49,463 nucleotides of DNA, from positions 1-49,463 of the forward strand of contig JAUCBJ010007095.1 in the NCBI GenBank assembly GCA_032718475.1, in the 5' to 3' direction. Below are positions 1 through 49,463 of this stretch, in pieces. The notes under the pieces were generated by a model. It saw only the letters and a list, made by a program, of their open reading frames with translations, ran no database searches and was not told where the DNA came from. Each line of letters starts with the position of its first letter. Position 1 is the stretch's first letter. Position numbers and translations under genes: made by a program. The DNA is from Nemertoderma westbladi. Lineage: Eukaryota; Animalia; Xenacoelomorpha.

Positions 1-1124
1 TCACTTCCCTCACTCCCACCCTCACTCCCACACTCACTTCCCTCACTTCCCTCACTTCCCTCACTTCCCTCACTTCCCTCACTTCCCTCACTTCCCACAC
101 CCTCACTTCCCTCACTTCCCTCACTCACTCCCTCACTTCCCTCACTTCCCTCACTTCCCTCACTTCCCTCACTTCCCTCACTTCCCTCACTTCCCTCACT
201 TCCCTCACTCCCCTCACTCACTCCCTCACTTCCCTCACTTCCCTCACTTCCCTCACTTCCCTCACTTCCCTCACTTCCCTCACTTCCCTCACTTCCCTCA
301 CTTCCCTCACTTCCCTCACTTCCCTCACTCACTCCCTCACTTCCCTCACTTCCCTCACTTCCCTCACTTCCCTCACTTCCCTCACTTCCCTCACTTCCCT
401 CACTTCCCTCACTCACTCCCTCACTCACTCCCTCACTTCCCTCACTTCCCTCACTTCCCTCACTTCCCTCACTTCCCTCACTTCCCTCACTTCCCTCACT
501 TCCCTCACTTCCCTCACTTCCCTCACTTCCCTCACTTCCCTCACTTCCCTCACTCTCTCCCTCACTTCCCTCACTTCCCTCACTTCCCTCACTTCCCTCA
601 CTTCCCTCACTCTCTCCCTCACTTCCCTCACTTCCCTCACTTCCCTCACTTCCCTCACTTCCCTCACTTCCCTCACTTCCCTCACTTCCCTCACTTCCCT
701 CACTTCCCTCACTCACTCCCTCACTTCCCTCACTTCCCTCACTTCCTTCACTCACTCCCTCACTTCCCTCACTTCCCTCACTTCCCTCACTTCCCTCACT
801 TCCCTCACTTCCCTCACTTCCCTCACTTCCCTCACTTCCCTCACTATGCCTCACTCACTCCCTCACTTCCCTCACTTCCCTCACTTCCCTCACTCACTCC
901 CTCACTGCCTCACTTCCCTCACTGCCTCACTTCCCTCACTGCCTCACTTCCCTCACTGCCTCACTTCCCTCACTTCCCTCACTTCCCTCACTTCCCCCAC
1001 TGCCTCACTTCCCTCACTTCCCTCACTGCCTCACTTCCCTCATTTCCCTCACTTCCCTCACTTCCCTCACTTCCCTCACTCACTCCCTCACTCACTCCCT
1101 CACTTCCCTCACTTCCCTCACTTC
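1..1124. repeat. 9-bp tandem array (CCCTCACTT)n / (AAGTGAGGG)n
   Basis: Directly visible; more than 100 units, with variants (CTCACTC, CTGCCTCA) concentrated toward 840-1124. The ORFs 425..712 and 846..1181 are by-products of the repeat. Confidence 0.97.
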
Positions 1125-1496
1125 TGTATACTAGCTTTGACTCTCCCAGCTATAGTGATAGTATGCAACCTTGGGAGTTAATGTGCGGTCTTACGAGTAA
1201 ATGTCAAGAGATTAGACTTCATGTTGCCTCCATTGATTCACTCTTCTTAACTTTATAAAATAACTCCACCCTTATTTAAAGTTTTAAAAATTATGACTTA
1301 GTCGACTAATTTTCCAAAATATATTATAAAAACATATAATTTCTTGAATAAATAGACCTAATAGTAATAAATATTGTTGGCAAATACATTTATAATACTA
1401 ATATAATAATTAGGGATAAATAATCCTAATACTAATATAAATGTTATGGATAAATAGTCCTAATACTATTATGAAAGGAACTCAAACAAACAAATG

Positions 1497-2465
1497 TCAA
1501 TAGCGTCGTCCTGCGCGAGCAAATACTGTACGAGAGTTTGATGTTATAGGTCTTCGAAAATAAGTAAAAGCTGGTTGATTTTCTTTAATTTCATCTTCCT
1601 CATTAACCAACTGTTTCTTAATTTCATTCAATTGTTCATTCATTTTCAGTAATTTACTTTTATTTCCCAGAACCTGTCTTAATATCTCTTCTCTATTTTC
1701 CTCATTTTCTTCCATTTGTTTAATAAATTTCCGTATTTGATTTTTGTTTCCTAATATTTGTCTCAATATCTCTTCTTTATTTTCATCATTCTCTTCTAAA
1801 TGTTTAATAATTTTCCGCAATTTATTCTTATTTCCAAGTAATTGTCTCAATATTTCCTTATTATTATCATTTTCATCATCTTCTTCACTTTCCTGACCTT
1901 CACTTTCTTCGTCCTCTTCATGACCTTCACTTTCTTCATCCTCTTTCTGACCTTCACTTTCGTCATCCTCTTCCCCGCCTTCACTTTCTTCATCGTCTTC
2001 CTGACCTTCGCTTTCTTCATTCTCTTCCTGACCTTCGCTATCTTCACCCTCTTCCTGACCTTCACTTTCTTCGTCATCTTCCTGACCTTCACTCACTTCG
2101 TTCTCAACCTCACTCTCTTCAACTTCATCCTGACCCTCACTATTTTCATTCTCCATCTCATCGTCCTCTTCTTCTTCACTTTCCTCACTCAAATTTTCAT
2201 CATTTTCTAGGGGTAACTGTTTTTGTATCCTTTTCAAAATATTCATAACTTTATGAAATTTATTTTCTGTTGTCTGTTTTATCTTTAATATATCACGCTC
2301 AACTCTCTTTTTCTTTTCATCTTCACTAAAAATATCTTCGGATTTTTTAAATTTCTTTGGTAATGGATCCATTAGTTTATCCTTTCTATGTCTTTCCATG
2401 TGACGAGATAGATTGTCTTGTCTCATTTCTTTATTACAAACCAAACATTTTTCATAACTAGGCAT
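1497..2465 (-). CDS. Intronless protein: N-terminal C2H2 zinc finger, Glu/Asp-rich 9-aa repeats (SEGQEDDEE), three ~27-aa coiled-coil repeats (EILRQxLGNK)
   Basis: 322-aa ATG ORF with CLVC...RHMERH finger, a KKFKK basic patch, and an upstream TATAAAAG on the minus strand at 2605-2612. Function unknown. Confidence 0.6.
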   Translation of the reverse strand: MPSYEKCLVCNKEMRQDNLSRHMERHRKDKLMDPLPKKFKKSEDIFSEDEKKKRVERDILKIKQTTENKFHKVMNILKRIQKQLPLENDENLSEESEEEEDDEMENENSEGQDEVEESEVENEVSEGQEDDEESEGQEEGEDSEGQEENEESEGQEDDEESEGGEEDDESEGQKEDEESEGHEEDEESEGQESEEDDENDNNKEILRQLLGNKNKLRKIIKHLEENDENKEEILRQILGNKNQIRKFIKQMEENEENREEILRQVLGNKSKLLKMNEQLNEIKKQLVNEEDEIKENQPAFTYFRRPITSNSRTVFARAGRRY

Positions 2466-2604
2466 TATATAGCAATGTCAATTGATATTATGAGTTTTCG
2501 ATAAATGATTTTACATAATTTTAAATAAATAAAACTTTTATGAAAATAAATAAAACTTTTAAAAATAAAAATTAGAGAATGAATGGGAATGCGGTGACTG
2601 GGGG

Positions 2605-2612
2605 CTTTTATA
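2605..2612 (-). promoter_or_regulatory. Candidate TATA box (TATAAAAG) for the 1497..2465 ORF
   Basis: Consensus TATA box followed by a GC-rich stretch, about 140 bp upstream of the ATG. Confidence 0.35.
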
Positions 2613-4357
2613 GAGGGAGGTTAGAATGGAGTTGTGAAAGAAGAATAATCTATTGCAAGAGCAGATGTTTATTATAATTTCTTGGACGAATTGATATAAT
2701 AACGAAGCTGTGGGTATGAATAATTTAAGCTCTGTGGCATGCCCCATTCACGCAGGCCCCATTCACGCATTGATGTTTGGGTTAGTCATGCTATAGTTAA
2801 TAAGAGCCCAAACAGCCACAGATTATTGAGGGATGACTCGGGGCTAAACTGGGCCGCACAGTGCCTATTGTATTGTATATTTCGTTTGTTATAGTACAAT
2901 TTATTCATCTCGCGTCCCCTATCTGATTGATTTGTATCAAATTAAATTGCCTTTGGCAACATTATTTGATACGAATCGATTGATTAAACAATTAATTAAT
3001 TGTTTAATCGACCAATTAATTAATTGGTTAATTAATTAATGACCTACTTAACACCCAAGGTGTGAAGTAGGACTAAACTGTCGCAGAAGTAGGGTAAACC
3101 ATTACTACTCTTGGATACTCAGCAACATAGCCACTAATATATAAAGTCTCCATCCTTTTCGATGGTAATTTTCATTTGAATGACTATTATTCATTGAACA
3201 TGGGGTTATGGGAGCCTCTTCATCTGACATCTTCTATACTGTGAGTATAAATATACGTACAGTGTATCACTTGTATATTATAATTATATGGTTTATAAAT
3301 AACTAATTAAACTAATTAAGGCTTTTTTCCTACATGGTGGGCAAATTGAACAAATTATGAATGAAGGCAAAAAAACAAGATAAATAATTTTCGCCACCCG
3401 AAATTATTTATCTTGCATTGAATCTTGCATCTACATTGAAAAAGTGGTTAAAAATATTCTATACCATGTTTACATTTAACTACAAATATAACTGATACGT
3501 ATAGATCTACTCCAGATATATAAGGGAAATAACATGCATGGTGATATAGCTAGTAGATGCCATAGTACTGTGGCATGGTAGGGCAAGCATCCAACCAAAA
3601 TCAATGAATATTAAATAAATATTTTAGCTTAAATTAATGGTTTTTGCTTAAATTTTCCATAAAATATTTCCATTTTAATGGCATACTAATTAATTCTAAT
3701 TATAAATTTGAAGAAATTTTAATTAAATTGACTGTAATAATGTTAGCTTATCCAATTCCGCTAACATGAACCCACAAAGTAAGCCGTTGAGCAATATTGG
3801 GAGCACGAGGTTGATTACCAATCAACCTCGTGTCACCCCAGTAAACGGGGACAATAGGCCCAAAGGAGACACACACAATAAGGGTCAGGGGCCAAACCCC
3901 TAACAGAGAGAGAACAACAGGGGCAACGGGAAACACACCAGGGAGGGTGAAAGGGCGAGAAGTGGGATATTAGCCAATGGGGGGACAGCATCGACTAGGT
4001 ACAGTAATATGGCCAACTGTGCAGTACATATATTACCTGTTGGTGCTTCCCTATTCAGTCAGTTTACTCAGTCAGATCAGTAGGGTGGAACGGTGACTTC
4101 TATCACCGTCCGCTACCGCCATCATACTTATCTACCGGTAACCGTGTCATACTATGCTATATATATCAACTATATTATACCTTATACATATAACCGAACA
4201 CCAGAACTCTTTTACCTTTCACACACGGCGGGGACGCGTAGATAGAAAACCCAACGGATAAACCGGGATCCGTAGATCCCGTCACAGTGATAGAATTAGA
4301 TCCACCCAGCTGCCCTGACAGTGATAGAATCCTAGCAGCTGCCCTAACAGTCTGACA

Positions 4358-5653
4358 GTGATAGAACTAGATCCAACCAACTGCCCTGACAGACTGTGGC
4401 TGCCAGCCACCAAAGAAGACAAGATGAGTAGAGGAGGAGAAGCAACACCGCCGCGGACCCCGGACGACGATCTAACGATCCGCGAGGCCACGGCGAGACG
4501 GCATCAACCCACGACGCCGGACCCATCGATAACGGGCCATCCGGCGATCCAAGATGAGGGGGGCCGTCTACAAAGAGAGGACGAGTCGGGAGTCGAAAGG
4601 GAGAAAGACGAGTCAACGCGGAGCGAGGGTCGACGTACCAATGTCGCCGGCCAGCCACAGGCCGAGGACGACGAACGGCCCACCGGAACGGCGACGGTGG
4701 GGCCGCCGGTACGACGTTGGACCCGGAGAGATGGAGGAGAGGTCGGCGACGAGGACGTCGGGGTTTCCGATCGACTTCGACGGGCCTACAACGCGACCCG
4801 GGAACTACTAAAGGAGGCCAAGGAGGGGGCGAGGATAGACGAGGTCAAGATGACAAAAGGACTAGGTGAGTCGAACAGATACTTTGATCACCTAGTGTGT
4901 TCTGGGCAGAGAGAACTAGCCGAGGAGAGAGCGAGGGGAGTTGCCAACGAACTGATTGAACTATGGGAGTGTAGGGGTATGGAACCTAGCGTAGTGTACG
5001 TAGGGCCATACTTAGTCGATGCCCGGGGAGTAAAATTAGTGGGTTGGAAGAGACCTGAGGAGGGCGAATCCGAGGTTAAACCCGAGGATTCGGTCTCATC
5101 GGTCGGAGGAAGTTCCGGGAGGCGGGGGAAAGTTAGTGGGACGGAGGGGCGTCGGGAGTCCGTCGCAACCGATAAGTCTGCTACATCCTCCGCAAAAGAA
5201 AGAAGGGTGCGGGAGATAAATCTGACGTATAAATTAGAAATGGCGGCGAATAAGCAGAATGGGTTAGAGAGACAATTGAGGGGTAAAACCGCATACTTAG
5301 AGAAGTTAGGAGAGTTGGCGAGGGAGTATAGAGAGAGAGCCGAGGAGTGTATAGGGCGGGAGATGAGAGTAGGGGACGAGCCGGCGATGTGGCTTGAGAT
5401 AATTGCGAGAGTTGAGTTGTTCGACCAGGGTAACCGAGAGTGTGAGATAGAGGCAGAGCGTGAGCGGGATGATTTGCGTGCCCAGCTAAGGGGGCTTGCG
5501 CAATATCAAGCCAAACTAAACCAGCGCCGATTAGAACTGGCGTGGCAGGAACTATCAGAGAGTGAGACCCCACTTACAAGCAGCGAGCGAGAGAACCAGA
5601 GCTGGTGTAGCCGTACGGGCGGGGGGGGGGGGGGGGTAATAATAGTACGTTAG
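4358..5653 (+). CDS. Gag-like coiled-coil ORF, probably from a degenerate or non-autonomous LTR retrotransposon
   Basis: GC-rich 431-aa ORF in AT-rich surroundings. The PEDSVS plus Ser-rich plus coiled-coil layout resembles the N-terminal part of BEL/Pao and Gypsy Gag. A G16 tract (possible PPT) lies at 5621-5636, and short tandem repeats and hairpins lie in the leader (3804-3832, 4264-4395). No matching LTR pair was found. Confidence 0.35.
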   Translation: MIELDPTNCPDRLWLPATKEDKMSRGGEATPPRTPDDDLTIREATARRHQPTTPDPSITGHPAIQDEGGRLQREDESGVEREKDESTRSEGRRTNVAGQPQAEDDERPTGTATVGPPVRRWTRRDGGEVGDEDVGVSDRLRRAYNATRELLKEAKEGARIDEVKMTKGLGESNRYFDHLVCSGQRELAEERARGVANELIELWECRGMEPSVVYVGPYLVDARGVKLVGWKRPEEGESEVKPEDSVSSVGGSSGRRGKVSGTEGRRESVATDKSATSSAKERRVREINLTYKLEMAANKQNGLERQLRGKTAYLEKLGELAREYRERAEECIGREMRVGDEPAMWLEIIARVELFDQGNRECEIEAERERDDLRAQLRGLAQYQAKLNQRRLELAWQELSESETPLTSSERENQSWCSRTGGGGGGVIIVR

Positions 5654-5692
5654 AAATAGTTAATATTAATAGTACCGTAGTAGATAACCCTA

Positions 5693-6177
5693 AGTAGTAG
5701 AAGAAGAGGGCCCCCCCGCGTACTCCTCCCTAGCCTGGGCTACGGGCTGCATCTCGGAGGGCTATTAAAAACGTGCTAAATCGCGATGTTTAATGACCAT
5801 CTGTCACCATCAATATTGATTCGTGTCGATGCCTTCAACCAATCATTGCCTATCGCCTACGCGTAGCCTAACCTCACGATGCCCGCCTTACTCGATAGCT
5901 GTTACCAACCGTGAGTATTGATTCGTGTTGTTGCATCAACCAACCATCGCATATTCATCTTCGTGTAACCTAACTTCACGAAGCATGGCTAGCCCCCACT
6001 ACGCTATTATATTATATATCGATTGCCAACTCACCACCGCTAGCCACGCACGGCTACTCCTCGACGGCTGTCGCCAAATCAATCCAACCAACCAAGCAGC
6101 CTCCTACCAGTCCAACGCTATGATACGTGAAATTCCGCCACGTTCCAGCTACACGTATACGAACATTTCCATAGTTA
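5693..6177 (+). repeat. Left terminal inverted repeat of the Polinton
   Basis: Reverse complement of 23957-24441, with about a dozen substitutions by eye. The terminus AGTAGTAG is the short repeat typical of protein-primed slide-back initiation. Confidence 0.97.
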
Positions 6178-6447
6178 CTCAACCTAACCTAACCAATCCC
6201 ACAGCATCTGTGCCATATTGAAAGGCTACCACCACCACCACCACTAACATTATACTGCGCGTTTTTATTATAATAATTATTGATTATTATTACACACAAC
6301 CCTATGATTCATATTCTTTCACGTATTTCCTATCCACGCAATCAACCAGCCAGCTATTCATCCACGTTGCTCCCCATCTCTTTTCTTATTCGTTGATGAT
6401 TATGACACGTACCATCTCTTCTTCGTTGACTATGCCACATCGCAAAT

Positions 6448-6461
6448 TTATATATATATAA
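6448..6461 (+). promoter_or_regulatory. Candidate TATA box of the first rightward transcription unit
   Basis: TTATATATATATAA followed 25-35 bp later by an initiator-like TCACTT (6485-6490). Similar TATATA(A) boxes precede other non-structural ORFs (~8003, ~13231, and ~23045 and ~23628 on the minus strand). Confidence 0.45.
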
Positions 6462-6502
6462 CTGAATGCTTTTAATAAAATTCATCACTTGTAATCTTCA
6501 TG

Positions 6503-6802
6503 GTAATATATTGATACCATATCTAATTTTTTGTTCTCACTCTGACATTGTGTTATTTCCTTAATAATTTATACATTATCTTACTCGTTGTATATTCGTT
6601 GGTCGGAAAACGACACCTCATAAAATGATACTGATTCCAGCATTGGGTATCGACCTAAAAACGAAAATCTGAGCTACGTGTCTCACCCGATTTTTGTTTT
6701 TGTGTCGATACCTAATGTCGAACTCAGCAACATTTTTCTTAGGCGTCGTCTTCCGACCAAACACAATTTTAGAGTGAGAACTATGGTGTCAATTTATTAC
6801 AG
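6503..6802 (+). ncRNA. Putative 5'-UTR intron that folds into a long hairpin (hpRNA/mirtron-like)
   Basis: Begins G|GTAATA and ends TTTATTACAG|. Arms 6503-6521/6782-6800, 6533-6554/6759-6781 and 6599-6673/6682-6760 are imperfect inverted repeats. Confidence 0.5.
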
Positions 6803-6857
6803 CGATACGGTTTAAAATTTATCACTTGTAATATTTTTCGTATTTATTATTATTATT

Positions 6858-7919
6858 ATGGCCTTAACGCAAAAAACCGGAGCAACAAATAGCTGGAAAT
6901 TTACTTACAATAAATATACTTGTACCGTCGTTCACAGCAAGTATTTTATTGTGGAATCTCAGGAGGACAACGAATCAATTTGTTTTTCCCATCAAGATAC
7001 CCGCTATTTGTTAGACATTCTAGAAACAACCAACAACCAACATCAATCCAGACCAGCAATTATACCAGGTAGGATATATCCCACTCTTCGTTTTGCGCGG
7101 GGAAATTTGAATATTTCCATCAACCCCACATCGGGTGATGTTTACGTTCAGAAACAAGGCAAATGTAAAGTTCTCAACAAAGCTTTTACTGAAGTTCTAA
7201 TTCAATACAGAGGGAAATTATTGCAATTTCTCTCTCCACCGCTAGAGATTATTAGCGATCAATTCTACATTGAATTATCAAATCCAGAGTTTATTGGATT
7301 TGTAACAGCTTTTAAAGGAACCAACTATGTTGGCTTATGGAAAATCAGCCTCAGATACACTGATAGTGTTGGTTTTAACTATTATACGGGTTTCAATTTG
7401 TCAAAACAGGAACTAACCGTTTTGTTGCGAGAGTGGGACAACCAAGTCGATGAAACAGACAAGCATCTTTTTGATAAAAATATCATTCAATTATCAGACC
7501 GTCTCAAAATGATTAAAACCAATAATAAAAAAATTATTATCACCAACACCGATAATTCTACTGAAGTAGGTGCCGGCGGAAATTCTATCGAGTTGCATTA
7601 CTTGAATGATAAAGCCCATATTAGTTTTCTCAAAGAATCGATGGATGGTGTTTCTCTTACTGAAGCCCATGTTGACGGTTTTGTCCTTTTGGATAAACCT
7701 AAAGCGTTCGTAGAGATCCCATCACCTAATCCAGATGTTGAAGAGAGTTGCTCTCAACCGCAACAGGTCTTTCCTGAAATATTACCTCGGAAGCCAAGAT
7801 CATCGAGTAAATTTACCAACGCATCACCTGCAAAGAAACAGAAAGTTGTCAGTAACCCAGTTCTAGTAGAGCCTGTTACTAATTCTCCATGGAAACCAGA
7901 TTATTATCCTAACATGTAA
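6858..7919 (+). CDS. Putative PC4/Sub1-like ssDNA-binding or co-activator protein (possibly several PC4-like repeats) with a basic C-terminal NLS
   Basis: FVTAFKGTNYVGLWK...TGFNLSKQELTVL resembles PC4 (VxxFKGKxxIDIRE...GISLxxEQWxxL). Similar beta-then-helix endings occur at SICFSHQD and DGVSLTEA. PAKKQK NLS-like motif. Confidence 0.55.
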   Translation: MALTQKTGATNSWKFTYNKYTCTVVHSKYFIVESQEDNESICFSHQDTRYLLDILETTNNQHQSRPAIIPGRIYPTLRFARGNLNISINPTSGDVYVQKQGKCKVLNKAFTEVLIQYRGKLLQFLSPPLEIISDQFYIELSNPEFIGFVTAFKGTNYVGLWKISLRYTDSVGFNYYTGFNLSKQELTVLLREWDNQVDETDKHLFDKNIIQLSDRLKMIKTNNKKIIITNTDNSTEVGAGGNSIELHYLNDKAHISFLKESMDGVSLTEAHVDGFVLLDKPKAFVEIPSPNPDVEESCSQPQQVFPEILPRKPRSSSKFTNASPAKKQKVVSNPVLVEPVTNSPWKPDYYPNM

Positions 7920-8108
7920 GCCTAATCATAAGTTAAACTCTTTGCGGTTTCCAATAGTCATAAGCGATTGGTGATTGGTTTAAAATTATTTCCCTCGCTA
8001 GCATATAAATGTTTAGATGTAGTCAATATCATATCATTTCATTTTATTTTAATCTTTGGAGATATTTTATTATTATTATTATTATTATTTATCTAAACAA
8101 ACTTCAAC

Positions 8109-11100
8109 ATGGATAAAATAACAATATGTTGTTCATTCTGTCATATGAATGTAACTAGACATAATTATTTACGCCACCTACGGTCACATTTTGAAAGTTA
8201 TTCTTGTTTAAAGTGTCATGTCGTGACTTCATGCAGCGAAATTTGTAAACGACATGAAACGACTACTGGTTGTAAAGAAATGGAGTTCCGCACCTATCAA
8301 TTGACTTGTTCTACCTGTAATAAAGAGTATACATATGACAATTATTTACGACACGATTGTCACTTGAAATGTTACTACACAAGAAAGCGTAAATTTCCGC
8401 AACATAAAAATATAATATCTAGAAAAAACTTAAGGGTGGCTCTTGGTACATGCGCAACAATTTTTACGCGGGAACAAGAAGCTCACGATAATCGTCTTGA
8501 AATTTATGTCCACGACCTCCCAACTTCTAGAGATTATCCCGATGTAGAAACAGCAGTAACGCAAATTCGAGGTAATATTCTTCAGTTAATATTAGATAGA
8601 TTGAAAGAAATGAATGTTCTTAGACTGTGGTTAGGTCTAAATGTATTAATGTACAGGTCACATTTTTCAGAAGGTGAGCAATTGGAAACCTTTTATTTTA
8701 ATTCTTCCGGTGGTGCTATTAATACTGTAGATTCGCCGCAAAGTTTTGACACATGGTTTGAGCATGTGCTGGGGAATATATTACAAAAAATAGCCATCTT
8801 TAACACACGTGGTTCTGGGTGGCGTATTAAATCTTTATTAAGGGTTGAAATTAAATTAGCTGAATCTAAGTGTAGGTCGTTACTATATAAGGGGCACGGT
8901 TATATGGAGTTACCTAAGGCTCTAGCGTGTAAACGATGTGTTATAAATGTACAATCGGCTGATAATGACTGTTTTAAATGGGCAATTATATCTGCAAAAT
9001 TTAGTAGCAAAGTGAAAAACAACAAACAGCATACTTCATCGTACAAAAATTATATGACTCATTTCATTTTTGACAACGGGAACAAAGATTATCCAACAGA
9101 GTGGCAGTTAGCAATTAAACTTTTTGAAAAACAAAATTCAAAATATATAATTAATTTACTATGTTGGAATAACGACAACAAACGCACCCCGGTATCTATA
9201 TTAAGACAACCTCCGTTTAGTAAAATTACACCTGATAAACAGTTATTAAATATATTACTTGTAGTAAAAAATAACAATGTACCTAAACTGAATCATTATG
9301 TTTGCATAACTAACTTGAATCGATTGCTGAATACGAGAGCACTTCATATCAGGAATAGGAAATATTGCGAAAGGTGTTTGACTCATTTTTTTCGAGCGGA
9401 AGTTCTTCATCGACACCGTCTCGCCTGCTACCAAGGAAGAAGTCAGCGCGAGAAACTACCTAATAAAAAAAGAACACACATTAGTTTTACAAATTTAGAT
9501 AGAACCTTATCCCCATTGTTTGTCACCTACTTTGATATAGAATGTATCTTACAACCGTCAGTTAATAATCAAATTATACAGGAGCATATACCGTGTGCAG
9601 TGAGTTATTTAATTGTTCCCAATACTGAATTAATTGATGCTCCAAAATGTCATTTGAAAACATTCGTAAAGTCAAATAATAATAATTGTATTCAAGATTT
9701 CTTAGATTCATTATATACTGATTTAACTGAATTATGTTGTTGGTCAGAAATATACACACATAAAACTATGTCATTTACTAATATTGATTTTGTAAATTTT
9801 GAACAAGCAAAATTTTGTTTTTATTGTAATGTTACTTTAAATAATAATGTTGGGAAAAACAGACACCATTCACATATTACAGGTAAATATATTGCGGCAG
9901 CCTGTAATAGTTGTAACCGAAGTTTATCATTGAAACGATACCTGTATGTACTTTGCGGGCACAATTCCAACAACTACGATATACATTGTATATTACAAAG
10001 CGGATTTAGAGATAAGAAATACACAGATTGGGATATAAAGGTTATACCGAGAAATACAGAACGATATATTTCACTGAGTGCCTTTATCCCAATTAAAAAC
10101 ACTTCTAAGAAAATTGAGTTACGTTTCTTAGACACATATCAATTTTTAAGCTTTTCTTTAAGTAATTTAGTTGAGTGTTCAACAAAGGATGTAGCCAGTC
10201 ATGATATAAGCTCAATTTTACCTATTACTCTACAAGAAATGAAATATTTTTATCCAAACTTGAATAACTCAACGATTAAACGGAAAGGAGTATTTCCATA
10301 CGAGTACTTGACAGATATAAATAAATTTAATGATACTGGTTTGCCGTCTATAAATAATTTTTTTAGTAACTTAAGTCAAAAAACATGCACAATTGAAGAT
10401 TATAGGTTTGCGGGAATATCATGGGTAGAATTCGACTGTGTGAATCTCAAAGATTATCTTTTAGCCTATTTAAAACTCGATGTTTGTTTGCTTGCCGATA
10501 TATTTGAGAATTTTAGGAATGTTTGTAAACAAAATTACGATTTAGAAGCGGTTTTTTACTGTAGTATCGCGTCATTTACCTATGATTGCGCGCTAAAATA
10601 TAATAAATGTAAAATAGAATTAATAAAGGATTATCAGACATATAGAGATTTTGAAAAATCAATTAGGGGTGGTGTTTCATTTTGTCGAAAGCATTATATA
10701 GAATCAAATATACCTGGAACAAGTACATATGATTCTACTAAGGAAGAATGCCATATTTTTAATATTGATTTCAACTCTTTATATTCTGGGAATTTAAGTA
10801 AAAAACTACCCACCTCGCAATTCAAAGAAGTAAGTATTAAACATTTAGAGAATGCAATTCCAGAAAAACTAATCGAGTATTTGGTAGATTTAGACATTGA
10901 TGGATCTACTGGATATTTTTTAATATGTGATTTAAATTATCCCAAGGCTATTCACGATCAAACATTACAATTACCGTTAGCCCCTGAGCATTTAAGTATA
11001 AATGAAACAATGCTTTCGCCTTATATGCAGGAACAATTTAATAATTTATCGATACAAAGAGGTACCTCCCGTAAATATAGGATGTCTACACCAAAACTCT

Positions 11101-12167
11101 TGCTGACGCAATTTGATAAAGAGTTTTATCATTTACATTTGAAACTGTTAAAATTTTATATAAAACATGGATTAATTGTTACTAAGCTCCATAAATTATA
11201 TTCTTTTCAACAAGAATTTGTATTTAAAAATTACATAGATTTTAATATTAATCAAAGGCGCCTAGCAAAAAGTTACATTGAAACTGCTGTCGCGAAATTG
11301 CTCAATAATTCACTGTTTGGCAAATCAATAGAGAGGATACGTGACCGATGTAACTTTCGTATCGCAAATAGCAACGATAAATGCGATCAATTGGTAAATC
11401 GTATTAATCATGAACAATTTATAATATACAATAATACATTATCGGGACATTTATTAGTGAAAGACTCTGTAACTCTCGATAAGCCTATATTTATTGGTAG
11501 CGCTGTGTTGGACTTGGCTAAATTGGATATGTATGAGCTGTTTTACAATAAATTGCTACCTATTGAGAAAGAATTAAACTGTCGTATTGAAATTGCTGCA
11601 TCAGACACTGACTCTTTGATAGGTTGTTATTATAATACATCGCAGAATAATTTTTTAAAAGCATTAATTAAAAATAATATTTTAGATACTTCCAATTACC
11701 CTAAGGATCACCCTCTCTACAGCGATAAAAATAAATCCCAACTCTATTACTGTAAAGACGAACTAGCCTCACGTGAAATTAAACAAGCAGTATTTTTAAG
11801 ACCAAAATTATATTCAATTTTGGAATGGAATAACAAAAATATTCGTAGAGCAAAAGGTATTACAAGAGCTGTTGTGGAAACGAATATTACACATGAAGAA
11901 TATTTAAAAGCCTATAACTCAAATGAAGAAATAAAAAAAAACATACACAGATTTCAATCTAAATTACATCGTATTTATACCTTAAAGCAAAATAAATTTG
12001 CACTCAGTAGCTTTGACGATAAACTTTATTGGGTTAATAAAAATCATTCGCTTCCTTGGGGGCACTATAAAACAAACCTCAAAAAACCTATAAAAATATC
12101 AAATATACCAATTTATGAAGAACCAAAAGACGATGGTATTGATGATGAATTATCAAATAGTAAATAA
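8109..12167 (+). CDS. polB: Protein-primed family B DNA polymerase with N-terminal Zn fingers and an endonuclease-VII/HNH-like insertion
   Basis: Exo motifs FDIEC, HNSNNYD and YLKLD; RKGVFPYEY; IRGG; DFNSLY; KLLNNSLFGK; DTDS; RPKLY; AKG; CxxC...RHHSHITGKY...CNSCN insertion; GSGW upstream. Confidence 0.97.
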   Translation: MDKITICCSFCHMNVTRHNYLRHLRSHFESYSCLKCHVVTSCSEICKRHETTTGCKEMEFRTYQLTCSTCNKEYTYDNYLRHDCHLKCYYTRKRKFPQHKNIISRKNLRVALGTCATIFTREQEAHDNRLEIYVHDLPTSRDYPDVETAVTQIRGNILQLILDRLKEMNVLRLWLGLNVLMYRSHFSEGEQLETFYFNSSGGAINTVDSPQSFDTWFEHVLGNILQKIAIFNTRGSGWRIKSLLRVEIKLAESKCRSLLYKGHGYMELPKALACKRCVINVQSADNDCFKWAIISAKFSSKVKNNKQHTSSYKNYMTHFIFDNGNKDYPTEWQLAIKLFEKQNSKYIINLLCWNNDNKRTPVSILRQPPFSKITPDKQLLNILLVVKNNNVPKLNHYVCITNLNRLLNTRALHIRNRKYCERCLTHFFRAEVLHRHRLACYQGRSQREKLPNKKRTHISFTNLDRTLSPLFVTYFDIECILQPSVNNQIIQEHIPCAVSYLIVPNTELIDAPKCHLKTFVKSNNNNCIQDFLDSLYTDLTELCCWSEIYTHKTMSFTNIDFVNFEQAKFCFYCNVTLNNNVGKNRHHSHITGKYIAAACNSCNRSLSLKRYLYVLCGHNSNNYDIHCILQSGFRDKKYTDWDIKVIPRNTERYISLSAFIPIKNTSKKIELRFLDTYQFLSFSLSNLVECSTKDVASHDISSILPITLQEMKYFYPNLNNSTIKRKGVFPYEYLTDINKFNDTGLPSINNFFSNLSQKTCTIEDYRFAGISWVEFDCVNLKDYLLAYLKLDVCLLADIFENFRNVCKQNYDLEAVFYCSIASFTYDCALKYNKCKIELIKDYQTYRDFEKSIRGGVSFCRKHYIESNIPGTSTYDSTKEECHIFNIDFNSLYSGNLSKKLPTSQFKEVSIKHLENAIPEKLIEYLVDLDIDGSTGYFLICDLNYPKAIHDQTLQLPLAPEHLSINETMLSPYMQEQFNNLSIQRGTSRKYRMSTPKLLLTQFDKEFYHLHLKLLKFYIKHGLIVTKLHKLYSFQQEFVFKNYIDFNINQRRLAKSYIETAVAKLLNNSLFGKSIERIRDRCNFRIANSNDKCDQLVNRINHEQFIIYNNTLSGHLLVKDSVTLDKPIFIGSAVLDLAKLDMYELFYNKLLPIEKELNCRIEIAASDTDSLIGCYYNTSQNNFLKALIKNNILDTSNYPKDHPLYSDKNKSQLYYCKDELASREIKQAVFLRPKLYSILEWNNKNIRRAKGITRAVVETNITHEEYLKAYNSNEEIKKNIHRFQSKLHRIYTLKQNKFALSSFDDKLYWVNKNHSLPWGHYKTNLKKPIKISNIPIYEEPKDDGIDDELSNSK

Positions 12168-12693
12168 AAATATAAGTTGTCGGCAAGTGTTAGCGATTAA
12201 TTTTAAAGAATTAAAAAATCAATTATCTGGTAAACACATACTCAAACCAAATCAGTTTATATATAAGATATTTGGTGCCACATTATTAATATTTAAAAAT
12301 GGTCGTATTACATTATTAGGCAGTAAGTATAATTTCCAAAAAGTAAAAAAACATATATTTGATAAAACTAGTATTAATTTGATTTTAAAATCTGTTAATT
12401 TATGTACTTATATTTTTAGTATTAAGTCTGTAGTCTATAGGTTATTGATAAACAATACAGGGTTTTATGTTGTCTTTGATAATGTGCAACTTCAAGTTAT
12501 ATATGAACCTGAAATATTCAATAACTGTAAAGTCAGAATAAATAATAATGTTGTTGTTTGCTGCTTCTACACCGGTAAATGTACATTAATGTGTTCCCCG
12601 TTTAAATTTCATATATATTACCCTATATTCAACAAACTGGTTAATAATTTATTATTGTTTGGTGCGAGGGTTTTTGTTGTAAAATATAATTAG
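12115..12693 (+). CDS. Divergent TATA-box-binding protein (TBP)-like protein
   Basis: Two TBP-type repeats: IVN...INFKEL...ATLLIFKNGRITLLGSK and SVN...YEPEIF...VVCCFYTGKCTLM, compared with TBP LQNIV...TALIFSSGKMVCTGAK and IQN...YEPELF...LLIFVSGKVVLTG. Core-TBP size. Overlaps the polB stop; the true start may be the Met at 12142 or 12145. Confidence 0.82.
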   Translation: MKNQKTMVLMMNYQIVNKNISCRQVLAINFKELKNQLSGKHILKPNQFIYKIFGATLLIFKNGRITLLGSKYNFQKVKKHIFDKTSINLILKSVNLCTYIFSIKSVVYRLLINNTGFYVVFDNVQLQVIYEPEIFNNCKVRINNNVVVCCFYTGKCTLMCSPFKFHIYYPIFNKLVNNLLLFGARVFVVKYN

Positions 12694-13378
12694 TGTGAGT
12701 GAAATTTATTGTTGTTGTTGCTGTTTGGTGGTGGAGATTTTTACTAAAATATATATATATATATTAAATTGGTTGGAAAAAATTATGAATATTTTTTTAA
12801 AATCAACAACTAGTTTGAGAGGAAATTAACTTCAGTAGAGCGATTGTTGCTTGTAACACTCAAGTAGGCATAGTATACTCAGAGGCTGTAGCTAGCTAGC
12901 TAGCTAACTCGGCATTGTTGCTCACGAGTGAGTTACAATAGCGCATCTGTTACTTATGAGTGTGTGAGAGTGCGGTAGGCAACGCTAAGCTCGGTGAGAA
13001 AAGATTAGGGCTATGTGCTGGTATTCATAGTCAAAGACGATGCCCTCCTATCTGTTACTAGTCTGAATACCGGTACATATCATTAAAACATTGGCTATGC
13101 ATCTCCCTACATTCAGAATAGAACAACGACCAGAGCATATATCGCTAATCCGCATGGGAAAGGTTTATGTTATGCATTTTGTTAACTATGAGAATTTTGT
13201 AATGTACACATCTGCGACCCTCTACAAAAATATATATAAACTCAATTTTTCTGAAAGTGAACTCTAATTTTGTTAAATAAAAGAAGAAAAAAATATCAGT
13301 AGGCCTACCTATTCAATTTAAAGATACTCTTTCCGGTATCTAGTTACGACGACAACGACAACTTACCTCAATACAAAC

Positions 13379-13801
13379 ATGACATTCGCCTTTTTCAATA
13401 ACCGTGAGTTGACGAGTTGTATCAAAATCGAATTGCAATCAAGCGACGAAACATATCTCGCAGCATCCAATATTGCTGAGATGGAGTTGCGATATATAAA
13501 CAAAAAATTTGAGATCGGGTTTACTTCGATGGAATATGGAGTAGGTCAAGTAGGTGGTCTACCTTTATCGCCTACAACGCTTGAAATTTCAAAAGATTTC
13601 TCGCTTGTTATAAAGATACAACCATCGCGAATATCGGGAAGCTCACCCTCTAGCGAAAATTGGGAGAATGATGTTGATGACTCGCTTCACTTCAATATAC
13701 CAACACAAAGACCGGTAGAAGTTAGCCGGCCTATAAACAACCATTTACAGGTACCGGCAAGGGAGGAAACTCTACAGATGGACCCGCATATAGGACTATA
13801 A
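13379..13801 (+). CDS. Hypothetical Polinton accessory protein (140 aa)
   Basis: ATG ORF with TATATATAAA at ~13231, AATAAA at 13822-13827 and a GT-rich tract downstream. Confidence 0.6.
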   Translation: MTFAFFNNRELTSCIKIELQSSDETYLAASNIAEMELRYINKKFEIGFTSMEYGVGQVGGLPLSPTTLEISKDFSLVIKIQPSRISGSSPSSENWENDVDDSLHFNIPTQRPVEVSRPINNHLQVPAREETLQMDPHIGL

Positions 13802-13821
13802 AAGGTATAGCCTAATACAGT

Positions 13822-13902
13822 AATAAATTTAGGGTTGTTGTTATTGTTATTGTTATTGTTATTGTTATTGTTATTGTTATTGTTATTGTTATTGTTATTG
13901 TT
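13822..13902 (+). terminator. Poly(A) signal AATAAA plus (GTTATT)n GU-rich downstream tract
   Basis: AATAAA 21 bp after the last + strand ORF, followed by a hexanucleotide microsatellite. Confidence 0.45.
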
Positions 13903-14954
13903 AGGCCTATCAGTTATTGTTGCTTATAAAACTTAGTAGACTGAATCTATTTTATATATAATTAAAAAAAAAAGCGAATACATAAATAAACTAACTATGT
14001 TTTATATAGGCCTCCGTCAACATAGAGTGAATGTTAGTAACAGAGAATGTGGTGGATTTTATATAGGCTTAGTTAGGTATACTGCGGGCCACACCTATTG
14101 TATCCGCGTGGAGCCATTATATGACTGGTTGAATGATGGGGTTCCTGACTAAAAGTTAACGGTATAGCATACAACATAAAGTGAATGTTGAAAGTTAGTA
14201 ACAGAGAGTGTGAGGGGATTTTATAGGTCCAATAGCGCTACCGGTACCTAACTACACCTATTGTGTCTGCGAGGTAGTCAGCTTTCAGTTGAGGAGTAGT
14301 CATTAGGCCTATATGCCTAACCGAATGAAGGTGTACCTTACCTATCCGTAAACCATATTGGGTCAACATGCGAAAAAGGGCCCCGCATAAAGTTAACTAT
14401 AGCTGTATAGGCTTACCTATGCAACAGTAGCACGCAGTAATGTAGATTAGACCAATTAAAGTTGTAAACAGAAAATTGGAAGCATTCAAGTGTAATAGCC
14501 TAATCCTTAAATCAAAGAAACCAGTATGCTCTTGCGCTATCCAAGTATACAGGTACAAGAGTGCTACGGTGCTGGTACCAGTAGGCCTATTGTTAGGTAG
14601 GCCTCCTCTAATGCTGTATTCACGAACCCGCATGTCGACTTAATTTAATTTTATTATTAGTAAGTACGGTACCGGTAACGCTAAAGCTCTGTGGTTGCTG
14701 TCGGGGGCCATTCTGCCGTTCTACAGTTTAGCGTTGTTGGCATATGTAGTAAAATCAGATAGCTACTGGTAGTTAAACTCTGATACAACCGCCGGCTACC
14801 GGTAGGTGCAGGGTGTGTGTGTGTGTGTGTGTGTGTGTAAACTTAAGTCCTACACCTTTAGTCAAACTGAGATATAAAAAATAGATTTTAATGTTTTTAT
14901 TATTTTTATTGACATTAAAACAATTATATTATCCCATCACATTACATTACATGC

Positions 14955-15500
14955 TTAGAGTAAACGCTTTCTCATGAAAAAGTGTAGCGCCTCATACCCC
15001 CCAACGCGTTTTGCTGAGCAGTATCGCAGACAGTTATCCCTTATGTTTAAGTGGAACGTGCATTTACTTTCTACTGTAGTGAATCGGTCGTGAAATCGAC
15101 AAGGCGTTAAATAATCGTGATATTGCTTATATATTCCCAATTTCTCCACCGAATTTGGCTCGAGAACATCGAGTTGGGAAACTAATATTGCCCGCTTCAG
15201 CAACCCAAATACATGAATATTTTTTTTATATTTTAAATGTCTCTTCATATATTTTTTAAAGTCATCTTGAGAAATGTCCCCGTAGTCCCAGGGCAAGTGA
15301 GAAGTCATATCCCGTAAATTGTTTACGTGAGCTGCATCTAAAGCTGATAACTTAATATTAGATGGGCCTTTAATTAAAAACGTCTTTACATTAGTTTTGG
15401 TATAATTAGAATCGTATATTGCAAATTCTTTAAATACTACCGGATACTCCTTATTGTCTATCTTATAATATTGAAAATCAACAAAAATAATATTATCCAT
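14955..15500 (-). CDS. DEDD/DnaQ-like (RNase H fold) protein, probably degenerate, of a type seen in Polintons
   Basis: FVDFQ...FKEFAI, HLPWDYGDI, HVFGLLK and C-terminal CxxH...C motifs. Minus-strand AATAAA signals at ~14896-14910. Confidence 0.55.
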   Translation of the reverse strand: MDNIIFVDFQYYKIDNKEYPVVFKEFAIYDSNYTKTNVKTFLIKGPSNIKLSALDAAHVNNLRDMTSHLPWDYGDISQDDFKKYMKRHLKYKKNIHVFGLLKRAILVSQLDVLEPNSVEKLGIYKQYHDYLTPCRFHDRFTTVESKCTFHLNIRDNCLRYCSAKRVGGYEALHFFMRKRLL

Positions 15501-15535
15501 TTTATCTGATAAACAAAAGCAAGCTAAATGATTAA

Positions 15536-15988
15536 TTACAACGCATGTTGGTTTATTTTATAATAATTAACAAGCCATTTATATAATATTATTTCATTTA
15601 TTTCCACATTATTTGTAAACGCTCTCATTGGATAGATTGTGTGAATACGATTTACCAAATAATACAGACAGTACAGACCGCATGTGGTCCTCCTTGGGTC
15701 TTGAAATTGTTTGCGAGTAGTACGCCACCTTGCGGAATTTTTCTCAAGCCATTTTTCGATGCATCTGTTTGGATATTTTGGTCCAAACGAGTCAAATACT
15801 TCGGCCTCATTATCTCGTATATATATCGCGATCCAATGAATCCCAGACAGATGCTCTTTATCGGTATTTACTATCAAGCCATAATCCTGCCGCTTATTAT
15901 TATCTAATTTAGGTAATTTATTAGCTGGAAACGCACCCAAATAGTGGCCACCCACTGGAAACATATCAAGTTCCTCTGTAGATAACAT
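15536..15988 (-). CDS. Adenain-like (Ulp1/C5 family) cysteine maturation protease
   Basis: NTD...GIHW, FDSFG and Q...CGLYC give the His-Asp-Gln-Cys catalytic set. Confidence 0.95.
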   Translation of the reverse strand: MLSTEELDMFPVGGHYLGAFPANKLPKLDNNKRQDYGLIVNTDKEHLSGIHWIAIYIRDNEAEVFDSFGPKYPNRCIEKWLEKNSARWRTTRKQFQDPRRTTCGLYCLYYLVNRIHTIYPMRAFTNNVEINEIILYKWLVNYYKINQHAL

Positions 15989-15990
15989 AC

Positions 15991-17250
15991 TTAATCGATA
16001 TGTATTTCTTTCCTGCTATTTAAACTTAATGATTGATCATAAATATTAAAAACGATTACATTTATGGTTTCAACCAACGGTTCGGCAAATCTTAATTTTA
16101 ATTGGCCGTTAGTATATATCGACGGTTGCGGATCTCTAACGTAGCCGTCGGCGGTTAGGTCCCAGGATAGGATGGGACAATTACCTAAGTAGGTTTCATG
16201 GTCTATATTATTACCTCCATAACCGTTAATATATGTATTAATGTTCTTCATTAATTGAGTATACTCAAAAATATATGTTCCATCTGTAAAATTAGGTTCG
16301 TATATTACACCCCCTACTGGAAGACCGTCTACAATCAGTTCCGCGCGTCTAAGGTTAAAATGTTCAAATTTCAAGGGATTGCTAATTAATTCTCCTGAAT
16401 AAGCGTTATTTGTTATGAAGCCAATAATAACTAATTTGGGTTTTTTACCATCAAATATGTTTGTTTGGGTGTAATTTGTGGTTTGAGCGGGAATAGTAAA
16501 TGTTGTCACCTCCTTTTTTTGAAATTGATATTCAATATCGTAACTCTCTAAACCTTTTAGGTGACTGCTTTCTATTACTGGATTAACCTCCATTCTAGGG
16601 ATTAGAATCTTTATTTCATCTAATTCTAACCGAAGATTTGTCACAGCGTTTGCGTTTGGAGTGATTTTAAAAATAAACGAATTTGATACTTTTCTAAAAT
16701 GCATTCTTAAATCATACCCGGGTTGTATTATTTTAGTTTCAGTATCAAAATCAATTGTCAATCCACTTACAAATTGCATTTGTTTACTAAAGGCATCAGC
16801 AATAGGATGCGCGCCGGGATCAATTTCATTTCCGTGTTCAGATAAAGGTTGATGAAAGCCACCCGCACCCAGTAGCCCATTTTTATCCTCGTAAGTTGTA
16901 AATAATAAATTGGATAAGTACGACTTGTAGAAATAATGGTTATTGCTATTTTCAACCTGCTTCTCATTAAGGTCTATTTTAATATCACTCCACATAGTTT
17001 CAGCGGGGTAATTCAGCATATAAATATGGGAGTTTTCAAGTCGTCTATCCCAGCGTACAGTACATTTTGTAATTAATAACGCGTCTTGCAGTTTCGTATA
17101 GAATTCATTGGATCTCGGTACAAGGAACGTGACCTCCCTAGATTCACTTCTGAGATTAGATACAGGGTAAATTGTTTCATAATGCTTTGCTTTAAATTCA
17201 GTCTGTATTGGCTGTATAGAAAATAAATCTAATTCCTTAATAATTGACAT
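15991..17250 (-). CDS. Major capsid protein (double jelly-roll, hexon-like)
   Basis: ELDLF..PIQT N-terminus, PKLVIIGF...AYSG...NPLKFEHFNL, WDLTAD and LRFAEPL motifs of the Polinton MCP family; 419 aa; adjacent to the protease gene. Confidence 0.92.
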   Translation of the reverse strand: MSIIKELDLFSIQPIQTEFKAKHYETIYPVSNLRSESREVTFLVPRSNEFYTKLQDALLITKCTVRWDRRLENSHIYMLNYPAETMWSDIKIDLNEKQVENSNNHYFYKSYLSNLLFTTYEDKNGLLGAGGFHQPLSEHGNEIDPGAHPIADAFSKQMQFVSGLTIDFDTETKIIQPGYDLRMHFRKVSNSFIFKITPNANAVTNLRLELDEIKILIPRMEVNPVIESSHLKGLESYDIEYQFQKKEVTTFTIPAQTTNYTQTNIFDGKKPKLVIIGFITNNAYSGELISNPLKFEHFNLRRAELIVDGLPVGGVIYEPNFTDGTYIFEYTQLMKNINTYINGYGGNNIDHETYLGNCPILSWDLTADGYVRDPQPSIYTNGQLKLRFAEPLVETINVIVFNIYDQSLSLNSRKEIHID

Positions 17251-17252
17251 TA

Positions 17253-17816
17253 TTAAAAAATACTTTTTTCGCAGTGTTTCAGTTTACCCTTTATTTTTTT
17301 ATTTTTATTACTACGTCGATGATGTATGTTCATAGACATTGGTCTAGCGGGTCGCTTTAAATCTCTATAAACTTTTTCTACAACTGACCTTGTTGACGGT
17401 TTCATTTTATTTAATGCTTTATTAATAACCGTATTAGCCTGCTGATGTAAGACCCGCTTACCTTTTGGTATTACGTGTTGTCTCATAAATTTTGTGGAAA
17501 AAGGTAAAGCTTTCTGTAAAACTTTTTTAGCTAATGGTTTACCAAATTTTTTCAATGTCGATAAGGTGTCTGTAAATATACCTTCTCCGTGTTGATTTGC
17601 CTGCATACCTCTACGATAACGCTGAAAACGACGTTGTTTTAAGTTTGGACCAAATGTGCCAATTTGTTGACCGTAAGGGTCAATATATGAACCACCTCGA
17701 AAAACAGGAACTTGCGTCGAACCTCTGGTACTTCTACCACCTTTAAAAACAGCAAGATTAGAGTCTGAACCACCATATTGAGGTTTACTGTATCTTTGAA
17801 ATAAATCAGAATCCAT
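17253..17816 (-). CDS. Basic virion core/precursor protein with Gly-Gly protease sites and an amphipathic helix
   Basis: QYGG, FKGG, FRGG and QHGEG motifs followed by IFTDTLSTLKKFGKPLAKKVL; Arg/Lys-rich; sits in the conserved position between mCP and MCP. Confidence 0.7.
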   Translation of the reverse strand: MDSDLFQRYSKPQYGGSDSNLAVFKGGRSTRGSTQVPVFRGGSYIDPYGQQIGTFGPNLKQRRFQRYRRGMQANQHGEGIFTDTLSTLKKFGKPLAKKVLQKALPFSTKFMRQHVIPKGKRVLHQQANTVINKALNKMKPSTRSVVEKVYRDLKRPARPMSMNIHHRRSNKNKKIKGKLKHCEKSIF

Positions 17817-17817
17817 T

Positions 17818-18663
17818 TTAATTTATACGTTTAAAGTGTAATGTAATAGATGTTGTCCCGTATTCAAAATTCAAATCTTTTCCTTCTTTGTCTGTTATTT
17901 CAATATGAATGTATGTTATCTTATATGATTTTTTTACAGGGATGTAATGAATTGTATCCTTGACAAATTCTTTATTTATTACGCTACCATATTTCACATC
18001 ATCAGGTATCGCAACACGACGAAGTAAAGCTAAACCAAAATCGTTAATATATTGATTTTCAATTATATTAGTAGTCACGTACATGTTCGACTTAGGTTCT
18101 GGAATAGAATTGGGTGGTTGAGGGCATAAAAATACCATCTGGTAAGCTTTTTCTCCATTTCCGATAACCTTTATTAAATAACCCTTTATATTATTTTTCG
18201 TCTTCAAAATAATTTTAAAATTTGGATTTAAATTCACGCCGAGATTATTTTCAGTAATTCCAAAATAATAGGCTAATTGTTGACCTATAAATAACTCTCG
18301 CACAGTTTTCCCTAAAATAAATTGCAACCTATTTTGCTGAGTATTTTCAACTATTTGTAATTTATCTTTCAACGCCCCCGTGTTAAAATAATCTATAATG
18401 TCATTGATACTGTAGAACAAACCGGATGGAAGTGTATCCTCAAAATTTTTTTTTCCTTTTTTTAATAAAATAACATTCTCTACATTGTTATACATGGACG
18501 GCAACGTAGCTAAGTAAAATATACTTTTTATACCTACCACCCAGTTTTCGTTTGGGTTTATAGTTAAGGCGCCATGGAAATTTATCTGATAATTACTAGC
18601 GCTATTGCGGGGAAAATCAATTGGACAGAAATTACTTGGTAGTCTTACGTAGAATTCATCCAT
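17818..18663 (-). CDS. Minor capsid protein (penton-like), paralogue 2
   Basis: FYVRLPSN...N..SNY, WVVGIKSIFY, MYVTTNII...LLRRV, YIPV and ITDKEG...F...TSITLHFKR. The ATG at 18663 overlaps the upstream stop. Confidence 0.88.
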   Translation of the reverse strand: MDEFYVRLPSNFCPIDFPRNSASNYQINFHGALTINPNENWVVGIKSIFYLATLPSMYNNVENVILLKKGKKNFEDTLPSGLFYSINDIIDYFNTGALKDKLQIVENTQQNRLQFILGKTVRELFIGQQLAYYFGITENNLGVNLNPNFKIILKTKNNIKGYLIKVIGNGEKAYQMVFLCPQPPNSIPEPKSNMYVTTNIIENQYINDFGLALLRRVAIPDDVKYGSVINKEFVKDTIHYIPVKKSYKITYIHIEITDKEGKDLNFEYGTTSITLHFKRIN

Positions 18664-19555
18664 CACTGCCACCCCGTATTAACTTAAGTGTTATAACAGT
18701 GCGACCTCCGCTGAAGTTAATTAATTCGCCTTGTCCGTCACGTAAAGTAATTAAGATTGTTTTTAGTTTTTTATTCAACAACGGGTAATAGCAAATGCTC
18801 TCGTATTCGTGATTAATATATTTTCGATTTAATTGCGTTAAAGGGCAGGTTCTTAAGAGCGGAGCTAAAGCGTCGCCAACAAATGAGCTCTTAATAATAT
18901 CTGTGTATATAAAGATAGTGTCTTTATTACATGTTATATTCGTGGGAGCTGGAAAATCTAAAATGCCAATTTCCGAAATTTTTGGCCCGCTATAATTTAA
19001 AATTAATATTGGCCCGCTATAATTTAAAATTAATATTGGCTGTTCTATATTGCTTAATTCATCTACTGTAGTGGTACTGTATATATCCCAATTCGGAATA
19101 TCCGGATGATTCCGATCCAATAACGGTTTTAAGCCTAGAATTTGTATTAAATCACCACGTAGACTTAATTGTATTTTTTTCAACTTTTTAGGAAATTTAA
19201 ATTTAATTCTAGAATTATTTGTATTAAAAATGAATTCGAAATCTCTATATTTCGCTTCAGAATTAAACAGTTTATTTATATCATCAATAATGACTTGAAT
19301 AGAGTTATGCATACCAGGAAATAAACTATATAATTTGGCATCTTTTGCATCTACCCCGATTGACAGTGAGATTTGAGTTTGCAGCGTAATATTACTGTAT
19401 GTTGCTTGATATTGAAGCTCGGCAAGCCCAATTTTAGCGTTTGGACCAATATATAATTCTTCGGCTAAATCAACAGTAAACTCGCTAGGATTATTATTGG
19501 GGTAAGTGTTTAATGAGCTATCTGAAAGTAGAGTGATATATGTATCTGTAGCCAT
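18656..19555 (-). CDS. Minor capsid protein (penton-like), paralogue 1
   Basis: YITLLSDSS..YPNN.PSEF, IGLAELQY, IFIYTDII...VGD..APLLR, YYPL and LRDGQGELINF..GRTVITL. Confidence 0.92.
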   Translation of the reverse strand: MATDTYITLLSDSSLNTYPNNNPSEFTVDLAEELYIGPNAKIGLAELQYQATYSNITLQTQISLSIGVDAKDAKLYSLFPGMHNSIQVIIDDINKLFNSEAKYRDFEFIFNTNNSRIKFKFPKKLKKIQLSLRGDLIQILGLKPLLDRNHPDIPNWDIYSTTTVDELSNIEQPILILNYSGPILILNYSGPKISEIGILDFPAPTNITCNKDTIFIYTDIIKSSFVGDALAPLLRTCPLTQLNRKYINHEYESICYYPLLNKKLKTILITLRDGQGELINFSGGRTVITLKLIRGGSDG

Positions 19556-19831
19556 TATTATTATTATTTAAGCTCGCTCTCTCTCTACTTGACTCCATTG
19601 TACATACAGTACAGTACAGTATAATGTTAAATTATAGACATCTGTGACCACGTTCATTGTCGTTCATTGTCGCATCTTCTACAGTATATGCGCGGGATCA
19701 ATATTTTACTGGCTTTATTGGCTTTATTTAAAACGGATGAACTATAGATATAGTAATATCATTCGAGTTAATATTGATTAATTACGGTCATATGCGACCA
19801 AAATGAATTAATATACAGTATAAACCTAAGC

Positions 19832-20920
19832 TTATTGAATATGCTGTACCCACGACTGTTTCTTGGATCCGATGAATCGGACTAAATATTCTTTCTTCCC
19901 ATTGCGTACACGTTCTTTAAGTTTGCCAATATTTTTATCAATTGCTAGATAAATATTACTATTCGGGTGGACCTTTTGGAGTTCGTGAGAATAAAATGAG
20001 CCCTTTATTATAGCTCCAGCGCTGTCCTTAATATCGAACATTACAGCTGGTACTCTATCCAGCCTGACACGATGAATAATAAATAATTCACGTGTCCATT
20101 GTTCTCGATAGCCTTTAGCAAAAGCAGTACGAGCGATAGATAATCGTACTGTATCTCCAACTTTAAATTTTATTTTCTTATGATTAATCTGTCTATATTT
20201 CCCATATAATCTATTCATTAATTCAGTTTCATTAAATTTATTAACTTCAATAGGCGTCATTTTTATTGTCCTATGATATGACCTATTATAAGCCGAGATA
20301 AGCTTAGGTAAAATTTTAATCCAAACATTATTTCCTCGTTGTGTAAAAATTTTGAACATCTTTGTTTTTAATGTTCTATTGAATCTCTCGACAATAGCCG
20401 CCTTATTCACAGAGTACATTACGTAATACTGTATACCTAACGTATCTAAATATTTCCTTACAGATTTATTTAGAAACTCAGAACCTTGATCCGTGGCGAT
20501 TCTGTTTGGTTTTCCTTTCTGGAATATTTTTTGCAATATACTAATAATTTCAACACCCTTTTTTGTTTTCATACCATAGCCAAAAGCAAGCCTGCTAAAG
20601 GCATCAATACATGTTAATATATAGTTATAATTATTATTTTGCGACTTATATTGCTGCATATCCACCAGATCTATCATATATATATCTTTTATGCCTCCCG
20701 TAAATATTTTAGATGTTGGATAATGGTGTCTACGTGGAGCGTGAAGGGTGTATGTCTTTTGCCCGCTCATCCATTTCTGGGCTTGTGCTGGTTTGATGTT
20801 TGCAGCTTTTGCTAATTTTGCAACACTTGCAAATCCCGCAGGGGATGAAGGATCTAAATAAATTCTTAACAGTTTTTTGTCTAAGCTTCGGCTTAAAATC
20901 GGTTTCATCTTGCGAGGCAT
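19832..20920 (-). CDS. int: Polinton retroviral-like DDE integrase with a C-terminal chromodomain-like remnant
   Basis: YLDPSSPAGF, IDLVDM, IDAFSR, TDQGSEF, VERFNRTLK, FKVGDTVR..FAKGY..QW and EYLVRFIG...SWV. Confidence 0.96.
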   Translation of the reverse strand: MPRKMKPILSRSLDKKLLRIYLDPSSPAGFASVAKLAKAANIKPAQAQKWMSGQKTYTLHAPRRHHYPTSKIFTGGIKDIYMIDLVDMQQYKSQNNNYNYILTCIDAFSRLAFGYGMKTKKGVEIISILQKIFQKGKPNRIATDQGSEFLNKSVRKYLDTLGIQYYVMYSVNKAAIVERFNRTLKTKMFKIFTQRGNNVWIKILPKLISAYNRSYHRTIKMTPIEVNKFNETELMNRLYGKYRQINHKKIKFKVGDTVRLSIARTAFAKGYREQWTRELFIIHRVRLDRVPAVMFDIKDSAGAIIKGSFYSHELQKVHPNSNIYLAIDKNIGKLKERVRNGKKEYLVRFIGSKKQSWVQHIQ

Positions 20921-20971
20921 CTTTTCGACAACCGCAAGTAATATGTATATTCAAATCTCTTATAAAGGGCA

Positions 20972-21142
20972 TCACCGTAAGAACAACTGAATTTTTTTAA
21001 TTATTTTCTTTGAAGTTGATGTTTTAAAGGGTTTTCTTTTTGTAGTATTTACTCTAGGTATATCTTGAGGTTTTAAATCAGTAGCTAACGGTTTACTCGA
21101 TACTAAATATAATTTTCTAAATGTTACTCCTGTTTTAACCAT
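20972..21142 (-). CDS. Small basic ORF (56 aa, MVKTGVTFRKLYLVS...), not in the supplied track
   Basis: Manually translated. Starts in a TAATAATG junction right after the upstream stop and fills the gap before the integrase gene. Confidence 0.45.
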   Translation of the reverse strand: MVKTGVTFRKLYLVSSKPLATDLKPQDIPRVNTTKRKPFKTSTSKKIIKKIQLFLR

Positions 21143-21144
21143 TA

Positions 21145-21528
21145 TTACCGTCCGCGGTTAATTTTTTTCGCAATAGCTGCTCCAGCGGCGGCGGCTCCGG
21201 CACTCGCGGCGAGTTTCGCACCAATGCTGAGTAAGGGTATTAGAAACGGTAGTATACCTCCAGATTGATTGCTTAACTTTTTTCTGTAACTTGATATATT
21301 TTTTGTTTTACGGTTGAGTGATTTCAATACCTTCTTATAGCGGCGAATATTTCTAAATGAATGAGGGGTTAATTGTACATTACCTTTTAGAACATTTTAT
21401 GCAGTATTTACAATGAGCCGTATTAATTCGTTACTCGCGGTATGGTTAATAAAATAAGTTCTTTGTTGAGGGGTAGCGCTGCGTAGAAATTCCAGTTCGT
21501 TACGATATTTCTGCACAAGTCTATTCAT
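21145..21528 (-). pseudogene. Conserved Polinton small basic virion protein (NVLKGNV...QSGG-hydrophobic helix) with one in-frame TAA
   Basis: Manual translation MNRLVQKYRNELEFLRSATPQQR...IVNTA*NVLKGNVQL...NQSGGILPFLIPLL. The stop lies at 21397-21399, where the family usually has Leu (TTA to TAA). Confidence 0.8.
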
Positions 21529-21565
21529 TGTTGCAACATTATTGAAAATTGTTACAAAATATTAA

Positions 21566-22249
21566 TTATTTATCATTATTATTATTATTATTATTTTCGC
21601 TACGTTTATAGTCAGTGTAATTTTTAATGTAACAATTATGATTACGAAATATATCAGATCTAAATCTTAAATGTTCGGGTGTTTCCTGTCGTAAATCAAT
21701 TAAGAAATGTGAAAATGGTTGAATTGTCGCATCTTGATAGGAATCAACTAAAAATTTGGTCTGCCCTGGTAACATCTGCTTCGCGAAATTTAAAACCGAT
21801 AAACTGTCTCTCGGATTTTTCATTAATACTAAAGTATGGCTATTAATTGATCTTGTGCGGTTATGCTTCCCACCGTAAAACATGTTTTGCGTTATAAAAC
21901 AAATAAATATATTGGAATGATGAGCTACCTTAGTAAACAATACAGTTAATGCTGTACTGGACTCAGTTTCTGTTAACAAATCATCTATAATTAATAAATC
22001 TCGACTATTCACTAAACTATCTATATTTTCGGGCAAACCTTTGTAAAGGTGAGTAATACCGGGAATAGTCGGGGGATTGCTCCCGTAACAATACAATACT
22101 CGCAAGGGGGCTTCGTTGAAACAACCATTCTTGTGTTTAATTAAATTGCTTACAAAGGTTGACTTTCCAGAACCAGATGGCCCAGAAATTATCATACTCG
22201 TTCCCATTTGAAAGTTTAAATTATATGGACCTGAATTAAAGTCAGCCAT
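21566..22249 (-). CDS. FtsK/HerA (A32-like) DNA packaging ATPase
   Basis: Walker A GPSGSGKS, Walker B LLIIDD, HH, ITQN and NPRD motifs. Confidence 0.96.
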   Translation of the reverse strand: MADFNSGPYNLNFQMGTSMIISGPSGSGKSTFVSNLIKHKNGCFNEAPLRVLYCYGSNPPTIPGITHLYKGLPENIDSLVNSRDLLIIDDLLTETESSTALTVLFTKVAHHSNIFICFITQNMFYGGKHNRTRSINSHTLVLMKNPRDSLSVLNFAKQMLPGQTKFLVDSYQDATIQPFSHFLIDLRQETPEHLRFRSDIFRNHNCYIKNYTDYKRSENNNNNNNDK

Positions 22250-22465
22250 TTATTATTATTATTAAGATATATCAACAATACAATATAATATAATATCAAT
22301 ATCAATATCAATAAACCATCACCATTACTATGTATATAACAATAATTGATGCAACTACAATATTAGAGTACTGTATATTTAATTAACATACGACGCCGCT
22401 ACAGTATGTGACGCTCGCTGCAACAAAAGGTGCTATTTCCAATTATAGTATAGACTGATGTAATT

Positions 22466-22918
22466 TCATGCTTGGTGAGCATCTTTATACGTGAAATAAT
22501 GATAGGTAACATCGGCGGTTTGGAAATCACTTCCCGAAAATTTCGCACTAATAATTTTTTTATGTTCGCTGCTAAAAAAATAAGGAATATAGTAGCAACA
22601 GCGTCGTACTACATTTCTATAAAAAATATTCTCCAATATTGTAAATAAATCTCCCGGATCATTACTTTCCGCAGAAATATAAGTTATATTGCGAAGCTCT
22701 TTCCAATAATCGGGTTGATAACTTGCCAACTTTATATTAAACTTAGATATGGATGCGCTACAAATAGGACAAATTTTAGAACAATAATTATTCATTTCAG
22801 AATATTGTACAATACATTGTACGCAAGTTGCATGTTTATTTTCACATTTATAATAATCTCGATGTTGTTGCAATAACTTAGAATAGCAAACTGGACATTT
22901 TTCATTTAAAATATCCAT
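22466..22918 (-). CDS. RING-finger (C3HC4-type) protein, putative E3 ubiquitin ligase
   Basis: CPVC-x14-C-x3-H-x2-CVQC...CPIC. Confidence 0.8.
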   Translation of the reverse strand: MDILNEKCPVCYSKLLQQHRDYYKCENKHATCVQCIVQYSEMNNYCSKICPICSASISKFNIKLASYQPDYWKELRNITYISAESNDPGDLFTILENIFYRNVVRRCCYYIPYFFSSEHKKIISAKFSGSDFQTADVTYHYFTYKDAHQA

Positions 22919-23086
22919 TTTCCAAATTTTAAAGTAAATTGAAAATAATTACCGCAATACACAACAACAACAACAACAAACAAAACTGTTATACTGTATA
23001 TACAAATACTGCTACAATTTTCGATTATTTAAAAACATCAAAATTTTATATATAATCATAAAATATTTATAATATAGAGGGAAAAG

Positions 23087-23533
23087 TCAAGAATCAATGA
23101 TATTATCAACATATTCAACATTATCCGTTGATTCTTCAGTTTCGATAAAGGATTCTTTTGAAATCATTACAATAAAGAAAGACATAATTTCGTAGGGGCT
23201 ATGCCGATTTAGCCGTATTTCAAACTTTTCACCAGCTTCGTTGTATTGTGTAATAACAATAAACCCCTCTATCATGGATAATAGTAAAATGTTGCTTAAT
23301 TTTCCCTCATGCTCAACTTTTTTCAGGTTGTAATCTAAGAGATGAACACTATTATCAGAAGCATTAATATCAATTGAGCTTAAAACTTTCCTGGCTTTTT
23401 CAGAAAACTCAATTTTATATTTATCATCTCCCTGACGGTAAATTGTATAATCAATAACAATATAGGCTTGACCATCTTCTGCAAAAAATGAATGCCTTAC
23501 CATTGGCATAACCATATCGGAATCAGAAGACAT
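23087..23533 (-). CDS. Hypothetical Polinton accessory protein (148 aa, acidic tail)
   Basis: ATG ORF, first gene inward of the right TIR, with a TATATATA box at ~23628-23637. Confidence 0.6.
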   Translation of the reverse strand: MSSDSDMVMPMVRHSFFAEDGQAYIVIDYTIYRQGDDKYKIEFSEKARKVLSSIDINASDNSVHLLDYNLKKVEHEGKLSNILLLSMIEGFIVITQYNEAGEKFEIRLNRHSPYEIMSFFIVMISKESFIETEESTDNVEYVDNIIDS

Positions 23534-23956
23534 TATTTAATTTATTTTATTGTAAATCAAACAAACAAAGTAAAAACTTTTAAAATAAAACCATTACAAA
23601 TGATTAATTGTGATTAAAGCAAGAGATTATATATATAAGATATTTTCAAAAATAATACAGGTCTTAAACTGAGAAATAGCCTAAATTCGGTTTATTGATT
23701 GGTTGATTAGCTGGTATGGAACTACTGTATAAACAAAAAAATTATTGCGTAATAATAATCACTAATGCTCGTATACGCGTAGCTGGAACGTGACGGAATC
23801 TCATGTATCATACTGGTTGGTTTGTTGATTTGGCGACAGCGGTCGTGGAGTTGGCAATCAATATAATATAATATATGCATGACGCGTGTAGATGGCCACA
23901 TCGTTACCATATACAGTATACAGTGGTGGTGGTTGGTTGGTTGCCTGGATAGGAAA

Positions 23957-24441
23957 TAACTATGGAAATATTCGTATACGTGTAGCTGGAACGTGGCGGA
24001 ATTTCACGTATCATAGCGTTGGACTGGTAGGAGGCTGCTTGGTTGGTTGGATTGATTTGGCGACAGCCGTCGAGGAGTAGCCGTGCGTGGCTAGCGGTGG
24101 TGAGTTGGCAATCGATATAATATAAAATAGCGTAGTGGGGGCTAGCCATGCATCGTGAAGTTAGGTTACGCGAAGATGAATATGCGATGGTTGGTTGATG
24201 CAACAACACGAATCAATACTCTCGGTTGGTAACAGCTATCGAGTAAGGCAGGCATCGTGAGGTTAGGCTACGCGTAGGCGATAGGCAACGATTGGTTGAA
24301 GGCATCGACACGAATCAATATTGATGGTGACAGATGGTCATTAAACATCGCGATTTAGCACGTTTTTAATAGCCCTCCGAGATGCAGCCCGTAGCCCAGG
24401 CTAGGGAGGAGTTCGCGGTGGGGCACTCTTCTTCTACTACT
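23957..24441 (-). repeat. Right terminal inverted repeat of the Polinton
   Basis: Ends ...CTTCTTCTACTACT; mirror of 5693-6177. Confidence 0.97.
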
Positions 24442-25190
24442 CCTGCCCCACCCACTCCTTTAAACTCCAACGACCAAGCCCCACCCACTCCTTTAAACTC
24501 CAACGACCCAGCTCCACCCACTCCTTTAAACTCCAACGACCCTGCCCCACCCACTCCTTTAAACTCCAACGACCCTGCCGCACCCACTCCTTCAACCTCC
24601 AACGACCCTGCCCCACCCACTCCTTCAACCTCCGACAACCCTGCCCCACCCACTCCTTCAACCTCCAACGACCCTGCCGCACCCACTCCTTCAACCTCCA
24701 ACGACCCTGCCCCACCCACTCCTTCAACCTCCAACGACCCTGCCCCACCCACTCCTTCAACCTCCGACAACCCTGCCCCACCCACTCCTTTAAACTCCAA
24801 CGACCCTGCCGCACCCACTCCTTCAACCTCCGACAACCCTGCCCCACCCACTCCTTCAACCTCCGGCAACCCTGCCCCACCCACTCCTTTAAACTCCAAC
24901 GACCCTGCCGCACCCACTCCTTCAACCTCCGACAACCCTGCCCCACCCACTCCTTCAACCTCCAACGACCCTGCCGCACCCACTCCTTCAACCTCCAACG
25001 ACCCTGCCCCACCCACTCCTTCAACCTCCAACGACCCTGCCCCACCCACTCCTTCAACCTCCGACAACCCTGCCCCACCCACTCCTTTAAACTCCAACGA
25101 CCCTGCCGCACCCACTCCTTCAACCTCCGACAACCCTGCCCCACCCACTCCTTCAACCTCCGGCAACCCTGCCCCACCCACTCCTTTAAC
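24442..25190. repeat. 33-bp minisatellite (CCTGCCCCACCCACTCCTTYAAMCTCCRACRAC), about 22 units
   Basis: Directly visible; abuts the Polinton terminus. Confidence 0.95.
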
Positions 25191-25352
25191 CTTCAATATC
25201 ACTCTGTATCTCTGCTTTATTATCCAATCTTCTAGTTGCTCTGCTTCTTTTTGGGTAAGATTTGATAACTTCCGTGTTATTTCTCCTTCTTCTTCTTGTA
25301 TTCAATACCATTTCTCCTTCCTTCTCAACCCCATAAACACGTCAGCATCCAT
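24442..25352 (-). pseudogene. Possible disrupted ORF (MDADVFMGLRRKEKWY*IQEEEG... then EVEGVGGAGSL repeats), cut by the Polinton
   Basis: The ATG at 25352 is in frame with the repeat ORF apart from one TGA at 25302-25304. Confidence 0.3.
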
Positions 25353-28300
25353 GTATTTACAATTATTTTATCCATGGATTTTATTTACTATTAATACACT
25401 TTGTAAAATGTAGCACTTTTTAGAGGTCGGCCAGAATGTGTTTATTATCTTAACGAAGCGAGTGTTATAAAATGTCATAACGCTATAAAGTGCTTCCTTC
25501 TTATAAGTATATTTGTAATTTTCTCCAATTATATCAACTTTACACATAGAAACTTGTTTGCACTTAACTTGAAATTGTGAATCCCAGGCATAACCAAGAA
25601 AGTTCAACTTTTTGATCCTATGACAATTTTTCTAGAACTGCACAAAGTTGATATAAATAGAGAAAAACACTTAAAATACAGTAATACCTAGGCCAACCTA
25701 TCCTACTTGATATGTTCTGTTCATGCAATCATATTTATTCAAAAATATACATTACATACGGATACGGATTACACAGGATTACGTTGTGCCTGATTCATAC
25801 CGGGGACAATTGCATGAATACACAACGACAAACCGGGGACGATTTACAATCCGGGGACGTCCCCGGAATGAATTGGTAGCTAAAATGCAATCTACATCAA
25901 CATCATTTTTTCTCCATATTATTCAGTACGAAATAAATTAATCGCTTATTAAAATATAAATTTTTGAAACGAAATAATACATGTATTGTTTTCTTCTTAT
26001 ATATTAAGTAATTCAGAATTAAAGCATTTAACTATATTATCTCACTGTATTAATGTTACGAACATCATGTAGTCAATAATATACTATTAGGCACTACATA
26101 CTGCGAAATTAAAGGAATGTTTCTTAGGTTTAGTTAATTATTTATATCAAGTTCATTGGCTATTTTGATTATTATCACAAATAGCAATAAAAATATTAAT
26201 AAATTTAGTTAAAATTGGTAGCAAAAATGAAATCTACGTATTGTTTCCTCACACATTCAGTACGCAATCAAAGAGTTAGTTACGAATACAAGGGTTTGCA
26301 GATTATGGCTGCCCATTGAACCCTTTCTATTGCTCAACAATATTCCAGAACATTATTTGTTATCCAATCACATATCGTCTGACACAGCAGCACATTGTTT
26401 AATGTTTAACATTCGGTAGAGTTAATGATTGTGTAAACTCTACCTGAAATGTGCTCAATCACACTGGGGACCGGATCGTGATTGGACAAAAACTTAAACA
26501 CACCAGAGAAATGTGTATGTTTGAGGTCCCCACTTCAACCCATGAGTAACAAATAAGCAATCTTTAGAGTTGATAAATTTTGAAACAATAGAATGACGTA
26601 AAATGGTCTCCTGAGTCTATTGGTGCCAAAATAATTTAATTTAAACCAAGAATAAAGAAGTTATAAGGGAATCAATATCGACCCCAGAACCGACCGATAG
26701 AAATAACGGTCCCCAGAATGGGGGTTGTACAAAGAGGGGTGTGTGTGTGTGTGTGTTGGCAAATATACCAAAGGGCTAACTTTGCAAGCTCTTTTTCCGC
26801 TATTGTGCTAACTTTTCCAAAGTGCTAACTCAAAGTGCTAACTCGTGGTCCTTGCAATCTGAAACTTTGTCAAAACGTTTTTTAGACCATTTCCCACAAG
26901 TTAGCATTTTACAACGTTTGCAGTCCAGTGTGTCATGTGTATGAAAAACTTGGCCCCCCTTAGCGGCATTATGGGAACTGGTACTTTTCAAACACACTTA
27001 AACACTCAAGAGTATGGAATTGTTTTTATATAGAGTAATGCGCAATTTTATTCCACAAAGTTGCCTTTTCTTTTATAGCAGGTAAATTGCAATAATTAAT
27101 GCATTATAGGCGTACCTAAACGTGCGCTATTTTTATGAAAATTAACAACTTCTCGATGTGGTGATATCCTCGTAACGCAGCTAAGTAATAATCACTAACT
27201 TAGTAACAATAAACTTCTATAACAAATATTGATAGTATTTCCCATTACTGATAACCATTGATTGTAGACGAAGTGTAAGTTTAGTTGATGTACCAACTGC
27301 AATTAATTGCATAAAAAGGATATGAATTTCATTAATATTCCTAAACATTACAATATTAACGCTAATAATTAAGCTTTCAGAACGCCCTTAAATTGACATA
27401 ATTTAACAAAATGGCACCATTTTGTGAAAAGGGCACTGTCAACGTTTATGAATGAATGACCCTTGTATATTTATGGAAACATCCCTCGCCACCCTCGCTC
27501 GGTACATAAATACTGCTTATGTGAAACCTTTCACACAATCATGTAAAATAGTTATAGTTTCACTTTTATCAATTTACAATATTTGCAGGAAAAAATAATA
27601 CAATTCAATCATTATTCGTGTAACATCAGTTATAAATCGTTAAAATATGAAAGTTCCTTTACATAAATCATTACGTCGGTTTTTCTGACTTTTATTGTCT
27701 GCTATATTTTAATTTTTTTTACCTATTATCAATAATGATTTTTACTTTCTCTTGGGTTATTTTAATTTTCGTTGGTTAGTCAATCACACTTATATTCAAT
27801 TTGTACTAAGTGCTAAATGATTGTAAGACCGAAAATATTGATTGCGAATACCCCTCAGTTTCGCAAATAACCAATTTCACATCGAACACAAAAATAAAAC
27901 CGTTTGCATAAACTCCGGGAGCGCTAAAGTCCTAACTTATACTTTCTTTTGAAAGTACTTTATACAAAGTCCTAACCCGATAATTTTGTATTGTCATGGA
28001 AACCTAATGGTTTCTTACCTGGACATTGACAACTAGTCTAATGAAACATAGGCAAACCGAAATTTATTCCCAGACTGAAACGAATAAGAATGGTGAAATG
28101 GAAAACTTACACATAGATAGACAGACAATCGTTATTAGAATATTTCCTCGTTTCGTCTATTGTTGAGGTATAATAAAATACATAAAACACAAACTCAAAC
28201 TGTGGCAAATTTAATTTGGGTTGTAAATTGGTGAAATTTGTTAGTGAAACAATAATGCGTCAGATAATATATGCGTCAGATTAATACTTAACAATTGTTA

Positions 28301-28540
28301 AAATTCAAAACCATTAAAACTCACTATAATGATAGGCTGCTCAGAGTAACTTAAACCCACATAAATAATTCCCATGAGTGAATTCTATCCGCGTAGGAGA
28401 AATTAAATATAAAAATGTTAATTATGCGATCAGTTTAGAAATTTTGATCTTATGAAAAGATAATGAAAGGAGTCATAGTGAAATTATCATATTAAAGCAA
28501 CGTTTCAAAACCAATCCGGATAATTCTAACGTGCCGGGGG

Positions 28541-30530
28541 AAAGATCACTGAAAGATCACAGATCACTGTGAGGGCTATACTGCCTTTACAGAAGCAGTT
28601 AAGTTAGCAGCTGCAGAAACAGTTCCTGTATACCCTCGAAACAGGAAAAGGGCCCCCTGGACTGACAACAAAATTCAGAAGTGCCGAAATGACCTTCATA
28701 AGGCGCAGAAAGAGTCCCGACTCAAACAGACTACAGCGGCCAAGAATGCAGTTAAGGCTGCATCTAGGTCCCTGAACAGGCAGTACTCTGCTAATCTACA
28801 GGAGCTAATAAACCAACAGGTTAATGCCATCAATGATGCTGACGACAGCAGGCAATCATCCCAGGCATGGAAATCGATCAATCTGCTTACTGGGCGGAAA
28901 AGCCAACCAACCACCAAGGTTAAGGCTGAATCACCAGCCGATCGCCTCAATGGTTGGAAAGCCCACTTTGAAAACCTCCTCAATAATGACAGGGTATTGC
29001 CTGATAACTTTATAGAAGTAAAAGTGTCTGAGTCTGTACTCCCAGATATTCCCATTGGCGATATCTCCTTTGCAGAAGTGAAGGCTGCTGCAAAGAGCAT
29101 TAAGACCAATCGTGCCAGTGGAGTAGATGGTGTTCCCCCTGAGGTCTTTAAAATACCTGAGTGTTTAAAGCTCATCTATCCCATCATAGTAGACATGTAC
29201 CGAACAACAAGAGTCCCACAAGAAATGAAAACAAATAAGTTGGTGCCAGTTCCCAAGAAGGGTAACCTAACACTCTATGGTTCTTTTCGGGGAATCTCAT
29301 TGATCTCGATTGCTGCAAAGCTATACAATAGGATTCTATTAAATCGCATCAGGGATCCCATTGAAAGACTGCTCCGTGGAAATCAGAATGGGTTCCGTAA
29401 AGGTCGTGGGACCATGGAGCCCATTTTGGCGCTTAGAAGGATAATTGAAGAGTTATCAAAAAAGAAAGACAGGCATCTGGCTGTTATCTTTGTTGGCTTC
29501 TTCAAGGCCTTTGATTCAGTCTCTCGCTCACGTATGTTCAGCATACTTTCATTATATGGGATTCCTGATGAAATTATTGCAGCAATCAGATCAGTATACG
29601 ATGGTTCGACAACATTTGTGTCTACTGTTGATGGTGACACAGAACCATTTGAAGTGTTATGGGGCGTCCTCCAAGGAGACACACTTGCACCATTCTTGTT
29701 CATTATTGTGGTTGACTATGTTCTACCCATGTCCTTAGATCATTATAATGATGATGGGGTGATGATAACTCCACCTACTGGCTCCAGAAGTCGAGGAAAT
29801 CCTGCCAAGTACCTAACTGATCTAGACTTTGCTGATGACTTAGGAGTACTCTCAGAATCATTAGAGGGAGCCCAACGGCTCCTCAGCTCATTAGAACATG
29901 CTGCTTCTAGTGTTGGTCTTTTTATTAACTCCAGAAAGACCAAAATTCTGACAGTTAACTTTGAAAGTTCTCAGCAAGTCTCTGATCGGATGAGCATAAG
30001 CTCTAAGGATGGTATGCTTGAGCATGTGGACGACTTCTGTTACCTGGGATCTTGGATCCGGAAGTCAGGTGAGGACCTTCGAATACGTAAGGGAAAGGCA
30101 TGGGCAGCCTTGAATAGGCTTTCCAGGTTTTGGAAGTCACCGAGAATTAATCGGAAACTTAAGGTCCGATTATTTAGAGCAGCAGTAGTTCCAGTACTCC
30201 TCTATGGGAATCCATGCTGGGCTCTAACTGCTGAGGACACCAAATCTCTGGATGGCACTTTCACAAGAATGCTACGCCGGGTTCATTGTGTCAAGTACAA
30301 TGCACACATCTCCAACCAGACACTATATAACATTGGAGGTGTCTCATTGGTTCCCCCAAGCTTGACACTAGAACAAAATCGTCTCCGCTTTGCAGGACAT
30401 TGCTTTCGCAGTGAGGACCAGCCAGTGCATAATCTTGTAAGTTGGCAGCCTCATGGAGTGAATAAGCATGGTGGACAGCCCATGACTTTCTTGAGACGCA
30501 TCTTAAAGGACACTGGCCTTAAAGATGCGG
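28541..30530 (+). mobile_element. 5'- and 3'-truncated non-LTR retrotransposon (RTE-like LINE)
   Basis: Open frame from ~28571 (no endonuclease domain) through the RT. AGATCAC is reiterated three times at the 5' junction; no 3' tail. Confidence 0.9.
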
Positions 30531-30565
30531 ATTATTCAATTATTCCAATGTTTCTTAAATCGTAA
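28571..30565 (+). pseudogene. LINE reverse transcriptase, truncated and probably inactive
   Basis: PVPKKG, RGISL, QNGFR, GVLQGDTLAPFLF, FADD and FCYLGS. The first catalytic Asp is replaced (FVGFFKAFD, GGC at 29495-29497). Confidence 0.88.
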
Positions 30566-30694
30566 GAATTGAGAGTGATTAAATCATCTTTATCACTAAT
30601 GGGGCTGACATCCTTGCTTAAGCCTTGACTATTCGGACATCCATTAATATAACTCTCCTCGCTTACATGTATATCATTAACTTCACTCAGCTGA

Positions 30695-31448
30695 CTTAAG
30701 AAACATTCAACCAATTGACTCTGCTGACTAACGGGACATTCGACCACTTGACTCTGCTGATTTCCAGAACATTCCACCACTTGAATCTGCTGACTAACGG
30801 GACATTCCACCACTTGACTCTGCTGATTTCCGGAACATTCCACCAATTGACTCTGCTGACTAACAGGACATTCAACCAATTGACTCTGCTGACTAACGGG
30901 ACATTCCACCACTTGACTCTGCTGATTTCCGGAACATTCCACCACTTGACTCTGCTGACTAACGGGACATTCAACCAATTGACTCTGCTGACTAACAGGA
31001 CATTCGACCACTTGACTCTGCTGACTAACGGGACATTCAACCAATTGACTCTGCTGACTAACGGGACATTCCACCACTTGACTCTGCTGATTTCCGGAAC
31101 ATTCCACCACTTGACTCTGCTGACTAACGGGACATTCAACCAATTGACTCTGCTGACTAACAGGACATTCGACCACTTGACTCTGCTGACTAACGGGACA
31201 TTCAACCAATTGACTCTGCTGACTAACAGGACATTCGACCACTTGACTCTGCTGACTAACGGGACATTCAACCAATTGACTCTGCTGACTAACGGGACAT
31301 TCCACCACTTGACTCTGCTGATTTCCGGAACATTCCACCACTTGACTCTGCTGACTAAGGGGACATTCAACCAATTGACTCTGCTGACTAACGGGACATT
31401 CGACCACTTGACTCTGCTGACTAACGGGACATTCAACCAATTGACTCT
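30695..31448. repeat. 33-bp minisatellite (CATTCAACCAATTGACTCTGCTGACTAACGGGA variants), about 22 units; minus-strand frame VECPVSQQSQ(L/V) may be a host exon
   Basis: Directly visible. The minus frame stays open into unique sequence up to the LINE junction; coding status unproven. Confidence 0.92.
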
Positions 31449-32511
31449 CTTTCGACTTTACTTTCTGGAATTTCGGAATTTCTGGAATTTATGTTATTAT
31501 CTGGACTACGAATTATTTTTCCCAATACCCAATTCCGTTTTATGACACTAGTTATAGAATCTTCGTTGTACATCACTTTAACTAAGTCTTTTGATCCTAA
31601 AAATGTTGCAAGGTAACAGTAACATAAGCCCCATTTTGCCTGGGAAAGTTTCACGGACCACTTTCACTGATAAAATTATACCGATAATGAATAGCAGGAT
31701 AAAAAACCAAAAATGGTACGATAATGTCCTAACCATATATTTTATTAATTTGCACCATTCCTTAAAATAATGCTAAAATTGAGACAAGGTTCCACCTAAC
31801 TTTTTTCAAATTGCGATAATGCTGTTAGTGCGAAATCTGAAAAAAACCACAGTAACCACAAATGTAAAACAATGAAGATATGCCTTAACTTAATACCTTA
31901 TGTTAACAAACTAATCGAATTATGTATTCCAGACTCCAACTGAATAGTATTGTGAACTTTATTATGTTAAAACTATAAATCCTAAAAAATCGAAAAATCG
32001 GACGTCCCAATTTAGCCAACTCCCCACCCACCCCCTGTACGAGGATGTTCGGATTTCGAAGACACCCCCCTCCCTCTGACACCTCGAATAATATCTACCA
32101 ATAGTTTATGATTTAGAAAGTTGCTCAGCTAAATAGGCTACTGTATTTTATTGTTTTCATAATCTAACCTTTTCCGTCTGCATAAGGATATTCGAGTATA
32201 GTCCCCTGGTAAGATTTCGCATCATTCCATTTCATTAAATGGCAATCTCCAACCTGGTAATTTTAATACAATGATAAAATATATTAGACTATAAATTATA
32301 GAAAAGGAAAGGGTTCTCAAAATTCGGTACCCAATAAAAAAGTAGGCGTGCTGAAAAACATTAATTTAATCGAATCTCTCTGTTCACCACACTTGTCCGT
32401 GTGTCCGTTACAGGTACCACAAAAGCGCATGGACAGATAAATAACAACCTCGTTCAAACATAGAGTCCATATAGTAGGTACCGGTAAGTAAGACTTTATT
32501 TATAAATATAG

Positions 32512-32722
32512 TTCGGCGATAATATAACGGTAAAAACCAAGTGCAAAATATATATCTGTCTGTATGTATATTAATAGGCCAGTACCGGTACTTCGGTCTG
32601 CCTAACTGTCTGCACCAGGTAAAAACAACCACCAAAGTCTGACAGTACTAACTGACTCTCTCATTCCGGTAGGTCCCCCTGATTCCCCTGTAATAGGCCC
32701 TACTATCGGCCATTACGCCATA
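32512..32722 (-). repeat. 3' LTR
   Basis: Direct repeat of 36770-36980, adjacent to the PPT. Confidence 0.95.
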
Positions 32723-32818
32723 TCTCCCCCAGTTTCTTGGAAACTAAACCATAATTAGACAGTCACCCGAACAAAAATTAACAATCAAAGAATAGTTTAA
32801 CAACAAATTAAAAATGTT

Positions 32819-35800
32819 TTAAGTGTCAAATCCGTATCGGTGTGGTGGCCTGCTTTGTCGACCTGACCGAGTTAGCGTTGCGGGCCCTGTCTCGCTAGTC
32901 CCCTCATCATTGTTCTGATCATCAGCGTCGTCGTTTCTGTAGTCGACAGTTACTTCACTTTCATCATCATCGTCCAAATCGTCATCGATTGCATCACTGT
33001 CATCATCGTCAGTTGTATCTGGAGGTTCGTCCTTGTCTTCAGTGTTGCATAGTGGTTGACTATATGGCACCTTTCGTACGTCCTTCAAATGTCTTCTGAT
33101 GTTATTAATGTACACGGCATGTTTGTCCATGGAATCTACACGCACTGGACCGTTCCATTTAGTAGTGCAGCGAACGTGTTGGGCTGGCTTGACAAATACC
33201 ATGTCTCCGACATGGATATTTGTTGGTATATGTTCCTCGCTTTCCTCTCTCACTTTCAGTGGTGTCACCCCTGGCCATTTGCGCGTCCGTTTTGCTAACC
33301 CTTCAAACAACTGGACTGCTGGACTCTTCTGCGCCCCCCTGCGACATGTCTGGTTATACCAGAAAGCGGCTATTTCAGGTGTCTTCCCGGTGCGCGCAGC
33401 CCACTTTTTTACAGTGCGGTGGACCCTTTCAACTAGATTGCCAGTTGGGCGGTAAGCGCAAACTGGAATGTGGTCAATCTCCCATAAGTTGAGTAAATCT
33501 TTAAACGTCTCGCTTCTAAAAGCTGGACCTTGATCCGATAATACTTCATCCGGTGGACCAAATTCAGTGAATACTTGTTGCATTTCTCTAACCACTGAGT
33601 AGGCTTGCATGTTCGGAACTCTTCGGAACATTGTATAATTAGTTGCGCAGTCTATTATACTTAGATAATGACGGTTTCCATATTCAGTGAAGTCCGTTGA
33701 AATTCTACGCCATGCCTCAGTTACTTTTGTCGTCCCAGGTTTCCATTGTATTGGGTTCGGATCTATGCTGTTGCATAGTGTGCATTCAATGCACACCTCA
33801 CGGATAATATGCCTGGGCACAGGTTCTTTTATAATTCGATCATTTTTGCACAACTCCATTGTCCTCTCGACTCTTTGATGTGCGATTGAATGTAGTTTCT
33901 TCACTCTACTCCGCAGAAGTTCTTCTTCCATCCCCACGGCCGCAACGGGTTTCTCTGCATCTTCATGGATACCATCCTTCTGTATTAACTTCAACCAAGG
34001 CTTCGGTATCCGGGTCAGTGGGTCAGCGATGTTCTTTTCTGTGGCAACTAACCGCGGAGTTACTTTTAGGTTGTATTGTTCTATGGTATTGGCCAATATA
34101 TCGAGTCTCCTGGCTATCAGTTTTCGAGACTGGCCCTTTGTTTTAATCCGATGGGAGTCGTTGATTACAGCATGGATCCAACTAAATGCAGTCGCCGAGT
34201 CTACGACCAAATCGAACTCTTTCAACCCCCAGTCAATTGCGAGGTTCACTCCTTCCACTGCGGCATCCAATTCCGTCACGTTGATATGGCTTGTATCTTT
34301 TAGTTTGCGGAGACACGCCATATCTTCTGCTATAACACCGCCCACTTTCAGAACGACTCCTTTAGCGATCGAACTTGAATCTGTCCACACTTCACCCTTG
34401 TCGGTTTTAGGAACCAGCCACTCCCCTGCCGCTGGGTCGTCCGTTTGGATTCGTGTTAAAGTCTCTTGCAGGCGCGCTTTCACTCCATCGCTCACTGGAA
34501 TGTCCCACCCTATTCCAGAGCTGCATCGCTGCAGCCAGGCGCACGCGGGACGCAACCAACCGGCGACCGGGTAGTGCCCCCTGAGTTTTCCACAAATCGC
34601 GTGTAGCTGTCGTCGCGTTAACACATTTGGTATATCGTCTGTGATTGGAGTGTCTCTGGTCCAGTGCAACTTGTTCCAATCCCCTTTATCCATCCGAATA
34701 CCCAGAACACGGCTGCCAGCCACGACTGGTTCTGCATCCTTCGTCAGTAAACCATATTTTAGCATGTGTTCCCGGACTGATTCCGTCGTCACGTTGTCAG
34801 TATCAACATAAATATCGTCTCTGAAATTATCACATGAATCCTTTATCCTATCATCTTGGGCCAGAGAGTGCTCTACAATCTTATCCATAATCTTTGGCGC
34901 GACTCCCAACCCAAAGCCCATTTTCGTTACTACATATCTAATCCCTTTATAGATGACTGTTTGATATGACTGGAGTGATTCTACAATCCCAACCTGCATG
35001 TAGGCCCATTTCAAGTCGATAACCGCGGTGTTATGACCCATTCGCCTCCATTTACGAAGTTTATCGCCACAGACTGCGGCTTCCAGCCCAGGGGAGTTTT
35101 CAATATGCTTGTTGAGTTCTCTATAGTCTAATATCGGCCTCACTCTATTCTTTTTGGGTTCAAACTTTCCCATTAATGGAATAGTTCCCTGTACTTTACC
35201 GTGAACTCTTACATCGTAAGGTACAATCCATCTCTTCTTTTTCCAATCTTCCATTGCTGTGTCGAACATTTCCTGATGTTCCTCCTTAATTTTATACTGG
35301 GAAACATTGTTATTAAGTTTGGGGCTTTGCCCGTTCTTCCATTTCCAATTCGCGACCCAGTGATCACCATCATATTCTGCTCGGAAGTCTGATTCTTCTA
35401 TGACTATTTTTCCACTGCCTGGCTTCGCTCCCGTGACTCGTACCCGAGCGCTGAACTCCTCAGAAGTCGGTGTGTTTATTTTCTCTGCTCTACCCCCAGC
35501 GCCAAATACCGCCTGGGCTAATGTTGGAGCCCCAACTCGTTTTATTAAGTCATGGCCCATAATCAAGCTTCCAGATTCCCCTAGAAGATTTTCGACGACT
35601 AAGAACGACCACTCAATATCGTGTTTCCTCCCGGCAATCTCGATCAGTGCTAAATGCACCGTCCCCACAACCCGGCTTTGCGTTTTTCCATCCAACATAG
35701 TAATCATAGTTTGCTGTCCACTCCGGTTTACGCAAATTTTGTTCCTTACGCACCAATCGATTGCCACTAAGCTTCGACTACATCCTGTGTCCACTATAAT

Positions 35801-35911
35801 CTCGGCACCGATACTTCCCTGTTTGCCCTTAACGTATATACTAACACTAGGTATTAATTTCGTGGGGAGACGCCCATGGGCTGCGACAACGTCGCCCTCT
35901 GGGAGTTTTCC
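32819..35911 (-). CDS. pol: Pol polyprotein (aspartic protease, RT, RNase H, integrase), reached by a -1 frameshift
   Basis: VDTGCS; DLKWAY...MGFGL...FRDD; WTDSS...HINVTELDA...VDS...NIADPLTR; H-H-CC; TDF...DQGPAF...VERVHRT. The frame is open back to the slippery GGAAAAC at 35905-35911. Confidence 0.93.
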   Translation of the reverse strand, partial: GKLPEGDVVAAHGRLPTKLIPSVSIYVKGKQGSIGAEIIVDTGCSRSLVAIDWCVRNKICVNRSGQQTMITMLDGKTQSRVVGTVHLALIEIAGRKHDIEWSFLVVENLLGESGSLIMGHDLIKRVGAPTLAQAVFGAGGRAEKINTPTSEEFSARVRVTGAKPGSGKIVIEESDFRAEYDGDHWVANWKWKNGQSPKLNNNVSQYKIKEEHQEMFDTAMEDWKKKRWIVPYDVRVHGKVQGTIPLMGKFEPKKNRVRPILDYRELNKHIENSPGLEAAVCGDKLRKWRRMGHNTAVIDLKWAYMQVGIVESLQSYQTVIYKGIRYVVTKMGFGLGVAPKIMDKIVEHSLAQDDRIKDSCDNFRDDIYVDTDNVTTESVREHMLKYGLLTKDAEPVVAGSRVLGIRMDKGDWNKLHWTRDTPITDDIPNVLTRRQLHAICGKLRGHYPVAGWLRPACAWLQRCSSGIGWDIPVSDGVKARLQETLTRIQTDDPAAGEWLVPKTDKGEVWTDSSSIAKGVVLKVGGVIAEDMACLRKLKDTSHINVTELDAAVEGVNLAIDWGLKEFDLVVDSATAFSWIHAVINDSHRIKTKGQSRKLIARRLDILANTIEQYNLKVTPRLVATEKNIADPLTRIPKPWLKLIQKDGIHEDAEKPVAAVGMEEELLRSRVKKLHSIAHQRVERTMELCKNDRIIKEPVPRHIIREVCIECTLCNSIDPNPIQWKPGTTKVTEAWRRISTDFTEYGNRHYLSIIDCATNYTMFRRVPNMQAYSVVREMQQVFTEFGPPDEVLSDQGPAFRSETFKDLLNLWEIDHIPVCAYRPTGNLVERVHRTVKKWAARTGKTPEIAAFWYNQTCRRGAQKSPAVQLFEGLAKRTRKWPGVTPLKVREESEEHIPTNIHVGDMVFVKPAQHVRCTTKWNGPVRVDSMDKHAVYINNIRRHLKDVRKVPYSQPLCNTEDKDEPPDTTDDDDSDAIDDDLDDDDESEVTVDYRNDDADDQNNDEGTSETGPATLTRSGRQSRPPHRYGFDT

Positions 35912-36716
35912 GACTGGTCAGAAAACCCCACAGCTCCGCCTTCTATTCTTCCACCTCTGCAACCTCGAGCAATATGGCCAATCTGGCCGCACTTGTAACA
36001 CGTCATACTGCTACCTTCCGACCCGGTTCTCGATCCTCCTTCCGACCCGGTTCTCGATCCTCCTCCGCCCCTTGAACTCTGACTCATACAGTCCCGTGCG
36101 AAGTGCCCCGTCTTCCTGCAACGGTAGCACTCGACCAACTGTTGTCCCGCCCTTCCTCCAGATTCGCGTCGGCTGGGCACCCGGGCTGCTCCGTACCGTT
36201 TCTCACCTGAACTTCTTTCAACCAGCATTCTTCGCGCCTGTTCCAGTAACTCCTCTACTCTAACCTTACCCGCCATGGCCTTCACTTCCATTCGTATGCA
36301 ATCCGGCAATCCGTTTGCGAACTGCACTGCCAGCAAATCCCTCGCACACTGACTTCCGGAATCTATAGTTACTAGCGACAGCAATCGGCGCAGATCTGCC
36401 AGGAAGGAATCGACGGGTTCATCGCCCAAAATTCTTGATTTGAACTTATCGAAAGCCGCATATGGGGTATCAGCAAATGCAGCGATAAGTTTGCTTTTTA
36501 TCGCCTCGTAATCTCCTTTCTCCGCTCCGATAACTGCGCAACAACGTCCTGAGCGGCCCCCTTCAACGACAGTCGAAGGTACGTTGCTCGGCTTCCTTCA
36601 TTGAGTTTCGCCTCTACCTTAAGGATGTCAAGTGTATCTTCAAATGTTGTGAGCCAAGCGCAGGGGTCCCCCGTCCCGTCATAGTTTCGCACATAGTCCG
36701 ATAATTTCGGAGCCAT
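35854..36716 (-). pseudogene. gag: Gag with two CCHC zinc knuckles, broken by a 1-bp frameshift near 36525
   Basis: ORF 36498..36716 joins the frame KGDYEAIKSKLIAAF...GDEPVDSFLADLRRL; knuckles CYRCRKTGHFARDC and CYKCGQIGHIARGC. Confidence 0.88.
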
Positions 36717-36769
36717 GGTAGTATACTATTATCAAATGTCAAATATCAAACAGATAGGCCCGGTTAGCT

Positions 36770-36980
36770 TTCGGCGATAATATAACGGTAAAAACCAAGT
36801 GCAAAATATATATCTGTCTGTATGTATATTAATAGGCCAGTACCGGTACTTCGGTCTGCCTAACTGTCTGCACCAGGTAAAAACAACCACCAAAGTCTGA
36901 CAGTACTAACTGACTCTCTCATTCCGGTAGGTCCCCCTGATTCCCCTGTAATAGGCCCTACTATCGGCCATTACGCCATA
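36770..36980 (-). repeat. 5' LTR
   Basis: Direct repeat of 32512-32722. Confidence 0.95.
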
Positions 36981-37015
36981 TATAGTATAAATAGTATGCT
37001 GTATAACTAAAAAAG

Positions 37016-38026
37016 GGATGTAGGACAATTCGGTCCCGGACAATTCGGTCCCGGACAATTCGGTCCGGACAATTCGGTCCCGGACAATTCGGTCCCGGAC
37101 AATTCGGTCCCAAAACACTAAATAAATGGGACCGAATTGTCCGGGACCGAATTGTCCTAGGACCGAATTGTCCTAGGACCGAATTGTCCGGGACCGAATT
37201 GTCCGGGACCGAATTGTCCGGGACCAAATTGTCCGGTTCCTGATAGCAACTTTTTAGTGCTTTTTTGATATTGGTGAATGTTCTAGAACATTAGTAGAGA
37301 TATTTGTTATGGTAGCTAGTGTTATTTACTTGCTAGAATTTTTTGAAATTTTAAAAATACTGTATTTTTTTTTATTTTTGTTATTGGTAGTGTTCGAGAA
37401 CATTATTATATATTATTTATTAAGGTGTAGCTAGTGTTTTTTTTTACTAGCTAGCATTTCCTTGAAATTATAAAAATACCTGTGAAAACAATGATATTTC
37501 AGAATTAGGCCTAAACTGTTGCTGATTATATTAATTACCAACAATATTGATGATATTACAACAGTCCCTGAATGAGATCCAGCTATTATCTAGGATAATA
37601 ATTTAGGCTTGTTACCAACCAACAACACAATACTGTACATTATACTTACGCAATATATTAAAAAAATCAGCTTTAAACATTTTAAATACATGCTATTACT
37701 AGCTAGTAAATAATTCACAAGCTCCATAAAAACACCATAGCTACCATAAATAATAATGTTAACAAAAAAAAGTAAATTTTTTTTATTTAAAAAAAATACT
37801 AGCTAGCAAAAAAAAACACTAGCTACCATATAATAATATATATTAAGGTTCTAGAACATTCACCATTATATAGTACAGTACCAATTAAATTTGGTCCCGG
37901 ACAATTCGGTCCCGGACAATTCGGTCCCGGTCAATTCGGTCCCGGACAATTCGGTCCCATTAATATGCATGTTTTGGGACCGAATTGTCCGGACCGAATT
38001 GTCCGGGACCGAATTGTCCTGCTTCC
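37016..38026. mobile_element. Non-autonomous Mutator/Foldback-like DNA transposon
   Basis: GG...CC termini, 9-bp TSD CTAAAAAAG (37007-37015 and 38027-38035), arrays of the 15-bp unit GGACAATTCGGTCCC in both orientations at each end, and inner AT-rich inverted repeats (e.g. 37273-37289 and 37848-37864). Confidence 0.88.
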
Positions 38027-40010
38027 CTAAAAAAGTCAGTACTTTATAGTAAGTAAGACTAATTAATAGTAGGTTTTATCTTTCCTTTTTACCGAAAACC
38101 TTATGCCACGAAAGGTATCGTTCTATTACATTAACTCGCTTGATATTTTTACCGAAAGGTACGGAAAATAAAGCGAACGTTTGTTTATTCTATTCAATTC
38201 ACTACGACATGATACAGGCTAAAATGGTAAAGGAACTGTTACAGTACTTGAAGAAACATACCTTTAAATTTATTTCCAATGGCTTCTTTCTCCGCTTCGA
38301 CATTGTTTTCGATAATTAGAACAGGTTCAGCGATGAAATACAGTCAATAGAAACAAATTGGTAAAACAAATATTTCACTGAAAATATTTAATTAAAACTC
38401 GCGGAGAACACAAGCTCTCTCTTACCGGCAATAATAAGGCACAGACGTGTCTGTCCCCTATTATATGATTAATAACGAACTTACAAATGCACAAAACTAA
38501 TATTCTCATTTTCCAAGAAATCGCACGGATGCTGCCATCCCATTTCCCCTGCTGTCCCCACTTCTACGTTAAAAACCTAACAAAGCTTAACACGCAGATT
38601 GAGTTTCCATGGGAACATTGTCTGATGCACCTGGAAAAGGCCAATTAAAAGTCCCCAGTTTGGGATGGGTAAGTTGGGTATCGTGGACTCGTACTGTAGG
38701 CCTACACAGTGGATACAATGCCGTACAGTAAATATGCCTACATACAATGCGCTACTCCTGCAATAGATGACGTTGAAACAATGTGCTTGCAATGACCCCT
38801 TATACGATGGATAACAGGCCCAACTACATAATTCTAAGCAACAAAAATTAAGTTTTAAAGGTATTAAAACAAATACATAGGTATTAAAATACCTGTGTTA
38901 TCAATTGCCATTTGGGGAACAGCGGTTTTATATTGATATATTAATTAAAGTATTCAGTATTCACACATAGGCCTATTGTATTATTTGTAGTTTCCTAGGA
39001 AAGGAGTCTAATTTATTTCTAACTTAATTCAAGATTAATAGTTAGGTTAGATAGATAATCCGAATCCGTCAAAAAAATACTTAAAGCGCGATAACGGGGT
39101 ACACCTAAAAATCAGTGTTTGGCTGCCGGAAGGCCTGATACAAAAATATTGAATATATCCAATATATGATGGTCACAATCCCCTGATTCGTATAAACTAT
39201 GAAATTCATTGGTATCAATGGACCAACAGGCCCTTTTATAGCCACACAAATTCAAATTTGGTTTATTTAGAAAAGTTAGCGATTCATTCCCCGAGTAGTA
39301 GGTGGGAGGTGCAATCCGAAAGTATAAACACTTGTTGTATAAAAATGGAACATAATATTTTGATGGAGACCGGAGTGACGATAATATGTCCCCATTTGGT
39401 TGGAGAAAAGTGGTTGACAGTGAAACGCTGTGTGACGTCAGAGATGTGTCCCCGTTTTGGATTACTGGGGCGAGATCGAATAAAAACGAAATCTACAAAT
39501 CGATACTATTGGAGGAAGTTAAGAGTAATAAAATTAAATGAAAAATGACATTAACTTTCGAAAAAAGTTATTTTTGTTGAAATATGAGCATGTCCCCAAT
39601 TTGGCTATCTCAGGCGGTTGTCCGCAATTCACACGTTTAGTACGTATGTGTGTGTGGGTGTGTGTGTGTGTCGGAAGCCATAAATGTCGGAAGCCATAAT
39701 CTAAATTTATATCTTCAGCTAAATTGTATGGTTGAATCGAATTATTTTGATTCTTCTATCGGTAATTAAATATTTAGGGGGGTAACATTTATCCCATCTG
39801 GTATAAAATTAACATGGGTAGATTCGCCGTGTCCCATTCTATCAAAGTCTTTACTTTATACTCGAGATTAATGTCAAGTTTTATAGTTATTTATTGATTT
39901 ACAATTAAAATTGCATTTTTATCAATTTATTCACACGCAGGCTCTAACTGCCTAATGACAGTTAATACGGAGTAATTCCTTCCCGTGTCTTAGCAACGCT
40001 GAGAATGTCC

Positions 40011-40176
40011 TGGCTTGTTAGAGGCAGACTGCTGCTGGTAGGATAGCATTAATTCCCTATCCATTCACTCACTCTCCATAGAACTGGCTGACGGTGGCTT
40101 GTTAGAGGCAGACTGCTGCTGGTAGGATAGCATTAATTCCCTATCCATTCACTCGCTCTCCATAGAACTGGCTGAC
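40011..40176. repeat. 84-bp tandem duplication
   Basis: TGGCTTGTTAGAGG...GAACTGGCTGAC occurs twice, with one internal mismatch. Confidence 0.9.
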
Positions 40177-41599
40177 TGGAGGTGTGTGTGTGTGATTAGG
40201 TATCGGGTTATTCAATGATATTAATATTATTACTAAAGTAACGTCGGGATGTTAATTTTCACTGCAGCTATGAGTCTCTCTGTGTAAAAAAGCTTTTGCG
40301 GATATAATCAGTCCCCCTCGCCCGCAAGGTACCGTTATAGGTGTTTTAACGGACATAAAAGTCATTCTTCTATATGTGTGCTTTGGCGGACATGGTAAGG
40401 CAAAAAACCCGCAATGCGTCAAATACCCTGGCACAGCTTAGCCTTGATGATTCAGATTACGACATCTAACAGCTGGTTGCTGACATGGAAACGGCCATTG
40501 GACACATGGTTCTTTGTTTAGCTTAACAGCCAATCAGAGCGATTTTTTCTGTCGATGTGGAGATATTTGGCAGATCGTGCTAGGAGTGTTCAGTCTTACT
40601 GTTTTTCTTGATACTGTTGTGTTGTTTCTATCTAGGCCAGGAACACCGGCTCTAGAGTCAATTCGTTTCAGACTTTAGAAGAAACATTAGTAGGCTTAGA
40701 TTATAGAGCGTATAACTGTTATCGGTCCAGTACAATCAGTGCAATCAGCAGTAATCTTATATCACTGCAACATACATTATTATACTGCTATTTACTGTTG
40801 TGTTATGGTTGAATATTATTATCTGGAGAACATCTATAAAGAACCCAAATTTCCCAATTTTCTTGATACACTACAGGTTAGAGAGACGGGTTACATATAG
40901 CGATTGCGACTTATATTATTGTGGTTTGTAGTGAATTTAATGCTATTTGATAAGCACTACATGAGTCAGTTGCTGTTCTCTTTATATATGATAAAATTCA
41001 TTGATGGTCGGCAAATTAGTGAGCAGTATTGTGCGTTACCGGTAGTGTGCATGATTGTGGCTGATAACTAAGCATTTCCTAAAGAATGCGCCTCATACGT
41101 GAATCATAAGCCTTACCTACTTACCGTTGTGTTTAGTATAAGTCATATCTCTGTTTACCTAGATAGAGCGCCACGTCCTAAAGGAACTGTTAATATTTCC
41201 CGAAAGTGAATAATATTGGTCAGAAATTAGTTATTAACGATCAATCGAATAATACAGTAAGCTTACACTGCAATAACAATCTAAGCCCTCCAAATCCAGT
41301 CTCCCGGGTATATCCAGCGGGTGAATGGACGCGCACTAGGCTGGCTTCGACTAATGTTGTGTTTCTTGCTATTAAATACTTGTCATTTTCTAAAGTCTAT
41401 TCATAAACCAAAAGACATATAAATTTTGGCAGGTTAAACTGCTAAAGGTCTTCAAAAGCGCGTACACTCTGGTTTGTTGAAAGAGTGAAATAAATTATAG
41501 TTTTTCTGTTCCAAATATCAATGTGGGGCGAGACACGAATGGCGAGCCATCAGCGAACTGATGGCCGTTTTTCAAAAGTCTGTGTGTGTGTGTGTGTAG

Positions 41600-41828
41600 G
41601 AGTTTTCTAAGTTCAGTGCGAGACACAGTCTTCCGCCATTACATCCACCGCACTTCACCGGTTTATCTAAACATTGGAGAACCTTCATCAACTATATCAA
41701 GACCAATGTCGCTCAACAGGATTTCTCACCGACTGAGAAATTCAACTACTTATACCAACAGTTGAGAGGTCAACTGAAGGAATTGGTAAGTACGTTATGA
41801 CAATGCCTCTGAGGCGGCTTATGACAGG
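41600..41828 (+). pseudogene. BEL/Pao Gag (DUF1759-like) fragment bounded by splice-site-like motifs
   Basis: Manual translation LPPLHPPHFTGLSKHWRTF...DFSPTEKFNYLYQQLRGQLKELV matches the LPxxxxPxFxG..W..F...EKFNYL...L.G Gag pattern. Confidence 0.6.
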
Positions 41829-42200
41829 TTAGTTACTGTTAGATTAGATCAGTTAAGTTTTGTCAGATTTACTGTCAGATTAGTTAAGTTTTCAAACTCA
41901 ATGTGACACCTCTGATCTTATCAATTTCAGAATGCAAAAAACGTTATTGGAAAGCCCATGATATATGCATTACATAACATGAGTTTCAGATCATTGCAAT
42001 CATCTATCGCTAGATTTATCAGTAAATTAAAACTGGTATATTTTGTTAAATCTCTCAGTTTTTGTGACTCGTGTGACACCTCTTCTACTAAATATTTTTC
42101 AAAACGGTTTTTTGCATAGTACTTCTATATTAAAATGGCAAAACATGTCGAAGTTTCCAAGCAATTGGGGCAAAAAAGATATTTTTGTAACACCCTAACG

Positions 42201-43101
42201 GACAGTGCCATGGTGGAATGCTGGCAGTGCCATTGATGGGATTGGGCAGTGCCATTGGTGGGGTACGGGCAGTGCCATTGGTGGGGTACGGGCAGTGCCA
42301 TGGGTCGGATGCTGGCAGTGCCATTGGTGGGATAGGGCAGTGTCATGGGTGGGATACGGGCAGTGCCATGGGTGGGATACTGGCAGTGCCAATGGTGGGA
42401 TACAGGCAGTACCATGGGTGGGATAGGGCAGTGCCATGTGTTGGATACGGACAGTGCCATGGGTGGGATACGGGCAGTGCCATGGGTTGGGATACGGACA
42501 GTGCCATGGGTGGGATGCTGGCAGTGCCATTGGTGGGATAGGGCAGTGCCATTGGTGGGATAGGGCAGTGCCATTGGTGTGGTACGGGCAGTGCCATGTG
42601 TTGGATACGGGCAGTGCCATGGGTGGGATACGGGCAGTGCCATGGGTGGGATACGGACAGTGCCATGTGTGAGATGCTGGCAGTGCCATTGGTGGGATAG
42701 GGCAGTGCCATTGGTGGGGTACGGGCAGTGCCATGGGTCGGATGCTGGCAGTGCCATTGGTGGGATAGGGCAGTGTCATGGGTGGGATATGGGCAGTGCC
42801 ATGGGTGGTATACTGGCAGTGCCAATGGTGGGATACAGGCAGTACCATTGGTGGGATACGGGCAGTGCCATGTATTGGATACGGACGGTGCCATGGGTGG
42901 GATAAGGGCAGTGCCATGGGTGGGATACGGACAGTGCCGTGGGTGGGATGCTGGCAGTGCCATTGGTGGGATAGGGCAGTACCATTGGTGGGATACGGGC
43001 AGTGCCATTGGTGAGGTACGGGCAGTGCCATGGGTCGGATGCTGGCAGTGCCATTGGTGGGATAGGGCAGTGTCATGGGTGGGATATGGGCAGTGCCATG
43101 T
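42201..43101. repeat. Complex ~20-22-bp satellite (GGCAGTGCCATGGGTGGGATAC variants)
   Basis: Directly visible; the many overlapping ORFs here are repeat artefacts. Confidence 0.95.
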
Positions 43102-44648
43102 GTAGGCTAACGCTCGGCACATCAAAAATTTAGCTGCAATGAAATTCGTCTGTCCCATTTATCCTATTTATTTATCCACTCTCATCCAATATTTAATCGT
43201 ATTTCTATTTATTATTTATTTAGGCCCCCTTATTTATTTACTTTCAGTTTCGTAACCTACCAGTAGTAGTTGTGACCATTGTTGCGGCGGTAGAGCCCAT
43301 TATCCTTTTGTTGCGGCTTTGCCCACTATGCGTGTTGCGGCTTTAAGCCCATTTTCCCTATAATGTTGCCACCGAACCCTTTACCCATGACAGTAATTAA
43401 CCTTTTTCCAGTACATATAATTATTTATTTTACTATTATTATAACGTCTTATACTGTATTTTGTTTTAAATTATTATTATCTTTAAGCATTTAACATCCA
43501 CGTACATACTGTATTTAGTAATAATCCTCTCAGAACCCTCTCAATTAATTAGCGATTCACATTGCGCCGACGGCCAAACTCAAACTTCTAAAATGCTAGA
43601 ATGATATTTATTTATAGTTATTTTTGTGCATTTTGGGCTATTCCGTTACCATTTTGATCACTCACCTTTTCCAGGCATTAGAATGACGGCAGAACTGAAA
43701 TTTTCGAAAAAACCAAGTTTGTACATGGGCAGTTTCACATAGAAAAAATTGAATTCAATTGCCAATTATTCTTCCCTTACCACGCATACAACCATTTTAT
43801 TGTGCAGTTCTTGGTTTGGTTATTCATTCAATCCCGCATATCGTTTCATTCCATCAGAAGGGCCACCTTGACGGGATTGGACTACCTTCAATATCATTTA
43901 TCATCTCATCAGAAGGGCCGCCTTAATTGGATTGGATTACCTTCAAACAAACTCATGTATTTTTACATTCATTCATTCTTTGCGGGGTTTTTTGAATGAC
44001 CGATCCAATCAACTGTACTTAGAATGCAACTTAGCGTAGTATGAGCATTCACTATATCCAATATAGATAGATGCATTGCCCTGATTTAGCAGTTGACACA
44101 GTGAGGCTATCCCCATGTATAGGCTCCCCAGCCATCCTATTGGGTATACCCGAAATTATTAATTCAGCAATATCATTCAGATGCCAGTGTTTGAACTTTG
44201 ACCGTTTATTATCGAGTAATATATCGGGAAACCCCTTAATGCACAAATTACTATAAAAAAGCTCAGAATCTTTATTAAGAGATCCTTTTCACTGATAATT
44301 TTGGTCGGTTGTTAGGCAGCGTGTTTCACCACTCAATCGAGTTCCCCCTTGCCCCTTATTCAGACCTTAATTTATTGTTTTACTTTTACCATTACCGGTT
44401 CACCTATTTTTCATTTTCAATACTTTACCAAAACAGACGAATTTTTCCCAACCTTTGATAATACCCCTATTTAACAGTTTATTAACGCAGTTTTCAAACA
44501 ATTCTATTTAATTACCGGTAAATTGTAAATTATATAATAATATTTTATCGAATTATTGAAAATAATGAACTATCGCCCTACAATAATTGATAATAAATAA
44601 AACTGAACTTAATCACACCCAAGTCATTTTCAACCCTAGTATGTGCTG

Positions 44649-44800
44649 TGTTGTTGAACCATAGTTCATACATAACAAGATAAGTAGTCTGACTGACAGA
44701 CTGACTGATATATATATTCTCAACTTAGGTACCGGTAAATATATAGATAGAAGGTACACATACAGACAGATAAAATCCATGGCCTAATACATATACAACA
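44649..44800 (-). repeat. Putative 3' LTR (152 bp)
   Basis: TGTTG/CAACA termini directly after the PPT. The partner LTR is not in the window, so the outer boundary is inferred. Confidence 0.65.
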
Positions 44801-44944
44801 ACTCCCCTTTTCAAATGTTTACAAAATATATATAAGACAAACCCATCACCATTTCAAATAATACAGTTATATGATAGGTTATTGCATATGTTTTCCTTTA
44901 ACTTTAAAACTGAAAGTATAACTCATGTAAGATGATAATAACAA

Positions 44945-47900
44945 TTATTCTATATTGAATGTTACATGCTTCTTTTTATTACGTAGTTCATAGGGTTTGC
45001 GTATAAATGATTCACTGTTGGCTTCGTTCGAGTGATCATCAGTTCGATTGTTATCGATTGGTATATAGTTGTGGCGTAAAAACCTTCGGTTCCGCCAATA
45101 TGTCCTTCCAGAGGTGAGTTTTACCATGTAATCTCGCCTCTTCCCAACTGCTACGATTTCCCCTGTCTTGACCCACCGTTTGTTTGATGGATCTTGAATC
45201 CGGACTTTATCGCCAACCCGGAATGGTTTTAAGTCATGTGCTATGGCGTTATAATATGATATATTATACAAATCATTTGCAGTATCGGTATCTTTTTCGT
45301 CATTTTCATCAGATAGGTCCTGCCATTTTTTTGAGAATGTACTCTGATGGACAGGTATTCGGGAGCGTAGATTAAAACCGAATAATATTTGATTAGGGGA
45401 CTTTCCATCTGCCCTAGGAGTATTTCTAAGTTCTAGTAATGCCTCTGCAAATTCTTCGCTATCAATATGGGTGGTAGGCATCTTGGCAAGCATATTCTTT
45501 ATTGTCTTTACTGATATTTCTGCATGCCCATTACTTTGATGATAATGTGGTGTACTAGGAGTCCAATTGACGCCCCAACGTTTCAAAAAGTCGCGGAATT
45601 TTGAGGAGGCAAACTGTGGGCCTCCATCTGTTCTCAGAGTTACTGGAACACCAGTATCTACAAACCATTTTCTTATAACTTGAATTACCTGCGATGCGTT
45701 AGGATCATGTGCCCATTCCGCAACACAAGGGTATCCTGAGAACCTATCACCGTAAACGAGATATAGACGCCCTCCTAAGTGAAACAAATCAGCAGATACT
45801 GATTCAAAGGGTCTAGTTGTTGTATTATCGGATAACATTGTCTCTTTTGGTAAACTCTGTCTACGTTCCTGACATAGTTGACACAAGTTTATCATTTGCG
45901 TAATCTCGTTGTTTATGCCTGGCCAGAATATTGCTGAACGCGCCCTCTGTTTTGTGCGTATAATGCCCTGGTGTGAGGCATGTAACCTGTTTAATATTTC
46001 TTTCTGATGAGATTTAGGGATTACCAGGCGTGTGCCATATAATACCAGCCCATTGTCCAAGTATAGTTGATCATGCATCGATCGAAATTGTTGAACATAT
46101 ATTGGTGCTTTGTTTAGATTAACGAAATCAGTAGATATTGCTTGTATTAGGGATTGATAATCTTCATCTTGTTCAGCCGCTTTCTGTAATTCTTTAATTA
46201 AGGGATCTGTGCAATAATTTTCTTCTGTTAGACTAATTAATGCAATATGTGTCGATGAATTTTGGGGAGGTTGGGTGTCTTCATCATTGCCATTGGAAGG
46301 ATTATCTACTGGAGCCCGGCTGAGATCATTGGCAATTGAGTGATTTTTTCCTTTACACCATGCCACGGAGAATTGATATCGTGATTGTAAATCAGATTTA
46401 ATTCGTTGGAGGCGTGCGTTTTCGATTTGACCAATTGTATAATTATTGAATATAGTCAATAGAGGGCGATGATCGGTGACAACTACAAAATGGGATAAGC
46501 CTGCCACATATAGGTTACACTTAGTAATTGCGTATTTCATGGCTAAAGCCTCTAGTTCAATCGTCGAATATCGCGATTCTGCATCGCTCAAATATCTGCT
46601 TCCGCATAACACTAATCGCCATTGAGAACTATGTTTTTGAAGCAAAACGAACCCCAGACCGTATAGTCTTGAAGCATCTGTCTCTATACGGGTTTCTTTA
46701 CTCGCATCAAAATGGGCTAAAATTGGGGAACTTGTGAGTACTTTCTTCACATCCTGAAATGCGATAGAGTGATTTTCTAGCCAGATGTATTCATTACGTG
46801 TTTTCAGCAAGTCACGTAATGGTATTGTTACCTCGGATATTTTATCATTGAAGTTCCCCAGCTGATTGACCATTCCCAGAAATGATCTCAGTTCACTAAT
46901 ATTTCGGGGTTCCGGAAAGTCTTTGATGGCCTTTACTTTATCGGGTTCGACCTCTATGCCATCAGTTGATATGATAAAACCTGCGAATTTAACACGATGC
47001 AGTGCTAACTTAAACTTACGTTGATTGAGAGTTACACCAAACTCTCTGCATCTTTCTAAGAGTTCTTCAACACGACGAATATGGGTATCAAGATCTTTAT
47101 CGACTATGAGAATGTCGTCTACTATCTTATGGATATTCTCAATTCCATCGAATGCTAAATCTCCCCTTAGATTAAAACTATCCCCTGTGGCAATGTAGCC
47201 CATTGGGGCACGGCAATATCTAAATCGCCCCCAGGGTGTTATAAATGTTGTATAATCACGACTATTTTCATCCAGTGCCAGTTGCCAATACCCATGCGCC
47301 GCATCCACTTTCGTAAACCACAAAGAATTGGGCGCTATCTCTGATACCACATCAAATGGTGATTTTGCATTATGTACTGGGCGTTTTACTTGGCAATTTA
47401 ATTTTGTAAAATCTGCCGTTATTCGTATCCCTCCACATGGTTTAGGTACGCAGACCATGGGATGACACCAGGCCACTGGCCTGTCTCCTATTCGCTCAAT
47501 AATACCTGCTTCCAGCATATTATCGATGGATTTCTTTGCCTCTTCACGATAGGAGAATGGTATTGTTCTAGCAGTATGAACTGCAAACGGTTTTGCATTT
47601 TCTTGTAATTCAATAGTCATGGGGGGCCCTCCCATGACTCGCAACTCACCTTTTGATTTAAATACATCAGAGAATTTTGACAATAATTCTGTTTCTGTAA
47701 TTTTTATGAAATTTTGTTCTGAGACATTATTACAATTCAATTCTGGCTGTGATGCTGTAGAAGTTTGTACAGTATGTACAATGTTAGGTAATTGTACTGG
47801 GAAGTTTTCATAAACTAAGCCCAAACCAATACATGCGCTAAGAGAAATATAAACATCCTTATCTGGAATATTTCTACAAAAAATAAAAGTTTCTTTGTGT

Positions 47901-49423
47901 TTCTGTGATCCCAACATAATAAATAAGTCAAAGCATCCAATCACGTCTAATTTGGATCCATTAACACCTTCAACAGTTTCATTAAATTTATTTAACTTTG
48001 ATTCATCGATGCCAAGACTAGTTAACATTGAAATACCAGATACAGTGGCCTGAGCACCAGTGTCGGCTGTAATACATTGTTCGCCTAGGAATGTATTATT
48101 CAATGTATAAACGTTTACTGTAATTATTGGTTTCTTTCTAGAGCTTACCTGTTTATTACTGGTATCAGTTGGTGCTATTATAACAGCTGAACTTGATTTA
48201 TTGTTGGATGAATTGCCACCTCCGCCTGTATTCCTAGTGGATGTTAGGCAGGCTCGATCAAAGTGTCCCTTCTTCTTGCATTTACGACAAGTTTTTCCTG
48301 AGGCTGGGCAAGGTCTCCCATATTGGTGGGGATAATTGCCACCGCAGAAATAACAAAGTTTCTTGGCTTGAATGTTTGTGCTTTCCATAGAGTGACTTTG
48401 TTTCCGTTCCTTCCATCTGTCCCATTTCCGACCTCTGCTCTTGCTGCGACCACGAAATTTTTTGTCATGTTCTTTTTCTTGCCCTGATTTATTAATGTTA
48501 ATTGTTTTTCCACCAGATGCTGATCGGAGTTTTTCATCATCCTGCTTTGCTGTCTCCATGTTCCGACAGAGAGTTAAGGTCTCATCTAGGGTTAAAGCTG
48601 GCTTTTTACTCAATAACTCTTGGCGTACTTCATCGTCATTTATGCCACAGGTTTAGAGTGTAGTGAGCCAATCGTCTTGAGTCATTGATGCTAATTCGGC
48701 GGTGTCAGCCAATTCGCGCAATTTTAAATAATAATCATCAAATAATTCTCGATCCTTTTGTGTTCGCCTTACCAGTTGAAAACGGTCTACTGCTACATTG
48801 CATTTTCGCTTTAAGTATAGTCGGATTTGGATGAGAACTTCTTTGAGAGTCATCTCAGTGTCCTGTGGGGTTCTCATAATTGTTTTAATTCGTTCCAAAA
48901 GATCGGGAGAGCAATAAGACCAGAACATTGCTAATTGTTCCTCTCTGGTGCGTTCGCGAAGTTTAACCACAGTTTCATAATTGGCCCAGGATGGTTCCCA
49001 ACGTTTAAATGTTTTGTAGTCCACAGTATCCATTAAGGTGTCTGGGATTTTAGCAGTTGCTTTAACTGTATCTCGAGGATTTCTTACAGGGTTTATTGGA
49101 TCCCCGCCTCTTGGAGTTCCATCAGTGCCTGAAGAAGAAGGAAGTCGAAGTGATTGTAGAAGAGACTTCATTTCTTCATCCCGGATTCGACTTTCCTGCT
49201 CCTGGTGCCTCCTGTCTTCTTCACGTTGTTGCAGCATGTGTGCAAACATCCTCTGCATCATAGATAGCGTATCCGAATCCTGTTCTACTGGATGTTGCCG
49301 GTAGGCTCCTCTTGAATCTTCCTTAGACATAGCTGTAATGTTATCGTGGTGTTTTTGTATTGCCACTTTTAGCATACTACACATTCGCGCTGTTGACTGT
49401 TTAGAATCCCACTGCATGGACAA
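44945..49423 (-). pseudogene. gag-pol: Single gag-pol ORF interrupted by one in-frame TAA at 48653-48655
   Basis: ORFs 48653..49423 and 44945..48613 are in the same frame ([19 protein letters not shown]). Motifs: CxxCG...H...CPA.GKxCxxCxKxGH knuckles, DTGA, IVDD, TDAS, HASHQG..CxxC and DLF/DGGPQF/NGHAE. Confidence 0.92.
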
Positions 49424-49463
49424 AACATTGAATGCCGCGTGGATTTCCTCACGAGATAGCTGT

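Follow-up and report, generated by a model that had tools for sequence, protein, structure and literature searches.

The probable leader of the first gene in a Polinton of Nemertoderma westbladi contains a 298-nt fold-back (6503-6800), which we tentatively interpret as an old, unspliced 5'-leader structure that throttles this gene. A single event may have brought the fold-back into the viral lineage and, at the same time, duplicated 20-30 nt of the promoter end. With transcription from the TATA box, the RNA would start about 16 nt upstream of an imperfect stem of roughly 110 bp, which scanning ribosomes would be unable to melt. The first protein would then be made only via a bypass. This may be ribosome shunting after a short upstream ORF, as in pararetrovirus leaders, or alternatively weaker starts at a second copy of the promoter motif. 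To our knowledge, almost nothing is known about gene control in Polintons/Mavericks and about their meeting with host RNA defences. The retained 110-bp leader stem is a directly testable handle on this gene control. Our literature search, mostly outside subscription journals, found neither long hairpins nor introns described for Polinton leaders, and the available passages of PMC11296320, PMC3500242 and PMC6152972 hold nothing on Polinton leader hairpins. Within this literature, Polintons have no precedent for a leader of shunt type, nor for a long hairpin released by splicing, should either be true.

The host element

The window, that is, the whole stretch of 49,463 nt of contig JAUCBJ010007095.1, includes an element that the earlier note had named a Polinton. 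This identity holds: terminal inverted repeats (TIRs) and genes for polymerase, integrase, protease, ATPase and capsid were all identified (Table 1). Pfam searches found the integrase and adenain domains, and the capsid and ATPase matches are near full-length. The (AGT)2...(ACT)2 end motif matches the description of Polintons/Mavericks in the passages available from PMC8097293. Scoring of 7992 candidates gave 448 polymerase homologs at E <= 1e-40; the best is 39% identical and many carry PF03175. Seven core ORFs (9270 nt) are open. A 6-bp target-site duplication is absent, the left and right flanks differ, and the right flank directly at 24441 is a 33-nt minisatellite. The missing target duplication, the 12 differences in 485 nt of TIR despite intact genes and the adjoining minisatellite suggest that two elements may have recombined to give this copy or that its flanks may be rearranged.

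The polymerase alignment gathered 106 distant loci: from the metagenomes, the best 80 of 543 matches that were confirmed, and from viruses all 26. A 192-aa protein with a TBP domain match (12115-12693, plus strand; PF00352, E 8.6e-08) overlaps the end of the polymerase gene; none was present in these loci (best 80 of 543 metagenome and 26/26 viral). Retroelements neighbour the Polinton in the window; together with the element type, they point to an animal host. An unusually stable fold (29250-29650; z about -11, 20 shuffles) lies within a reverse-transcriptase ORF. The strongest fold of the window is a host fold-back element at 37000-38040, with 15-nt repeats in inverted arrays. Positions 1-800 are a long array of a 9-nt C-rich unit, telomere-like or a minisatellite.

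Table 1. Features of the Polinton and of the leader of its first gene (positions in the window)
Feature	Position	Strand	Remarks
Polinton/Maverick element	5693-24441		18.7 kb; ends AGTAGT...ACTACT
Left TIR	5693-6177	+	485 nt; 12 differences from right TIR 23957-24441
TATA run and initiator-like motif	6451-6495	+	45-nt ungapped match (76%) to 23637-23593
Direct repeat copy 1	6476-6505	+	core 6476-6495; final three bases are the first hairpin bases
Upstream ORF	6500-6514	+	four codons; first ATG after the inferred start
5' arm	6503-6673	+	unpaired A/U-rich bulges 6522-6532 (11 nt) and 6554-6598 (45 nt)
Apical loop region	6674-6688	+	from folding
3' arm	6689-6800	+	contiguous; competing acceptor AG 6741-6742 inside
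AG proposed as acceptor	6801-6802	+	also within degenerate inverted motif copy 6792-6806 (-)
Direct repeat copy 2	6813-6842	+	in 81% A+T ATG-free stretch; ATG follows after 37 nt
First gene	6858-7919	+	353 aa
Protein-primed DNA polymerase-like gene	8109-12167	+	1352 aa, open frame
Right-end counterpart of TATA/initiator block	23593-23637	-	71 nt before its ORF; without hairpin

Structure of the fold-back

The earlier note had described three nested inverted-repeat segments with an inner stem at 6599-6760, starting at G|GTAATA and ending in an AG. All segments were found at the positions named, and G|GTAATA at 6502|6503 and TTTATTACAG with its end at 6802 are both present. The stability that it had left to a folding test is evident: the segment has a minimum free energy of -127.4 kcal/mol, compared with -52.9 +/- 4.4 in 200 shuffles (z -16.8), none of which was as low. 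The outer stem of 19 bp (6503-6521/6782-6800) forms 17 of its 19 pairs, with two mismatches, and the second stem comprises 22 bp (6533-6554/6760-6781). The inner stem is 76% self-complementary over 166 columns, and helices of 12-15 bp are located in the distal part of the hairpin. The arm alignment has 111 paired columns with 93 Watson-Crick pairs, 6 G-U, 5 A-C and 7 other mismatches; the arms are 84% identical. Core pairs have a probability of 1.0 in leader-length folds. The hairpin is the sole local fold-back of at least 75 bits within the Polinton, and the remaining ones in the window belong to the host element at 37.0-38.0 kb. Two variants of the structure were rejected. One is a switch between two states at the base of the hairpin, in which the first AUG would be hidden; it was populated about 50:50 in folds ending at 6860 and to 4-6% with longer 3' sequence, thus it is not robust. 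A six-pair stem extension to 6484-6489 was not populated in the folds.

A structure acting as RNA may leave a strand bias. The minimum free energy is -127.4 for the plus and -122.2 for the minus strand, the DNA folding energies of the two strands are equal (-67.8 and -68.3), and the informative mismatches are strand-symmetric, with 6 G-U to 5 A-C on the sense strand. The window hairpin thus gives no sign of selection on one RNA strand, although 11 informative columns provide little power. This symmetry is a point against the leader structure. It fits an old inverted duplication at the promoter, formed at the DNA level by snap-back synthesis or template switching. Such a fold-back would be a passenger, or a single-stranded DNA or cruciform signal in strand-displacement replication, and the first gene would be expressed from the duplicated motif behind the hairpin. 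The contiguous 3' arm with bulges in the 5' arm only resembles a copy made with jumps. Other local duplications are present at the inner TIR edges. The repeated motif occurs in the order forward, inverted, forward across the hairpin; the inverted copy, on the minus strand at 6792-6806, is degenerate, and 225 of 37466 element positions score as well. On the other side, the element's own TIRs hold no source of the arm sequence, and no more than about 20 nt separate the probable transcription start from the hairpin, a proximity that a DNA signal does not need. We consider a DNA-level origin somewhat doubtful.

Probable promoter block, direct repeat and leader layout

A direct repeat was said to bracket the hairpin, between a TATA run and the start codon. 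The repeat is borne out by a core with 19 of 20 identical positions (6476-6495/6813-6832), whereas the best of 200 shuffles reached 17/20. It extends to 30 nt at 83% identity with a spacing of 337. The TATA run (6449-6461) upstream and the ATG at 6858 downstream of the hairpin are present. The TATA run plus ATCAYTTGTAAT forms a 45-nt block about 300 nt inside both TIRs, each copy facing the first ORF of that end. The block is thus conserved at both element ends outside the near-identical TIR, and it is likely a Pol II promoter with a start near 6484-6487. The hairpin sits between this shared block and the first ATG, in the probable leader of the first gene, as claimed before. The left end differs from the right: hairpin and second motif copy intervene between block and ATG. 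From this layout we infer that the 337-nt unit is a later gain relative to the promoter block. The second repeat copy has no TATA run at promoter distance.

The stretch from the hairpin to the start codon (6801-6857) is 81% A+T and has no ATG. A stem of such stability would stop ribosome scanning, so with transcription driven by the TATA block, expression of the first gene would require a bypass. Three of the four shunt features in the available text of PMC5902531 are present. Against the leader structure, the stop of the upstream ORF lies inside the first helix, by 12 nt, and 18 nt before the second helix; short ORFs are also common by chance in A/T-rich DNA.

Further functions of the repeated motif were considered. 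A role as a general Polinton promoter word was not supported: in related loci its core showed no enrichment upstream of ORFs (2 in 9150 nt) and tended, if at all, to be more frequent behind stops (9 in 9045 nt). An AATAAA is located at 6474, and the motif may serve as a 3'-end signal. The second repeat copy was not clearly closer to the right-end leader than the first (12 versus 9 of 26).

The promoter block without a hairpin at the right end also fits a host MITE or fold-back transposon as a passenger, which would have reached the leader either prior to integration or later. An insertion is suggested by the size, the terminal inverted repeats and the flanking duplication. The flank carries an unrelated host fold-back element at 37.0-38.0 kb, and one related locus (L059) bears a MITE-like hairpin with a 3-bp duplication. 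The arms argue otherwise. No duplication abuts them, the nearest repeat core being offset by 7 nt on the left and 12 nt on the right, which speaks against a canonical MITE. Target duplications of DNA transposons are far shorter than a repeat of 20-30 nt. The outermost 19 bp already have two mismatches, and a very recent insertion would seldom show the mismatch in the repeat (4-10% at 0.1-0.25% divergence). A second hairpin copy was absent from the 49-kb window, which is a weak test. Overall, a mobile passenger is quite improbable.

Age of the stem

The 18 mismatches in 111 columns require about 8% change per arm. Under neutral decay, the probability that all seven core ORFs stay open is 0.013 at 1.25% change and about zero at 8%. 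The stem was therefore probably imperfect before this copy integrated, and so is older than the integration; a mobile fold-back could, as a caveat, have arrived already imperfect. The repeat copies (83% over 30 nt) and the arms (84%) have a similar divergence, which fits one old event. Long palindromes between direct repeats are deletion-prone, so the retention of the stem suggests a use.

The first gene product

A Pur-alpha/PC4-like fold with tandem repeats was predicted in a low-confidence model for the N-terminal 125 residues of the first protein. The mean pLDDT was 42 overall and about 68 in the matched strands and helices; a trimmed second model was poorer (pLDDT 38). Alignment with 3k44 by VIA-align gave a Z of 11.3 and an rmsd of 3.1 over 120 aligned residues, and Foldseek gave an E of 1e-3. 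The predicted fold suggests that the protein is likely a single-stranded nucleic-acid binder. As a speculation, it may bind the bulged leader as feedback. Relatives of the first protein were found neither by word search nor in viral contigs nor in the Atlas (best value 0.78). A full HMMER scan yielded one relative with 27% identity over 112 residues on a 1.5-kb contig.

Possible splicing and small RNAs

The earlier note had read 6503-6802 as a leader intron. Splicing would lift the scanning block and free a hairpin with a 2-nt 3' overhang, which could be diced or serve as a double-stranded-RNA decoy. The GT...AG geometry on the promoter sense strand is exact and the overhang is as in conventional mirtrons in the passages at hand from PMC4556696. 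GT and AG have local frequencies of 0.044 and 0.02 per position, resulting in a naive chance of about 0.001 for this geometry, and none of 14 other long fold-backs has GT...AG at its base. An A/T-rich acceptor like 6802 is usable in invertebrates. The terminal helix has 19 bp to the first bulge, near one Dicer step, and branch-point-like words are visible in unpaired bulges. Removal as an intron would also provide the bypass that a stem this stable requires in a leader.

The candidate splice sites themselves are weak by consensus patterns for donor, branch point and acceptor. The candidate donor at 6503 matches 5 of 9 U1 positions. Of the 1025 GTs on the plus strand of the element, 258 do at least as well, including the GT at 6491, which has the same U1 match. 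The acceptor at 6802 has 8/14 pyrimidines and no YTNAY 17-40 nt upstream. A better one (6742) is located 60 nt upstream, with 9/14 pyrimidines and CTAAT at -28. Both candidate splice sites are buried in the stem. The first exon would have about 16 nt and would end in ATG, so either splice would create an out-of-frame ORF over the real start, of 30 codons in the spliced leader. Since GTA belongs to the 30-nt repeat and CAG to the inverted motif copy, both dinucleotides have a possible source other than splicing. Intact vertebrate Mavericks are described as having no introns in their genes in the passages available from PMC8097293, which concern genes and not leaders. Splicing of the leader is rather unlikely, and a conventional mirtron does not fit: at 300 nt the segment is about three times the size of mirtrons, which are mostly below 100 nt with a mean of 83-87 in the passages at hand from PMC4556696. 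The broadest proposal is that Polintons repeatedly evolved leader hairpins for early-gene control, and that splicing at the base of this stem releases a giant mirtron-like dsRNA, which would switch on the Pur-alpha-like early protein and be a small-RNA source or RNA-sensor decoy. This combination is improbable.

The hairpin may instead be a Pol II gene in its own right, for a hairpin RNA that Drosha/Dicer-type enzymes would cut with no splicing involved; the second motif copy would then drive expression of the first protein. The TATA block directly before the stem and the 12-15-bp distal helices are compatible with such a gene. It would lack a poly(A)-type hexamer from the end of the hairpin up to 6909, a complementary target in the window, a strand bias and an Rfam family, and is very improbable. 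A decoy analogous to adenovirus VA RNA had also been proposed. As a Pol III gene this did not hold up: by consensus, neither strand has an A/B box, apart from one relaxed B-like word on the minus strand. T runs of 4-6 interrupt the hairpin, five on the plus and four on the minus strand. Rfam, VA RNA family included, gave one chance match (E 0.34) over 5600-8200, outside the hairpin. A tRNA-like gene was rejected with ARAGORN, which found nothing relevant.

Hairpins in distant Polinton-type loci

A homolog of the window hairpin or of the first gene was absent from the 106 distant loci (best 80 of 543 metagenome matches and 26/26 viral). A single-protein scan of viral contigs found no polymerase relatives, and the exact two-arm hairpin pattern occurred in 0 stretches of viral contigs. 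Sister copies of the Polinton were not found by word search, in viral contigs, in the Atlas, by HMMER scan or by the polymerase searches.

Other fold-backs were defined by at least 75 nt and at least 75 bits. In the 700 nt upstream of the polymerase start they occurred in 6 of 62 covering loci, and downstream in 2 of 81 (best 80 of 543 and viral), a difference that is not significant (p 0.08). Six further such fold-backs were present elsewhere, in about 386 kb that are mostly coding (best 80 of 543 and viral). In the polymerase tree (FastTree, midpoint root; loci with at least 400 aligned residues), four of the six upstream hairpins among the loci listed fall into one clade far from the window's polymerase. 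This clade has hairpins shortly before the polymerase (L039:528-713, L042:439-626, L039:3325-3473, L023:1-90, L031:1-105 and L056:1045-1216), several with a GTTCTG/CAGAAC word near the base, and L039 has two hairpin-polymerase units in tandem. L033, a near-complete Polinton, has a fold-back of 249 nt at the end of its contig (3-251); a TATA box together with an initiator-like word is present in each arm, resembling two promoters in mirror image. L021, a Polinton on the window's side of the tree, has three or four hairpins clustered in a non-coding gap (10521-11039). The MITE-like element at L059:460-730, upstream of the polymerase gene, has 55-nt arms and a 3-bp TAT duplication; it is presumably of Harbinger type.

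L039 and L042 share a 187-nt hairpin. Its pairing is kept through 7 two-sided changes among 79 pairs, a level that 3 of 500 shuffles reached; this comes from two sequences only, with the structure derived from the same two. Their homology starts exactly at the hairpin base, which suggests hairpin-ended elements and, like a terminal DNA structure, favours the DNA-level origin of the window hairpin. Pooled pairs of eight other hairpins speak against that origin, with 13 G-U to 3 A-C on the polymerase-sense strand (p 0.02) when L059 is left out and 13 to 4 with it (p 0.05). The pooled ratio differs from that of the window hairpin with p 0.21.

The window hairpin is not a member of the L039/L042 family, as the hairpin model of this pair scores it with 41 bits on both strands and unrelated hairpins with 51-60 bits. 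The model did not find it at default filters. Local alignments did not exceed shuffles, with 0.03 as the smallest p of 24 tests. A GTTCT word that the window hairpin shares with the L039/L042 family, at 19 nt from its base, was rejected after it failed the alignment and model tests. The hairpins of other loci count both for and against the leader structure. Their place before the polymerase gene and the pairing kept in L039 and L042 favour it; against it, they are not homologous, belong mostly to one distant clade and apparently mark element ends.

Comparison with known systems

In its working the hairpin would resemble known structured viral leaders, yet each of the named families has a defining test that it fails. 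Adenovirus VA RNA is a long imperfect stem with Pol III A/B boxes, from a relative in the same viral lineage. The window hairpin shares the long imperfect stem and differs by its TATA-type promoter, the lack of an A/B box, T runs inside both strands and the lack of an Rfam match. MITEs and fold-back transposons are likewise short, non-coding and of inserted appearance, with inverted arms; unlike them, the hairpin has no abutting target duplication and is almost wholly palindromic with diverged arms. The pre-polymerase hairpins of L039, L042, L023, L031 and L033 are also long fold-backs 90-330 nt before the first same-strand gene. They have no sequence homology to the window hairpin, cleaner arms and no GT-AG, and apparently lie at the element end and not inside the TIR.

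Conventional mirtrons have the hairpin base at GT and AG and a short 3' overhang in the passages available from PMC4556696, as does the window segment; its 300 nt, leader position and weak branch point set this putative intron apart. The shunt leaders of pararetroviruses (CaMV, RTBV) and prototype foamy virus, in the available text of PMC5902531, combine a 5'-proximal short upstream ORF, a large stem-loop, an A/U-rich unstructured stretch and the first long ORF. The probable Polinton leader has the same arrangement; its upstream ORF ends 12 nt inside the first helix and not before it, and it belongs to a DNA virus-like element.

Follow-up and report, generated by a model that had tools for sequence, protein, structure and literature searches.

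We found that a Polinton in the genome of Nemertoderma westbladi encodes a homologue of the TATA-binding protein (TBP). The gene lies in a 49,463-nt stretch of DNA (GCA_032718475.1 JAUCBJ010007095.1:1-49463; hereafter, the window), in an ORF of 192 aa at 12115..12693 on the + strand that overlaps the 3' end of the DNA polymerase B gene (polB, 8109-12167) by 53 nt. Judged from sequence, the Polinton TBP is real, intact, under selection, and lineage-wide, and we infer from these features how it might act in transcription.

The Pfam TBP family (PF00352) matched the ORF above its cutoff in two stretches (E 8.6e-8, 32.4 bits; cutoff 22.9), and hhalign against 59 other TBPs, annotated cellular and unannotated ones, gave 94.8% (E 5.5e-8) over residues 11-168. 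These results bear out an earlier sequence-only reading, which had placed both TBP repeats in the ORF overlapping the polB stop and had proposed the Pfam comparison. When the window TBP was used as a phmmer query, 1.84 billion representatives contained a single match, a 171-aa protein (35%, E 3e-4) that its source annotates as TBP. A single-sequence search of 5.8 billion proteins yielded 0 matches (111 candidates), the PDB sequence search returned myosin noise only, and scans of viral contigs with the window TBP, the capsid protein, and the Polinton-TBP alignment as queries gave no matches. A structural model guided by a 78-row TBP alignment had a pLDDT of 74, and the PDB matches listed by Foldseek at ranks 1-44 all contained TBP (best E 4.6e-10), although these matches are partly circular because the input consisted of TBPs; Foldseek also matched diverged viral TBPs in BFVD. 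The fold of the single sequence was uninformative (pLDDT 34). The protein may have the saddle fold of the family. At the level of sequence comparison, we regard it as confirmed that the ORF encodes a two-lobed TBP homologue that is heavily altered.

The motifs IVN, SVN, LIFKNG, YEPEIF, and CCFYTG are all present in the translation of the ORF. Residues were mapped with Dictyostelium TBP (P0086) as the anchor, and three MAFFT modes were compared. The window TBP keeps N17, F60, G69, E131, E133, F135, R141, F151, and K155, among which we take N17 to correspond to yeast TBP N69, F60 to F116, E131/E133 to E186/E188, F135 to F190, and F151 to F207. Three intercalating Phe residues are firm (F60, F135, and F151), in agreement with the claim that at least three of the four DNA-kinking positions are occupied; the remaining site (yeast F99) falls on F48 in all three MAFFT modes and on P45 in another alignment, and a Pro at the P45-type placement is common to all six Polinton TBPs. 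The further claim that each first strand retains its Asn did not hold for SVN, since the conserved second-lobe Asn aligned to Thr98 in two of the three modes and to a gap in the third, and never to Asn95; the other alignment gave the same picture. Other positions have changed, namely T124 to L68, T215-G216 to M159-C160, P191 to N136, V122 to T66, V213 to T157, L205 to C149, and N159 to T98 (or a gap). If the central TATA-reading Asn/Thr pairs are yeast N69, N159, T124, and T215, as we assume, N17 alone is kept, and T98 (or a gap), L68, and M159 stand in place of the rest. Because most of these central contacts are changed, the protein reads as a family member and not as a canonical TATA reader. 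The relatives described below mostly keep what the window TBP has lost, that is, the Asn (T98), the Thr-Gly (M159-C160), and the Pro (N136), and given these losses its DNA binding may be weak.

The C-lobe stirrup YEPEIF (12502..12519, + strand) contains E131, E133, and F135, which, together with F60 and F151, are invariant in 6/6 Polinton TBPs despite identities of 19-45% between those of distinct elements, the window included. In the available text of PMC7221094, the C-lobe stirrup is the TFIIB/Brf contact loop of cellular TBP, its two glutamates make the contact, and Brf1 and Brf2 bind through the same Glu contact. The window protein resembles cellular TBP and its paralogues (PF00352) in its two-lobe core, its three firm intercalating Phe, this stirrup, and a basic pI (calculated, 9.8). 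Unlike cellular TBPs, to which it is 19-28% identical, it is encoded by a mobile element, has no N-terminal extension, has a shortened N-lobe hairpin and helix, and has most of the central Asn/Thr/Val contacts changed. The shortened N-lobe helix is the one with the TFIIA/Mot1/TAF1 basic patch; its alignment is mode-dependent, and several Lys remain.

Translation likely starts at Met11 (12145), giving a 182-aa protein that would be a bare TBP core, because one sister copy (X4; loose ends of records 18 and 19) lacks the Met1 codon and keeps Met11; the core begins no more than 7 residues from Met11. Two TATAAAA boxes lie just upstream within polB, as had been noticed from the sequence, at 12066-12072 and 12089-12095 on the + strand, but the first is largely explained by the polB codons: it arises from Tyr-Lys-Thr codons, is expected at P=0.61 in synonymous resampling, and is probably incidental. 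The second (P=0.14), located 56 nt before Met11, is a candidate promoter of the TBP gene and shares its CYTATAWAA form with four boxes at 13923-14227. Since polB codons yield the boxes at these probabilities, and both jointly at P=0.08, the two boxes would on their own be weak evidence. With a transcription start about 30 nt past 12089, the transcript would begin after Met1 and before Met11, in keeping with a dispensable Met1.

The element that carries the gene spans 5693-24441 (18.7 kb), and its core ORFs are open. It is bounded by terminal inverted repeats (TIRs) with 485-nt arms that are 98% complementary, the left one (5693..6177) starting with AGTAGT and the right one (23957..24441) ending with ACTACT. 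Long TIRs with AGT termini, together with a protein-primed DNA polymerase B and a retroviral integrase, are features of Polintons/Mavericks. Polinton/Maverick insertions carry a target-site duplication of 6 bp, and comparison of the flanks at 5681-5692 and 24442-24453 revealed no target-site duplication, despite the 98% TIRs; this concerns the history of the window copy and not the type of element, and the copy has possibly recombined with another.

On the + strand, the element encodes a 353-aa ORF (6858..7919), the protein-primed DNA polymerase B (8109..12167; 1352 aa, frame open; homologues carry PF03175 and PF02945, with no direct Pfam polB match), the TBP, and a 140-aa ORF (13379..13801) with no Pfam or PHROG family above threshold. 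The 353-aa ORF is PC4-like by eye only, and this reading was unconfirmed by Pfam, PDB, PHROG, and hhalign, none of which gave a useful match. An ORF-poor stretch (13790..14900) follows, with seven TATAAAR boxes and a unit present twice at a spacing of about 160 nt. The remaining genes lie on the − strand: a 181-aa ORF (14955..15500) that is DEDD-nuclease-like by eye (23-25% versus ORFs of loci L031, L040, and L047; no family match); an adenain-type maturation protease (15536..15988; Pfam Peptidase_C5 above cutoff); a putative major capsid protein (15991..17250; syntenic homologues in L031 and L033, E ~1e-41 to 1e-45; no Pfam match), whose label was assigned from size and gene order; a basic, putative core protein (17253..17816); two putative minor capsid ORFs (17818-18663 and 18656-19555), with homologues in related loci; a retroviral-type integrase (19832..20920; Pfam rve E 2.1e-11, above cutoff); a putative A32-like packaging ATPase (21566..22249; P-loop matches, Pox_A32 E 0.001 below cutoff, homologues in related loci); a RING-finger-like ORF (22466..22918; weak Pfam RING matches below cutoff); and a 148-aa ORF (23087..23533) with no Pfam match. 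The capsid protein labels, based on synteny, are putative. Scanning 14/14 element ORFs with Pfam gave no TFIIB, cyclin-fold, or RNA polymerase match, a search that a highly diverged TFIIB could escape, and this accords with the earlier description of an element of about 19 kb without an RNA polymerase.

The element family is multi-copy, with 25,228 contigs of one run (X1) matching it, and was also matched in data under a second organism label (X5). We compared the TBP region (12040-12730) among four runs, using contigs and not whole copies. Among the best-supported 40 of 83 variant sites, 24 were at third codon positions and 19, taken as single changes, were synonymous, where 19% of sites would be expected (p 5e-5), and no variant created a stop. 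When the stretch around small indels was left out, 15 of 26 variants were synonymous (p 2e-5). As controls, the listed variants were synonymous at 12/16 in polB and 11/18 in the other element genes. The best-supported 12 of 195 indels across element copies all lay between ORFs, and the insertions listed inside the TBP ORF together make up one codon in the contigs carrying them; two low-depth contigs were gapped in the ORF by 8 and 1 letters (X1 record 1 and X3 record 15). Because synonymous variants exceed expectation, we conclude that the gene is under purifying selection across sister copies.

To place the gene among relatives, we used 109 polB-related loci, consisting of 29 viral loci and 80 metagenome loci retained from 446, all from a polB alignment search. 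A TBP profile detected TBP in five of them (L031, L033, L040, L044, and L047), so homologues in other Polintons, for which the sequence-only reading had proposed a search, do exist. All five proteins were above the Pfam cutoff (46-57 bits); L044 and L047 are 98% identical, leaving four distinct elements among these carriers. Integrase and ATPase genes occur in L031, L033, and L040, and protease and capsid homologues in L031 and L033. In L031, L033, L044, and L047, TBP follows polB within about 1-4 kb; in L040, it lies in the ATPase-integrase cluster. In a polB tree of 106 rows (the window and 105 loci, with four short-match loci left out), the six TBP carriers fell within one 19-row clade with a support of 100, and the 27 TBP-less loci of at least 11 kb, some of them duplicates, were all outside it; one of these TBP-less loci, L023, is complete, since it is bounded by TIRs. 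In the other 13 members of the carrier clade, just 79-2004 nt of sequence follow the polB match, which is not enough to judge the presence of TBP. With all six carriers in one polB clade and the long TBP-less loci outside, TBP looks like a lineage trait of that clade. A quick TBP tree also grouped the six Polinton proteins (SH-aLRT 97), although its branches are long and compositionally odd. With an end branch of 9.0, the window TBP has diverged further than any other member, and it ranks 120th of 121 on the relatives' profile, with other TBPs scoring higher. Given the odd long-branch tree and this ranking, we do not claim a single origin of Polinton TBP.

We give an even chance to the reading that this diverged, core-only TBP, kept by selection, is a viral promoter-binding factor that would recruit host TFIIB and Pol II to the genes of the element. 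The TBP gene would be transcribed early by host TBP from the canonical box at 12089 and translated from Met11. The viral TBP would then bind and kink AT-rich viral DNA through three or four Phe, and the sequence it reads would be other than canonical TATA, which we propose because most of the central contact residues are changed. Host TFIIB would dock on the YEPEIF loop and bring Pol II; the targets would be the capsid, protease, integrase, and ATPase genes, and a canonical TATA box is missing from most of these genes. Redirection of host Pol II would fit because the TFIIB-contact glutamates are kept and the element gave no TFIIB or RNA polymerase match. More tentatively, at somewhat under an even chance, one Polinton lineage may possess a one-protein late-gene switch, consisting of a captured TBP whose DNA specificity has been rewired and which works through host TFIIB and Pol II.

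The promoter regions were searched for the corresponding signals. Before the late genes of the window, TATA[AT]A occurred in 2/7 cases (2.5 expected), and in the TBP-carrying relatives in 1/16 (1.7 expected), compared with 15/43 in TBP-less loci, where it is enriched (6.9 expected). The difference between carriers (3/23) and TBP-less loci (15/43) fell short of significance (Fisher p 0.08), and host and lineage are confounding factors. In k-mer scans of the seven late genes of the window, the best motif, A.ATACAT, preceded 5/7 genes, but even at the most favourable of 12 settings 5/150 null sets equalled it; a PWM search of the window late genes scored below the null mean. That no motif common to the late genes of this element withstood the controls counts against the promoter-binding reading. 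TTAAGC preceded 7/24 late genes of the relatives against 0.8 expected (uncorrected, and mostly in L031) and 0/43 in TBP-less loci; it was absent from the top motifs of any window late gene. The seven TATAAAR boxes at 13790-14900, counted on both strands, exceed a shuffle mean of 1.4 (0/300 shuffles as high; uniform-placement p 0.013 for six in 500 nt), and no long ORF lies downstream. No comparable cluster was found in L033 or L040, and the TBP-less L003 has five TATAAAR in 500 nt. This stretch is possibly a control region, a set of non-coding RNA promoters, or a candidate TBP-binding array.

Some of these features would also suit a protein that fills TATA-like sites or ties up host TFIIB non-productively, dampening host defence or the early genes of the element. 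The loop that contacts TFIIB has been retained, in contrast to the heavily altered central DNA-reading residues and N-lobe helix, no late-gene motif was found in the window, and the seven TATA boxes are clustered 1.1-2.2 kb downstream of the TBP gene. However, toxicity would be costly for an element with so many copies, and the DNA-intercalating Phe residues are conserved as well as the stirrup across the clade; we consider such a decoy unlikely. Less probable still is a role in DNA architecture, in which the protein would bend the AT-rich termini or the genome for protein-primed initiation or packaging. Host factors bend DNA at the adenovirus origin and so aid protein-primed initiation, and the proximity of TBP to polB, overlapping it in the window and lying a few kilobases downstream in four relatives, would be in keeping with this, but in L040 the gene sits in the ATPase-integrase cluster instead, and bending alone leaves the invariant TFIIB-contact glutamates unexplained.

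Brf1 or Brf2, which use the same Glu contact in the available text of PMC7221094, might instead be recruited through the stirrup, and small viral RNAs might be made by Pol III from the ORF-poor 12.7-14.9 kb. That region has TATA boxes and no long ORF downstream; however, no tRNA and no credible Rfam match were found, the region has no B-box match, and we regard a Pol III factor as improbable to a greater degree than either of the foregoing roles. Finally, the extreme divergence of the window TBP and the gaps that are not multiples of three in some low-depth contigs might suggest neutral captured cargo in decay. This is largely refuted and very improbable in our estimate, since synonymous changes are in excess among the variants, the listed ORF indels together amount to one codon in the contigs that have them, and the gene has been kept across a deep clade. 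A viral promoter-binding factor stays our preferred reading.

Viral TBPs are already known, and a Polinton TBP is little documented in the literature searched. According to the available text of Ravarani et al. 2020 (PMC7221094), the first stirrup Glu is retained by roughly 40% of the TBPs of large viruses, and nearly all viruses with such a TBP have a TFIIB gene of their own. The Polinton protein is similar to these nucleocytovirus TBPs, as presented there, in being viral, diverged, and in keeping the key Phe, and differs from the TBP-TFIIB pairs in that both stirrup Glu are invariant in 6/6 Polinton TBPs and no TFIIB was detected among the 14 ORFs of the window element. In the accessible part of PMC7498053, KSHV ORF24 is part of a complex of six proteins and uses an N-terminal domain of its own to bind the Pol II CTD. 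The beta/gamma-herpesvirus vTBP exemplified by ORF24 shares with the window protein a TBP-like nature, reliance on host Pol II, and a late-gene role (here proposed), whereas the window protein is 182 aa long, is without such an N-terminal domain, and would depend on host TFIIB. VLTF3, a giant-virus late factor, is carried by polintoviruses and PLVs (PMC11131425; 10.64898/2026.06.19.733378, as far as their available texts go); these are likewise Polinton-class elements with a transcription factor of their own, but VLTF3 belongs to a different family, and the window TBP would be a basal factor with a predicted host-TFIIB interface.

In the consulted portion of Starrett et al. 2021 (PMC8502044), a "TBP" label appears on a MELD-virus map (Fig. 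5 legend, in the section on non-animal datasets) with no analysis. Compared by this legend label only, that entry resembles our case in that a TBP-like gene sits on a linear dsDNA element of middle size whose PolB is adintovirus-like. Our literature search, to which subscription journals and Repbase were external, met TBP in a Polinton-like element only in this legend and in the preprint of that paper. The main texts, as available, of PMC10748475, PMC11131425, PMC8097293, PMC11161782, PMC12220804, 10.64898/2026.06.19.733378, 10.64898/2026.10.13.758929, and 10.1101/2025.02.07.637071 contain no mention of TBP or the TATA box. The sequence-only reading's view of the system as a candidate for an undescribed one has to be qualified in view of this label.

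If the proposed switch is true, viruses would have a third solution, next to the TBP-TFIIB pair of giant viruses and the complex of six proteins in herpesviruses. Polintons keep capsid genes, and the switch would be a sign of a staged, virion-making cycle in this lineage. A lineage-wide TBP with a host-TFIIB contact would offer a testable handle on staged Polinton expression and would be a minimal viral hijack of basal transcription. A TBP of changed specificity that still uses host TFIIB would, moreover, be a natural orthogonal promoter factor.

Several minor observations accompany these results. The TBP N-lobe of three distinct relatives is overprinted, over 241-352 nt and with the same frame offset, by an ORF that lies upstream (L031:7511-8399, L033:8810-9743, L044:4842-5739, and L047:1896-2826), and no such overprint was found at TBP in the window or L040. 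A DEDD-nuclease-like ORF (by eye) accompanies TBP in four of five distinct elements (window 14955-15500; L031:8389-8940; L040:11226-11687; L047:2813-3361), directly 3' of TBP in L031 and L047. Beta-rich ORFs that are PC4/ssDNA-binding-like by eye adjoin polB in the window (6858-7919), L031:7095-7454, and L044:4454-4792, with no search confirming the resemblance. Three short, divergent TBPs (P0001, P0002, and P0003; 171-175 aa) on contigs of 1-1.7 kb branch beside the Polinton TBPs and could derive from elements of a similar kind. AGGCCTA occurs 16 times against 4.1 expected, with 10 in the ORF-poor element region and 6 in the flank (13300-14604 and 37506-38975); as the motif is also present in flanking DNA, the ORF-poor region may be host-like. 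In the flank, retroelement-like ORFs (by eye) at 29195-30565, 32819-36291, and 44945-49417 comprise a LINE-type RT and two LTR-type pol ORFs and suggest an animal host, one of the retroelement-like ORFs being bracketed by a 212-nt direct repeat at 32512 and 36770, and 37006-38028 contains arrays of 15-nt units in inverted orientation that are MITE- or foldback-like.
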